Virus record (IMG/VR): IMGVR_UViG_3300032248_000182
Location: 1-56,006 of that record
Source of the DNA: a virus
Lineage: Duplodnaviria > Caudoviricetes
DNA length: 56,006 bases
Reading direction: 5' to 3' (one strand)
Shown: piece by piece, positions 1 to 56,006 of the stretch
Numbering within the stretch: position 1 is the stretch's first letter
Layout: every line of letters starts with the position of its first letter
The notes under the pieces: generated by a model
The model's input: the letters and a program-made list of their open reading frames with translations, nothing else
The model's database searches: none
Told to the model about the DNA's origin: nothing
Made by a program: the position numbers and the translations under genes

Positions 1-671
1 GACATTTCCATAGTAAGGTAAAGAACGTTCTTACCTAACGTTAGATGATGAGCAGCACAGTGCGTCATGAACATCGTTTTACCTACGCCAGTAGAAGCTA
101 AGATAATGTTCAAGGTTTTCTTTGATAGACCACCTTTGGTAATCTTGTTAAAGAAGTCCAGGTCGAACTGAAGCTTTTCTTCTCTGGTGTGATAGTAATC
201 ATATCGGATAGAAGAGTCGTCAATGAAGTCATGACCGATGTTACTGTCAAACGAGACTGCTAGCGCTTCGGTAAGTATCTGAGGGATACTACCTTTGTCA
301 CGTTTGGCGTCTTTCTTATCAATAATTTTAATTGAGTCCAAGATAGCGTTATAGACAGCTTTTTCCTGGCAAAACTTTTCAGTCTCTTCAATCAACCAGT
401 CAATACCTGTTGCAGGCTCCGGTTGTAATGAATCCAGGATAACGTTCGAACTCTTGAACTCTTCTTCAGTAAGGTTATTGAGGTTAGTTAGTTCTGCCAA
501 CAGGGTTTGTTTAGTCGGGACTCTATGAAACTTCTTGATATGGTTATCCATCAACTCAAACAGAATCTTGTTGACTCTGCTTGAGAAGTATTCATTCTTC
601 AAAAAAGGAATAACCTTGCGGCTATACTCCGCATTAAACAACAAATGTGAGAAGATGATTTCTTCAATCAT
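1..671 (-). CDS. 41: Replicative DnaB-like helicase (T4 gp41), N-terminal part, runs off the window edge
   Basis: Not in the ORF track. Manual translation from ATG at 671 gives MIEEIIFSHLL...ETEKFCQEKAVYNAI...ALAVSFDSNIGHDF...LNIILASTGVGKT (Walker A)...YLTMEMS. It overlaps the uvsX stop. Confidence 0.95.
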   Translation of the reverse strand, partial: MIEEIIFSHLLFNAEYSRKVIPFLKNEYFSSRVNKILFELMDNHIKKFHRVPTKQTLLAELTNLNNLTEEEFKSSNVILDSLQPEPATGIDWLIEETEKFCQEKAVYNAILDSIKIIDKKDAKRDKGSIPQILTEALAVSFDSNIGHDFIDDSSIRYDYYHTREEKLQFDLDFFNKITKGGLSKKTLNIILASTGVGKTMFMTHCAAHHLTLGKNVLYLTMEM

Positions 672-1722
672 TACTGTACGCCTCTGATAGTTCTTCGTCG
701 TTGATAATAGAAGCTGAAGTGATCATGTATTTCTTTTCAATGAATTCACGGAAGGTCTTAGACTTGAGGATAGGCATCCAGAAGTCTTTATTGTCAGTGT
801 CAGCAAGACGATAGTTCTTTTCGTTGACTTCACCGGAGTCTAGGTCTACTCGCTGATACCAACCGTTCTTGGGTTTAACCACATGACCTGATTCAAGAGC
901 AACCTCCATCAAACCAGACCAAGTGCTAATACCACCTTCAAAAGATACCGTGATAGGAATGCGAGACTTCTCTCTTACAAATCGAGACTTCTCTACATTG
1001 ATCACAAAGCTGTAACCAGTGAGGTCGCTGCCTTCTTTCTCTTGCTGACGACCGATGATAAAGATGTTGTCAGCTGAGTAGTAAGGACCAGTGCCGCCAC
1101 TCACAATCGCCTTTGGATACAGAGTCTGTTCCATGTAGGTGTGATTCACTACTATAAGTGGAATGTCTTTAATAGTCAAGTGTGGCGTAATGATACGGAA
1201 TATCGACTTGATTTGTTTAGCGCGAGTCATATCGCCTACGCTCTTACCGTCTAGAGCATCTTCGGCTTCTTTCTTTGAAGCAAGGTTACCGATTGAGTCA
1301 ATAACAATAATGACTCGGTCTCCACGCTCTAGCGCATTAATCTGACTTGTGATGTCAAACTTCAGCTGTTCCATATCCGTGATTGGGGTATGAACCACAC
1401 GAGAAGTGTCAATACCGAACGTATTAAAGTAAGCCTGTGGTGCACCGAACTCTGAGTCGTAAAACAATACGGCAGCATCTTTGTACTTGTCAAGATATGC
1501 CTTGACCATGATCAACGAGAACGCTGTCTTGAAATGCTTGCTTGGTCCTGCGAACATCGTCATACCTGGAATCAGTCCGCCGTCAAGGCGACCAGATAGT
1601 GCTACGTTCAACATAGGAACCATGGTGGAAATCATATCTTTCTTCTCAAAAAACTTCGACTCAGCAAGGATGTCTGTTTCTTTGATAGTGGAAGTCTTTT
1701 TCAATTTATCTAGAATGCTCAT
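664..1722 (-). CDS. uvsX: RecA-like recombinase UvsX
   Basis: GPSKHFKT Walker A, YDSEFG, IDSIGNLASKKE; lies between gp43 and gp41. Confidence 0.97.
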   Translation of the reverse strand: MSILDKLKKTSTIKETDILAESKFFEKKDMISTMVPMLNVALSGRLDGGLIPGMTMFAGPSKHFKTAFSLIMVKAYLDKYKDAAVLFYDSEFGAPQAYFNTFGIDTSRVVHTPITDMEQLKFDITSQINALERGDRVIIVIDSIGNLASKKEAEDALDGKSVGDMTRAKQIKSIFRIITPHLTIKDIPLIVVNHTYMEQTLYPKAIVSGGTGPYYSADNIFIIGRQQEKEGSDLTGYSFVINVEKSRFVREKSRIPITVSFEGGISTWSGLMEVALESGHVVKPKNGWYQRVDLDSGEVNEKNYRLADTDNKDFWMPILKSKTFREFIEKKYMITSASIINDEELSEAYSND

Positions 1723-1750
1723 AGTAACTCCTTTGCAAAAATTTATTATA

Positions 1751-2170
1751 CTACTTTCCGCCGTAGAAAACTAGCCCTGCACCAATGGCTGATATTATGC
1801 CACCAATGATGTGCCACTTGTTCAATTGAACTGAAGAAAATAGAAACGAAAATAAAATAACAAAAAACGGTGTTGTAAGACCAATGTACGACAATTTAAT
1901 TGCTGATGCGTAAGAAAGGTTTTTCATCTTGACGAGTTCCGCTAAAAGAAAACAAGCTGACGATCCTATGAGGTAGGGTATAACATCAACAGGAGGTATT
2001 GTCATCTTCTGGTCTGTAAAGCACAATAAGACGAGTAACAAAGTTGAAGATGTTATCAACCCCAAGAACGCTGCGAATATCCAAGAAGACCCTACTATAA
2101 AAGTATACAGAACGAATCCCAATGCGTTCAACATTGGAAGCGCTAACATAAACACTATTTCAAATCTCAT
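1751..2170 (-). CDS. Small multi-pass membrane protein, EamA/DMT-like
   Basis: 4-5 hydrophobic helices; C-terminal TTPFFVILFSFLF...IIGGIISAIGAGLV resembles the end of a DMT/EamA repeat. Confidence 0.6.
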   Translation of the reverse strand: MRFEIVFMLALPMLNALGFVLYTFIVGSSWIFAAFLGLITSSTLLLVLLCFTDQKMTIPPVDVIPYLIGSSACFLLAELVKMKNLSYASAIKLSYIGLTTPFFVILFSFLFSSVQLNKWHIIGGIISAIGAGLVFYGGK

Positions 2171-4672
2171 TTAGGTAAACCATTCTTCTAGTGTGGAAAT
2201 CTTTTCTGGCTGCCAGTTGATAACGTTTAGGATAATCTTAAGAGGGTCTAGGAATGCTTTGTCAAACTGTAAATCGTAGTCTACATGAGCATTCAACCCG
2301 AACTCTTTTGGTAAGACGCTGGGGACTGATATGATGTTCTCCTTTAACGGGTTGGGTAACTTCAAATAACAATACTTGATCTTTTCTCCTTCTTGAACTC
2401 TAGGATACTTTGTGGAGACGCCATGCTTTTCAAGTAGCATGTTATATAGTAATGCACCTCGCACTTGTATCGGCGTACCTTTTTTGTAGACCTCAAACCT
2501 ATCGCTATACTCTGATAGCCCTCGGCATCCTCTAGGGAATGCGATATCTTCGAAAGGCATTTGTCTAAACTCTTCACGGAACCGCTGGATAAAGCTTTGT
2601 AGAGTCTTTTCGTCGGTCTCCATAATCAACTTGATGGCTTCTTTAATTTTAGCTCGGCAGGATGAAGGTGTTGAACTCTTGACTGCTTCAATACCCATCA
2701 TCTTGAGCTTAGGTTCTTTGTAGCGCACTCCCTCGTTGTCATACACGTTCAGCATGTATCGCTTCTTGGCTGTCCAGATACCTTTGTTCGCGATACTCTC
2801 GCGCTTCATCTTAAGGAAGTTTGTATACGCATTAGTATGCTCAGCCAAGTCATCAAAGCATTTGTCAATCAGTGGCTCGAGTTTGTCGTTACAGATTTTA
2901 TCTACAGCTGTCGTGATAGTATCGACGTCTTTACCATCGAAAAACTTCTTAACCACAGCATCAAGCACAAGATAATTTGAGTCTGTATCAATCGCAATTA
3001 TATAATCTTTATTATCTGTTTTCAACAACTTGTTTAGATACTGATTGATGTTGATAGCAACCCAACGAATAACGAACTGACCTGTCAAGGTAATGGCTTC
3101 GGCGAACTCTAGCTGAAACCAACGCGAGTACTGATTACCTAACGTACCGTATAAACTGTTCAGCTGAATCTTACGAGCCATCTGCATATTATTGTTGCGA
3201 GCAATCTCGTTACTCAACTCTTTGCTAGGATTCTTTTCGTACTTCTTCTTCGCCTCAATCATTCGGTTCTTGTACATCTTGCGTTCAGTCATCATCTTCT
3301 CAACCAGCTCAGGGAACGCACCTTTCTTGCTCTTGTCCCAGATACAACTGTTAGCAGTGATGGCATAGTTCTTTTCTTTAATAAAGTCTTGAATCTCGTC
3401 ATCATCAAGCCCACCAGCAAGAAGCTGATCAACAGTAAAGTTGCGCCCAATCTTTCCTGAGTAGCATTCAGGCGAGATGTTGTACTGAACAATCAACGAC
3501 GGATACAGCGAGTTAATGTCGAATGATACAACCCAATTATGTAAACCAACCAACGGGTCTTTAACAAACGCACCAGCAAACTGCGCAGACTTATCATGAC
3601 GAACAAACTGAGGGATAACTGTCTTCTTTGACAACAGATAGTTATGAATGATAACGTCCCAGAGGCGTACAGAAGTAAATACGTCCTCAATGTTCGTCTT
3701 GGCGTCGTACGCAATCGTCAGTGCTTGATCAATGAACTTCAGCTTCTCATCAAGCTTGTCAACAAGCAACACGTCTTTGATGTTATACTCAATGAACTTC
3801 TGAAAGTCTTCTTTGTACAGCGTGAACAGGTTATCAAACTCAGAGTAATCAACCTTGCGTTCATCAATCTCAATAGAGCAAATGTAGTCTAGCCGATAGC
3901 TTTCCTGTTGAGCATAGGTGTACTTCTTGTACAGTTCAAGGTAGTCTAGGCTTGTAATCCCAACCAACGTATAGGTTTGTTGTTTACGATTGTTAACTTC
4001 AACTTCCTGGTCGTACAAGAATCCCCAAGGCGAAAGTTTCTTGGCGAAAGCTTCTCCGTGCACCTTGGTGATACGGTTTACTAGATACGGGATGTCAAAG
4101 AACTCTACGTTCCATCCTGTGATGATATCAACGTCTAACGCACGCCAAGCATCAAGAAACTTGAGCAACAGCTGCTCCTCATTCTTACACTTAACGTAAT
4201 GAATGTTCTCGTCGTCTGTAACAAAGTCTCCGCAGCCGAGCACCACGATTGTGTCACGCAGCTTCATAGTGATAGCTGTCACACGTTTGTCTGCTTGACG
4301 TACGTCGGGGAATCCTGAATCAGACTCTACCTCAATGTCAATGTTGACAATGTTGATTAGGTCTTTGTCGTATACAATTTCTTGCGGGTACTCGTCGTTG
4401 AGAAAGCAATAAAGGAAACGGTCGAACCCATAGATGTCCATCCCGTTGATGCCTTTGTATTGATTTAGAAACTCTTTGGCTTCGTAAATGTCACCGAAGG
4501 TAATCTTATCTACAGGCTTACCGCTCAGAGTGCGATATTCTGAATCTTTCTTTTTTGAATTAATAAAAAGGTAAGGCGAGTAATCTATCTTGCGATTGAA
4601 ACGTTTGCCGTTCTCAACCCCTCGCAGATAAATAGTCCTGCCTCGCTGAAATGCGTGTGTATAGAAATCCAT
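2171..4672 (-). CDS. 43: Family B DNA polymerase (T4 gp43), uninterrupted
   Basis: Exonuclease DIEV and YNIKD; polymerase SFDINSLYPS, KIQLNSLYG, IDTDS, KKRY. Confidence 0.98.
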   Translation of the reverse strand: MDFYTHAFQRGRTIYLRGVENGKRFNRKIDYSPYLFINSKKKDSEYRTLSGKPVDKITFGDIYEAKEFLNQYKGINGMDIYGFDRFLYCFLNDEYPQEIVYDKDLINIVNIDIEVESDSGFPDVRQADKRVTAITMKLRDTIVVLGCGDFVTDDENIHYVKCKNEEQLLLKFLDAWRALDVDIITGWNVEFFDIPYLVNRITKVHGEAFAKKLSPWGFLYDQEVEVNNRKQQTYTLVGITSLDYLELYKKYTYAQQESYRLDYICSIEIDERKVDYSEFDNLFTLYKEDFQKFIEYNIKDVLLVDKLDEKLKFIDQALTIAYDAKTNIEDVFTSVRLWDVIIHNYLLSKKTVIPQFVRHDKSAQFAGAFVKDPLVGLHNWVVSFDINSLYPSLIVQYNISPECYSGKIGRNFTVDQLLAGGLDDDEIQDFIKEKNYAITANSCIWDKSKKGAFPELVEKMMTERKMYKNRMIEAKKKYEKNPSKELSNEIARNNNMQMARKIQLNSLYGTLGNQYSRWFQLEFAEAITLTGQFVIRWVAININQYLNKLLKTDNKDYIIAIDTDSNYLVLDAVVKKFFDGKDVDTITTAVDKICNDKLEPLIDKCFDDLAEHTNAYTNFLKMKRESIANKGIWTAKKRYMLNVYDNEGVRYKEPKLKMMGIEAVKSSTPSSCRAKIKEAIKLIMETDEKTLQSFIQRFREEFRQMPFEDIAFPRGCRGLSEYSDRFEVYKKGTPIQVRGALLYNMLLEKHGVSTKYPRVQEGEKIKYCYLKLPNPLKENIISVPSVLPKEFGLNAHVDYDLQFDKAFLDPLKIILNVINWQPEKISTLEEWFT

Positions 4673-4702
4673 ATGACCTCATTCATGTGCCACAAACGTT
4701 GT

Positions 4703-4731
4703 ATTATACTACAACTCATTAAAAAAGTCAA
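4703..4731 (-). promoter_or_regulatory. Sigma70-consensus (early) promoter for gp43
   Basis: Minus strand reads TTGACT-17 nt-TATAAT, about 30 nt upstream of the gp43 ATG. Confidence 0.8.
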
Positions 4732-5466
4732 TCAGTAAAGACTAAGTTGTTGGTCTTGTCTCTTTTGAACGTAGTTGGTTAGTGCATCGATGAGTTTACG
4801 GTTTCTTAATTCTTTATAAATCAAGTTCTCGTTAGAAAACTCACCAGCACGGTGTATGCCGGCAGAACGCATGGCATGGAGTTTTTCTTTTAGTTTATTG
4901 ATCTCGGCGACGTGGTCTCCTGGCTCAGATAAAATCTTCTCAATCATATCGGCGTAAGATTGTATTTTACTTGTAAGCGCAGTATCTTTTTCAAAGGCAG
5001 GATGGTTCTCTACGTTGGGCTTGTAAAGCCACTTACCCTTCTTAAGAGAATAGACACCTTGATGCGAAGCAACTTCTTGCTTATAGTCCTGAGCATATAG
5101 TTCTACAGGATATCCCATGACGGTTAGTCCTTGATGCTTTAAGCTCCACAGAACCTTCTTGTCATATAAATAATCTGAAAGGAATTCTTTATCAACTGGT
5201 ATTGAATCCATATTGACAAGAAGATGAACGTCTAAGTCCGAGTATGGTGTGTAGTTGTAATTCGCATTACCGCCTGTTAAGACGATATCACGAACAGAAC
5301 TCTCTGGTATATTAGCAAATTTAGCCCAAAGCTTTGCGATATATAACAATCGCTCTCTAACCTTGGGTTTCAATTTATCATTTTCCCAGATAAGAGGGTT
5401 AAGTTCGTCATGATATTCCAGCGTTAGATGGATATCTTCTTTAAGATAAGTTTTAAAGTTTAACAT
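4732..5466 (-). CDS. Pol-beta-superfamily nucleotidyltransferase, uncharacterised phage family
   Basis: IVLTGGNANYNYTPYSDLDVHL fits hG[GS]x9-13DhD; third acidic residue in PVELY. Confidence 0.8.
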   Translation of the reverse strand: MLNFKTYLKEDIHLTLEYHDELNPLIWENDKLKPKVRERLLYIAKLWAKFANIPESSVRDIVLTGGNANYNYTPYSDLDVHLLVNMDSIPVDKEFLSDYLYDKKVLWSLKHQGLTVMGYPVELYAQDYKQEVASHQGVYSLKKGKWLYKPNVENHPAFEKDTALTSKIQSYADMIEKILSEPGDHVAEINKLKEKLHAMRSAGIHRAGEFSNENLIYKELRNRKLIDALTNYVQKRQDQQLSLY

Positions 5467-5484
5467 ACTATTCCCCCTTTCGAT

Positions 5485-5492
5485 TATTTATA
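5485..5492 (-). promoter_or_regulatory. T4-type late promoter TATAAATA (nucleotidyltransferase)
   Basis: Exact TATAAATA about 20 nt upstream of the ATG at 5466. Confidence 0.7.
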
Positions 5493-5501
5493 GGAGCCTT
5501 T

Positions 5502-6125
5502 ATGAATCAAAATCTAGCACGTCTTCAAGAAAAGTTTGGTGTCGCCGCTGACGGTCTCTGGGGACCAGGAACAATGAAAGCAGCTGTTGCTTACTACAAG
5601 ATGCAACCACTTCGTGGCGCTCATTTCTTCGCTCAGTGTGCTCATGAATCCGGTAACTTTGGTTCTTTCGTTGAGAATCTAAACTATGGTGCTTCTGCAC
5701 TAACTGCTACATGGCCAAAGAGATTCACTACTGATATTGCTGAACAGTATGCCAAACAGCCCGAGAAGATTGCTAACAAGGTATATGGCGGTCGTCTAGG
5801 TAATGGCGACGAAGCTACAGGCGATGGTTGGAAGTTCCGTGGTCGCGGCGCTATTCAGCTAACAGGGCATGACAACTATAAGGCATTCGCCGACTATATG
5901 AAGAAGCCTGAGATTCTAGAAACTCCAGATCTTGTCGCTACCGAGTATGCGATTGACTCTGCTCTTTTCTTCTTTGAAAGAAATCACCTATGGGCAATCT
6001 GCGACGAAGGCATCAGTGATGAAGTTATTACCAAGCTAACCAAAAAGATTAATGGTGGAACCCTCGGTCTTAAGGAACGTATTGAGAAGACTCATCAGTA
6101 TGCTAAAGCTTTGGGTCTAGTATAA
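5502..6125 (+). CDS. GH19 endolysin with a short N-terminal peptidoglycan-binding motif
   Basis: LQ..GVAADGLWGPGT (PG-binding), AHFFAQCAHES, ENLNY, FRGRGAIQLTG..NY, TKKINGG..GL.ER; SD AGGAG. Confidence 0.92.
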   Translation: MNQNLARLQEKFGVAADGLWGPGTMKAAVAYYKMQPLRGAHFFAQCAHESGNFGSFVENLNYGASALTATWPKRFTTDIAEQYAKQPEKIANKVYGGRLGNGDEATGDGWKFRGRGAIQLTGHDNYKAFADYMKKPEILETPDLVATEYAIDSALFFFERNHLWAICDEGISDEVITKLTKKINGGTLGLKERIEKTHQYAKALGLV

Positions 6126-6129
6126 CCAA

Positions 6130-6159
6130 GAAAAAGGGGAGCTTGGCTCCCCTTTTTTT
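6130..6159. terminator. Bidirectional intrinsic terminator
   Basis: AAAAAGGGGAGC-TTG-GCTCCCCTTTTTTT between convergent genes. Confidence 0.9.
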
Positions 6160-6161
6160 AT

Positions 6162-6275
6162 CTAACCAAATGCAACTGGTTGCGATATGTTAACGTCTTT
6201 GGAGACAATTGTTCCGAACACTATAGGGACAGAACATAATAGTAGCGCCAAAAACAGTTCTCTTACCTTACTCAT
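6162..6275 (-). CDS. Putative 37-aa single-TM peptide
   Basis: Manual translation MSKVRELFLALLLCSVPIVFGTIVSKDVNISQPVAFG; ATGA overlap with the hsp20 stop; ends just before the terminator. Confidence 0.5.
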   Translation of the reverse strand: MSKVRELFLALLLCSVPIVFGTIVSKDVNISQPVAFG

Positions 6276-6775
6276 TTTGAGTCCTCCGTTAGAAAAGATT
6301 TAACTGATGACTCGCCGTCTTTGATTTCTATCTTCTTCGGTTTCTTATGTTCTGGGACGATAGCTTCGAGCCAGATCTTTAGCATGCCGTTGATAAGATC
6401 TGCGTTCTTGACTTCAATGGTATCCGCAATACTGAATTGGCGAGTAAACGCTCTATCAGAGATGCCCTTGAACAGATAAGTTTGATCTACGCCATCCTTA
6501 ACGAGGTCATCAAGAGTTTCATACTTGCCTTTTACGACAAGCTTGTTGTCTTCAAGTGTAATCTCAATGTCTTGCTTGCCGAAGCCTGCAACTGCCATTT
6601 CAATCACATACTTGTTCTCATCAATCTTCTTGATGTTATAAGGAGGGTAATTGGTGAGGGTCTTTGTAGTAATTTCCGCCATGTCAGACAACTGCCTGAA
6701 AATACGGTCAGAACCAACAAAGTGTTTATCGAAGAATTGGACGTTTTGTCCAAACACGTCTTTTAGTAGCGTCAT
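6272..6775 (-). CDS. hsp20: Small heat-shock protein (Hsp20/IbpA-like)
   Basis: NYPPYNI, IEMAVAGF, KGISDRAFTRQF, ADLINGMLKI, PEHKKPKKIEI. Confidence 0.96.
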   Translation of the reverse strand: MTLLKDVFGQNVQFFDKHFVGSDRIFRQLSDMAEITTKTLTNYPPYNIKKIDENKYVIEMAVAGFGKQDIEITLEDNKLVVKGKYETLDDLVKDGVDQTYLFKGISDRAFTRQFSIADTIEVKNADLINGMLKIWLEAIVPEHKKPKKIEIKDGESSVKSFLTEDSK

Positions 6776-6839
6776 AGAATGTCTCCTTTTTAAGCGAGTT
6801 AATAATCACCACCCCGAAGGCATGGCTACAACTATTTAG
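6776..6839 (-). promoter_or_regulatory. Structured hsp20 leader: CTAAATA late-like promoter, UUCG hairpin, ROSE-like anti-SD hairpin
   Basis: Minus strand CTAAATA...GCCATGCC-TTCG-GGGTGGT...CTCGCTT-AAA-AAGGAG-ACATTCT-ATG. Confidence 0.6.
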
Positions 6840-7017
6840 GTACGTTGCCTACCTTTTTCCACGTGGAACCTAAAAAAATTTTCGTACGAATTCTTTTGAA
6901 CCAACTAACTTCTCTAGGTAATTTAACAACCATCAAACCATCCCCAACAACATCCCAAATCCAGATGGTGGGGTCTGGCTTTTTTATCGCACCCCAATTA
7001 GGGTCCCATTCATTCAT
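6832..7017 (-). CDS. Hypothetical protein (61 aa)
   Basis: ATGA overlap with the upstream methyltransferase stop; fills the intergenic gap. Confidence 0.6.
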   Translation of the reverse strand: MNEWDPNWGAIKKPDPTIWIWDVVGDGLMVVKLPREVSWFKRIRTKIFLGSTWKKVGNVPK

Positions 7018-7673
7018 AGTACTTTGTAAACGTCGTCAGACCTGTTTGGATCATAGGGGATTACAAACTTATCCACCTGTTCGTATGGAGCCAATTCTTT
7101 TAAAAAGTTTAGAATTTCATCTGTGCCGTTCTCTACAGAGATAACTGGATGATATTGTTTAATCGTATTACTAGCACCCTTGAGCGTATTCAATTCATAC
7201 CCTTCAACATCGAGTTGAATGAAGTCGCACGCTTCTAAGGTAAGGTCGTCAATCATCATTGTAGGAATAGAATAGTCACCTTCATCCGAGATAAAATTTT
7301 CTCCTACATTGTAAGGAGATTTTCTCAGTAGTTTTACCATACGGTGGTTGTCACCAACAGCCGCATGATACTTGTAAATGTCAGCTGATTGACAGTTATT
7401 TACTAGGCAATAAAAACTGAGAGGATCTGGTTCAAACGTATATACACGCTTGAATGTTTCAGCAAGAAGCCTTGGATACATTCCACAGGCTCCGCCAGCT
7501 TGCACACATACATCATATTTCTTAACATGCTTACCCCACATAGTTTTAAGGTGTGGCCATTCTGCTTTGATGATACCCCAAAGTCCTTGGTCAGTAGCAG
7601 TCCAAACCCAAGGAGTTAATCCGTCAACCTCTTCATCAACAATGCGTATTTTATTCTTCGCGTATTCCATCAT
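7014..7673 (-). CDS. FkbM-family SAM-dependent methyltransferase (copy 1)
   Basis: VQAGGACG, VYTFEPDP, FIQLDVEGYELNTLKGA..TI..YHPVISVE. Confidence 0.88.
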   Translation of the reverse strand: MMEYAKNKIRIVDEEVDGLTPWVWTATDQGLWGIIKAEWPHLKTMWGKHVKKYDVCVQAGGACGMYPRLLAETFKRVYTFEPDPLSFYCLVNNCQSADIYKYHAAVGDNHRMVKLLRKSPYNVGENFISDEGDYSIPTMMIDDLTLEACDFIQLDVEGYELNTLKGASNTIKQYHPVISVENGTDEILNFLKELAPYEQVDKFVIPYDPNRSDDVYKVL

Positions 7674-7686
7674 AATAAATTTTCCT

Positions 7687-8082
7687 TTATCGTTTGCCGA
7701 TATTATACTTCGCTACTAATTCCCATTCTGACTTTTCTTTGAATGCCAATACTTTGATTTGGCTAAGAGGAGTTACAGGCTCTTTGGTTTGTTCTGGGTC
7801 GGCAATAGTAATCAATCCCCACTCAACAAGCAGATTGATTATTGTGTTTCTACGACCGATGTCAGATTCAGAAAAGTCAGTAGGCTTGCCGTCAAGTGCA
7901 AATAATTCTTTGAAATGGACAATATAATACTTCTTCTGTTTGTGTAGAATATGACACGACTGGTATAGTATCTTGTCTTTACGAGAAGCAATACCGATAC
8001 GAGTTAGTGTTTCTTTTACTTTTAAGAAATCGTCCGGTTCTTGTAATATTACCTCTACAAGCGAGTCTACTGATATTTTCAT
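7687..8082 (-). CDS. regA: Translational repressor RegA
   Basis: DDFLKVKETLTRIGIASRK..LYQSCHILHKQ..YYIVHFKELFALDG. Confidence 0.98.
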   Translation of the reverse strand: MKISVDSLVEVILQEPDDFLKVKETLTRIGIASRKDKILYQSCHILHKQKKYYIVHFKELFALDGKPTDFSESDIGRRNTIINLLVEWGLITIADPEQTKEPVTPLSQIKVLAFKEKSEWELVAKYNIGKR

Positions 8083-8546
8083 TTTTTCAATCCACCTTTA
8101 TTTGTTATTCTTTTTAGTGCAGCAATTTGTTCGGTGGATAACAACGATAGAGCGATTTCTGCCTTTTTGCTCGAGTAACCGTAGACTTCTTTTACAATAT
8201 CAATGTCACCACTTTCTTCTTTCTTGACCCATTTTGAATACCTGTTCTTAGGTCTAATGATATTTATAAGAAAGTCATATTGTAGTTTTTTATCTACAGA
8301 GTGAATGCCGTTAACAATGTTAGCAAAGTGTATGGTATCGGCAAAATAAGACAGAGACTTATTTACAATCCACGGATTGTATTCCTTTTCAGTTACGTCA
8401 GGGTTGTCTGAATCGTTTATGAGGTTGGTCTTTGATTTGTTGATTGAATTTACAAAATCGAACGGTGAATACTGCGCTTTGATCTTAAAGGACTCTTCTT
8501 TGACCTCCTCAACGCCGCCGGTATGCATTACGTCTAAGATATTCAT
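8079..8546 (-). CDS. 62: Clamp loader small subunit (gp62)
   Basis: YNPWIVNKSLSYF.DT, LQYDFL, RYSKW, YGYSSKKA; lies between gp44 and regA. Confidence 0.93.
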   Translation of the reverse strand: MNILDVMHTGGVEEVKEESFKIKAQYSPFDFVNSINKSKTNLINDSDNPDVTEKEYNPWIVNKSLSYFADTIHFANIVNGIHSVDKKLQYDFLINIIRPKNRYSKWVKKEESGDIDIVKEVYGYSSKKAEIALSLLSTEQIAALKRITNKGGLKK

Positions 8547-9481
8547 TTGAACTCACAGTCACGCATAATCTCTGCAAGGCAAGCTACAATGTTAATCTCA
8601 GCGTCAGCAACGAACGCTGCCTTGTATTGATAGTCTGCTAGAGTCAAAACCAAACTAGGAATCGACTCTGGCTTAAGAACATCAACAGCGTTATCATAAA
8701 GACTTCTGAACAATGAAGTTGAGTCAGTGTCAGAGTGTTCGCCAACCCACTTACGCATTGCTGTGAAGTTTCTATCTTTCAGCGCAGTAAAAAGTTCTTT
8801 ATAAGAATCAGCAGAACCACTAGCAAGAATGCTGGAGTCGATACGACCGCCGACGGAATACCTTTGGATTTCATTTAACACTCTCCGCCAATCAGGGAAA
8901 TGCCTAGAGATAAGCTCAACAATAACATCCTTATCATACTCAATTTTCTCAACCTTAAGGATGTTGAACACTCTCTTCATAAACTGAGTGGCAAGTGTGG
9001 GTTTATCTTTCTTGGCAATCTTGAACTCAACAACAGAACATCTAGAGTGTAGAGGAGCAATGATGCGATTCTTAAAGTTACAGGTTAGGATGAACCCGCA
9101 GTTCGCACTATACTCTTCCATAAAGTTACGCAGAGAAGGTTGAGTGCTCTGCGCATTTAGATAATCTGCCTCGTCTAGGATCACATATTTCCGACCACCC
9201 TTAAAGGAAACACTAGAAGCAAACTGCATAATCTCATTACGCAGCGTGTCAATGTTGCCGTTAAGTGAACCGTTGACCACGATATAGTCACAGTCCAGCT
9301 GCTCAAGCATTGCGCGAGCAACGGTGGTCTTGCCTACCCCAGCAGTGCCCGTCAACAGAAGATTTGGGATGTTCTTCTGGTCAACGAACTGCTGGAAAAT
9401 TTTCTTCAACTCAGCAGGAAGAATACACTCTTCAATGGTCTTAGGACGGTACTTCTCAACGAACAAAAATTGTTCAATCAT
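8543..9481 (-). CDS. 44: Clamp loader AAA+ subunit (gp44)
   Basis: EKYRP, GTAGVGKTT, ILDEAD, LHSRC. Confidence 0.97.
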   Translation of the reverse strand: MIEQFLFVEKYRPKTIEECILPAELKKIFQQFVDQKNIPNLLLTGTAGVGKTTVARAMLEQLDCDYIVVNGSLNGNIDTLRNEIMQFASSVSFKGGRKYVILDEADYLNAQSTQPSLRNFMEEYSANCGFILTCNFKNRIIAPLHSRCSVVEFKIAKKDKPTLATQFMKRVFNILKVEKIEYDKDVIVELISRHFPDWRRVLNEIQRYSVGGRIDSSILASGSADSYKELFTALKDRNFTAMRKWVGEHSDTDSTSLFRSLYDNAVDVLKPESIPSLVLTLADYQYKAAFVADAEINIVACLAEIMRDCEFK

Positions 9482-9497
9482 AATATAAATCTCACTG

Positions 9498-9938
9498 TTA
9501 TTTGATAAAAATCGTTACATCTATACCAGTCGACGGCTCGACCTTTTCTTTCGCCTTTCTTTTTTTCTTTAATTTAACGATTTGAACGTTAGCCCAACTA
9601 TCATCACTTCGAAGCTCAAGGCTTGCAAAAGTCTCATTGTCAGGCTTTGCGCCGTTGTATTTGTCCCAACAAATTACGCAATCATCCCTTGTTGTATTTG
9701 GATTATACTTTATATAGAAGTTAGATAAAAGCTGTTCTTCACCGCAAATCCTACATTTTTTTACGGCTAATTCTTTAGAAGAACCCAGTGTTCCAGCACT
9801 ATCTATTCTAATTGTATTGACTCTCACACCATAAGGCAAAGTCCTCCAAACATATCCCGCACTGTGTTTTCTTTTCAACGCAGGTTTAGTCGTGCACCTA
9901 TTGATGATGTTCATGGCACTAAGCTCGCTTGGGTTCAA
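9498..9938 (-). CDS. Hypothetical protein with a Cys4 zinc-ribbon motif
   Basis: CRICGE...NFY...DDCVIC and a basic C-terminal patch; overlaps the gp45 stop (TTG start). Confidence 0.55.
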   Translation of the reverse strand: MNPSELSAMNIINRCTTKPALKRKHSAGYVWRTLPYGVRVNTIRIDSAGTLGSSKELAVKKCRICGEEQLLSNFYIKYNPNTTRDDCVICWDKYNGAKPDNETFASLELRSDDSWANVQIVKLKKKRKAKEKVEPSTGIDVTIFIK

Positions 9939-10591
9939 TTAAAAGTAGAAGTAGCCTCGGTCGCAATCCAGTACGTCATTCCTCCTGCAGCAAATTGAGA
10001 GATACCTTTTGAAGAGATTGACACTTCATAAGTTGCATCCATTAGCTTAAAGTTTTCGCTCTTGAACACAGCATTGAAGGTCTGATCCGTTTCACCAACT
10101 TCAACGACGAATGAATCAGCTGTTGGATTCTTCATATCAACAGCCTTTAGAGAGATAATCTTACCATCACCAACGAAAGCAATCTCAGGAAGCTGCATAA
10201 CGCTGCCAGCACGTTGTACTTGCTGAAGGTCTGCGTTGGTTAGTGTCATATTAATCTCAGCGAGAGGTAACGACACGTCCTTTGCCGGTGGCGTGGCAAA
10301 GCTGGATGCATCAGCATAAACATATACCAGCTTCTTCTTATCTACGATGATAGTAGCATCCTTCTCATTGATTACGACTTCAGGCGAATCAAACAGAGAA
10401 AGAACGCCAAGGAATCGCGGCAGGTCATAAATCGCAAAGTCACGATCAAACGTCTCATCAATATCTGCCTTGGCCAGAATGTTCTTCTGGGGAGAGATAA
10501 CTCGGAGCGTGTTGCCCTGACGGAACAGCATGCTCTTGTTGATTGATGAGAAGTTCTTCAATACGGAAATGGTCTTGTCACTGAATTTCAT
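9935..10591 (-). CDS. 45: Sliding clamp (gp45)
   Basis: LKNFSSINKS, FAIYDLPRFL, YWIATE; upstream of gp44. Confidence 0.96.
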   Translation of the reverse strand: MKFSDKTISVLKNFSSINKSMLFRQGNTLRVISPQKNILAKADIDETFDRDFAIYDLPRFLGVLSLFDSPEVVINEKDATIIVDKKKLVYVYADASSFATPPAKDVSLPLAEINMTLTNADLQQVQRAGSVMQLPEIAFVGDGKIISLKAVDMKNPTADSFVVEVGETDQTFNAVFKSENFKLMDATYEVSISSKGISQFAAGGMTYWIATEATSTFN

Positions 10592-10605
10592 TATGTAGTC
10601 TCCTA

Positions 10606-11568
10606 TTAGTTTTTCTTACCAAGTTTTGATGGGTCAGCGGTAGCAGCCGCACCAACCGACGCCAAGTCAGCCAACGAACCACCATAGATGTGGGTTCCTA
10701 CGTGTTGTAGACCAATCCATGGGCACAACCAAACCTTCAAGCCAATCTTTCGCGCCCACTGACAGAACATATAATCTTCTGACAGATAACGGTTAGAATA
10801 CTCAAACCCAAAGACACTGTTCTTCGTATCGCGTACGAAAGCCATTACCTCATCCTTACCAGCCTTGGGATTCTGGTTAAAGAATTCTTCTAGCTCTGGA
10901 ATTATACTTGAATGTTTATTATCAATCAAGGCATCAAAGTACGCTAGAATTTCACGTGAACCGTCGAACGCTGCTGTGCGGACATGGTCCGGGCGATAGT
11001 TGAGCCAAGGATACGCTTCAGAATATTTCTTCAGCGAGGACTTACGGAACATCATAAAACCCGTACCTGCTTCAAGCACTTCTGCTGGTTCGTTTAGAGC
11101 AATCTGATTCTGACCGTTGGCAGGATTGAATACGTAGTCACCCACAAACTTGTCTAGAACATTCGGGTCTTCATCAGCAACACCTTTGTCTACAGCTGCT
11201 TTAATCTTTTCCCAGCTGATACACTTCTTCGGGTAAGGAGCGCAAAGAACATCGTATGGGCTGTCTTCAGACTGAAGAGCCATCATCGTTAGAATGTCGT
11301 TGGCGTTGAACCCGATGTCGCTATCAATGAATAGCATGTGGGTACAATCAGAACGCATAAACTCGTCTACGCAGTAGTTACGTGCACGAGTAATCAGCGA
11401 CTCATTGAACAGGTAGTAGTATTTTACTTCTAGACCGTAATGAACTGCTAGCGCAGATAGGTCGTTAGATGAGCGAGTGAACATACCTGCGCACATACCA
11501 CCATACATTGGCGTAGCGACAAATAGCTTTCGCTGGCGAAGTTCTTCTATTGGGATCTTAATTTCCAT
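10606..11568 (-). CDS. GT-A fold glycosyltransferase-like protein
   Basis: LFVATPMYGG, ESLITRARN, MLFIDSDI (DxD), AGTGFM, YLSEDYMFC, LQHVG. Confidence 0.8.
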   Translation of the reverse strand: MEIKIPIEELRQRKLFVATPMYGGMCAGMFTRSSNDLSALAVHYGLEVKYYYLFNESLITRARNYCVDEFMRSDCTHMLFIDSDIGFNANDILTMMALQSEDSPYDVLCAPYPKKCISWEKIKAAVDKGVADEDPNVLDKFVGDYVFNPANGQNQIALNEPAEVLEAGTGFMMFRKSSLKKYSEAYPWLNYRPDHVRTAAFDGSREILAYFDALIDNKHSSIIPELEEFFNQNPKAGKDEVMAFVRDTKNSVFGFEYSNRYLSEDYMFCQWARKIGLKVWLCPWIGLQHVGTHIYGGSLADLASVGAAATADPSKLGKKN

Positions 11569-11570
11569 TA

Positions 11571-11912
11571 TTATTTCTCCAAATCATGCACATATAATTG
11601 AATAATAGCGTAGTGAATTACTTTGAGAAGATCTTGTTTCCAATCTTCTCTAGAACCCTTACGCCCATAACGTTGAGCATACTTTAAAACATTTCCAACA
11701 CAAAAGCCAGTGCCATGACCGGAGTCGATTATAAACTCGGTAGCCTGATACTTGTTCTGAGAATAATGCTGCCCGTAAGTCTTGTCAATATAAGCCTTCA
11801 GCATTTCCAAAGTCTTATCTTCATTGTATTTATAATCGATCTTTGTCACCCCTCTAACGCAGATCGGTTCATCTTCAATTGATCTGTAAGTCACACCCAT
11901 ACATTCCTCCAA
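11571..11912 (-). CDS. DUF3310-like small protein of nucleotide-modification loci
   Basis: HY, GFCVGNVLKYAQRYGRK, DLLKVIHYA. Confidence 0.8.
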   Translation of the reverse strand: MEECMGVTYRSIEDEPICVRGVTKIDYKYNEDKTLEMLKAYIDKTYGQHYSQNKYQATEFIIDSGHGTGFCVGNVLKYAQRYGRKGSREDWKQDLLKVIHYAIIQLYVHDLEK

Positions 11913-12445
11913 GTATACACCATATGAATAATAAAGTCAACCACATCTTTTTGTTCGTCTAGAGTTTGATTAGAACGTTTCTCAATCACGCTCATCAGTT
12001 CCATATTTGTTAGGATGTTAGCAATCTTAGACTCGCGTCCGGCTAACCAAGTCTCGTTCTGATTACTTCCCCGTTCAGCATAGCGTTCTTTGCGAACGTC
12101 ACGGTCAGTCTTAAGATACACCACAGTGGTGTCATACAAAGAATTGCAGTGTTCAAGGAAGGACGCAGTACATAGTCTATCGCCTTCGAACAGAACAACC
12201 GCACCTTTGTTTAGAGTTCCTAAGAACGATATCGCATCAGGTTGTACAGCCATACTAAGAGCGTCTGTTCCTGAGAACGTTTTATCTTCTTCGTATATAC
12301 CTAAGACATAAAGGTTGTTGGAGTGATGATACCGTACAAGGTTGTGTTTTTCAACCTCATATCCGATACCGAGTCCTTTCATAACATTCTTCATAAGACT
12401 GGTCTTACCAGATCCAGGCTCACCCATAACAGCAATCACTTTCAT
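11891..12445 (-). CDS. P-loop kinase, candidate 5-hydroxymethylpyrimidine DNA kinase
   Basis: GEPGSGKT, LGIY..FSGTDALS, FEGDRL, lid R..RGSNQ; adjacent to the aG/PT-PPlase-like gene. Confidence 0.78.
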   Translation of the reverse strand: MKVIAVMGEPGSGKTSLMKNVMKGLGIGYEVEKHNLVRYHHSNNLYVLGIYEEDKTFSGTDALSMAVQPDAISFLGTLNKGAVVLFEGDRLCTASFLEHCNSLYDTTVVYLKTDRDVRKERYAERGSNQNETWLAGRESKIANILTNMELMSVIEKRSNQTLDEQKDVVDFIIHMVYTWRNVWV

Positions 12446-12446
12446 T

Positions 12447-13592
12447 TTATTCTCCTAGTAATTCAATCCCATCATTAAAATTGTTAGCAAAGCAATCCCA
12501 ATCCTGATCCATCATAATAACTTGACCCGTAAGACGATAGTGATTCTGTTTTCGTTTACCATATCCAGGGTCGGCAAGGTTAGACTCTAGTCTAAGATTT
12601 TTAGGTAGACAATCTTCGCGCATTTTCCAAAAGTGATCAAACTTGTTTCCCCATACGCTCTCGCTATACTTAATGCGATTGTAGAACATATCGTTGTATA
12701 CATTGGGGTAGCGCCTGTCTGGACGATGCCAGGACTTATAACAGCAGAGAGTGCTTTCTAGAGTAAAGTAACTAACATCATTATGCACGATTCTTTGTTT
12801 GGCTTCACTGAACAGCTGGTCGCCTTCTTCTGTTAGCCAATCTATAGTTTCTTTGCTGTATCCTTCAAATTTGTCATTGCCAGAAGCTTTAGTTTCCCAC
12901 CAATCTAAATCATCTCTACCGAGAACCTTGCATAACCCGTTACGATGAGATTTAGAACCGTCAATATCATCTAAGAATAAACTGTTGCAATCTATCGGCA
13001 ACCCTTGTATGCGCAAATACTCTAGGTAGGAAAAGGTAGACAACCTACCGAAGGTCAAGAAGTTGCTTCGTACATATCCCCAAGTATTTTCAAAATTCTT
13101 ATAAACGTCGCCAGTATTGTTAAGACTCTCAAACATATTTACTTGGCTGCCAAATTTGTCAACAAGCGTCTTATATTTCGCGACACAGTTTGAGAACCCT
13201 GTCTTTCCTATCTTAAAATACTTTCTGTCAGAATCCCACCCGCTACCTGCTTTGAAGTTCATATGATTGTCTTGCCACCAATCAGTCAGCTCTTCAATTT
13301 TTATATCTTTAAACTTGGGGAACCGTTCGAAGATGATAGATGTTGTGACGATATGTTGAGAGCATCCGTTGATGAATGCCATCCAGAGTTTATCTTCAAG
13401 GTCTAAGTTGTAGTAATTAGCAAGCCAAGGTAAAGCGTAGTATACTGCTCCAGGATGCGCTCTATGCTTCAAGTGGAATTCATAGAACCTTAAGAACACT
13501 TCTCGTCGATACTGCGGCAGGCGAAAGTCTAATCCTCTATGAAGATCTTTTTCTTCGGGTACGTTATTTAATTGACACCATCTTGCTGTCAT
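12447..13592 (-). CDS. aG/PT-pyrophosphorylase-like amino acid:DNA transferase (HhH-glycosylase fold)
   Basis: FGRLSTFSYLEYL (HhH-like), SHRNGL, C-terminal LESTLCCYKS...RYPNVYND; context of kinase and PLP enzyme. Confidence 0.78.
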   Translation of the reverse strand: MTARWCQLNNVPEEKDLHRGLDFRLPQYRREVFLRFYEFHLKHRAHPGAVYYALPWLANYYNLDLEDKLWMAFINGCSQHIVTTSIIFERFPKFKDIKIEELTDWWQDNHMNFKAGSGWDSDRKYFKIGKTGFSNCVAKYKTLVDKFGSQVNMFESLNNTGDVYKNFENTWGYVRSNFLTFGRLSTFSYLEYLRIQGLPIDCNSLFLDDIDGSKSHRNGLCKVLGRDDLDWWETKASGNDKFEGYSKETIDWLTEEGDQLFSEAKQRIVHNDVSYFTLESTLCCYKSWHRPDRRYPNVYNDMFYNRIKYSESVWGNKFDHFWKMREDCLPKNLRLESNLADPGYGKRKQNHYRLTGQVIMMDQDWDCFANNFNDGIELLGE

Positions 13593-14728
13593 CGATATGC
13601 ACCTCTATACGATTTCTCATATTCTTTGATTGTGGGTGGGATTTCTCCAAGAGTATATTTTAATTTGTCATCTAGGTAATTCTTATTTGGAGCACTACCC
13701 ACAATCCACATCATCGTTTTTTCATTTAAGATTTCAGGCATTCTTTCATTTACGAAAGTCATCACCTTACCTTCGTAACGAGGATGGAAGTCGATACCTT
13801 CGTAGTTATATGGCATAGTGTTATCGTACCTAACATAGTTAGTACTGTGTAGATCATAGTAGTGCAAGTTATACTCAAAATCTATTTTACTGCTTTCCGT
13901 AAAAGAAGTCAAGTCATTATTATACTTCTGTTCTTGCTTCCTGGCATCAGTGTAATTTCTTTTGAACAATCTAGTGGGCACACTAGACAGCTTTTCTATA
14001 ATCTCTAATCTTTCTTCAATCAAATCTAATTTGTTAGGACCAATTCCGATAAGATGCACATCCCGTAAGTTTTTAGGTTTGAACCGAGCAATACCATAAA
14101 GAATAGATGTAGCAGAGTTGCAAGAGCCAGCAGGGATAATCAATCGCTCGATATGATCCGGAATGTTCTTAACTTGTTCAGAGCCAACGTAGTGGAACTG
14201 TTCAACTCTACGTGCGGGATTAACCTTGTGGTCTAGCGTTATCCCGTATTCAAGATAAAAATAATCCGATAGCGTCTCATCTTCTTCTAAGCACTTTTTA
14301 ACTTTGCGTTGAAGAACAGGATTGTATGCAATTTTAGGATTAAAAATAAATCTAGAACCAAACCAATTCGCTATGGAAACATTCTCGTGAGCGATAGCAG
14401 CTTTCGGATTTGTAGCACCGATAACGTGCACGGAATCAAACCCAAAGTGTTTGGCCAAGACAGCCTGGAAAGAATGTTGCGGCGAATGTACAGAAGTGCC
14501 AGATATAATTCCTACCGGATTCTTTGTCTTGTTGTATTCGCTGAACAACCAAAGACATTGCCTACCTTTAGAACCGTTGACAAATCCGTATCCTAAAGGA
14601 GCAAAGTAATCTTCCCTCTTGAAGAACAACTTTCCGTGTTGTTCTACAGGAGTCATATCGTAAAGATAGTCTTCCCACTTTATAACATTCCTGTTTAAAG
14701 AGAGGGTGGGGAAGATTGTCTTGTTCAA
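13589..14728 (-). CDS. Fold-type II PLP-dependent enzyme (ACC deaminase/cysteine desulfhydrase-like), candidate DNA-amino acid decarboxylase or lyase
   Basis: TPVE...FKREDY...NGSKGRQ (PLP lysine), SPQ, IPAGSCNS, PRYEGK, WIVG; TTG start overlaps the upstream TGA. Confidence 0.82.
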   Translation of the reverse strand: MNKTIFPTLSLNRNVIKWEDYLYDMTPVEQHGKLFFKREDYFAPLGYGFVNGSKGRQCLWLFSEYNKTKNPVGIISGTSVHSPQHSFQAVLAKHFGFDSVHVIGATNPKAAIAHENVSIANWFGSRFIFNPKIAYNPVLQRKVKKCLEEDETLSDYFYLEYGITLDHKVNPARRVEQFHYVGSEQVKNIPDHIERLIIPAGSCNSATSILYGIARFKPKNLRDVHLIGIGPNKLDLIEERLEIIEKLSSVPTRLFKRNYTDARKQEQKYNNDLTSFTESSKIDFEYNLHYYDLHSTNYVRYDNTMPYNYEGIDFHPRYEGKVMTFVNERMPEILNEKTMMWIVGSAPNKNYLDDKLKYTLGEIPPTIKEYEKSYRGAYR

Positions 14729-16038
14729 GAGAAAAAATCCTCAAGTGTCGCGGCAGAAGATTTTCCATACGGGTCAACCATATTATGTTTCTTCATATAA
14801 TCGAACCACTCTTTATCTTCCCACATTCCAGGAGATACACCGTTCCATAGCGGACGAGAAAACTTGTGGCTCTTGTCGCTGCGACGTTCTTCAACATATT
14901 GTTTACGTAACGACTCATAGTCCCAAGATTTACAATCTAGCATATCTTCTCGAAAGTATGCCACAAGACTCATTCTATCAGGCTCTACGCCTTCTGCAGG
15001 AGCTTCTAGCGGAGCATTAGAGTGAATAGCCGTATGGTTGGCTACAAGCAACAAGTCGCCCGGACGCAGGTCTACAGCAGCTCTAAACTCAGGAAGAATA
15101 AGCTCTGCTCCCTTCCAGCCCTTACCAAAGGTGCATAGATTAGAGAACCCGTCACCCAAGTCACCAGCGTCTAGATGCGCAGCAGTGCGCCAGTTATGAT
15201 TAACTGTAAGCGTAGTAAACACTGTCTCATCAATCAGAAACCGTTTATCCAGCTTGTCAGCCGCAGCACGTTGCGCCGCCCAACGTTGAGGTAACAGATT
15301 CTTAAACTCGTTATTCAGACGATTGAGGAACGGGAAAGATTTTACAAACAGCTCAGGATTCTTTTCCGTGAAAGAAGTAGCACGTCCATAAGGAATACGA
15401 GGATACCGAGAGTAGTAACCCGCCACACCTGAGATTACCGTCTGCGCATAGTTGGTTTCAGAAATAAAATTATCTCTGATGTATGTGGCTTCTGCGATTC
15501 TAACTTCTTCAGACTTACTCTTTAAGGAATCTACCCAACGGTCAAACCACCCGAAGTATGGGTCGTGTTCTTTACATACTTCGCTACGGAGCCAAACGTT
15601 GCCGCGAGTTTCTTCTTTAGCGTTTCCACCATCAGCAAATTTTTGTTTAATAGACTCTAGCGATTCAGAATCTAGAAAAGAGTTGTGAGCTTTGGTAAGG
15701 AATTCAAGAACCGCTACTTGATACGGGGTAACCCATTCTCGACCGCCTCTAGAAGCAGAGTGTAATACTTCTCCACGAGGACCAGCAGCCATACCACGAT
15801 TTTGAGATTCGCTCGCTGCGGTAATAAGACCTTCATAGCATAGGTCTAGCTCTTCTTGAGTAAAGACGTTTTTGCGAAACCTCACTACGACATTTTCTTC
15901 GGTCATATCGCCGTGTAATGATGGAGCGTATACGTCCGTATCTTCAGTTAGAAGATGATCGTAATGCGAGCTGTCTAAGAATTTTCCGATTAAATCGTTA
16001 CAATCAAATTTCTTTTCGCAATAAATCACTTTTGTCAT
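14725..16038 (-). CDS. TET/JBP-family 2OG-Fe(II) dioxygenase
   Basis: FTTLTVNHNWRTAAHLDAGD (HxD), VDLRPGDLLL, HTAIHSN (distal His), RMSLVAYFRE (2OG-binding Arg). Confidence 0.88.
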   Translation of the reverse strand: MTKVIYCEKKFDCNDLIGKFLDSSHYDHLLTEDTDVYAPSLHGDMTEENVVVRFRKNVFTQEELDLCYEGLITAASESQNRGMAAGPRGEVLHSASRGGREWVTPYQVAVLEFLTKAHNSFLDSESLESIKQKFADGGNAKEETRGNVWLRSEVCKEHDPYFGWFDRWVDSLKSKSEEVRIAEATYIRDNFISETNYAQTVISGVAGYYSRYPRIPYGRATSFTEKNPELFVKSFPFLNRLNNEFKNLLPQRWAAQRAAADKLDKRFLIDETVFTTLTVNHNWRTAAHLDAGDLGDGFSNLCTFGKGWKGAELILPEFRAAVDLRPGDLLLVANHTAIHSNAPLEAPAEGVEPDRMSLVAYFREDMLDCKSWDYESLRKQYVEERRSDKSHKFSRPLWNGVSPGMWEDKEWFDYMKKHNMVDPYGKSSAATLEDFFS

Positions 16039-16044
16039 ATTGTC

Positions 16045-16560
16045 CTACTTTACCTTTTTCATTTCAGATAATTTATCATAGACTCTTTTTAATTTCGCCG
16101 CCTTCGCCTTATGAAAAGCATTCGCTCTACTAAGGTGCACGATTCCGTTCAGATGATCAAGTTCGTGTTGAAAGCAGCGAGAGCTCAGTCCATCAAATTT
16201 TACGGTAGTGGTTTCACCGTTAGGCATAGTGAATCGAACCCGTATAATCTGCGGTCGTTTTATTTTAACCGCTATTCCTGGAAAAGTCAAGCACCCTTCA
16301 TTGATGTACACCATCTCATCTGACATAGTCACAATTCTTGGGTTAAAACAAGCTAGAACCGTTTCCCCTGTTAGTACAAAAACACGGTAAGGAAGACCAC
16401 ACTGATTAGCAGCAAGACCAATCCCCTTGTTATATATCATTGTCTCAGTTAGATCTTTCGCCAACTGAATAGGGTCAGTAGGAGGATTCGCAAAATCAAA
16501 GTCTTCCATCTTCTGACGAAGAATTGGATGGTTCTTGTCTACAAGGTTTAGAATGGCCAT
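16045..16560 (-). CDS. def: Peptide deformylase
   Basis: GIGLAANQ, EGCLT, QHELDHLNG. Confidence 0.96.
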   Translation of the reverse strand: MAILNLVDKNHPILRQKMEDFDFANPPTDPIQLAKDLTETMIYNKGIGLAANQCGLPYRVFVLTGETVLACFNPRIVTMSDEMVYINEGCLTFPGIAVKIKRPQIIRVRFTMPNGETTTVKFDGLSSRCFQHELDHLNGIVHLSRANAFHKAKAAKLKRVYDKLSEMKKVK

Positions 16561-16955
16561 TAGAATTTTTTACCTCCGTCCTTTTCACGGTTAGCTAATT
16601 GATGATCTGCACGGGAGTAATTATACGAGTGCTTTTCAGCGATTGCGCCAGCAACGTCTAAGTCGTAAAGTCCAGCCATATCTAGAATACGAATGATACA
16701 GTCGGCTAGTTCTACTTCTAGCATCTTGCGATTAGGAAGATGATCGTCCATCAAATCCTTGCGTGCACCTTCGAGTGCTTCACTAAGCTCGCTGTGACAT
16801 AATGCGATTAGAGTGCCGACTTCACGCACTTTGTCGTGCCAACCCATATCGTAAGCTTGGCTGTGTAGCTTTTCTGTAATAGAACGTAATGCGGCAATTT
16901 GTTGTTCGGTAAGAGCGTAGGGGGATGATGCGTATGGTGCCATAGTATTCTCCAT
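16560..16955 (-). CDS. MazG-like all-alpha NTP pyrophosphohydrolase
   Basis: LCHSELSEALEG.RK...EVELADCIIRILD...EK..YN..R. Confidence 0.85.
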   Translation of the reverse strand: MENTMAPYASSPYALTEQQIAALRSITEKLHSQAYDMGWHDKVREVGTLIALCHSELSEALEGARKDLMDDHLPNRKMLEVELADCIIRILDMAGLYDLDVAGAIAEKHSYNYSRADHQLANREKDGGKKF

Positions 16956-16956
16956 A

Positions 16957-17676
16957 TTAAATTACTTTGTAAATGCCGTCAGCGACGGATTGATCAACTT
17001 TTTTATACCCGAATGGTTCTAGCAGCTTTAGAATATCTTCTTCTAGATTTACAGCGTTAGAGTTTCCGCCGTGATTAAGTCCACGATATTCGTCGTCTGT
17101 ATGTCTGTTGAAGTATTCAAAGAACCCGAGTTCACAAGCAATAACTGGCTTGTATTTCTCGATAGTCTTTAGTGCACCCCTAATCACATTCAACTCATAA
17201 AACTCAACATCAAGTTGCATAAACCCGCAGGCATCTAGATTTAGAGAGTCAACTGTAATCATAGGAACAAATCCTTGATCAATCTCGTTGACTGTATGCG
17301 TACCCGTGTTAATAGAGGAAGGACGATTGACCGTAATTAGTTTATTCTCAGCGCCCAACGCAGCTTGCATTTTAACGATGTTGTTCTTCTGACAGTTGAA
17401 CGTTAAGCACAAGAAGTTTAGCGGGTCTGGTTCAAAAGTATATACTCTCTCAAACATATCAGAAAGGAACCGAGGATGCATTCCCATACAACCGCCAGCC
17501 TGAATGCAAACTGAAAAATCAGTTACGTGTTGCTTATACTTTTCTTTATGAGAGTTTGTCCAGTCGACGATGATACCGTTCCAGGCTTGATGGTCTTGTG
17601 TAATCCAAAGCCAAGGCGAGATACCTTCTACGGCTTCCATTCTCATTTCTACTTGATCAATATAATTGTCACTCAT
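16957..17676 (-). CDS. FkbM-family SAM-dependent methyltransferase (copy 2)
   Basis: IQAGGCMG, VYTFEPDP, MQLDVEFYELNVIRGA..TI.KYKPVIACE. Confidence 0.88.
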   Translation of the reverse strand: MSDNYIDQVEMRMEAVEGISPWLWITQDHQAWNGIIVDWTNSHKEKYKQHVTDFSVCIQAGGCMGMHPRFLSDMFERVYTFEPDPLNFLCLTFNCQKNNIVKMQAALGAENKLITVNRPSSINTGTHTVNEIDQGFVPMITVDSLNLDACGFMQLDVEFYELNVIRGALKTIEKYKPVIACELGFFEYFNRHTDDEYRGLNHGGNSNAVNLEEDILKLLEPFGYKKVDQSVADGIYKVI

Positions 17677-19388
17677 TGTACTATCCTGCTAAAGTTTTTA
17701 TGTTTTTCAAACTTGATCACATTTGCAAATTTATCAAACAACTGATCGCCCTTGTGCGATATAATGAACACGTTGCTATCAGTAATTATGCCAGACAAAA
17801 TCTTAAAGAATTCTTCGGTGCCTGCAGCGTCTAACGAACTATCAAACACTTCATCCATAATCAGAAGATTGGTGCTGGCGCTGTTACGCAACTTTGCTAC
17901 TGCTCGCCAAGTAAACAACAACGACAAGTCAATACGCATCTTCTCACCTTCTGAGAAAGAGGAATAACTAAATTCGTCGCGAAACCTGGACTTAATCTTT
18001 TCATTAAAATTTTCATCTAACTCAAACTGCACGAAGAAGTCCATAGCGGCAAGATACTTGTTAATCAGTTTGTTCATAATAGGAACATACTGCTTGATGA
18101 TTTTAGTCTTAATACCACCATCCTTCAACAACAATGCTGCGGTGTTCAACAAGGTGCGCTTGTTGGTGCTTTCTTCCTTGTCTTTGTGCAACTGTTTGAG
18201 TTCCGATTTTGCCCGTTCTAAGTCTGACGTATCGACTTCCATATCTAATTTAAACTTCGAAAGAGCATTAATCTCTTTCTGTAGTTCTGCGTTGTACTTC
18301 TTGTACATTTTTATTTTATTATTAGAGTCGACAATCTCACCATTCAAGTCGTAGATTTGTCTACTAACTGCATCAATCTTTTCCATTCGTTCACAAGCTT
18401 CAGATTCCATTTCAGTCAGTTTCTTGATGGCAGTTTCAAGCTCTTCGCTTTCCATCTTTTTAGCAAACAAAGAATCTTTTTTGAATTCTTCTGAGATATC
18501 CTGCGTACAAGTCGGGCAGTGGTCGTTGTTTTCAAAGAAGTGCACATGCTTGTTTGAGTTCTCAAGTTTGAATTTAATTTCTTTTCTAAGGTCAGAAACC
18601 TTTTTAATCTGATTGGTAACTTTACCTTGATCTGATATTTGTTTGTGCAACTCTTCAGCCTGCAATAAAGCTTTAGCAACGAAGGTGTCAAGCTCATCAA
18701 CCATATACTGATGTTCTTTGATCTTGTTGCTTTTAATCTCAATCACATCGGCGTTGTTTAATTTTATCTGTTCAAAAAATCTTTTGGTCACTTCAATCCG
18801 TTGCTCGCACAGCGCGATGTCAGCATCCACGGTTGCTAACTTGTCTTTGTTTTCTTGAATGCGATTTTTCAACAACACATTCATCGTAGAGAAGATTTGA
18901 ATGTCTAGCAGGTCTTCAATAAACTCTCTACGCAGATGAGCGGGCAGCTGCATAAAAGGAATAAAGGTTGATGTGCCTAGCGTAATGATCTGAGAGAAAG
19001 ATTTATGCGTAAGTCTCAAGATATTTTTCTCAAGGATTTCTTGATAGTCTCTTGATGCCGCATCCTGATTTAACATATCACCGTCAACAAAGATTTCAAA
19101 CACAGTAGGCTTGAGTCCTCTGCGAACAAGATACTCTTTGTTACCGATACTGAACTCTATCTCAACTAGAAGATTCTTTTGATTGATAGAGTTCAGGAGC
19201 TGAGGCTTGTTAATCTTACGGAAAGATTTACCGTAGAGTGCGAAACTAATCGCCTCTATCATAGTGCTCTTACCAGCACCGTTCTCCCCTATGATTAGAG
19301 TTGATGGATGCTGGTCGAGTTTTATTTCGGTAAAAGTGTTGCCCGTAGACAACAGATTTTTGTAGCGTATAGTTTTAAATAAAATCAT
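17673..19388 (-). CDS. 46: Rad50/SbcC-like recombination ATPase (gp46)
   Basis: GENGAGKST, zinc hook CPTC, FSEGEKMRID signature, LIMDEVFD, ISHK. Confidence 0.97.
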   Translation of the reverse strand: MILFKTIRYKNLLSTGNTFTEIKLDQHPSTLIIGENGAGKSTMIEAISFALYGKSFRKINKPQLLNSINQKNLLVEIEFSIGNKEYLVRRGLKPTVFEIFVDGDMLNQDAASRDYQEILEKNILRLTHKSFSQIITLGTSTFIPFMQLPAHLRREFIEDLLDIQIFSTMNVLLKNRIQENKDKLATVDADIALCEQRIEVTKRFFEQIKLNNADVIEIKSNKIKEHQYMVDELDTFVAKALLQAEELHKQISDQGKVTNQIKKVSDLRKEIKFKLENSNKHVHFFENNDHCPTCTQDISEEFKKDSLFAKKMESEELETAIKKLTEMESEACERMEKIDAVSRQIYDLNGEIVDSNNKIKMYKKYNAELQKEINALSKFKLDMEVDTSDLERAKSELKQLHKDKEESTNKRTLLNTAALLLKDGGIKTKIIKQYVPIMNKLINKYLAAMDFFVQFELDENFNEKIKSRFRDEFSYSSFSEGEKMRIDLSLLFTWRAVAKLRNSASTNLLIMDEVFDSSLDAAGTEEFFKILSGIITDSNVFIISHKGDQLFDKFANVIKFEKHKNFSRIVQ

Positions 19389-20450
19389 TCAAGACTCATT
19401 GCCTCGCTGTATAATTCTCGCATCAAAGATTCTAACTCAACCTTGTCAGCATCTAACTCCAAGTTGTTCACATAGTTCTTGAGGATAGTGATAGTATCCT
19501 CTGCCTCATCAATTATACCGTCATCTATATCTAAAGTCAAGTTCAAATTATCGTCCACAACCTGTATCTGTGTTGCGCCTGCTTTTTCTAACTTATCAAT
19601 CACCATATCAAACCAGTACGGATTGGTCTTGTTCTTGACAATAACTTTAACGAATGCGTTCTTGTATTTCTCATATTCGTAGTCTGTAGCTTGGTTGATA
19701 GTCTTCCCTGCATCATCATACACGAGCTTATGAAAAATTACGAACGGATTAGGAACAAATTTAAGCTCACGAGTTTTAGTGTCAAAGATATGAAATCCTT
19801 TGGGGTCGTTATAATCTGACCAAGTCATTTCATACGGGCACCCAAGATAATGAATGTTGCCCCGAGAAGAACGGTGATGATAGTGCCCAGAGCATACAAC
19901 ATCAAACTTATCGAAAACACTTCTATCCATCCCATGATCAATCACCGAACCTTTATACATTTCAAAGCCACTAATCTCTAGGTGACCAAACAGAACCTGA
20001 GCGTCTGTCTGTTCAATCATGCGCATAGACTCTTCATAGGTGTCATCGCATATCCAAGGCATTAGCAATATCTTACATCCGTCAATCGTCACTTCTTCGG
20101 GAGAAGAATGATATCGAAAGTGTGCGCCTTCTCTATACAACACATCCATCGAGTTAATCGCGTTGGTGTTCTTAAAGTAGGTGTCATGGTTACCGATGAT
20201 TGCTCGGAGCGTCAGTTTGTTCTTATAAACAGGCTCGATAAAATCATCGTTCAGTCGTTTTGCTGTTACAAAGTTGATAAACTTCCGGCGGTCTACAATA
20301 TCGCCAAGATGAATAATGTTTTCAATACCATGCTCTTCGAGGTAAGGAAAGAACACTTCCTTGTAAAACTTTGCAATAAAGTCTGCGAATATAGGACTGT
20401 CGCCTCTACATCCGAAAGTGCGTATCAGTAACTAAAGCGATTTGAGTCAT
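19385..20450 (-). CDS. 47: Mre11/SbcD-like nuclease (gp47); reading frame broken by one extra base near codon 12
   Basis: ATG 20450 (SD AAGGAGG) gives MTQIALVTDTHF; the conserved continuation GCRGDSPIFADF...HLGDIVD...GNHD...GHLE...SGHYH is in the +1 frame. Confidence 0.9.
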
Positions 20451-20548
20451 CTGATTTTCCTCCTTCTGAGGATCTTGCCCCAGCGTTAGGGATTGGACCG
20501 TTAGAACCTATTCTAAATTCTGGGTCTATTCCGTTAAAATTTCAGTTT

Positions 20549-21112
20549 TTAAGAATTACTAGAGCTATCTGTGTCATTGTTGTCTCCATCAATAAAAAGT
20601 TCAACCCCAAGTTTCTTCGGCGCTTTCTTTCCGTTAATTTTCTTTTCATATTCTTTAACGAAAGATGTCATATTGTCATTGAATTGAATCTCGTTAGAGA
20701 TTGCATTTTCTATATCGAATACTTCGTCGCTGTTTGCCGCAAGGATAGAATTCTCAAACGTCTTGTACTTGACATACGTCTGTTTCTTCTCTTTCTGAAT
20801 CCGCAGCACAAACGCATTGTAAATGATTCTGGTAAAATAAGCAAATGGATTCGTTGAGCGGTCTGGATCAAAATTATTTAAATAAAGAATGCAGTTCTCG
20901 ATGCCGTCTGAGACCATCTCGTCTCGAAAAGTGTAGTTGATGAAGTTACCCTTGGTAGCAAGCTTGTTGGCTATCTGATAGATACAGAGCCCAATGTACT
21001 CTGGAATCCTTGGCGGAGGTTCGCCGTTTGCCTCTGCTCCTACTCGTTTCGCCTTGTATTCTACCATTGCAGCGTAGAAAGATTTGTTGTCTACATAGTG
21101 CACTTTCGTCAT
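20549..21112 (-). CDS. 55: Late-transcription sigma factor (gp55)
   Basis: HYVDNK, PEYIG.C, NFINYTFRDEMVSDGIENC, NPFAYFT.I.YNAF..RI.KEKKQ. Confidence 0.97.
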   Translation of the reverse strand: MTKVHYVDNKSFYAAMVEYKAKRVGAEANGEPPPRIPEYIGLCIYQIANKLATKGNFINYTFRDEMVSDGIENCILYLNNFDPDRSTNPFAYFTRIIYNAFVLRIQKEKKQTYVKYKTFENSILAANSDEVFDIENAISNEIQFNDNMTSFVKEYEKKINGKKAPKKLGVELFIDGDNNDTDSSSNS

Positions 21113-21126
21113 ATCAAAATCTCCAC

Positions 21127-21154
21127 TTGACTTTTTTAAAGAACCGAGTATAAT
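21127..21154 (+). promoter_or_regulatory. Sigma70-like promoter oriented antisense to the uvsW-gp55 operon
   Basis: Plus strand TTGACT-16 nt-TATAAT, similar to the gp43 promoter (TTGACTTTTTTAA...AGTATAAT). Confidence 0.5.
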
Positions 21155-21169
21155 CAGTTATGTACTGTT

Positions 21170-21526
21170 TCAATTAATACTAGTGTTAGAAGTTCCCATG
21201 AAGTCTAACAGACTCTTGAAAGCTTCGTACTCTGTATCTTTCATTGGAGCACTCTTTTTAGTGACGCTCCGTTCGTAGAATTCTATCACTTCTTCATAGA
21301 CAGCCATCTCGGTAACAACATGTTTCTTATCGATAAGATAGTCGGACTGATTGCCGTAGCCAAAAGGATTAAAAGGAGTGAGATACATCAGAGGATCAAA
21401 GGTTGTGGGATGATATCGAACATCGACAATCATCGGGTACGAAACAAGATATTCTTTCTCCGTCTCTGCTTCTAGCCGACCGATGATTAACTCAGACGTA
21501 ACCAATTTCATTACTACGTGTTCCAT
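21170..21526 (-). CDS. Hypothetical protein between uvsW and gp55 (possible Sm-like fold)
   Basis: VMKLVTSELIIGRL N-terminus; position matches small ORFs seen here in T4-like phages. Confidence 0.7.
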   Translation of the reverse strand: MEHVVMKLVTSELIIGRLEAETEKEYLVSYPMIVDVRYHPTTFDPLMYLTPFNPFGYGNQSDYLIDKKHVVTEMAVYEEVIEFYERSVTKKSAPMKDTEYEAFKSLLDFMGTSNTSIN

Positions 21527-21527
21527 A

Positions 21528-22979
21528 TTATCCCTTTAATTCTATGTTGTAAAGTTTATAGTCGAACCCTTCTTCAGAGTAAATTTTTATTCTTTCTTTG
21601 AAATGCTCTAGAGTATAGTTCTTGTGCGTCTTCCAAGACAAATCGTCTGCAATATCGAAAAGAAGAACAGACTCTTTTGTCTCTGACTTGCGAAGCCCTC
21701 GACCGATAGACTGCAAAGTTTTAATCTTAGACTTACTCGGAGAAGTAAAGATAATGTTATGCAGATTCCTGATGTTAACGCCGGTGGAGAATGTGCCTGA
21801 GGATGCCACGATAATAGCGTTCGTTTCGTGCTCTACTAAGCTGCGTATATCTTCTCTCTTTTCACCATCAACTCCGCCATGAATAAAGAACACCTTGCGG
21901 TCAGGGTCAGCTTTCGTGATGATATCTAGAAGTTCTTTGCCGTGTTTTTCTACATACTGGAATAGTAATAGTATATTACCTTTCAGCGATAAAGTCAAGT
22001 TTTTTATCAACTTATTTCGCCCTTCATGCCGAACAATAAAGTCCATTTCAGTAGGATAATCAAATCCCTTTGCCGCCTTCCTTACTTCATCGCTGTACTT
22101 TAGTAGTAATACTTTGATCCTCAAATCTGCTAGATGTTTTTGTTCAATCAAATCTGTTGTAGACGCCACTTTTTTCACCGGACCGAACAATCCTTCTAGA
22201 ACCATCTTGTTTGTTTCTGTTCCGTCAAGCGTCCCCGTAAACCCGAAACGATACGCACAAGCTGTCAATTTTTCCATAATGGTAGAAAGACTCTTAGCCT
22301 TGAATAGATGCGCTTCGTCTCCGATTACGACGTTAAATTGGTTGAACCAAACCTTCTGCATCTTATAGATAGACTGCCAAGTAGAGATCACTACGTCAGA
22401 TTTCTCGTTCTTATCCACCCCTGCAGTAATCTTGTGGATTCTATCTTCGGCATATCCATAGCTAACAAAATCAGAAGCCATCTGATGTACTAGAGATACA
22501 GTAGGGACAATTATGAGCGTCTTAGAGGAGTAATACTGTGTGAGGAGGTAGATGATTAGCGATTTACCACTGGCAGTAGGAGACAGCAGGACAGAGCGTT
22601 TAGAGCGGACTGCGTGAGCTAATGCAGCTATTTGATAATCTCGGGGAGAAACCGGAAGATCTAATGTCTTGCAGAACTCCCCAGCTTCATTTAAACTAAA
22701 TTCAATCTTGTTATAAGCATTGTCGATAAACTCTACGTCATACCCTGTGCTTGTAGCATACTCTGCTATATTGTCTACAAGCCCTGCATAAATCATTCGA
22801 GTATTTACGTTGAGTAGACGTATCTTACCGTCCCAGACTTTGTTCCTAACCAGAGGATGAAACTTAGCATTAGGAACAAGAAAGGTGTAACGGTCGCTCA
22901 ATTCATACAATGTAGAAACATCACAATCTATTCTAGCGTGTACTTCGTTTACTTTCGATATTTTTATAACTTCTGTCAT
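21528..22979 (-). CDS. uvsW: SF2 helicase UvsW
   Basis: PRDYQ, SPTASGKS, GDEAH, TGT, QSIGRGLR. Confidence 0.97.
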   Translation of the reverse strand: MTEVIKISKVNEVHARIDCDVSTLYELSDRYTFLVPNAKFHPLVRNKVWDGKIRLLNVNTRMIYAGLVDNIAEYATSTGYDVEFIDNAYNKIEFSLNEAGEFCKTLDLPVSPRDYQIAALAHAVRSKRSVLLSPTASGKSLIIYLLTQYYSSKTLIIVPTVSLVHQMASDFVSYGYAEDRIHKITAGVDKNEKSDVVISTWQSIYKMQKVWFNQFNVVIGDEAHLFKAKSLSTIMEKLTACAYRFGFTGTLDGTETNKMVLEGLFGPVKKVASTTDLIEQKHLADLRIKVLLLKYSDEVRKAAKGFDYPTEMDFIVRHEGRNKLIKNLTLSLKGNILLLFQYVEKHGKELLDIITKADPDRKVFFIHGGVDGEKREDIRSLVEHETNAIIVASSGTFSTGVNIRNLHNIIFTSPSKSKIKTLQSIGRGLRKSETKESVLLFDIADDLSWKTHKNYTLEHFKERIKIYSEEGFDYKLYNIELKG

Positions 22980-23413
22980 GATGTTCCATTAGTAAATTTC
23001 TGCCAGTCAATGTAGTTCTTGATCATATATCCACGATCAGATATATTCTTAATTATGGATTCTAGAACCGAGACCTTTTCTTTCTGAAGCCCAATCTTCA
23101 GCGTAAGGTTTATGATGTCCTGATCAGAGTCGATATACATAGGAATATCGCCCTTGAGGATAGATCTTGGATTAGGTTTCCAGTTATTCTCTTTTAAGGT
23201 TTCTTGATCAAGCGTACCAAGGAAATACTCAAACTTCATCTGATGGAGTTTCTTAAAGTCTGTTTCGTATTTCTTGAGAGCCAATCTTTCTTGCGAAAAG
23301 ATTTTATAGTACTTGTGATGGAGCTTGGGTATCTTTACAGCTTCTTCGCTAATCTGCATGGTGTCGATGTTAGAGTCTTCCGACCACAGTTCAAAAATCT
23401 CATCAATTTGCAT
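22976..23413 (-). CDS. uvsY: Recombination mediator UvsY
   Basis: IPKLHHKY, YIDSD.D, RGYMIKNYIDWQKF; upstream of uvsW. Confidence 0.93.
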   Translation of the reverse strand: MQIDEIFELWSEDSNIDTMQISEEAVKIPKLHHKYYKIFSQERLALKKYETDFKKLHQMKFEYFLGTLDQETLKENNWKPNPRSILKGDIPMYIDSDQDIINLTLKIGLQKEKVSVLESIIKNISDRGYMIKNYIDWQKFTNGTS

Positions 23414-23428
23414 AGTGTATTTCTCATG

Positions 23429-23944
23429 TTATATACGTTCATAGATATACTGTCTGTACTTAAAGGTAGCAGTAGCAGTAAGGTAAGAAACATCTTCTCG
23501 GGTAGAATCAAACGTAAATCCAGACAAGCTTACAGGGATAACATCGTTAAACGTTATAGATATATTTGGCTGCATCGCACTGTTTAACACGATTAGGTTA
23601 GCATCTGTTATAACACCAAATCCTTTAGGTTGTGCGTTTAGGGCTGCGTACTGATCAAAGCTTTCAGGTTTACCAGCACCGACAATCCAATCGTACAACT
23701 CAAAGTAAGCGTACATATCTTCGTCGATTTTAAATGTTACTGAGAATTCGTCGAATGTGACGTGATCCCCTGCAACAGTAAGCCTATTAAAAGGAGTCTG
23801 AACCTGCTGCATAACATTCAAACTAAGTCGCGGAAAGTCTACACTCTGCACGAAGTAGTCAAAGTTAGGGAGCTTAGTGATACTAAACTTGAACCCTAAC
23901 GGCGATAGGAAGTTGATGTCTTGGGGTGCTCTATATGGATTCAT
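23429..23944 (-). CDS. 3: Tail tube terminator/completion protein (gp3)
   Basis: NFLSPLGFKF, VQSVDFP, FKIDEDM..Y.E..DW, ATFKY. Confidence 0.9.
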   Translation of the reverse strand: MNPYRAPQDINFLSPLGFKFSITKLPNFDYFVQSVDFPRLSLNVMQQVQTPFNRLTVAGDHVTFDEFSVTFKIDEDMYAYFELYDWIVGAGKPESFDQYAALNAQPKGFGVITDANLIVLNSAMQPNISITFNDVIPVSLSGFTFDSTREDVSYLTATATFKYRQYIYERI

Positions 23945-23960
23945 TCTATCCTACAATATG

Positions 23961-23989
23961 ATTATACTACTCTTTATATTTATAGTCAA
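23961..23989 (-). promoter_or_regulatory. Nested sigma70 promoter and T4 late promoter for gp3-uvsY-uvsW
   Basis: Minus strand TTGACT-17-TATAAT containing TATAAATA (23977-23984). Confidence 0.75.
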
Positions 23990-23998
23990 GCGAAGTGG

Positions 23999-24027
23999 TT
24001 GACGGAATAAATAGAATAGTGTATACT
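23999..24027 (+). promoter_or_regulatory. Sigma70 promoter, divergent from the gp3 promoter
   Basis: TTGACG-17-TATACT upstream of ORF 24055. Confidence 0.7.
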
Positions 24028-24054
24028 TTGAATCTAAATTAAATTGAGGAGAGT

Positions 24055-24231
24055 ATGATGCTAAAGGTAAAACGATACAAGCTTCCTGTACAGTACGATC
24101 TCCATGACGGATTCCGTAGCATTGAGCGCAAGCATCAAGAGTTGCTACAGAAGCAGCGGGCAGGATACCCGTTGGATGAAGAAGAGCTAGACTGGCTCGA
24201 TTGGGCAGAACTGGCACTAGCCGCTGCCTAA
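24055..24231 (+). CDS. Small hypothetical early protein (58 aa)
   Basis: Not in the ORF track. SD GAGGAG, then MMLKVKRYKLPVQYDLHDGFRSIERKHQELLQKQRAGYPLDEEELDWLDWAELALAAA. Confidence 0.75.
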   Translation: MMLKVKRYKLPVQYDLHDGFRSIERKHQELLQKQRAGYPLDEEELDWLDWAELALAAA

Positions 24232-24239
24232 AAAAGTAC

Positions 24240-24268
24240 TTGACTTATTTTATTAAGTGCCTTAATAT
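24240..24268 (+). promoter_or_regulatory. Probable sigma70 promoter
   Basis: TTGACT-17-TAATAT upstream of ORF 24320. Confidence 0.5.
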
Positions 24269-24319
24269 ATACAAGTTGGTTGAGCAAACCACACTACATT
24301 GTGAAACAATAGGAGATTA

Positions 24320-24613
24320 TTGATGACTACTGAAAATACCATGACCAAAGCTGAACAGGTTCTCAACGTACTGATGGATGGCGAAGTTCTTACTGCTAAG
24401 CAAATTCGTTATCGTTTCCGTCTAGCTACCAATAACAGTGCTCGTGCTCTTATCAGTAACCTTCGTTCGGAAGGCTATGCTATCTACTCCAATGAGTATA
24501 CTAACTCGAAGGGGCAGGTTAAGAACAAGTATCGTCTTGGTGCTGCTTCTCGTGAAATCGTTGCTGCTGGTATTCGTGCTCTTCGCGAGCAGGGTGTCAA
24601 CGCTCTAAGTTAA
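24320..24613 (+). CDS. Winged-helix/HTH DNA-binding protein
   Basis: VLNVLMDGEVLTAKQI...ARALISNLRSEGYAI...KYRLG; SD AGGAG (ATG probably at 24323). Confidence 0.7.
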   Translation: MMTTENTMTKAEQVLNVLMDGEVLTAKQIRYRFRLATNNSARALISNLRSEGYAIYSNEYTNSKGQVKNKYRLGAASREIVAAGIRALREQGVNALS

Positions 24614-24634
24614 ATCTTATTGCGATTTTGAGAC

Positions 24635-24660
24635 AAAAAAAGGGGGACGAAAGTCCCCCT
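24635..24660 (-). terminator. Intrinsic terminator after gp23 (possibly bidirectional)
   Basis: Minus strand AGGGGGAC-TTTC-GTCCCCCT followed by a T-run. Confidence 0.9.
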
Positions 24661-24685
24661 AATCTTTTCCAACTTCTTATTGTTA

Positions 24686-26041
24686 TTAGATGATGTTGGA
24701 TACTAGGAAACGGCGATAGAACACGTTCACGTTCTGAACGAGTGTGCCGTCTGAGGTCTGTGCGCCGAGTGAGAATGGATTGGCGACCATGCCGTAGCGA
24801 GTCTTGAATCCAATCTTTGGCTGGAATGTATCCTGACCAACCGCACGAACCATCTGGAGTGGGACGTATGGGCAGTAGAAAATACCAGCATCAAATGCGC
24901 TAGCACCCTTATAGCCTACAACAGCGTAGTTACCGCCTGCATATGGGTCAACATATACACGCATACGACCGTTAAGAACACCAGCAAAAGTATTGCCTGT
25001 GTCATCGACCTGTAGGTTGTTGCTGTTTAGAGCAGGGGCGTAATCTAGTACACCAGCCATCTGAAGAGCAGAAGCTACGTCAGAGGAGCAGATGAGTAGA
25101 TTGCCTTTGCCGCGACGAGTTGCCTTGGCAATAGCGTTAGCTTCGCGCTCAATCTGGAACATTAGACCCTTGAACTTTTCAACTGACCAACGACCGTTAG
25201 AGTCGACGTCTAGGTCGAAAGTACCGGCTGAAGTAGTATCAACAGCTCCTGGTGAGGAAGTTAGAACAATCGTACGAACAACTTCACGATTGATTTCAGC
25301 AAGAATTTCTGCTGTTAGAATCGTGGATAGTTCGGTTTCAGCGTCAAGACCGTGAATTGCTTTTAGGTCCTGTGCTAGTTCGATTGAGTACTCAGCTTTT
25401 AGCGCACGGCTCTTGGCAGTTACGCTAACACGCTCGATGCTAAATGCCATCTGTGCGAAGTCGACGTTACCAGTTGCGCCTAGAGCTTCAGCCTGTGCTG
25501 TGGTCATACCGCCAGCAAAGTTATAAAGCTGTGAGTTACCAGAAACAACGGTTGTGTTGCTTACGCCATAAACACCGCCGACGTCGCTGTTGGCGTTGCC
25601 GAGGGTTGTGGCGTTCTGACCAACGATAGAGAAACCAGTATTAGCTTCTGTGTAGAATGCTTCACCGTAGGTGGTTGCATTTGCCTGAGCAGCTAGCTGT
25701 GCGTTGTATGAAGGACGTAGAGCAAAGATTAGTCCTGTTGGGCCAGTCATTGGCTGAACGCCGCAGATGTCATAAGCAATGAGGTTAGGCATTGCACGAC
25801 GGACTAGGCTGATGAGCACTGGATCGTAGTTTAGTGAGCCGCCAGTTACGTTAGTTGGGGCAGAACCACTCACTTCAAGAAGTGATTGTGGTGCATAGCC
25901 TGCACTTTCGCGTAGAGCGGATTCGGTGTTTTCTAGAAGTTGAGCAACAACTGAACGCTTGTGTGCATCAGCAATCTTTGGTAGGTCGCTATGCTCAAGT
26001 ACAGGTGCCCATTTTCTTTGAATTTCTTCATTTAATTGCAT
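24686..26041 (-). CDS. 23: Major capsid protein (gp23)
   Basis: DPVLISLVRR.MPNLIAYDICGVQPMTGPTGLIFA, KSRALKAEY.IELAQDLKA.HGLDAE, FQPKIGFKTRYG. Confidence 0.99.
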   Translation of the reverse strand: MQLNEEIQRKWAPVLEHSDLPKIADAHKRSVVAQLLENTESALRESAGYAPQSLLEVSGSAPTNVTGGSLNYDPVLISLVRRAMPNLIAYDICGVQPMTGPTGLIFALRPSYNAQLAAQANATTYGEAFYTEANTGFSIVGQNATTLGNANSDVGGVYGVSNTTVVSGNSQLYNFAGGMTTAQAEALGATGNVDFAQMAFSIERVSVTAKSRALKAEYSIELAQDLKAIHGLDAETELSTILTAEILAEINREVVRTIVLTSSPGAVDTTSAGTFDLDVDSNGRWSVEKFKGLMFQIEREANAIAKATRRGKGNLLICSSDVASALQMAGVLDYAPALNSNNLQVDDTGNTFAGVLNGRMRVYVDPYAGGNYAVVGYKGASAFDAGIFYCPYVPLQMVRAVGQDTFQPKIGFKTRYGMVANPFSLGAQTSDGTLVQNVNVFYRRFLVSNII

Positions 26042-26068
26042 TGTCTTCTCCCTTTCTTGTGGATTTAT

Positions 26069-26076
26069 TATTTATA
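26069..26076 (-). promoter_or_regulatory. Late promoter TATAAATA (gp23)
   Basis: Exact consensus in the intergenic region. Confidence 0.85.
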
Positions 26077-26079
26077 AAT

Positions 26080-27150
26080 TTACTTTTTTGTTGTCTTTGA
26101 AATTGCAGTTACATAATGAGCCATTGTTCCTGATGCGTTCACTTTGACTTCTTCTTCGGAATCATAATCTACTTCCTCGTTAATAGAAGTAGTTGGCTTC
26201 TTAACGTCTGAAGAGAAATAGGTTTCCTTGATGATGTTGAGCTTCTTTGTAAACTCTTCAACATCGGTATATTCGATTCCTTCTACAAGGTTACGAAGTT
26301 TATCTGCTTGAGTTAGCGGTAGTGCTTCCACTGATTCAGCGAATACCTTCTCGACTTCTAGGGTATCGACATAATCTTTTAGTTCCATATTTTCGGTGAC
26401 AATTGAATTGACTTTTTCTTCTAGCTCTGCAACGTGCTGAGATAGCTCAGAAACTAGATCGACCTTGTCATCAGGAATATCTACATAATTCTCTTCGAAA
26501 AGATTTTTAAGTCCATGGATAAATCCTTCAACAACTTCTGATCTTAGACCAGATTCAATTGCAATTTCGTTTTGTTCTGCCCACTGATCAACTGCATAAG
26601 AAAGGTACTTGTCAACATTCTCTTCGAGTTGTTCAATCTTTTCTTCTAATTGTTCTACTAATTGAGCGTCAAATTCTTCTTGAATACGAGCAACTTCAGA
26701 TACTAGGCGAGCGTTAACGGCTGCTTCGAAAATGGTTGCTGCTTTTTCGCGCACTTCTTCTGATAGCTCTCCACCACCAAAAATGACATCCATGTCTTCC
26801 TTATACGTCCCTGAAGCACTGGTTGGAGAAGTGTGCATCTGAGCAATGGTTTCGCCTTCGCCCGCAGCATCTTTAGCTGTGCCGCCGAGACGACGAGTTG
26901 CCTTTGCCTTGGCATCGCCGAGGTTAAGATCGCCGGTTAGACCTTTAAAGATGTCTGCGATCTTTTGCTTTGGTAGTCCGCTCATGTGTTGCATTACTGC
27001 ATTTATAGCTTCAATTTTTGTAGCAAATGCAGGAACGGTTGTTTCGCCTGCTGTCTTATCAGCAGAACGCTTTGAGTCCTTAGCGATAGCATCTGGCACA
27101 TGCCCTTGTTCGTCGGAAGCATCAAACTCAACTAGAGTTTCTTCTTTCAT
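26080..27150 (-). CDS. 22: Prohead core scaffold protein (gp22)
   Basis: LSEE..EKAATIFEAAV, VDKYLSY, FEENYVDIP, highly acidic; lies between gp21 and gp23. Confidence 0.95.
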   Translation of the reverse strand: MKEETLVEFDASDEQGHVPDAIAKDSKRSADKTAGETTVPAFATKIEAINAVMQHMSGLPKQKIADIFKGLTGDLNLGDAKAKATRRLGGTAKDAAGEGETIAQMHTSPTSASGTYKEDMDVIFGGGELSEEVREKAATIFEAAVNARLVSEVARIQEEFDAQLVEQLEEKIEQLEENVDKYLSYAVDQWAEQNEIAIESGLRSEVVEGFIHGLKNLFEENYVDIPDDKVDLVSELSQHVAELEEKVNSIVTENMELKDYVDTLEVEKVFAESVEALPLTQADKLRNLVEGIEYTDVEEFTKKLNIIKETYFSSDVKKPTTSINEEVDYDSEEEVKVNASGTMAHYVTAISKTTKK

Positions 27151-27177
27151 AAAATTCTCCTTTGGTAGTTGTTTTAT

Positions 27178-27185
27178 TATTTATA
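27178..27185 (-). promoter_or_regulatory. Late promoter TATAAATA (gp22)
   Basis: Exact consensus in the intergenic region. Confidence 0.85.
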
Positions 27186-27197
27186 AATTTCGTTTTT

Positions 27198-27860
27198 CTA
27201 AATCAATGAACCTAAAAATCTTTCAAAAAGGTGTAATTTGTTTTCGTTAATCTGTTTCACTGACATCTTCTTCATGGATGTTTTTGTTTCGTCTAAATTT
27301 TGCAATGCTCTCCAAGAATTAGAAGCAACATCATAAACCCAGTCAACGTTTTCCATTACGCCACGAACAAAGGCATTATGTGCAGAAGGATCTGCTACGA
27401 TATCACCGGCTGTTGCCAACATAAAATCGTCCTGCACTTCCATTATGCCATTTCTTTCTTTTAGCGTTCCCATACCTCTTGAAGAGACTCCAAGATTAGC
27501 ACCTTCATCTAAAAGATTCATTACGATATTTCCCATCGGAGTATCCATAATTTTTGCTTTGCCAATAAAGTCGCTGCCATCTTGACTTAAACTTTTGATC
27601 ATATGAGACACTCTATCTAGACCGATATTCGGGCCAGGAGGATGATTTAGTTCACCATATGCTCTGTTGTTTTCAATTAATTCTTTTGTATAACGAGCCA
27701 CTTCTTTAGCGAGTATTTTTGATTCATAGATACGACCGTTCTTGTTAGGACGATCGCCCATGAGGAATACGCCTTCAATATGATAGCTCTTTTTGCCATC
27801 TTCTTTGGCTTCTTTAAGTAAAGTGAGTTTGGTGTCTAATGTTTCGCAGATTAGCTTCAT
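27198..27860 (-). CDS. 21: Prohead protease (gp21)
   Basis: MKLICE, N.NGRIY, GELNHP, GVSSRGMG, DIVADPS. Confidence 0.97.
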   Translation of the reverse strand: MKLICETLDTKLTLLKEAKEDGKKSYHIEGVFLMGDRPNKNGRIYESKILAKEVARYTKELIENNRAYGELNHPPGPNIGLDRVSHMIKSLSQDGSDFIGKAKIMDTPMGNIVMNLLDEGANLGVSSRGMGTLKERNGIMEVQDDFMLATAGDIVADPSAHNAFVRGVMENVDWVYDVASNSWRALQNLDETKTSMKKMSVKQINENKLHLFERFLGSLI

Positions 27861-27870
27861 TTTAGTTCCT

Positions 27871-28239
27871 CTATGGTCCTACAACTGTGCCGCTGCCGTT
27901 AATCGTGCCAGCACCGTTAGCAGTTGACTGTTTGCTTACTTGAATTAAGATAGAAGCCGTAGCACTTGAAGTATTGCAAACCAATGTTGCGTTTGAATAC
28001 TGAGAAATTGCAGTGCCTTGAGCAGCAAAATCAAATATATAATCGGTATTACCCGTTTGCCACACAAGGTTAGAACCACGATAGATTGACCATGGTCCAG
28101 AGTGTATGATGTTAGTGATTGCCATGTTCTGAACATTTTCTGTAGTGTTAGCGGCGCAATCAGCCAACGCAATAGTTACATTGGCTGTAGCACTAAACCA
28201 CGCATGTCCGTATAATCGATTTTGATATGGTGTCGCCAT
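27871..28239 (-). CDS. Small beta-rich putative virion protein
   Basis: Lies in the head operon with SD AGGA; A/T/N/S-rich. Confidence 0.6.
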   Translation of the reverse strand: MATPYQNRLYGHAWFSATANVTIALADCAANTTENVQNMAITNIIHSGPWSIYRGSNLVWQTGNTDYIFDFAAQGTAISQYSNATLVCNTSSATASILIQVSKQSTANGAGTINGSGTVVGP

Positions 28240-28251
28240 TTCTAGTTCCTA

Positions 28252-30348
28252 TTACTTGTAGTTAGCTAGTGTTTGTGCTAGTCTTGCTCTTTTGCCGAGC
28301 TTAACACCTTCTTTAACAGCAGCTGGTTTTTCTCCAGGAGCTGGTCTACTTAGGACTTCTTTCGCATCGTATCCGCTTACTTTCTTAATACGGTCGAAAA
28401 ACTTATCCTGAGGACTTTTTTTCTTTTTAGCTTCAGATAGGTCGACGCTTTCTTTAGCCATTGCTGCTTTTCCGCCTCCGAAAGCAATTGGTTTTTGTTT
28501 TGGAGATGGTTCTTCATCGTTGTCACCTTCTCCCTCATCCTCGTCATCTTCACTCGTATCTTTACCGTCTGACATATCGCCAATTTCTTTTTCTACAGAT
28601 TTAAGAAACTTTTCTGATAGAGCAAGCTTTTCTAGTATCCAGTTAGGAATATCAGCGTCGTCTGGAATATCTTCGAAAAGTTTGGCAGAGCTTAGAGCAA
28701 TACCTTCTAGATGTTCTTTAGCTTGTTTAACTTCATCATTAACGTCATCAGTGTCGTCTGATTCATCATCGTCTCTATCAGAGCTGCTACCACCATCGCC
28801 TGCCTGAGGACCGGCGTTTTGATCTCCGCCGCCTGGATTATCAGAAGTAGCAGGGGCTGGTGACATAGGTTCGCCAAGCTCTAGCAATACCTGCTCTTTA
28901 ATCTCGACCTCTTCTTTTTGAACTTTTCTAGCAGCATTTTTAATTTTTTGATAACGACGAACGTAAACTTCTGCTGCTCTATTAGCATCCCCGTGTCTAT
29001 GAACGAGCTGTAGAGCTTCTTCTTTAGAAGGACGTGCCGCGATAGGAATATTGGCTTTCTGTAGATGACGAAGGAACGTAAAGTGATCTTTGTGAGAATC
29101 TTCATCAAGTTCTTCGCCTTCTGGCTCATAAGAATTCTCGAAAACTTTGACGCGAGGAAAATCTGATCTTGGGTTATATTGTTTATGACCGCGATGAGGT
29201 TTTGTTGAAACGCTAGCTAAAGGCACTAAGAGGTCTTTAGGATTTACAGGTTTGACTTCAGTTGAACTCTTTTTGGTTCTTGCTTCATCAAGCTCTTCAC
29301 CTTCTGGCTCATAAGAATTCTTCATCAATTCTCTACCCTTCTTGAGCGCAGCAATGCGATTTAGTTCTGGAGAACCATGGTCTCGCATTCTCGTAGCACC
29401 AACTTTTCTAGCGTGCATATTTTTGAGTAGTTTGTTGTATTTGTTGCCCTCGTCAACTTCGTCGACTTCTTCTTGCAATTCACCGTTAACCCATTTGCCA
29501 ACGCCATGTCCTAACTTAGACCCATGAACATTCCTAAAAAGGCTTTGTTTATCTATGTGTTTTGCATGCTTTTCGGCTTCTTTTCTGTCATCATATTTGT
29601 CTTTAATCGTTACGCCCGCAATATTTTCTCCTGCGCGACTGGAAACCTCTCCTGGAGTACGAGATTTCTTATGGATAACGTAGTAAGTTTCTTCATCAAG
29701 CTCGGTTTCTTCCATCACATAAGCTGTGTGATGGCCATGCTTTTTAGCCCATTCAATCGCTGATTTTTTAGCATCACCAAATTTGCCGTTATAAAGATGC
29801 ACTTTAGTTTCGTCGTCGTAATCAGCGAGAGGACCGCGAGGTTTGTTGGTAAACATCCAAGTCCCGTTACCGGATGCTTTCTTTCCATGAGATCTTTCAT
29901 ACCGCTGATGATCGACTACAGCTTCATCAAGCTCAACTTCTTCTTTAGCCATCTTTGTAGCAGTAGCATACATCACTTCTTCGCCACGCTTGCCATAGCG
30001 TTTCTGCCATTTTTCAACAGGCTTCATCTTCTTTACAAGACGTTCTTTCTCTGCTGTTTCGGCTGGAGTAAGTGTGCGTTCAGAAACTTCGATATCTCTA
30101 CCGAACTGTGCATCTACTTTAGAAGACTGTGTTTTGTCTTTTTTGACTTTTTCTGAAGGATTGCCATCACCATATGGGTCGTCATGACGACGTACTGGCT
30201 GCTGATTGATAAAAGTTTTTACACCTTCTCCAGGATTTGCAAAATAATCCGCAACCTTGGGCATACTTTGTAGCTTTTGTGCCAAATCTTTTGGCTGCTT
30301 TTTAATAGCCATCTCAGGCTTTTTAGTTGTCGTAGGTTGCTTATCCAT
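28252..30348 (-). CDS. Large prohead core/internal protein with repeated acidic (L/V/I)xE motifs
   Basis: In the gp68 position; basic segments alternate with EEVELDE/EGEELDE linkers. Confidence 0.65.
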   Translation of the reverse strand: MDKQPTTTKKPEMAIKKQPKDLAQKLQSMPKVADYFANPGEGVKTFINQQPVRRHDDPYGDGNPSEKVKKDKTQSSKVDAQFGRDIEVSERTLTPAETAEKERLVKKMKPVEKWQKRYGKRGEEVMYATATKMAKEEVELDEAVVDHQRYERSHGKKASGNGTWMFTNKPRGPLADYDDETKVHLYNGKFGDAKKSAIEWAKKHGHHTAYVMEETELDEETYYVIHKKSRTPGEVSSRAGENIAGVTIKDKYDDRKEAEKHAKHIDKQSLFRNVHGSKLGHGVGKWVNGELQEEVDEVDEGNKYNKLLKNMHARKVGATRMRDHGSPELNRIAALKKGRELMKNSYEPEGEELDEARTKKSSTEVKPVNPKDLLVPLASVSTKPHRGHKQYNPRSDFPRVKVFENSYEPEGEELDEDSHKDHFTFLRHLQKANIPIAARPSKEEALQLVHRHGDANRAAEVYVRRYQKIKNAARKVQKEEVEIKEQVLLELGEPMSPAPATSDNPGGGDQNAGPQAGDGGSSSDRDDDESDDTDDVNDEVKQAKEHLEGIALSSAKLFEDIPDDADIPNWILEKLALSEKFLKSVEKEIGDMSDGKDTSEDDEDEGEGDNDEEPSPKQKPIAFGGGKAAMAKESVDLSEAKKKKSPQDKFFDRIKKVSGYDAKEVLSRPAPGEKPAAVKEGVKLGKRARLAQTLANYK
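29101..29320. repeat. 37-nt direct repeat encoding NSYEPEGEELDE (29101-29137 and 29284-29320)
   Basis: ttcatcaagYtcttcRccttctggctcataagaattc, 2 mismatches. Confidence 0.9.
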
Positions 30349-30349
30349 G

Positions 30350-30511
30350 TTATTCCTCTGGATTAAAGATAGTTTTTGCTACTTCTATTTTTTTAGCGGC
30401 TAGTAATTCCGTAATTCTGTCGCTCATAATGTCGTCGATTGCCTTCTGTAGATTGGTAACATCACCATCTAGGCAATAGTCAATAACGTCTGTTGTGGTA
30501 TATTCTGCCAT
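30350..30511 (-). CDS. 67: Prohead core protein gp67-like (53 aa)
   Basis: Not in the ORF track. MAEYTTTDVIDYCLDGDVTNLQKAIDDIMSDRITELLAAKKIEVAKTIFNPEE directly after the portal gene. Confidence 0.8.
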   Translation of the reverse strand: MAEYTTTDVIDYCLDGDVTNLQKAIDDIMSDRITELLAAKKIEVAKTIFNPEE

Positions 30512-30539
30512 AGTATCCCCTCAGTATTTAATTATTTAT

Positions 30540-32150
30540 TTATTGTCCGAGCTGCGGCTCATTAGGGGAATACCCTTGTTGTGGCTGAGGCTGTTGTTGG
30601 GGTGCACCTTGTGCAGCTCCCTGATCACCACCTTGTTCCGGAGGAGGTTGTTGCATAGCCATCATTTGCTGCTGCTTTTCCATATCCTCGTCGCCTTCTT
30701 CGCGCATCTCATTATCCATATCGTTGATCTCATCTTCGGTTAGCATCAACACATTCTTCATAACCCAAAGTCTAGAGTAGTATTTGCCGGTGAATGGATC
30801 TATCGCCGTTAGTGTATTTATTCTTTCTCTAAGAATCTCGCTGTCTTTTAATTCAGCAAAGTAGTTGTCATTCGTAAAGTTAAAATGGATCTTGTTCTTT
30901 ATTACATCCCATTCTTCATCAGCAATAACACCCGTAAGCACGAGCTGTTTATGCAGTGTCTTTGAGAATAGGTTTGAAAACTTGGTTCTTAAACGAAGAA
31001 TAAATTTGTAGAATTTAAGTTCGTCTCTTGATATTTCAGATGAACGTCCTAGATTAAACCCATCATTGGATTCCATTCTAGAAACAGGAACATTGAGAGA
31101 ACGGTAGAGCTTCTTTTCAAAGTATTCTACGTCCGCCATTTCACCAAGGTTTTGTCCTGATGGGAGAGTAGTTACCTGAGTTCCACCGCCACCTTCGCGG
31201 CGAGGAAAATAGAAGTCTTCAAGCATGGTCATAAACTTACGATCGTCTTTAATATCGCCTGTTGTAGCATCGTATATTAAACGATTCTTATGTTTAACCA
31301 TAACGTCACGAACGTATTGTTCAGCCTTCATCTTTGGAAGGTTTCCTACGTCAATCGAGAATATACGACGCTCAGGAGCACGAGAGATACGATAGATAAC
31401 TGTCGCATCTTCTAGAATACGGAGTTGGTTTAGTGGCTTGATTGCTTTATGCAAATAGCCTAGAACCATCTTGTTGTCTTTATCCACCACACCAGAAGTT
31501 ATATGCACGATAGAATCTTTGGCAATCTGCAAGCCTTGGTTATCCATACCGGAAGCAGAGGCACCCTTGAACCCTCTTTCATTGTACATAAAGAATTCGC
31601 TGTCGGTAACATTGATATACATGTTCTCTTTACGTATACGTTTAACCGCACGAACCTTACGGATCTTGCGTGGGTCAATGTAACGTAGTTCTTTAATACC
31701 AGCTTTTGGATCGTTAACGTCGATTAGAACATGATAGTATAAACGACCGTCGATGTACCAACGTTTGAAGATATCGTAACCGGAGTTATTGAAGTCTAAA
31801 AGATCACAAACTTTATTCCATTCTTCGCGGATTCTTTCTTTTACATTATCAGAGTAATCTAAATCTTCAAGATCAATGTCAACGATTACGTCTTTACCTT
31901 CTTTTACGATAGCATCATCGACGATATCGTCAATCGCTCGCTCGCATTCAGGCTGTATAGACATTTCACGATACTTAGCTACGATTTCTGCTTCTGTTCT
32001 AGCAGAACCTTCTAAGTCGAGATACGTGCCATACGTGCCGCCCGCCGATACAACGAGAGCACCGTCATCAGTCTCTCTAGGAGAAAACGATGGGATGCTC
32101 TGTTGTTCGTCGTTTTCATTACGACGGATTTCAAACCCAAATAATTTCAT
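30540..32150 (-). CDS. 20: Portal protein (gp20)
   Basis: LFGFEI, WYIDGRLYYH, YLHKAIKPLNQLR..ED..VIYRISRAPERR.F.IDVGNLPK. Confidence 0.98.
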   Translation of the reverse strand: MKLFGFEIRRNENDEQQSIPSFSPRETDDGALVVSAGGTYGTYLDLEGSARTEAEIVAKYREMSIQPECERAIDDIVDDAIVKEGKDVIVDIDLEDLDYSDNVKERIREEWNKVCDLLDFNNSGYDIFKRWYIDGRLYYHVLIDVNDPKAGIKELRYIDPRKIRKVRAVKRIRKENMYINVTDSEFFMYNERGFKGASASGMDNQGLQIAKDSIVHITSGVVDKDNKMVLGYLHKAIKPLNQLRILEDATVIYRISRAPERRIFSIDVGNLPKMKAEQYVRDVMVKHKNRLIYDATTGDIKDDRKFMTMLEDFYFPRREGGGGTQVTTLPSGQNLGEMADVEYFEKKLYRSLNVPVSRMESNDGFNLGRSSEISRDELKFYKFILRLRTKFSNLFSKTLHKQLVLTGVIADEEWDVIKNKIHFNFTNDNYFAELKDSEILRERINTLTAIDPFTGKYYSRLWVMKNVLMLTEDEINDMDNEMREEGDEDMEKQQQMMAMQQPPPEQGGDQGAAQGAPQQQPQPQQGYSPNEPQLGQ

Positions 32151-32166
32151 TATAATGCCTTGTTAA

Positions 32167-32727
32167 TTAAATGCCGCCGCCAAACCCGGTAGGACCATCT
32201 AATACTACCCAGCTGTCATACATGAATGTAACACGGAATTCTTCAATACGATCTGTTGCTTCCCAATCTAAATCGATTGGCGAGATATCTGCTGGGTAAA
32301 TACCATCGAAAAAGTATTCACGAATAACATCGCCAGTTTTACCATATTGAGTTACTGTAGCATTAGATTTATACTCGTTTGGTGAAGATGTTCGTGTTTG
32401 ACGTAGGTTGCCTTCCAAACTATTAATTGTGCTAGACCAAGTCTCCATAGCGTCGCGAATTAAGAAGTCTTCGTCGTTAATTACCGTAACAGACCATTCT
32501 GGGAACACTCTATCGCCAGCTAAATTGATCTTACGACCAAAATAAGGTACAGCAATATTGCCAAGACGAGATTCTGGGATAGAAGATGCTCTAACCATGA
32601 ATTGCATTTTTTCGTTTGCCTTTCTATCAACTTTATTGTTGATAGCCACAGAAAACAACGTCTGACGAGCGCCGCCGTATGTTAATTGTGATTTAATGTC
32701 ATTAATGTTAAAAGTCGGAACTGCCAT
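32167..32727 (-). CDS. 19: Tail tube protein (gp19)
   Basis: GGAR..LF, VPYFGRKI..AGDR.F..W..TVINDEDF. Confidence 0.96.
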   Translation of the reverse strand: MAVPTFNINDIKSQLTYGGARQTLFSVAINNKVDRKANEKMQFMVRASSIPESRLGNIAVPYFGRKINLAGDRVFPEWSVTVINDEDFLIRDAMETWSSTINSLEGNLRQTRTSSPNEYKSNATVTQYGKTGDVIREYFFDGIYPADISPIDLDWEATDRIEEFRVTFMYDSWVVLDGPTGFGGGI

Positions 32728-32756
32728 TTTATTTCTCCTTATTCTTTATACTTAGC

Positions 32757-34793
32757 TTAGAATCTTCCTACTATTTCGGAGAATGCGACCCCAGTGCGAA
32801 CCGCTACGAAATTAAGCTGGATGTAGTTAATCGCACGAGCTGGCTTGATGTATATATCGCCTACGAATCGGTTGGAATCAATAACCTCGCCGGTGTTGTT
32901 GGTATCGTCGCAAACCACCTTAAAGTCATAGATACCGCGACGAGCTTGAACGTCTTTAAGGTATGGCGTAACAAGAGAAACGAATTGTGCTCTAGTAAAG
33001 GCATCATTGAATTCAAACAATGAACTCTGCGCTGCTGTAGCTATGCTCTTTTCTAGAACAATAAACAAGCGACGTACGTTAATACGATCAAACGCTGATG
33101 GCTTGGCGCTTAGTGTCTTATCGCCGTATAGAACAGTTCCTTGCCCAGGGAATGACACTACAGGATTTACTCCGATAGGATATAGAGCATCTCTAGCACC
33201 TTTGCTTGGATTGTAAGCGAGCTTAACGACGTTCTTAACTTGACCACGCTCAAATCCAGCAGGTGAATACCAAGGATCTCTAGCACTGTCAGTATAAGCG
33301 CAAAGACCTGCAATATCACCGTTTAGGGGGATATAACGGTAAACGTCGTTATACTTGTCGTACTGATACTTGTATCCAGTATCAAGCACTGCATACGTGG
33401 AAGCAACAAGTAGATTGCGGAAAGCTGTAACGTTGATAAGCTCATTACCGGGGACTTGTACTACGTCGGTGCTTCTTGGAGAAATAAATGCAACGCAATC
33501 TTTACGCTTTTCAGCAACGTTATTGATAACGTAGTTTGGACCTGAAGCATTTGTTCCGACAGATTTGCCGTTAATTAACAAAGATACGTTAACATCTTCA
33601 GTCGAACCGAATTTGTCCCAAGCCATTGATAAAGTACTAAAGTTGTCACTACCCATAGTGGTCTCAGTAGAACCGTCGTTACCGCCAACAAATTCTGTTG
33701 TCTCTATTGCATTGGTTGCAGTTGATGACGAAGCGATGTTGAGAGCGGTATTAACATATGAAGCGGATCTTGGGTTAGCAAACCAAACATACTGAGAAGA
33801 ATTGTTGAGTACGTCTTTGTAATAAATTTTTGCGCCGTTAGATGCATATGCGTCAGTAGCGCGAGAAAGACCCTGCCAAACTTCTAGAATGGTTCCTGGG
33901 CTTCCAGTAAATTTACCGTCGTGATCTACTACAACTACATGTAACTCGTCGTTTGCTGCGGTGTTACCGTACTGAGCAACGTAGGTTGATTGTCCTGGAG
34001 CTGCAGATACGCTGCTGGAGAACTGCCAAGCGCGAGCAACGTTACCTGATACTGTAGCAGTATTCTGAGATAGCGTAAAGTTACTATAGAAAGACAATGA
34101 TAATTGGTTAGTAGAAGGTTGGCTTCCTTTGGCGCTAAGTTGCAAGGTTTGGAACCCAACAGTGCTGTTTCCTAGAGTAATAAGGTCACCCACGTTTAGT
34201 TGCTGCCATGCGGCATTAGCTGCAGTATAGGTTGCGCCAGAGCAATTGATGGTTGATGTGTTAGTTCCTACATTGCAAGTAAGAATGGTTACATTTTGTA
34301 GGTTAGAAGAATACTGTGCTGCAGTGTCGCATACAGAGATCTCTAAGCTGTTACCAAGTGAGCCTGGATATTTGGCAATAAACTGAATGTCGGTTAGATC
34401 AGTAAAGTTTGAGTTAGCAGCTTTAGTGGCATAATCGTCTTGATTCATTACATTAAAAATGGTGTTTGTTGTATAAGAAGCAGCAAGGTTCGCAACAGCA
34501 TTCCATGCACCAACGCTTGAAGAGGTGTTTGATACGTTAGCGGCGCGACTTACATAAAGCGAACTGCCGTATGCTAAGAAGTTGGCGGCTGAAAACCATG
34601 TTTCTGCGTTATCAGTAGTTGGTTTACCGAAGTATTTTACTAGATTTGTTTCTGAATCAATTAATGTAAGCTGATTGACAGGACCCCAGTTAAATACGCC
34701 AGCAATCGCACCAGTGGTGGTTGAAAGTGCAGGTACAACTGTGGTTAGATTGATTTCGCTTACGTTAATTCCAGGGCTTACTTGAAATGCCAT
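32757..34793 (-). CDS. 18: Contractile tail sheath protein (gp18)
   Basis: SPGINVSE, FNWGP, YKYQYDKYND, GDKT...SAFDRINVRRLF, KPARAINYI.LNF. Confidence 0.97.
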   Translation of the reverse strand: MAFQVSPGINVSEINLTTVVPALSTTTGAIAGVFNWGPVNQLTLIDSETNLVKYFGKPTTDNAETWFSAANFLAYGSSLYVSRAANVSNTSSSVGAWNAVANLAASYTTNTIFNVMNQDDYATKAANSNFTDLTDIQFIAKYPGSLGNSLEISVCDTAAQYSSNLQNVTILTCNVGTNTSTINCSGATYTAANAAWQQLNVGDLITLGNSTVGFQTLQLSAKGSQPSTNQLSLSFYSNFTLSQNTATVSGNVARAWQFSSSVSAAPGQSTYVAQYGNTAANDELHVVVVDHDGKFTGSPGTILEVWQGLSRATDAYASNGAKIYYKDVLNNSSQYVWFANPRSASYVNTALNIASSSTATNAIETTEFVGGNDGSTETTMGSDNFSTLSMAWDKFGSTEDVNVSLLINGKSVGTNASGPNYVINNVAEKRKDCVAFISPRSTDVVQVPGNELINVTAFRNLLVASTYAVLDTGYKYQYDKYNDVYRYIPLNGDIAGLCAYTDSARDPWYSPAGFERGQVKNVVKLAYNPSKGARDALYPIGVNPVVSFPGQGTVLYGDKTLSAKPSAFDRINVRRLFIVLEKSIATAAQSSLFEFNDAFTRAQFVSLVTPYLKDVQARRGIYDFKVVCDDTNNTGEVIDSNRFVGDIYIKPARAINYIQLNFVAVRTGVAFSEIVGRF

Positions 34794-34839
34794 TGTTATC
34801 TCCCTTATTGCAAAGTAGCTAAGTGTTATAGTTCTTTTA

Positions 34840-34847
34840 TATTTATA
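34840..34847 (-). promoter_or_regulatory. Late promoter TATAAATA (gp18)
   Basis: Exact consensus upstream of gp18. Confidence 0.85.
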
Positions 34848-34852
34848 AATTT

Positions 34853-36460
34853 TTATATTCTAAAGTCACGATCAAGCATCTCATTAACTTCTGGATCAAC
34901 CCAAGCCTCATCAATAAAACCAAATGGTAATAGGTCTTCGTCTATGATTTTTTGGTTGTTAGCCAACACTTCTAAACGAGCGTCGTTATTACTTATTTCC
35001 TTAAAATACTCTTGATTTACCAACCAAGAGAACAATACACAACACATTACTAAATCATCGTGTTCTCCTTCTTCAGCTTGATACTTTCCGTTTATCTCGA
35101 TAAATCGAAAAAGTTCATAGATTATGTCGTAATCATTAATTATCAGTTTGTCGTTCTCTACGAGGCTCTTAAAGTTAGCGCACCCGATTCTTTTAACTTG
35201 AACGGTAGTTCTTACGCCTAAAGAAGGACGAGTTAATCCGAACCCGCCATTTACCTTTTGTCCAGCTCGACCTTGAACCTTGGTCAGTATTACGTTTTCG
35301 TATTCTAAATCATTATGAAGAATGTCTGCAACCTGTTGTCCGATATCATTTATCTCGACCAAGATATATGCAGTGTTATAATGCTTGGATATGTTGTAAA
35401 TGATATTCGGATATAGCAAAGCTGCTATGTTGTTATTCCTATATTTAGCAGCTATGGTATAAGGCATTTTCGTTATATCAAACACAACGAACGCCGAGTA
35501 ATCTATTCCTGATCCTCTAGAAGTATCTACCACGGTTAGGTATACATGATCGGTTTCTGGATTTTGGTAAACATCAACATCACCAGAAGAAAACAAAGGA
35601 TTGATATATACCATCTTAGATAACTTCGAAGCATCAATTAGAGTGTTAGAACTACCCAAGAATTCACATTCGTACTCTTGTCTAAACTGACGTTCGCTGG
35701 TGTTGTCTATTATTACCTGTTTCCATTTTTCCGTTCTTCCCGGAATCTCAGACCAGTGTACGTCTACTCTAACATAATGGTTCTTCGCGTTCTCGCTATC
35801 TGTCCATATCTTGTAAAACATATTCATGCCGTTAGGCGTAGAAGTAATTAACACCTTGGTGGTTTCACCGGAAGAAATGGTAGGATATACAGACGCAAAG
35901 AATTCTTCTTGAATGTTATTGGGTACGAAAGCGAATTCGTCTAGGTAAACGAGGTTGAATGACCCACCACGTACAGCGGAGGAAGATGTAGCTGAAGCTA
36001 GAATCTTAGAGCCATTCTCTAGTTCTATGTTACCTTTGTTCCATTCTACTACACCTTGTTGTAGCCAACGTGGTAGATGTTCAAACATCAGCTGAATACG
36101 AGACAAGATTTCTCTAGCCTGCCTGTCTTTGTTAGCTAGGATAGCGATGCTATAGTTTTCGTTGAATAGGACTTTGTGTAGCATATAGGCTGCTACTGTA
36201 GTGGTCTTACCGACCTGCCGAGGCATCTTACATATAACGAAACGATTGTTTTCAAACTTAACAACCATCTCTTCTTGAAACTTCCATAGATCAAAGTTAA
36301 CCAGACCGCGATCCACGTTAACAATTCTGCAGTAATTTTTAATGAAGTAAGTTTGGTTCTTGGCGCATTTACCAAATTCTTTAACTAACTCTTTTGACCA
36401 CTCAATAGGAACCGATGCCCTCTTGAGGTTTTTATTACCAAGGTAATTTTCAGACATCAA
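34853..36460 (-). CDS. 17: Terminase large subunit (gp17)
   Basis: PRQVGKTT, YLDEFAF, STPNG, VDTSRG...DYS, HDDLVM. Confidence 0.98.
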   Translation of the reverse strand: MMSENYLGNKNLKRASVPIEWSKELVKEFGKCAKNQTYFIKNYCRIVNVDRGLVNFDLWKFQEEMVVKFENNRFVICKMPRQVGKTTTVAAYMLHKVLFNENYSIAILANKDRQAREILSRIQLMFEHLPRWLQQGVVEWNKGNIELENGSKILASATSSSAVRGGSFNLVYLDEFAFVPNNIQEEFFASVYPTISSGETTKVLITSTPNGMNMFYKIWTDSENAKNHYVRVDVHWSEIPGRTEKWKQVIIDNTSERQFRQEYECEFLGSSNTLIDASKLSKMVYINPLFSSGDVDVYQNPETDHVYLTVVDTSRGSGIDYSAFVVFDITKMPYTIAAKYRNNNIAALLYPNIIYNISKHYNTAYILVEINDIGQQVADILHNDLEYENVILTKVQGRAGQKVNGGFGLTRPSLGVRTTVQVKRIGCANFKSLVENDKLIINDYDIIYELFRFIEINGKYQAEEGEHDDLVMCCVLFSWLVNQEYFKEISNNDARLEVLANNQKIIDEDLLPFGFIDEAWVDPEVNEMLDRDFRI

Positions 36461-36858
36461 TCACCCCGTAGCATTTTCTGAAGTTCTGCTGTACTCCCGA
36501 CAAAAAGGTTATTGTTGGTAACGGTCTTTTCTTCTTTACCTTTGATCTCTTTGATTTGCTTACTGAGGTTTAACAGCTTTTGATTGGCATCAACAAGACC
36601 ATTAATTAACCCTCCGACAACTTCGAAAGCACGAGGATGCTGAGATTGTCTAGCAAACTCTATCATCTCATCTAAAGCATACTGCCCTTTCTCTATAACA
36701 TCGTATAGATTACGGCGAGTAAACTCATAATCACTCTCAGCTTTATCGCCGTTGGTGGTATTGTTTACGTAAGTAGTTTGCCCGATCGTCATAGGAGAAT
36801 CAGACGGGATATTAGCAACACCGAAGATGTTACTAATGTTATCAGTGTTCGCTATCAT
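36457..36858 (-). CDS. 16: Terminase small subunit (gp16)
   Basis: DYEFTR.NL, HPRAFEV, NNLFVGSTAELQK. Confidence 0.95.
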   Translation of the reverse strand: MIANTDNISNIFGVANIPSDSPMTIGQTTYVNNTTNGDKAESDYEFTRRNLYDVIEKGQYALDEMIEFARQSQHPRAFEVVGGLINGLVDANQKLLNLSKQIKEIKGKEEKTVTNNNLFVGSTAELQKMLRGD

Positions 36859-36861
36859 AAA

Positions 36862-37698
36862 TTAATCCACGTTGCTAAAGAAGTCTACAATATATCCGTA
36901 ATTGCTATTTGCCTGTATTTCTGATAGAGGAATAGAAATGCTTGCGTTGCTTGTTGGGTTTCCGTTTGCGTCTAATCCAGGGGTAGTAACGATATATTCC
37001 ACCCTAGGAGAGATGCCTACGCCCTCTGCAGCAGTGTTTGTGCTTGGAGTGTAGAAGTTTATGTCTATCTCTTTAATCACGCCTGCCGTCCTTATAGGAC
37101 CGTAGATGTAACCTTTAAGTACAAAGTCTAAGTCCCAAGTGATAGCATATCTTTCTGTGAAAGAACCTTCGTATGTGTCTTCATAACGGATATTTCTAAG
37201 CACTACCGGGATGTCCATCTTGATTCCCATGTCCGGTATCAAGTTTATGGTTGTTGTCCATTCTGGTTTGAAGAAAGGTAGTATCTGTTCTACGATACGA
37301 GTAGCATCATCAGAGTTTCTTGCTATGATCGATAGCGTTATATTGAAGTTATACGGTACAGGATTGTACTGAGAGTACATACTGTTTCCCGTAGTATTTG
37401 CGAACACCTTGGTATTTCTTCCTACGGTGTTTAGCTTTCTGTCAGAATCATACTCAATGTTTTTTATTTCAAAAGACATTCTGGGTAGAATCTGATTAAT
37501 CTGGCGGAGTAGATCAGGGTCTTCGCGTATACGAGCAAGATACCGGTCTCTTGGTCCGTAAGAAAGAGGAACCGCAAGTGTACTAGTAGTATTACCTGTT
37601 GTTGGATCAACTCGATCAATCGTAATGTCGTTAAACAGTGTGCCGAATAACGCTACGTATTTTCTAATGGATCCAAAATAAAACTTTGTGCCAAACAT
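36862..37698 (-). CDS. 15: Tail sheath stabiliser (gp15)
   Basis: FGTLFNDI, VPLSYGP, LPRMSFE, EQILPFF.P. Confidence 0.95.
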   Translation of the reverse strand: MFGTKFYFGSIRKYVALFGTLFNDITIDRVDPTTGNTTSTLAVPLSYGPRDRYLARIREDPDLLRQINQILPRMSFEIKNIEYDSDRKLNTVGRNTKVFANTTGNSMYSQYNPVPYNFNITLSIIARNSDDATRIVEQILPFFKPEWTTTINLIPDMGIKMDIPVVLRNIRYEDTYEGSFTERYAITWDLDFVLKGYIYGPIRTAGVIKEIDINFYTPSTNTAAEGVGISPRVEYIVTTPGLDANGNPTSNASISIPLSEIQANSNYGYIVDFFSNVD

Positions 37699-38438
37699 TA
37701 ATAAACTCCTGACTCACTGAAAGGATCTTCTACTGTAAAGTCAGTAAAGGTGTCTGACAGAATTTGAAACTCTTGGTTTTGACTTGATGGGTCTGCAGCA
37801 GACATTACATTTAGTATGCTGTAAGATTCCTGAACCAAATCATTACTATCTTCCGTAATGAGATAATTTCTGTTATCTTCAGTACCAAATAGATATCCAG
37901 CATCCGTCATTGAGTATTTGTTATAGATAGCATCAATCTGAGGAATGCCTGTAGCAAAGAGCTCGCTGTTATAATTAAACTTCTCTAGTTCTAATTCGAA
38001 GTATTGTAAAGAACCTGTTTGATAAAAAGCTTTTTCGTGCTCAACGAATTTAATTTCAAAAATACTATTGCTTAATGGGAAGTATACTAGATCGCCTTCT
38101 CTTGGTCTTATCAACGAATACTCATTACCGATATCTTCTTGAAACCTTGTACGAGCAACAGATAAAACGAGCTTGTCCGCTACGTTAAGACCAAATTTGC
38201 TTAGTATATCACCTTGCCCTTGAAATCCTTCGTATGTGTTAATATACATTTCAATCGGAATAGCATGAGTAAAAGAAGAAGTGGGAGCTTCTGTAAATAG
38301 CTCATCTATATTCCCCGTGTTACGTATAATGTAATACACATCAATACCAAAGATTTTAATCATCTCAATGGTTAAATCGCTGAGAAGATTTTGCTCTGGA
38401 GAGTAATCGATATTACGAAAAAAGAAGTTTGTAGCCAT
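37698..38438 (-). CDS. 14: Neck protein (gp14)
   Basis: EQNL..DL..E, LSKFG, PREGDLVYFP, FEIKFVEHE..FYQ, DPFSE. Confidence 0.95.
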   Translation of the reverse strand: MATNFFFRNIDYSPEQNLLSDLTIEMIKIFGIDVYYIIRNTGNIDELFTEAPTSSFTHAIPIEMYINTYEGFQGQGDILSKFGLNVADKLVLSVARTRFQEDIGNEYSLIRPREGDLVYFPLSNSIFEIKFVEHEKAFYQTGSLQYFELELEKFNYNSELFATGIPQIDAIYNKYSMTDAGYLFGTEDNRNYLITEDSNDLVQESYSILNVMSAADPSSQNQEFQILSDTFTDFTVEDPFSESGVY

Positions 38439-39178
38439 TATCCGATTAGATCTCCGACAGGAAGTGAGTAGGAGTGAATCATTTCGTGTTCTAGCTCGTC
38501 CAAATCCTTTCTAGCATCGTTATAAATTTTCTCAGCGTTAAACTTCATACCACCAGGAAGCGCGATATCCTGATACTTGATAAGATTAGAACCCCACTGA
38601 AGTTTTATTAAAGCTTCTGCATAACGGGCAAGCCAACGATCGCCCCATACGTCAGTATAGGTATCTGGGTCTACAATTTGATATGCTTCGATAACAAGGT
38701 AATTGCCAACGGTCATTTTATTCCAATCCATATCAATATAAAATTTATTGGTATTACGATTGTAACGGTATTGCACTTGACCTACTAACATTTGTTCAAG
38801 AAATTGAATATGTTGCATCGCAAGAAAATAAGGAACCATGGTCGTTGCGGTAAGATCGTACAAGTCGTTTAGAGCAATCTGATAACGAATGTTAAATAGA
38901 TTGTTAGTAGATAACGAATCGCCAAGAGGGAATATGTTAACAGCGCCGATGATATTCTGCGGTAGAGTAATGTATCTGTTATCTATATCAGTTTGGGACA
39001 TTTGATACTTGTAAAACATTTTTTCTGTACCATCGAAATGATAATCCCAATAGTAATTCAACGCCTCGTCGATACGATCGTCTACTTGATCGTCGTCCAC
39101 GTTAATATCAATTACTGGCTTACCTAGTCTACGTAGGCAGTACTGTTTGAATTGCTCTCTTGTAGCGGGAACAGCCAT
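38438..39178 (-). CDS. 13: Neck protein (gp13)
   Basis: YCLRRLG.PVI.INVDDDQ..DRIDEAL, QWG.NL.KY....LPGG. Confidence 0.95.
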   Translation of the reverse strand: MAVPATREQFKQYCLRRLGKPVIDINVDDDQVDDRIDEALNYYWDYHFDGTEKMFYKYQMSQTDIDNRYITLPQNIIGAVNIFPLGDSLSTNNLFNIRYQIALNDLYDLTATTMVPYFLAMQHIQFLEQMLVGQVQYRYNRNTNKFYIDMDWNKMTVGNYLVIEAYQIVDPDTYTDVWGDRWLARYAEALIKLQWGSNLIKYQDIALPGGMKFNAEKIYNDARKDLDELEHEMIHSYSLPVGDLIG

Positions 39179-39204
39179 TGATAGTCTCCGTTAATGCTTA
39201 TATG

Positions 39205-39212
39205 TATTTATA
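39205..39212 (-). promoter_or_regulatory. Late promoter TATAAATA (gp13)
   Basis: Exact consensus upstream of gp13. Confidence 0.85.
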
Positions 39213-39214
39213 AT

Positions 39215-42200
39215 TTACAAACCAGTGAGAAATCCGAAGAATCCATTTTGCCCGTACGTTTTTTGATCTGTAATTACTGTCCATCCTATATTATTCGCAT
39301 TCGTGCAGTTTTGCCCTCTCCACGTAGCTCCGCCTGTTACCGTGGTGCTATTAATGTTACAATGTTCAACAAAAGCAGTTCCAGTTGTTTGAGTTAGAGT
39401 AAGAGTGGCAGTAGTATTTGCTCTAGCCAAAGTACACGGTAAAGACGCTGTGCCCGTTAAATACAAGTTAGCAAACGTAGTATTACACATATAGAATCTG
39501 CTAACTCCTGCAGATGAAACTAAAGAGTTAATATTAGCCGAAGAAGATTTAAAATAAAAAGTTCCACCTGCGGCGTCTGTTGTAACATTATAAAGATTTG
39601 CAACACTTGTCACGTTTGAAGTACCGCTAGTGCTTATAGAACATGTTTGTGCATAACAAGACGTTGAATTAATTGTGATCATATCTTGACCATTAGTTGT
39701 AGTAGCATTATTAGATGTCCATGTTCCAGATCCCATGTACAACGTAAATCCAGATTCAACTATAATTCGTTTAAATGTTACATCGTAATTGTTTACATAT
39801 AGCGTGCCTCTATACAAACGAAATGGAGCATTTGTTCCACCAAGCAACGTTGAAGCATCTAGCGTAACGTTCATATTGCTATTTAATTGCCAACTAGCGC
39901 CTACACCACCATCATCAAACCAAACCCCGCAACCGTTAAAAGCATCACACGTAATAGTTTTAGTTGTAGCTGCCGTTCCAGCAAAAACAAAATACGTTGG
40001 AGGATTAGGGCTACTTTGTTTAATAATATTGCCAGAATTCATGGTTAAATTACCATAAACCCTAAAACTGTCATCATTGTTACCTCCTGCATATATGTCA
40101 AATATTTTTCCAGCCCCTACTGCCCAATTTGATAAATCAAGATCTAATATAGACATTAATGGATTAAACGTAGGATCCGCTAATAATATATTAGGACAAG
40201 CAGATGAAACTTTAATACCTAATTTTCGAGTATCGGTATTAAGTGCAGATAATCCTGTAACATATACTGTAGGATTCCCAGTAATCGTTAAATTAGTGTC
40301 ATTTCTATGTGTAAAAGAACTTCCAGTAATAACTAAATAATCACCAGTGCCCAAATATAATGATCTAACGTTCGCATTACTTGTATCAAATCCATTTACT
40401 GTTAAAGTATAGTTATTTAAATCTAATGTGCCTGCGGTTAATGTAAATGTGCCATTTGTAGTCAGCGTCATAGCAGTTTGTAATTGAAATGTAGCTCCGG
40501 GAGAATTAACTGTAATTGGGAATGGTATCGATATACCATTTGTTACAATATATTGCGTTCCAGAAGTTGCAGCGAACGTAGTAGCATTAGTACCAGTTGT
40601 TATGGTATATCCTGTATTAAGTGTTAAAATTCCGTATATCGTACGAGCAGTATTAGTCAGAGTTCCTGTAAACCCATTCATAATCAAATTATAATATACT
40701 CCACTAAGGGAAAGAGAACCTGCTCCCGCAGTAACACTTAAGTTTAGTGCGTTACTTTCAGTTCCTCCAGTAGTACCCATAATAATAGTTCGTGTACCCG
40801 TTACCATTGCTCCGTTTACTGTAATAGTAGGAGTTCCTGTAAAGGTAAATCCAGTCATAGTAGTCATATCAATAACAGTAGCCGTAGCCGTAGCCGTTAC
40901 AACGATACTACCTGTAGTGCCAAAGGTTATAGCTCTTGTGTTTGAGTTAGTGCTACTAAAGATACCTGTAGTAAGAGTTAAATTGTTTAGTGCAAGAGTA
41001 CCATTAGTCAGCGTAGTTGTTCTTGTAGCGCCAACAGTTAATGCATCTTGTAAAGTCCAAGTACCTCCAACGCCATCGAAAATAACAGGAAAGTCAAATG
41101 TCTTGCCAAAAGTAGTAATAGTTTGACTACCAGTAGAGGCAAACGTGACGGTATTTGTACCAGCAGTCAAAGTCATACCGGCAGTTAATGTTAACGTTCC
41201 TGCAATAAGCAAAAAGTTATTGGCTAACGTAACTGTCGATCCGGTAAAATTCAAATTTCTTACAAACCCAGTCACAGATATAGTATCTGAACCTGCTGTA
41301 ACGTTTACTGATAAAGCATTAACAGCAGAACCGCCACTGCTAGAAGTTGCCATCGTCACTGTTCTTGTTACAGCACTAGCATTACCACTTAACGTGATAT
41401 TCGAAGTACCAGTAAAGGTAAAATTGGTCATTGTCGCCAGCGATACTACAGTAGCAGTGGAAGTTGATGTAACTGTTATTTTGCCTGTAGTGCCAAAAGA
41501 TATAGCTCTAGTATTTGAGTTACTACCAGCAAAAATGTTACAGGTAAGCGTAAAGTTGTTTAATGCGAGTGTGCCGTTAGAAAGAGATGCTGTACGAGTA
41601 GAACCTAAAGTTAATGCATCTTGCAACGTAAACGTGCCGCCAACGCCATTAAATGTTACTGGAAAATCAAACGTTTTACCTAATGAGGTTATTGATTGAC
41701 TGCCAGTAGAGGCGAACGTAACACTATTCGCCCCAGCAGTCAAAGTCATACCGGCAGTTAATGTTAATGTCCCGAAAATACTTAACGTATTATTAGCTAA
41801 CGTAACTGTTGATCCAGTAAAAACAGCATCCCTAACAACTCCTGATAATGCTATAGTATCTGAACCAGCGGTAACGTTTAATGTCAAAGCATTAGTACCA
41901 GTACCGTCAGTTGTCCCCATCGTTACTGTTCTTGTTACAGCACTAGCATTACCACTTAACGTGATATTCGAAGTACCAGTAAAGGTAAAATTGGTCATTG
42001 TCGCCATCGATACTACAGTCGTTGTTGTAGTCGTAGGGATTAATATCTTGCCTGTAGTCCCAAAGGTTATAGCTCTAGTATTTGAGTTACTACTAGAAAA
42101 ATCTTGGCAAGTGAGCGTAAAGTTGTTTAATGCGAGTGTGCCGTTAGTTAAGGTAGCAGTTCTAGTCGACCCTAAAGTTAAGGCATCTTGCAATGTAAAC

Positions 42201-43177
42201 GTGCCGCCAACGCCATTAAATGTTACTGGAAAATCAAACGTTTTACCTAATGAGGTTATTGATTGACTTCCTGTAGAAACAAAAGAAACTATGCCCACAC
42301 CAGCAGCTAATGACATACCGGCAGTTAATGTCAATGTTCCAACTATACTTAACGTAGCATTGTTTAATGTTCCGGTAAATCCTGTAAAATTTAAATCCCT
42401 AACCCAACCCGACATAGTTACATTATCAGACCCTGCTGTGACATTTACTGTCATTGCAATACTCGCAGAGCCACCAGTACTACCAACTTGAACAGTTCTA
42501 GTAACACCAGCGGCTGCATTACCGCTTATTGTTAAATTGGATGTACCAGTAAAGGTAAATCCTGTCGTTGTTGATATAAGGAAAGGATTTGAAGTACTTG
42601 TTATAGCACTTAAAATTTTACCAGTAGTTCCAAATGCTATTGATCTAGTATTTGAATTGTTACTATTAAACAGAACACAAGTAAGAGTAAAATTGTTTAA
42701 GTCTAATGTGCCTGTTGTTAAAGTAAGAGTGGTTGACGAAACCGTCATCGCATCTTGAAGAATATACGACACGCCAGCCGTATGGTTAAAAGTTACAGTA
42801 CAAGCAAAGGTGTTGCCTGCAGAAGTAATCGTTCTATTTGTCGCAGTGGCACGAAAAGTAAGAGTCCCGGAATAACTGAATGTAAAGTTAGAAGCAGGTA
42901 AAGTGAAACTGCCATAGACGTTTAATGCAGCTGTACCTGCTAATGTCATTACACCATCTAATGCGCTAGTCGAGAAACTGAGACAGTTAGCGACGGATGC
43001 GGCATCTACTGTAACAGTAAATGCAGTAGTGCCAGTATTAGAGTTTTGATCAAATACTACGTCGTCAGCAGACGTAGGTAGATTACCAACAGCAGGAGCA
43101 CCATTGCTGGTTGCAGCCCAGTGATTGGTTGCATCACTCCAGTTACCAGATCCTCCTACCCAATATCGAGTTGCCAT
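39215..43177 (-). CDS. Large beta-solenoid adhesin/tail-spike-like protein with ~190-aa tandem repeats
   Basis: N-terminal RYWVGGSGNWSD...W...P.S.DDV.FD; repeated LQDAL...LTNGTLALNN.TLT...SNSNTRAI.FGTTG. Confidence 0.7.
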   Translation of the reverse strand: MATRYWVGGSGNWSDATNHWAATSNGAPAVGNLPTSADDVVFDQNSNTGTTAFTVTVDAASVANCLSFSTSALDGVMTLAGTAALNVYGSFTLPASNFTFSYSGTLTFRATATNRTITSAGNTFACTVTFNHTAGVSYILQDAMTVSSTTLTLTTGTLDLNNFTLTCVLFNSNNSNTRSIAFGTTGKILSAITSTSNPFLISTTTGFTFTGTSNLTISGNAAAGVTRTVQVGSTGGSASIAMTVNVTAGSDNVTMSGWVRDLNFTGFTGTLNNATLSIVGTLTLTAGMSLAAGVGIVSFVSTGSQSITSLGKTFDFPVTFNGVGGTFTLQDALTLGSTRTATLTNGTLALNNFTLTCQDFSSSNSNTRAITFGTTGKILIPTTTTTTVVSMATMTNFTFTGTSNITLSGNASAVTRTVTMGTTDGTGTNALTLNVTAGSDTIALSGVVRDAVFTGSTVTLANNTLSIFGTLTLTAGMTLTAGANSVTFASTGSQSITSLGKTFDFPVTFNGVGGTFTLQDALTLGSTRTASLSNGTLALNNFTLTCNIFAGSNSNTRAISFGTTGKITVTSTSTATVVSLATMTNFTFTGTSNITLSGNASAVTRTVTMATSSSGGSAVNALSVNVTAGSDTISVTGFVRNLNFTGSTVTLANNFLLIAGTLTLTAGMTLTAGTNTVTFASTGSQTITTFGKTFDFPVIFDGVGGTWTLQDALTVGATRTTTLTNGTLALNNLTLTTGIFSSTNSNTRAITFGTTGSIVVTATATATVIDMTTMTGFTFTGTPTITVNGAMVTGTRTIIMGTTGGTESNALNLSVTAGAGSLSLSGVYYNLIMNGFTGTLTNTARTIYGILTLNTGYTITTGTNATTFAATSGTQYIVTNGISIPFPITVNSPGATFQLQTAMTLTTNGTFTLTAGTLDLNNYTLTVNGFDTSNANVRSLYLGTGDYLVITGSSFTHRNDTNLTITGNPTVYVTGLSALNTDTRKLGIKVSSACPNILLADPTFNPLMSILDLDLSNWAVGAGKIFDIYAGGNNDDSFRVYGNLTMNSGNIIKQSSPNPPTYFVFAGTAATTKTITCDAFNGCGVWFDDGGVGASWQLNSNMNVTLDASTLLGGTNAPFRLYRGTLYVNNYDVTFKRIIVESGFTLYMGSGTWTSNNATTTNGQDMITINSTSCYAQTCSISTSGTSNVTSVANLYNVTTDAAGGTFYFKSSSANINSLVSSAGVSRFYMCNTTFANLYLTGTASLPCTLARANTTATLTLTQTTGTAFVEHCNINSTTVTGGATWRGQNCTNANNIGWTVITDQKTYGQNGFFGFLTGL

Positions 43178-43180
43178 CTA

Positions 43181-43378
43181 TTATTCTGCTGGTGGCACAT
43201 AATTGATTATTGCTAACCAATTATCGAATCTTTGTTGTTTAATTTCTTCAATTTGTTGCTCGGTAAGCGCATCGTATTCTGCTTGAGAAAAAATCAAAGC
43301 ATCATTGAAGGTATTCTTACCGTCTGTTTTTTCAAATCTAATTCTAAGCATACCATTGTCAAGTGTTTCTAATTCCAT
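43181..43378 (-). CDS. Small tail-fibre-associated protein (65 aa)
   Basis: Start revised to ATG 43378 (SD AGGAGG); MELETLDNG...IKQQRFDNWLAII. Confidence 0.65.
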   Translation of the reverse strand: MELETLDNGMLRIRFEKTDGKNTFNDALIFSQAEYDALTEQQIEEIKQQRFDNWLAIINYVPPAE

Positions 43379-43386
43379 AATTCCTC

Positions 43387-46300
43387 CTAGAAGCCAAAGT
43401 TCTTCGCTACAATATTCCACTTGGTTTGCGTTGAGTTGTACATAAAGCCAACGTAGTCGTATTTAGAACCGCTAGATGTTGTGGTAGGTAACGCCAAATC
43501 TGTTGACCCCGAAAATGCAGCATTCCAAGAAAGAGTTTGTGCGTTAACACAACGTATTCTAAACATCAGTCTTTGACCGTCTACTGGAGTCCCTGTCGGA
43601 GCACCAATAGTCAATGTGCCAGCAACGGCGGTATTAATTTGTGTTGCCATATCTGTGCTATCAACGTTAGCCGTAATACTGGTTCCGTTAGCATACGAAA
43701 CGACACGAGGAGCACCCACTGTTGTCCAATATACTGAAGTACCATTTGACGATAACACTTGTCCTGAAGTACCAGTAGTAGCATTTGCCGATACAGCAAC
43801 ACCAGATAGTGTTATTTGCGTAGTATTAGCAATAAAATTAGACCCTACGCTAAAGGTTGCAGCATTTACTGTCGTGCCTAATATAGTGTTGCTGAAAGTG
43901 ATATTAGCTTGAAATGTTTGAGTATTAGACCAAGTATATTGAGCAGCTGCGTTTGTGCTACTTCCTGATGTAACGGTAGACCAATATACATTACTACTAC
44001 CGTTAGTAGTTAATACTTGACCTGCTGTTCCTTGAGACCCCGTAGAATCTAATAAAGTAACACCAGCAGGAATTGTTAATCCACCAGAATGTGAAGTTCT
44101 AACTGAAAAACTTAAATTGCTTGTTATACTGTTAGCGTATATCGACCAAACCGCTCTTGAGCCGTATGTTGTATTAGTAGAATAGAATACAAAGTTATCA
44201 TCATTTTGCTGAATGAAGTATACGTTAGAAGAAGCATTGACCGTAGCAAACGTTAATTTTTTGTTGTTAACAGTAAGATTAAGATCTGTATTTGAATTTA
44301 ATACTGTTGTGTTAGCAATAAATCCCGAACCAACAGTAAGGCTAGCAGCGTTGACAGTACCAGTAGTATAGACGCCCGTAGCATTAGCAACAACCGCAGT
44401 GCCAACGTTAGCTGAAGTTGCAGCGTAGAGCGTCGCGGTATTAACTTGACCAGTAACGTTTATAGCAGCAGCGTTAACCAATGTTGCATTAGCAGTAAAT
44501 GTTGTTCCTACCGTATGCGAAGCAGCATTAACTGTACCAGTATGATATGCTCCAGTTGTGTTAGCAATGAAAGATGTACCAACAGTAAGGCTAGCCGCAT
44601 TAACTGTACCTGTATGATAAGCGCCAGAAGAATTAGAATTTAGTCCCCAACTTGTTCCTATTGCGGTTGTATTGACCGTCGTATTACCTGTGCTATTTGC
44701 AAGATTCAATGAAGGAGCACCAGTAATTGTACTATTACCAATGGTCAGTGCTGAACCCGTGAGTGATGTAGTTGGAGCAGTTGTAGAATTACCAGTAATA
44801 CCAAATTGAGAAACTGTTATTTGGACATTACCGCCAACATTCGCAGACGTAGTAGCATAGAATGTTACAGTATTGACTTGACCAGTAATATTAGCGTAAC
44901 CAGCAGATAAATTAGCAGAAACTAACGTTGCATATACGTTAGTGGTGATTACGTTACTAGAAGCATTTAATGTAGTAGCAATTACATTACCATAAAGTGT
45001 TGGCGTCACAACATTAGCAGATGCGTTTACATATCCAGTAACATTGACGTTACCGGAAGTTATAGTACCACCAGATACTGTTAATCCATTTGCGGTAATA
45101 GTGTTAGCGGTAATTATCCAACGACCTATTGTATTACCTAAAGCTAGCGTATTACTTGTTGGATAAAACCCAGAAGTATTAGATACTGTAGTAGTGGTTG
45201 TATGAGAAGCAGCATTAACTGTACCAGTATGATAAAACCCGCTCCCATTTGCAACATAAATTGTAGAAGAGGCTCCGCCAGCATTATAACTATATGCAGT
45301 TATGCTATCAGAAACGACAGACATCCCTTTATCTTTATTGCCGACGTTTGTTGCGGAATATCTAAATAAGTCAATTTGTCCAGTATTATAAGTTCCAGTT
45401 GGCGAAGAGGGCGTATCAATATACATTACCGCCAAATTAGGATAACCGGGAGAGCCAAAAGCGATTTGAGTAGCACCCAAAGAAGTATTGTACGTAAACC
45501 CGCTACCAGAGTCTTTGTAGTAAGAAACTACCGCATTGTAAAAATTTCCAGAGCCAAAATTTGTATACGAACCGGTAGGTGTGCCGTATCCATCAAACGT
45601 GTAAAACGTTAACCCGTTTATCGTTAAACTTGTATTACCATAATCATTGGTCATCGTAAGCGTGGACTCGCTAGATAAAGAATCATACGTCCATCTGGCG
45701 CTGGGCCAAAATCCTATATATGAACTATTTGCTGATGAAAATGAAGCGCCGACGCCATCTATTCTCCAACCATCAGTGTTCGCGATAAATTTATTAGCTC
45801 CTGCAGCAGTAGAAAAAATTCCGCCTAAAGCGTTCGCATTGTAGTTATACGTAGAATTTGATATAGAAAAAGATGACGTGGTTAATTGTAAGTTCGCCCC
45901 AACGTTAGCCGATGTTGATGCAAAAAATGTTGCAGTATTAACTCGACCAGTAACGTTTATAGCAGCAGCGTTAACAAGAGTGCTATTAGCGGTAAAAGCA
46001 GCACCAATTGTATAAGAAGCAGCATTAACTGTACCAGTATGATAAGCACCTGTTGTATTAGCAATGAAATTTGTTCCAACTTTCAATAACGCAGAGTTAA
46101 CACTTGTAGTAACGTTAGCGTATCCGGTATGTATTAATGCAGTGCTATTTGCTATAAATCCTGTTCCAACAGTCAATAATGCTGAGTTAACACTTGTTGA
46201 TAGATTGGCAGTAGATCCTACTAAATTTGAAGTAACCAGCGTAGGGTTTATGTTAGAAGCCCAATATGCGCCGTTTCCGCTGCTGATTAGTATATCGTTC

Positions 46301-48042
46301 GTATTTCCCGTATCATTGTTAGCACCCAATCCTCCTGTTAAAGACAGAGTTTGACCAACAGATAACGTACCTGGAAATTGAGCTAACGAACTGTTAACAT
46401 ACACGTTTCCTGGATTTATTGAAATTGAAGATGAATTTATCGTAACATTGCTGAAAACGTCGCCCGTAATCATAGAAGAGCTTTGTACTGCAGCAGGAGT
46501 AAGCTGAGTAGAAAGTGATGTGTTACCTATAGTCAATACGCTCGCGTTGGTAAAAAAAGCATTAGAAAGCGCATTAACAGAACCATCAGTATCTAATAAC
46601 GTATATACGCTAAGTCCAGTACCGTCGATAAATGTCTGTAGAATACTTCCGACGGTGTTAAATCTTGTTCCATTAGCAGAAATAATAACGTTAGAACCAC
46701 CATTACCCACATATATTGATGTCGGAGTAACTTGTATTTTTGAAGAAGCGTTGGCTACTGTAATGGTGATCGGGTTACTAAGAACAACGTTGCCGCTAGC
46801 AACTGCGGTGTTTGCTATACCAGCACTAAGAGTAATGTAAGATGGCGAAGTAATAGTTGTTGTACTTAAATCGTAAGATCTGGTAACTTGAGCCGTAGCA
46901 TTAAATGTATTGGCGGTGGCTCCTCCCCAAGCTTTATCGGCTGCTCCGTGTGTAGCAACAAATACTGTAAATGCTGTGCTATTAACGACGCTTATTACCG
47001 GGTATGTCGTAGAGGTAATCGCTGGAGAATATACACTGCCGGCGTTGTCTAGAAGAAGCTTACCTCCGGTGGGAGTAGTTACATTGGAAAACGTTATATA
47101 ATCGCCGGCAGAAAAAGTATGCGCCGCTGATGTTACGATCGTCGCAGAAATGGATGCGGTCGTTTTTGCGGTAACTGAAGCAGTTGAATATGAAGTAAGG
47201 TTTACTGTTTTATTGGTTGCAGTATTTAAGTAAGTGAAAGAGTTTGCTGTGGTAGTATTCGCTACAGTATATGTCCCATTAAATCTTGTGTCAGCCCCCC
47301 CTGTAACACCAGTAATAGTAAAGGTTTGCCCGTTAGTCAAAAGATTGTTTGCTAGTGTAGTAACAGTCGCGGTTCCGTTTGCTCTTAGGACTGTGCTTAT
47401 AGTTAATGCACCGGAAGCTTTTTGAGGAGAAAAACTAAAGGTAAGCGTATTTGATGTAGGTACAGAAACGAGTGTTTGGGTTGTATTAAAATACCCATTA
47501 ACGTTATTAACGAGAACCGTATATCCCGAAGTTAAAATGATCCCATGACTTACCGCAGTTTGAAGGGTAACAATACCGGCAGTACTCATAGAATAAGCAG
47601 AAACAGCTAAGTTAGATGTTCCTCCGGTTAAATTAAATTGTGCATTAGCAACCGAGTTTCCTACAAAAACTAACTGAGGATTTATTTGTGAATTGCTAAT
47701 TGAATTGCTAACAGTAATAATTGTCGTATTGACGACAGTGTTAACAGAAGAGTTACCTGCGAATAAAGTCGTCGCATTAATAGAAGCATTAACGGTGCTG
47801 TTACCTACACTAATACCGTTAGCGATAGTAACGTTGGTAGCAGAAATTGTAGTGGCGGTAATACTAGATTGAGTAGCACCAATGGTTATAAGACCGGTAC
47901 CATTTGAACTATAAAGAACACCATCAGTTAAATTTAACGCAAGTTCGCCTGCAGCAATATATTGACTGTTAGCTGAACTGGTAGTATTAGGCGTACGACC
48001 GGAAACGGTAGTTCTTTTTATCTGAAACGCATTGTTAGCCAT
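43387..48042 (-). CDS. Long tail fibre/virion structural protein
   Basis: N-terminal QIKR...P...AGELALN..DG.LY; HGI/HTFSAGD beta modules; GT.GQVLT.NG..VYW fibre motifs; C-terminal GTPVDGQRLMFRI domain. Confidence 0.75.
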   Translation of the reverse strand: MANNAFQIKRTTVSGRTPNTTSSANSQYIAAGELALNLTDGVLYSSNGTGLITIGATQSSITATTISATNVTIANGISVGNSTVNASINATTLFAGNSSVNTVVNTTIITVSNSISNSQINPQLVFVGNSVANAQFNLTGGTSNLAVSAYSMSTAGIVTLQTAVSHGIILTSGYTVLVNNVNGYFNTTQTLVSVPTSNTLTFSFSPQKASGALTISTVLRANGTATVTTLANNLLTNGQTFTITGVTGGADTRFNGTYTVANTTTANSFTYLNTATNKTVNLTSYSTASVTAKTTASISATIVTSAAHTFSAGDYITFSNVTTPTGGKLLLDNAGSVYSPAITSTTYPVISVVNSTAFTVFVATHGAADKAWGGATANTFNATAQVTRSYDLSTTTITSPSYITLSAGIANTAVASGNVVLSNPITITVANASSKIQVTPTSIYVGNGGSNVIISANGTRFNTVGSILQTFIDGTGLSVYTLLDTDGSVNALSNAFFTNASVLTIGNTSLSTQLTPAAVQSSSMITGDVFSNVTINSSSISINPGNVYVNSSLAQFPGTLSVGQTLSLTGGLGANNDTGNTNDILISSGNGAYWASNINPTLVTSNLVGSTANLSTSVNSALLTVGTGFIANSTALIHTGYANVTTSVNSALLKVGTNFIANTTGAYHTGTVNAASYTIGAAFTANSTLVNAAAINVTGRVNTATFFASTSANVGANLQLTTSSFSISNSTYNYNANALGGIFSTAAGANKFIANTDGWRIDGVGASFSSANSSYIGFWPSARWTYDSLSSESTLTMTNDYGNTSLTINGLTFYTFDGYGTPTGSYTNFGSGNFYNAVVSYYKDSGSGFTYNTSLGATQIAFGSPGYPNLAVMYIDTPSSPTGTYNTGQIDLFRYSATNVGNKDKGMSVVSDSITAYSYNAGGASSTIYVANGSGFYHTGTVNAASHTTTTTVSNTSGFYPTSNTLALGNTIGRWIITANTITANGLTVSGGTITSGNVNVTGYVNASANVVTPTLYGNVIATTLNASSNVITTNVYATLVSANLSAGYANITGQVNTVTFYATTSANVGGNVQITVSQFGITGNSTTAPTTSLTGSALTIGNSTITGAPSLNLANSTGNTTVNTTAIGTSWGLNSNSSGAYHTGTVNAASLTVGTSFIANTTGAYHTGTVNAASHTVGTTFTANATLVNAAAINVTGQVNTATLYAATSANVGTAVVANATGVYTTGTVNAASLTVGSGFIANTTVLNSNTDLNLTVNNKKLTFATVNASSNVYFIQQNDDNFVFYSTNTTYGSRAVWSIYANSITSNLSFSVRTSHSGGLTIPAGVTLLDSTGSQGTAGQVLTTNGSSNVYWSTVTSGSSTNAAAQYTWSNTQTFQANITFSNTILGTTVNAATFSVGSNFIANTTQITLSGVAVSANATTGTSGQVLSSNGTSVYWTTVGAPRVVSYANGTSITANVDSTDMATQINTAVAGTLTIGAPTGTPVDGQRLMFRIRCVNAQTLSWNAAFSGSTDLALPTTTSSGSKYDYVGFMYNSTQTKWNIVAKNFGF

Positions 48043-48057
48043 ATGGCTCCCTTAAAC

Positions 48058-48069
48058 GAGTATATACTC
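48058..48069. promoter_or_regulatory. Perfect 12-bp palindrome GAGTATATACTC in the tail-fibre gene leader
   Basis: Seen directly, 15 nt upstream of the ATG at 48042. Confidence 0.45.
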
Positions 48070-48078
48070 AGGGTAAAA

Positions 48079-48297
48079 TTAGAAGGAATTTTCTTCTGTC
48101 TTTTTCACCTTCGCTTGTTTTGTTTTTAGTGATTCTATATGCTGAAGCAGTTCTTCATTGCTTTGTTGCAACTCAATAGACCTTTTCGTTGCTAACTCTA
48201 GTTGAGTTTCTAGCATGATGTTCCTAGCTAAAAAATCATCTAGAGTAGTTTTCATTTTAGCAATATACGCATTAATAAATTCAGTACCCATGTCCAT
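48079..48297 (-). CDS. Small coiled-coil protein
   Basis: Heptad-like pattern; lies in the fibre operon. Confidence 0.65.
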   Translation of the reverse strand: MDMGTEFINAYIAKMKTTLDDFLARNIMLETQLELATKRSIELQQSNEELLQHIESLKTKQAKVKKTEENSF

Positions 48298-48306
48298 TAT
48301 AATCTC

Positions 48307-50088
48307 CTAGAAAGTTCCTCCATCAAGAGCGCCCCAAGCAGGCAAGTTGTTGGTTATCTGTAGAACCTGACCATTCGCTGCGGATCCGGGAATCGACAAT
48401 TTAGATAACGCAGTACCTGAGTTATAATACACAAGGTCGCCTGCAGCATATGTATTTAATCCGGTGCCGCCGGAGGTTGTTGCCAATGGTGTACTTAGGG
48501 TGAGGTTGTTAGCAGCGATATTAGCAACAACGCTAGAATTTGCGGTTATAATGATTGCGCTAGAGTTAACAATAAATCCGCCGCTAGTACCGTATGGGAC
48601 GAGATAGGATTGTAACGTACCAGTTACAGAGTTTGAAGACTGGTCGATAGTCGTCGCAGTATTAGGATTGGTGTTTGAACCAAAGACCCAAAAATACGGA
48701 TTGTTATTTGAAGACCTGGATGCTATACGAGCAATACCTGAATACCAGATATTGGTAGCATTACCTGCAGGAGAGAACCACCCCATATCAACTGTGTCGG
48801 TTGTTATGTTGTTGTAACCCAATTCGATAACGTTGTCGTTAACCACTAATGTTACAGTATTAACCGTAACAACAGAACCTGATACTACTAGGTTACCACC
48901 AACAGTCAAGCTGTTAGTAATGCTCATGTAGTTAGCTTGGACGTTGCCACCTGTGATAGTGGTATACGCTGTACTGTTACCGATACCTAATGAAGTAGCG
49001 CCCGTGGTTACACTGTTAACATAGAACCCATTCGTAGCAGCGCCGATACCACCATTAATGGCAATTACAGAGCTGTTATGAATTGCATTAACCGTAGCAT
49101 TGCCGATAAAGAGTTGTGCAGTGGTTAACTGTACGTTAGTGCCTACGTTAGCTGATGTGGTAGCGTATAGTGTTGCAGTGTTAACAGTTCCAGTAGTAAC
49201 AAAGTTTTGTGCGTTAACTAGACCCGTTGCATAAACCGTTCCAGTGTTTACTGTTCCTGTTGTTACGAAGTTAGCCGCATTTACTAATCCAGTGGCATAT
49301 ACGGTGGCAGAGTTAACAGTTCCTGTTGTTACGAAGTTAGCCGCATTTACTAATCCAGTGGCATAAACCGTAGCAGTATTAACAGTTCCTGTTGTTACAA
49401 AGTTAGCAGCATTTACCAGACCCGTAGCATAGACCGTAGCAGAGTTAACTGTGCCCGTAGTGGTGAAGTTTTGTGCGTTAACGATACCGGATGAATAAAC
49501 AGCAGCAGCATTGACAGATCCTGTAGTGGTAAGACCGTTAGCGTATACAGTGGTTGTCGTAGCTCCTCCAGTGCCGTTCGCTACTGTTATAAGAGCAGAA
49601 GCGGTATTAGACTGGACTACTAAGTTGGCGGCTGTAGCAATACTAGAATTGCCGACCTGAACTACAGAACCGAAAGATATCGTATTAGAGAAAGACTGAG
49701 TATTTGTCCAAGCATACTGAGAGTTTATATTGACGGATAAAGAACCTACGCTACCCCAATATGCGTTGGTTGTAGAACCGCCAGAGAATAAAACATATCC
49801 GTTTGTTCCCGGATCACCGTTGGCAGTTAGGTAATTTAGAATATCGACGTTTGCCGCTACAACTCGATTTATACCAGAAGTAGCGTTGGCTACTAGAGCT
49901 TGGTTAGCGGTTAATGTTCCAGGATAGCGTACGCCACCAATAGGAACGACGGTGCCGCCATCAGTCGATCCGATATAGAGTACACCAGCGCCGCCTGTAG
50001 CGTTTGAATATGCTAGTTCGCCTGCATTTAATGAAGCTGGTGCGGCAGTGGCAGCACTACGTTTAATTTGAATGGTATTGTTTGCCAT
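48307..50088 (-). CDS. Tail fibre/virion structural protein with 22-aa repeats
   Basis: QIKRS...L.AGELAYS N-terminus; GLVNAANFVTTGTVNxATVYAT repeats; VNDNVIELG; GGTG..Y..GD; C-terminal DGGTF. Confidence 0.75.
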   Translation of the reverse strand: MANNTIQIKRSAATAAPASLNAGELAYSNATGGAGVLYIGSTDGGTVVPIGGVRYPGTLTANQALVANATSGINRVVAANVDILNYLTANGDPGTNGYVLFSGGSTTNAYWGSVGSLSVNINSQYAWTNTQSFSNTISFGSVVQVGNSSIATAANLVVQSNTASALITVANGTGGATTTTVYANGLTTTGSVNAAAVYSSGIVNAQNFTTTGTVNSATVYATGLVNAANFVTTGTVNTATVYATGLVNAANFVTTGTVNSATVYATGLVNAANFVTTGTVNTGTVYATGLVNAQNFVTTGTVNTATLYATTSANVGTNVQLTTAQLFIGNATVNAIHNSSVIAINGGIGAATNGFYVNSVTTGATSLGIGNSTAYTTITGGNVQANYMSITNSLTVGGNLVVSGSVVTVNTVTLVVNDNVIELGYNNITTDTVDMGWFSPAGNATNIWYSGIARIASRSSNNNPYFWVFGSNTNPNTATTIDQSSNSVTGTLQSYLVPYGTSGGFIVNSSAIIITANSSVVANIAANNLTLSTPLATTSGGTGLNTYAAGDLVYYNSGTALSKLSIPGSAANGQVLQITNNLPAWGALDGGTF

Positions 50089-50107
50089 CTTCTATTTCCT
50101 TATTGAT

Positions 50108-50473
50108 TTAAAATGTTCCGCCGTCGACGTTTAAAACTAAATCTGAACCGTTAATAGGTCGAACATCATATTTGCCAGTTGTTGCGTTATAAACTAACGA
50201 CGCTCCATCTTCTAAATCAGTAATTACAACCCCAGGTATATCCGTTATAGAGTTAATGTCTTTTATTTGATTCTTAAGAGTTACTCCTTGAGCACTCGAC
50301 CCTAGTATACCACCAAAATTATTAACCTTAACTGTTTGCGTAGATACAGGAGTTACTATAGTATTATACGAAACTCCTACGGTGTTTTGACTCACCGACA
50401 TAGATCTAGCGTTAAATATAGTAACGTTAGAGCCAACAATACCAGGTGGTGTAACTTGTACTGTTGTAGACAC
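50108..50473 (-). CDS. Small fibre-associated structural protein
   Basis: DGASLVYNATTGKY motif; C-terminal DGGTF; GTG start. Confidence 0.65.
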   Translation of the reverse strand: MSTTVQVTPPGIVGSNVTIFNARSMSVSQNTVGVSYNTIVTPVSTQTVKVNNFGGILGSSAQGVTLKNQIKDINSITDIPGVVITDLEDGASLVYNATTGKYDVRPINGSDLVLNVDGGTF

Positions 50474-50481
50474 CGTATTTC

Positions 50482-50811
50482 CTAAGGATACGTTACTGCG
50501 GGTGTTACGGTAATAATACCTTCCAATACTCTAGAAATTGTGTTTCCTAACGTTAAATTAACATCATATACGTATCTGCCATAAACCATATTCGCTGTTT
50601 GATCAGACGACAAAGAAAGCGTAACCTGCCCTGTGGTATTAGCCAACCCAACGGCAAACGGTATAGAAGAGGTCGAGGTGTACCACTTCTTAATTAAGCT
50701 TGCGCCGGTATAACCAGACAGATCTACTGGATTACCATTCTCGTCAGTCAGGGTAATGGTTGTAGTAAACGATGCACCCTGATCTATAACTAAGTTGGCT
50801 TTCGATGACAT
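50482..50811 (-). CDS. Small Ig-like structural/adaptor protein
   Basis: NLVIDQGASF, DLSGYT, GRYVYDV, RVLEGIITVTP. Confidence 0.7.
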   Translation of the reverse strand: MSSKANLVIDQGASFTTTITLTDENGNPVDLSGYTGASLIKKWYTSTSSIPFAVGLANTTGQVTLSLSSDQTANMVYGRYVYDVNLTLGNTISRVLEGIITVTPAVTYP

Positions 50812-50812
50812 T

Positions 50813-51121
50813 TTATTCTACCAATACTTTTATACTATTTTTTTCTTCAAAATAACTTGCGTATGCGTTATCTACTATGTTTTTCATATTTATATATTCT
50901 TGAGTGTTTTCAACCCATTCAATTACTTGAGCTTGAGTCAATTCATTAAAGGGTATAAAATTATCATAATCTGGTGATAATAACTCTATATCTTTTCCCA
51001 CAGAAAAGTTGGCATCTTCATCCGTTCGCACTAATACTACATAAACAGATTCACAGATATCTGCATAATTTTCTTCTTGTTTTACTTTGATACGTTCTAT
51101 ATACGAAGAATAAGTTGTCAT
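50813..51121 (-). CDS. Hypothetical tail-fibre-associated protein
   Basis: NFIPFNELTQAQVIEWV motif; directly downstream of a fibre gene; contains TATAAATA at 50887-50894. Confidence 0.6.
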   Translation of the reverse strand: MTTYSSYIERIKVKQEENYADICESVYVVLVRTDEDANFSVGKDIELLSPDYDNFIPFNELTQAQVIEWVENTQEYINMKNIVDNAYASYFEEKNSIKVLVE

Positions 51122-51122
51122 G

Positions 51123-54100
51123 TTATGTCCCTATTGCTGACCAGTATAGTAACGTGTTTGTGGCATTAGCCGTTTTAACCGTAATAGCGCTAGTGCTGAT
51201 TGCTGTTATCTGAGCACTGAATGTTGAGCTGTATGTGCTATTTACAGCAGATACTTGCGCACTATACAGCGCCGTAAAGGTTGTTGGAAAATTTACTGAA
51301 GCTGTGGTTGAATTTGCGAGGAAATTACCCCACTGCATTAAAAGACCATTCGGTAATCTCGAGTACCCATTTGCTGATATACTTGAAGTACCTAACGTTA
51401 ATGTATTAGAACCAACGTTAGCCGAAGTCGCAGCGTAGAATGTCGCGGTATTAACTTGACCAGTTATGTTTATTGCTGCTGCATTAATCAACGAATTATT
51501 AACCGTTGTAGCACCAATCGTCAACGTTGAAGGCGATAAGTTTGCCGTAGATGATGAATTTGATACTCCTAACAATCCCGCAATTGTAACGCTACCAGCT
51601 GATAAATTGTTTATCAAATATTGGCTTATGGTGGTTGCGGATTGATTAGTTACATAAACAAATCTACCAGTAGAATCTGAAGTTATACCGACTGGTCCAA
51701 TACCAGTTGCTATAGCTGTAGTAATACTTGACAATAAGCCAGTAGATTGATTGATACTTAGTATACTAACAGTTTGATCGGTGTTATTAGTTACATAAAC
51801 GAATCTACCAGTAGGATCTACCGTTATTTCTCTAGGGCTGTTCCCCACCGAAAACGTACCCAAACTTGTTAAATTTCCAGTATTTTGATCTATACTGTAA
51901 ACACTTATATTATTATCAGTCGAATTAGCGACATAAACAAATCTACCAGTAGGATCTACTGCTACTCCGTTCGGACTGACGCCAGTTGATATAGCGGAAG
52001 CGATACTTGTTAATACGCCGGTAGATTGATTGATACTCAGCATACTAAGTGTACCAGCGATGTTATTAGTTACATAAATAAATCGACCGGTGGGGTCTGC
52101 AGCTATATATCGAGGACTGCTTCCTACTGTTACCGTAGCAGGTGATAATGCAGTTAATGCGCCTGTGCTTTGATTAATGCTATACATACTAACGTTTAGC
52201 ACGCTAGCGTTACACACATAAACAAATCTACCAGTAGGATCTACTGCTACCCCTCTTGGGCTAGTGCTCGTCGCTATAGCAGTGGTTATGCTTGTTAATA
52301 CGCCCGTAGATTGATCAATACTGAACATAGAAAGAGTATTATCACCACCGTTAGTTACATAAACAAATCTACCGGTAGGATCTACTGCTATATAACCAGG
52401 AGTAGCTCCAGTCGCTACTGTAGCAGGCGATAATGCAGTTAATGCGCCTGTGCTTTGATTAATGCTATATTGACTTACTGACCCTGAAAAAGTTTGATTT
52501 ACGGCATAAACAAATCTGCCGGTGGGGTCTGCTGCTATACCTAGCGGAGTAGTAGCAGCAGCGATTGCAGCAGCCAAAGAGGTAAGAACACCAGTTCCTT
52601 TATTGATAATTGGAGTGGGTGCTACAACTTTTAGTGCTTTAACAAAGTTATTTGAAATAAACCCAGTTGTAGCAAACGCTGTTGCAGTATTAACTGTACC
52701 AGTGGTTACAAAGTTGGCAGCATTAACAAGACCAGTAGCATAAACCGTTCCAGTATTAACTGTACCAGTGGTTACAAAGTTGGCAGCATTTACTAACCCT
52801 GTAGCATAAACCGTTCCAGTATTAACTGTACCAGTAGTTACAAAGTTAGCAGCATTTACTAACCCTGTAGCATATACGGTAGCGCTATTAACTGTACCAG
52901 TGGTTACAAAGTTGGCGGCATTCACAAGACCCGTGGCATATATTGCAGCTGTATTAAGATTTCCACCTGTTACAGTAATACTGTTTGCACTAATAATCCA
53001 AAGACCTGTAGAATTACCTAAAGAAAGAGTATTAGTTGTTGGAAAAAATCCAGAAGTATTAGATACTGTGGTAGTGGTGGTATGACTAGCAGCATTAACC
53101 GTTCCGGTGTGATAAGCGCCGAGCGTGTTAGCAATGAAGCTAGTTCCCACAGTATGCGAAGCAGCGTTAACAAGACCTGTATGATAAGCACCGAGCGTGT
53201 TAGCGATGAAACTAGTGCCAACCGTCAATAGTGCAGAGTTAACGCTTGTAGAAAGGTTAGCAGTTGAACCGATAACATTTCCGTAAAATGTTGTTGTGCT
53301 GATAGTAGTAGCATTAACAACAGAAGAACCTGTACTATTTGCTACGGTAACTTGAGGAGCATTAGTTAATAATCCGCCACCTACCGTTAATGCAGACGTT
53401 GTTAATTGAACATTAGCGCCGACATTAGCTGAAGTGGTAGCATATAAAGTAGCAGTATTAACTGTACCAGTAGTTACAAAGTTAGCAGCGTTAACAAGAC
53501 CTGTAGCGTAGACGGTAGCCGTATTAACTGTACCAGTGGTTACAAAGTTAGCAGCATTTACTAATCCAGTAGCATATACGGTAGCGCTATTAACTGTACC
53601 AGTAGTTACAAAGTTAGCAGCATTAACAAGACCAGTAGCATAAACCGTTCCAGTATTAACTGTACCAGTGGTTAAAAAACTGGTAGCATTTACTGTAGTA
53701 GCGTATACATTTACCGTAACAACATTTCCGGTATATATCGTATTCCAATAATTGACTGTGTTACCTAAAGTATAGGTTACGTTAGTCGAAGGAATATAGT
53801 TACCTGTTCCTACAGTTGTTCCTGAAGAAACCGTTGTTCCAGTAACATATAAATTACCAACAACGGTTAAATTATTGCCTACCCAAGCATTTGCTGTAAC
53901 ATTAATAGAATTAACGTTAGCAAGACCAGTACTATTAAGCGTACCGGTATTAACAGTACCAGTAGTTACAAAGTTAGCAGCATTTACAAGACCAGTAGAA
54001 TAGACAGCGGCTGCGTTAACAGAACCTGTTGTCGTAATACCGTTGGCAAATATGCTAGTGTTAGTTGTCGATGATGTACCATTAGCAACAACAATAGAGA

Positions 54101-56006
54101 CAACCCCCGTATTAGAATATACGTTAATCCCACCATTGGATGTTACTGTTGAGTTACCTATTAATAACGCATTAGGAGTTAACTGAATGTTAGCACCAAC
54201 GTTAACATTACCAGTTGCATATACAGTACCAGTGTTTACTGTACCAGTAGTTACAAAGTTAGCAGCATTTACTAATCCAGTAGCATATACGGTAGCGCTA
54301 TTAACTGTACCAGTAGTTACAAAGTTAGCAGCATTTACTAATCCAGTAGCATAAACCGTTCCAGTATTAACAGCGCCTGTTGTTACAAAGTTAGCAGCAT
54401 TCACTAATCCAGTAGCATATAAAGTAGCAGTATTAACTGTTCCGGATATTACGGTGTTTGCATTTACGTTTACGTTAACAACACCACTAGCTATTATAGA
54501 TACAGCGCCTGCGTTGACTACAAATGCACCGCCAACTCCGTAAGGAGCAAGATAGCTTTCTAGAATACCAGTTGTTATAACACCACCAACTGTGGTTGAC
54601 GTGTTAGGATTAACTGTTGTGGAAAGAGCTTTAAAGTAAGGGACTGTTGCAGAAGAATTTGCCGCAAGTCTAAACACACCGGAGTAGTTAATAGTAGAAG
54701 ATGAGTTAGCGGGTGCGTACCATCCAGTGTCTACAAGGTCAGAGGTCGCAAGATTGTTATTTGATGCAACCTCAATGATATTATCTGTAACTACTAACGA
54801 CGTGGTATTAATGCTTGTAACAGAACCAGAAACAGTTAAGTTACCAGATGCTACGATATCTCTTACTCTTAGAACAGCAGATGTGGCGTCAACGTTTGCG
54901 CCTGTGATTGTAACGTTAGAAGAGATAGCAGTGTTAGTGCCATTGAATACAAGATTAGACTGTGATATAGTCGTAGCGACGCTGGTATTACCTACGCTAA
55001 TTGCTGAATTAGTTATTAGAGCACCTATTGTAGTAGCACTTATCGTACCTATAATAACATTACCAGTATTTGCAGCTATAAGAGATGTAGCGTATACGTT
55101 TGTCGTCATTACGTTCGCTGGATTTAACTGCGTGTTAATGCTAGTATTTCCGAGCGTAAGGTTATTATTGGTTAAGGATACTCCATTAGAGGTTGCGCTG
55201 ATAGTGCTTAGAGAAACTGTTCCGTTGGTATTAAGGGTAAGCGTATTAGCAAAAATGTTAATCGTCGTTACGTTGGCGGATGCGTTTACTGCAGTAGCCC
55301 AAACGTTTGTAGCATAAACCGTATTAGTAAATACGTTAGCGGTCGCATTTACTGTCGTAGCAATAACGTTACCAGTATGAACGCCAGTGGTGTTGCCGGT
55401 AACAATACCTGTTAGGTTTGCTGTAACCGTTGTTGTGCTAATACCCGTAGCTGTAATAGATGAGTTAGTTACGGTATTACCAACGCTAATTGCTGAATTA
55501 GTTATTAGAGCGCCGCTAGTAGTAGCACTAAGCGTACCTACAATAACATTACCGGTATTAGCAGCTATAAAAGAGGTAGCATATGCGTTTACCGAAACAA
55601 CATTACCTGTCGTTGCAAAGTTAGCAGCATTAACAAGACCAGTAGCATATACGGTGCCGGTGTTTACTGTACCAGTAGTTACAAAGTTCTGTGCATTCAC
55701 AAGACCAGTAGCATATAAAGTAGCAGTATTAACTGTACCAGTAGTTACAAAGTTAGCCGCATTTACCAGACCTGTAGCGTAGACGGTAGCCGTATTAACC
55801 GTACCCGTCGTTACGAAGTTAGCCGCATTAACAAGACCTGTATGATAAGCACCGAGCGTGTTAGCGATGAAACTAGTGCCAACCGTCAATAGTGCAGAGT
55901 TAACGCTTGTAGAAAGGTTAGCGGTAGATGCTATAACGTTTCCGTAAACGGTTGTTGTGCTAATACTGGCAGCATTAATCGTAGTTGTGCCGGTAGTATT
56001 AGCGAC
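51123..56006 (-). CDS. Very long tail fibre with 22-aa repeats, an inserted 7-bladed beta-propeller and a C-terminal fibre domain; 5' end lies beyond the window
   Basis: Frame is open from 56006 (VANTTGTTT...); seven D(P/S)TGRF(V/I)Y blades; NGYSRLPNGLLMQWG C-terminal domain. Confidence 0.8.
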   Translation of the reverse strand, partial: VANTTGTTTINAASISTTTVYGNVIASTANLSTSVNSALLTVGTSFIANTLGAYHTGLVNAANFVTTGTVNTATVYATGLVNAANFVTTGTVNTATLYATGLVNAQNFVTTGTVNTGTVYATGLVNAANFATTGNVVSVNAYATSFIAANTGNVIVGTLSATTSGALITNSAISVGNTVTNSSITATGISTTTVTANLTGIVTGNTTGVHTGNVIATTVNATANVFTNTVYATNVWATAVNASANVTTINIFANTLTLNTNGTVSLSTISATSNGVSLTNNNLTLGNTSINTQLNPANVMTTNVYATSLIAANTGNVIIGTISATTIGALITNSAISVGNTSVATTISQSNLVFNGTNTAISSNVTITGANVDATSAVLRVRDIVASGNLTVSGSVTSINTTSLVVTDNIIEVASNNNLATSDLVDTGWYAPANSSSTINYSGVFRLAANSSATVPYFKALSTTVNPNTSTTVGGVITTGILESYLAPYGVGGAFVVNAGAVSIIASGVVNVNVNANTVISGTVNTATLYATGLVNAANFVTTGAVNTGTVYATGLVNAANFVTTGTVNSATVYATGLVNAANFVTTGTVNTGTVYATGNVNVGANIQLTPNALLIGNSTVTSNGGINVYSNTGVVSIVVANGTSSTTNTSIFANGITTTGSVNAAAVYSTGLVNAANFVTTGTVNTGTLNSTGLANVNSINVTANAWVGNNLTVVGNLYVTGTTVSSGTTVGTGNYIPSTNVTYTLGNTVNYWNTIYTGNVVTVNVYATTVNATSFLTTGTVNTGTVYATGLVNAANFVTTGTVNSATVYATGLVNAANFVTTGTVNTATVYATGLVNAANFVTTGTVNTATLYATTSANVGANVQLTTSALTVGGGLLTNAPQVTVANSTGSSVVNATTISTTTFYGNVIGSTANLSTSVNSALLTVGTSFIANTLGAYHTGLVNAASHTVGTSFIANTLGAYHTGTVNAASHTTTTTVSNTSGFFPTTNTLSLGNSTGLWIISANSITVTGGNLNTAAIYATGLVNAANFVTTGTVNSATVYATGLVNAANFVTTGTVNTGTVYATGLVNAANFVTTGTVNTGTVYATGLVNAANFVTTGTVNTATAFATTGFISNNFVKALKVVAPTPIINKGTGVLTSLAAAIAAATTPLGIAADPTGRFVYAVNQTFSGSVSQYSINQSTGALTALSPATVATGATPGYIAVDPTGRFVYVTNGGDNTLSMFSIDQSTGVLTSITTAIATSTSPRGVAVDPTGRFVYVCNASVLNVSMYSINQSTGALTALSPATVTVGSSPRYIAADPTGRFIYVTNNIAGTLSMLSINQSTGVLTSIASAISTGVSPNGVAVDPTGRFVYVANSTDNNISVYSIDQNTGNLTSLGTFSVGNSPREITVDPTGRFVYVTNNTDQTVSILSINQSTGLLSSITTAIATGIGPVGITSDSTGRFVYVTNQSATTISQYLINNLSAGSVTIAGLLGVSNSSSTANLSPSTLTIGATTVNNSLINAAAINITGQVNTATFYAATSANVGSNTLTLGTSSISANGYSRLPNGLLMQWGNFLANSTTASVNFPTTFTALYSAQVSAVNSTYSSTFSAQITAISTSAITVKTANATNTLLYWSAIGT
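53167..55922. repeat. Identical 95-nt direct repeat (53167-53261 and 55828-55922), plus many 66-nt tandem units
   Basis: ttaacaagacctgtatgataagc...gaaaggttagc matched by eye in both places. Confidence 0.85.

Follow-up and report, generated by a model that had tools for sequence, protein, structure and literature searches.

A candidate TET-initiated cassette for post-replicative thymidine hypermodification in a T4-like phage

Four adjacent genes of a T4-like phage, encoding a TET/JBP dioxygenase, a PLP enzyme, an amino-acid:DNA transferase (AADT) and a P-loop kinase, probably constitute a cassette for post-replicative hypermodification of thymidine, judging by analogy with characterised homologues. 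These genes belong to a run of six minus-strand open reading frames at positions 10606-16038 of the viral record IMGVR_UViG_3300032248_000182, of which the first four most likely form the functional unit. The window analysed here is the entire record (56,006 nt) and corresponds to about 31% of a genome. The genes, in order of transcription, are as follows.

14725..16038, minus strand: TET/JBP dioxygenase, long form, 437 aa (PF12851)
13589..14728, minus strand: fold-type-II PLP enzyme, phage ViI gp226-like family (phrog_3650)
12447..13592, minus strand: amino-acid:DNA transferase (AADT, aGPT-Pplase clade 2; PF18724)
[quoted passage not shown]
11571..11912, minus strand: DUF3310 protein (PF11753)
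10606..11568, minus strand: GT-A glycosyltransferase (predicted GT-A fold, DxD)
9935-10591: sliding clamp gp45, 14 nt past the glycosyltransferase gene

The initial annotation described six abutting or overlapping genes upstream of gp45 with TTGA and ATGA overlaps, and the coordinates and junctions agree: the TET and PLP genes share 4 nt (TTGA), as do the PLP and AADT genes (ATGA); the gaps between the AADT and kinase genes and between the DUF3310 and glycosyltransferase genes are 1 nt and 2 nt, respectively; and the kinase and DUF3310 genes overlap by 22 nt if the latter starts with TTG, or by 10 nt if it starts with the ATG at 11900, which is preceded by GGAGGA. This tight packing is not peculiar to the six genes, because the entire co-directional string from gp46 to gp44 is equally packed, every junction being an overlap or a gap of at most 16 nt; the cassette sits within the gp46-gp45 part of this replication-gene string. 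The protein families named initially (TET/JBP, fold-II PLP, aG/PT-PPlase-like, kinase, DUF3310 and GT-A) have all held up in profile searches or structural models. Pfam comparison of each ORF yielded matches well outside the range of chance for the TET, AADT (ADDT), kinase and DUF3310 products, only a marginal match for the glycosyltransferase and none for the PLP enzyme.

The dioxygenase matches Tet_JBP over residues 209-364 (E 1.5e-21, 76.8 bits against a cut-off of 34.9). In an alignment of 28 sequences, H288, D290, H335, H339, R355 and R363 are invariant, in agreement with the initial reading of the HxD, H and R positions as intact; the HxD...H iron triad and the 2-oxoglutarate-binding Arg are also invariant when long and short TET forms are aligned together. 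The AlphaFold model, which is of moderate quality (pLDDT 77.9), has human TET2, CcTet and NgTET1 as its top fold matches in Foldseek (E ~1e-8), and VIA comparison gave Z 18.9 with hTET2 (257 residues aligned, rmsd 4.0, model range 1-384) and 18.6 with NgTET1, against 14.5 for the top AlkB-type match. At the level of the predicted structure, a TET-type double-stranded beta-helix fold is confirmed.

The PLP enzyme, for which the role of decarboxylase of an amino-acid adduct on DNA is proposed by analogy, matches phrog_3650 (E 1.6e-116); alignments covering more than 90% of its length give 44-47% identity to proteins from phages of the Ackermannviridae, among them the product of Det7 gene 191. 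Its residue K54 (NGSKGRQ), invariant in 25 sequences, corresponds to position 92 of the 424-aa Marshall protein by residue count on the alignment and stands opposite the Lys of the GNK motif in the ACC deaminase 1rqx, which the family profile matches with E 1.8e-4. The window protein itself has no Pfam match, PALP (PF00291) included, at E<=0.01; PF00291 is carried by some of its homologues. The AADT matches ADDT (E 8.7e-21, 75.1 bits against a cut-off of 26.2) and has 1303 homologues at E<=1e-5, some of them labelled clade 2 by the source. Its C283 is invariant in 22 sequences and is placed opposite the nucleophile Cys247 of PaMx11 gp46 (PMC11472151), a match that has a low hhalign probability and rests on the ExxLCxxKS motif present in both proteins. 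Searching the PDB with the AADT profile produced no AADT match at E<=1, the solved structure 8Z2M included. The kinase matches PF18751 (E 7e-13, 49 bits against a cut-off of 27), contains the Walker A motif GEPGSGKT at residues 8-15, has relatives in Cr30, Melnitz, mycobacteriophages and Rhodococcus phage Tonitrus, and is marginally similar to PaMx11 gp49 (BLASTP, E 0.05). Judging from these alignments, the catalytic residues are conserved in all four core enzymes.

The association of these genes was counted for this AADT subfamily over its 80 best viral loci, with TET genes detected by tblastn. The kinase gene is present, directly downstream of the AADT gene, in 76 of these loci, TET in at least 49, the PLP enzyme in 32, and TET, PLP enzyme and kinase together in nine; the linkage of TET to the kinase, AADT and PLP genes that had been claimed from the one locus is thus found in many relatives. 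When five records that were TET-negative in tblastn were checked, each proved to contain a weaker Tet_JBP ORF (above the Pfam cut-off in two), which coordinate arithmetic places within the cluster in all five, and none contained a ThyA-family gene; four of the five are complete genomes. The order TET-PLP-AADT-kinase recurs in viral metagenomes, including complete phages of 32-39 kb that lack a ThyA-family gene, and the post-replicative route therefore seems to be the norm for this AADT subfamily. The genes that follow the long TET vary among relatives (TAGT; GATase with AADT; a second AADT; UDP-galactopyranose mutase), which fits a shared hydroxymethyl handle; two relatives, L006 and L007, combine TET and TAGT with a DUF3310 gene and have neither kinase nor AADT.

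Based on the order of steps in characterised homologues, the pathway would start with conversion of thymine in finished DNA to 5-hydroxymethyluracil by the TET-type dioxygenase, a long form acting without a ParB partner, followed by phosphorylation of the hydroxymethyl group by the P-loop kinase. Cys283 of the clade-2 AADT would then attack C6, with expulsion of the phosphate and addition of a free amino acid, and the PLP enzyme, through Lys54, would decarboxylate the adduct to an amine; the DUF3310 and GT-A proteins would be lineage neighbours outside this core. Because a PLP enzyme requires the alpha-amine to be free and no radical-SAM isomerase is encoded in the cluster, the amino acid is probably linked through its side chain, like serine in ViI. 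Such a linkage would lead to 5-(2-aminoethoxy)methyl-dU or a close analogue. The initially proposed route on finished DNA, from dioxygenase through kinase and transferase to the PLP step, is retained here with an intact, linked TET and with thymine as the favoured substrate, but the glycosylation branch attached to it is not.

That branch would run through the GT-A protein, which would glycosylate leftover 5hmU, as in base J, and produce mixed amine and sugar modifications. The fold model (pLDDT 90.6) and the invariant DxD residues D82 and D84 are compatible with such a role, as are the occurrence of the gene alongside TET in eight of 13 TET-related loci and the rank of glycosyltransferases as the commonest phage 5mYOX neighbours (31%, as given in PMC13229309). 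However, homologues lie between gp46 and gp45 in phiM12 (50% identity) and one gene from gp45 in phage OC (46% identity), both of which have zero Tet_JBP matches, and the gene is present in only 14 of the 80 best AADT loci. The closest fold match is STIV A197 (Foldseek E 2.6e-6), followed by GalNAc-transferases, LH3 and TarS, the nearest solved folds being protein and polysaccharide transferases. There is no match to the profile of TET-associated DNA glycosyltransferases (PF20691), and a dedicated enzyme of that family directly follows TET in L006 and L012, the first of which also carries the GT-A gene discussed here. Participation of this protein is hence unlikely; its gene, adjacent to gp45, belongs to the backbone of this T4-like lineage and is probably no part of the cassette. 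The DUF3310 protein (E 6.1e-10) is encoded in 15 of the 80 best AADT loci, in almost every case together with T4-like marker genes, and its membership in the pathway is doubtful.

Thymine rather than 5mC is the likely substrate, because none of the five related records, three of them complete phage genomes, carries a C5-methyltransferase gene (PF00145), and the window has none either. A route in which TET oxidises 5mC and the other three enzymes build an amine-modified cytosine is highly improbable: phage TETs of clades A and B do oxidise 5mC and a kinase acting on TET-made 5hmC has been raised for some contigs (PMC8256090), and the short-TET relative L073 has a fragment-like C5-methylase match upstream, but every characterised homologue of the AADT, the kinase and the PLP enzyme uses 5-hmdU derivatives (PMC8989533). 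It is also quite unlikely that the other 69% of the genome encodes a dUMP hydroxymethylase which makes 5hmU before replication, leaving TET a separate role, for example in sequence-specific marking or in feeding the glycosyltransferase. The record is indeed only 31% complete, and ViI, M6 and PaMx11 use the pre-replicative route (PMC8989533); nevertheless, TET adjoins the AADT and kinase genes in at least 49 of the 80 best AADT loci, and in the four complete small phages mentioned above a Tet_JBP-like ORF lies in a PLP-AADT-kinase cluster without any ThyA-family gene, a family also absent from the complete relatives DLP6 and C48C1. Furthermore, ThyX is found in two of five relatives, and the NCBIfam thymidylate-synthase cut-offs are exceeded by the Cr30 ThyA but not by the stand-in for dUMP hydroxymethylase in this comparison, the ThyA-family gene located beside the PaMx11 hypermodification genes; the relatives thus make ordinary dTMP, the Cr30 enzyme being a true thymidylate synthase. 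The search for a hydroxymethylase and a C5-methyltransferase advised initially covers these relatives and about 31% of the genome of the phage itself. DLP6, whose TET is 50% identical, is listed with restriction-resistant DNA (PMC8228603).

The long TET form (~435 aa) has 2313 homologues at E<=1e-5, the 120 listed all being 430-448 aa in length, and this uniformity, together with catalytic residues invariant in 28 of 28 sequences, implies strong selection. It aligns over its full length with ParB-linked short forms, with NRGxAAG, RYPRIPY, HxD, H, R and part of the C-terminal extension in common, but is longer by an inserted segment of ~90 aa (about residues 97-185) and by ~35 aa added on at the C-terminus. 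The insertion, between NRGxAAG and RYPRIPY, is close to the site of variable insertion described by O'Toole et al. (PMC13229309). RYPRIPY is also present in the ParB-dependent enzymes of their Dataset S11 (compared by eye), among whose sequences the long-form motifs GWFD, TNYAQ and LWNGVS were not found. A ParB neighbour accompanies none of 23 rows of the long form against 15 of 20 rows of the short form, and a profile search for ParB_N found no match in the window or in four related records. This absence could mean that the dioxygenase is inactive alone, leaving DNA unmodified or modified only with some activator: ParB is needed by the short-form relatives, some ParB-less clade C1 enzymes are inactive on T or 5mC in E. 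coli (PMC13229309), and this TET, with its RYPRIPY motif, may belong to the same group. The invariant active site, the abundance of homologues of uniform length and the 0/23 count make such inactivity very unlikely; as far as this survey of gene neighbourhoods goes, the long TET evidently works unaided by ParB. We tentatively suggest, as a possibility to which we assign clearly less than even weight, that the ~435-aa TET of T4-like phages is a natural ParB-independent derivative of ParB-dependent thymine dioxygenases, with the helical insertion and C-terminal add-on replacing ParB; it would provide a fixed first step before varying gene sets, here leading, fully post-replicatively and possibly sequence-selectively, to an aminoalkyl-thymidine that may be unlike 5-NeOmdU.

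The replacement of dUMP hydroxymethylase by TET_JBP beside T-hypermodification genes was proposed by Lee et al. in 2021, in a work that also reports a kinase, an AADT and a PLP decarboxylase acting on 5-hmdU DNA (PMC8989533), and O'Toole et al. (2026) describe active phage T-dioxygenases linked with kinases and AADTs (PMC13229309). The pathway idea being present in both, its novelty was overstated at first, although the accompanying remark that no product had been solved for this combination is in line with our literature search, which found no report of a product for this TET-initiated route. New here are the split between long and short TET by ParB linkage, the ~90-aa insertion and the varying downstream genes. 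With this locus, the phage thymine-dioxygenase pathways, themselves defined only recently, gain a T4-like representative that lacks ParB; the split provides a testable clue to the gain or loss of ParB dependence, and the cassette could be taken up for reconstitution and for work on the chemistry of restriction-resistant DNA.

Among known systems, the 5-NeOmdU pathway of Salmonella phage ViI employs the gp67 and gp243 kinases, the serine:DNA transferase gp247 and the PLP decarboxylase gp226 (PMC8989533). The three downstream enzyme families, including an AADT of clade 2, are shared with the present cassette, a radical-SAM gene occurs in neither, and the PLP enzyme has the same proposed Lys as its Ackermannviridae homologues; however, the AADT and its homologue from the Ackermannviridae are only ~26% identical, the genes are contiguous here but in Det7 (Ackermannviridae) ~10 kb separates the PLP gene from the AADT gene, and 5hmU is made pre-replicatively from a nucleotide pool in ViI, whereas here the TET gene lies directly upstream. 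Pseudomonas phages M6 and PaMx11 share with the present cassette the kinase and an AADT of clade 2 that carries the same catalytic Cys motif, but rely on a dUMP hydroxymethylase and on N-linked glycine, which a radical-SAM isomerase or flavin lyase then processes; the genes for these enzymes are absent here. The ParB-dependent clade C1 clusters (PMC13229309; e.g. Rhodococcus phage Tonitrus, PMC11955845) likewise combine TET with a following AADT and P-loop kinase; the present locus differs in lacking ParB, in the insertion and add-on of its TET, in its T4-like myovirus context and in the presence of the PLP decarboxylase. Clade C2 enzymes, of ~290-300 aa, are described as usually linked with glycosyltransferases, methyltransferases and endonucleases rather than with an AADT and kinase (PMC13229309). 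With ParB-independent clade C2 (e.g. 5mYOX97) and with base J synthesis (JBP and a glucosyltransferase), the cassette would share oxidation of thymine without a partner and transfer of the product to a downstream transferase, and the relatives L006 and L012 pair the same long TET with a TET-associated glycosyltransferase.

The window (56,006 bases, a complete record), a linear viral contig estimated to represent 31% of a genome, carries a T4-like myovirus set detected in PHROG scans (DNA polymerase, UvsX, clamp, clamp loader, RegA, gp46/gp47, late sigma factor, helicase and UvsY) together with genes for major capsid, portal, sheath, tube and terminase. The initial annotation described an operon of six minus-strand genes at 10606-16038, and the ORF positions agree with it exactly:

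14725-16038, minus strand, TET/JBP dioxygenase (TET)
13589-14728, minus strand, PLP enzyme (PLP)
12447-13592, minus strand, amino-acid:DNA transferase (AADT)
11891-12445, minus strand, P-loop kinase
11571-11912, minus strand, DUF3310 protein
10606-11568, minus strand, GT-A protein (GT)

The overlaps reported between TET and PLP (TTGA) and between PLP and AADT (ATGA) are both present. The six genes are indeed tightly packed, but they are not a self-contained unit: since the packing continues beyond either end, all the way from gp46 through gp44, they form a section of a longer co-directional string, with genes for a peptide deformylase, a MazG-like pyrophosphatase and an FkbM methyltransferase upstream. 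Scans for promoters (38 sites versus 29.0, sd 5.5, in shuffles) and terminators (13 versus 8.6, sd 2.4) gave counts near expectation and were set aside. Megablast against phage records revealed no nucleotide similarity to the cassette region. Pfam matches were consistent with the assigned families (Tet_JBP, 1.5e-21; ADDT, 8.7e-21; Ploopntkinase3, 7e-13; DUF3310, 6.1e-10), that of the GT being marginal, and NCBIfam returned no informative name for five of the six cassette proteins.

Several other genes of the window deserve mention. Two FkbM-family methyltransferase paralogues (phrog_8156, TIGR01444) are encoded on the minus strand at 7014-7673 and 16957-17676, one of which lies three genes ahead of TET; the related locus L005 has an FkbM gene at the same place, TET adjoins an FkbM gene in Pelagibacter phage HTVC112P, and O'Toole et al. 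(PMC13229309) list O-methyltransferases among the neighbors of phage 5-methylpyrimidine dioxygenases. Between gp45 and gp44, a 146-aa ORF (9498-9938, minus strand) contains two CxxC pairs and matches no Pfam or PHROG family. Three very large minus-strand ORFs (39215-43177, 43387-48042 and 51123-55889; 1320, 1551 and 1588 aa) with no or nearly no PHROG matches are, judging by their position, probably tail fibre or baseplate proteins.

The dioxygenase had been described as intact, and across 28 aligned homologues the residues H288, D290, H335, H339, R355 and R363 are invariant. The top fold matches of its AlphaFold model (pLDDT 77.9) are exclusively TET-family DNA dioxygenases, with Foldseek E-values of about 1e-8 for CcTet, hTET2 and NgTET1; in VIA, hTET2 scores Z 18.9 (257 residues aligned, rmsd 4.0) versus at most 14.5 for AlkB-type enzymes. 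Single-sequence PDB searches with TET, AADT and PLP produced chance matches only. The PLP protein, which has no Pfam match, shares 44-47% identity with Ackermannviridae phage proteins, and a member of this family, ViI gp226, decarboxylates O-seryl-thymidine in DNA (PMC8989533). K54 of the window protein is invariant in 25 sequences; counted along the alignment, it falls on position 92 in the longer Kuttervirus-type protein, the lysine proposed in the same source, and it is aligned to the GNK lysine of ACC deaminase in a profile comparison (E 1.8e-4). In the AADT, the invariant C283 aligns, within a common ExxLCxxKS motif and with low hhalign probability, with the nucleophile Cys247 of PaMx11 gp46, the solved structure entries of which were not reached by the AADT profile search. 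The kinase retains an intact Walker A motif. All four enzymes look functional.

The linkage of these genes was assessed by mapping the window proteins onto 10 viral loci and three cultured-phage records with TET relatives and scanning the neighbors. In most of these T4-like relatives TET keeps its position after the deformylase, the genes that follow it being variable; DLP6 instead has a nucleotidyltransferase gene immediately before TET. A review table (PMC8228603) lists the DNA of DLP6, whose TET is 50% identical, as restriction-resistant.

Genes following TET in related loci (L-handles) and phages
L006 and L012: TET-associated glycosyltransferase (TAGT, PF20691)
L008: glutamine amidotransferase, two unknowns, AADT, kinase
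L004 and L005, the closest relatives (TET 72%, AADT 80%): distant second AADT in the PLP slot, then AADT, kinase
L013: PLP, AADT, kinase
C48C1: unknown gene, UDP-galactopyranose mutase
Caulobacter phage Cr30 (L002): AADT, TAGT-like gene, inositol-1-phosphate synthase

In the reverse comparison, covering the best 80 viral loci of the AADT subfamily (46-80% identity), a kinase is found in 76 loci, TET in at least 49 (tblastn at 1e-6), PLP in 32, and TET, PLP and kinase together in nine, while GT (14 loci) and DUF3310 (15 loci) occur nearly always with T4-like marker genes. The count for TET is a lower bound, because all five TET-negative records that were checked carry a weaker Tet_JBP ORF (two above the Pfam cut-off). 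By coordinate arithmetic, four of these ORFs lie directly upstream of PLP, and the fifth closely follows the kinase. TET is thus linked to these genes in relatives as well, contrary to the unlinked TET that the initial annotation had named as part of a refutation. No ThyA-family gene is present in any of the five, four of which are complete 32-39 kb genomes. In complete phages of this size (G004-G007, from loci L054, L056, L060 and L093), the Tet_JBP ORF is short (261-289 aa), scores weakly and lies inside a PLP-AADT-kinase cluster.

The PLP slot itself is variable. The 346-aa gene that occupies it in L004 (1758-2798) and L005 (11290-12330) was considered as a diverged PLP enzyme and rejected, being a distant AADT paralogue (phrog_3271, E 1.5e-6), so these loci have two AADTs and no PLP enzyme. 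Many loci carry at this position, between TET and AADT, a conserved gene (product about 246-261 aa) that belongs to no family and has one weak RrnaAD-like match (L021:2983-3759, L025:7217-7996, L026:7223-7996, L028:3260-4045, L039:1939-2718, L074:7183-7968 and also L033:2443-3183). ORFs of 711-712 aa following ParB and a short TET (L043:2063-4198 and L047:6981-9119) look like PLP-AADT fusions: both have tblastn matches to PLP in the N-terminal half, and the one scanned, from L047, has an AADT domain at residues 401-625. In Cr30, TET is followed by a cysteine-dioxygenase-like gene (L002:8329-8778). The AADT/TAGT-like pair of this cultured phage is followed by inositol-1-phosphate synthase (L002:12293-13474), suggesting that its adduct may derive from inositol or be unusual in some other way.

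The GT had been proposed to provide a parallel branch of DNA glycosylation. Its confident model (pLDDT 90.6) adopts a GT-A fold, and the DxD motif is invariant. However, Sinorhizobium phage phiM12 has a homologue (50% identity) between gp46 and gp45, and Ochrobactrum phage OC has another (46% identity) one gene away from gp45; neither phage has any Tet_JBP match, and L006 keeps both a dedicated TAGT and a window-type GT. The glycosylation branch is wrong or unproven, and we read the GT as belonging to the gene backbone of this T4-like lineage; a DNA role is conceivable, though nothing here indicates one. Many of its homologues (P0363, P0365, P0370 and P0382) reach 640-1180 aa through one or two inteins near residues 113-145, each an intein splicing domain with a LAGLIDADG endonuclease; the window GT is intein-free. 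Inteins usually reside in essential, conserved genes.

As to the substrate, the initial annotation allowed for either T or 5mC. Neither the window (about 31% of the genome) nor five related records, three of them complete genomes, yielded a C5-methyltransferase; ThyX is present in two of the five, and the only ThyA-family gene, that of Cr30, exceeds the NCBIfam thymidylate-synthase cut-offs, far below which falls the ThyA-family gene beside the PaMx11 hypermodification genes, used as a stand-in for dUMP hydroxymethylase. On this gene content, with 69% of the genome lying outside the window, the substrate of TET is more likely to be ordinary thymine in DNA than 5mC. PLP chemistry requires a free alpha-amine, and the cassette contains no gene for a radical-SAM isomerase, so the amino acid would be joined via its side chain; were the donor serine, the product would resemble 5-NeOmdU. 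By analogy with the reconstituted ViI, M6 and PaMx11 pathways (PMC8989533) and the proposed gp46 mechanism (PMC11472151), the steps would proceed from TET to the kinase, the AADT and finally the PLP decarboxylase.

The window TET (437 aa) belongs to a long form, which aligns end to end with the short form and differs from it by about 90 mostly helical (in the model) residues between NRGxAAG and RYPRIPY (window residues ~97-185) and by a further ~35 residues near the C-terminus. Among the 44 of 59 TET-bearing rows with intact TET and at least 700 nt upstream (six being left out for a TET truncated at a contig end and nine for insufficient flank), a ParB homologue accompanies the short form in 15 of 20 rows (ParB_N Pfam-confirmed for four) versus none of 23 for the long form (21 distinct records, two contigs having been fetched twice). 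A fused ParB in the N-terminal part of the long form found no support (profile-profile comparison with seven ParB neighbors, probability 0.3). VIA aligns the stretch 1-384 with the TET core, so the additional residues form an insertion rather than an N-terminal domain of their own. O'Toole et al. (PMC13229309) report that swapping a variable insertion can abolish ParB dependence, and nature may have arrived at an equivalent of this swap in the long form. A counter-argument from the same study is that certain clade C1 enzymes lacking ParB showed no activity when assayed. None of six contig identifiers from the relative loci occurs in the datasets of that study; a comparison by eye and by one text search with its Dataset S11 sequences showed the RYPRIPY motif shared with ParB-dependent enzymes, while the long-form motifs GWFD, TNYAQ and LWNGVS were absent.

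By comparative evidence, the hypermodification reading is probably right for the core; that of the GT branch is wrong or unproven. Exactly this role for TET_JBP, in place of dUMP hydroxymethylase, was proposed by Lee et al. (PMC8989533). Phage thymine dioxygenases have been demonstrated and divided into ParB-dependent and ParB-independent subclasses, the former linked with GATases, P-loop kinases and AADTs (O'Toole et al. 2026, PMC13229309), and Rhodococcus phage Tonitrus is an annotated cultured example (PMC11955845). No published product of a TET-initiated route was found in the literature covered; the figures of the Lee and O'Toole papers or the O'Toole appendix may already show this arrangement. 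While the pathway idea is already published, the difference of the long TET form from the short one seems new and provides a useful, testable lead.
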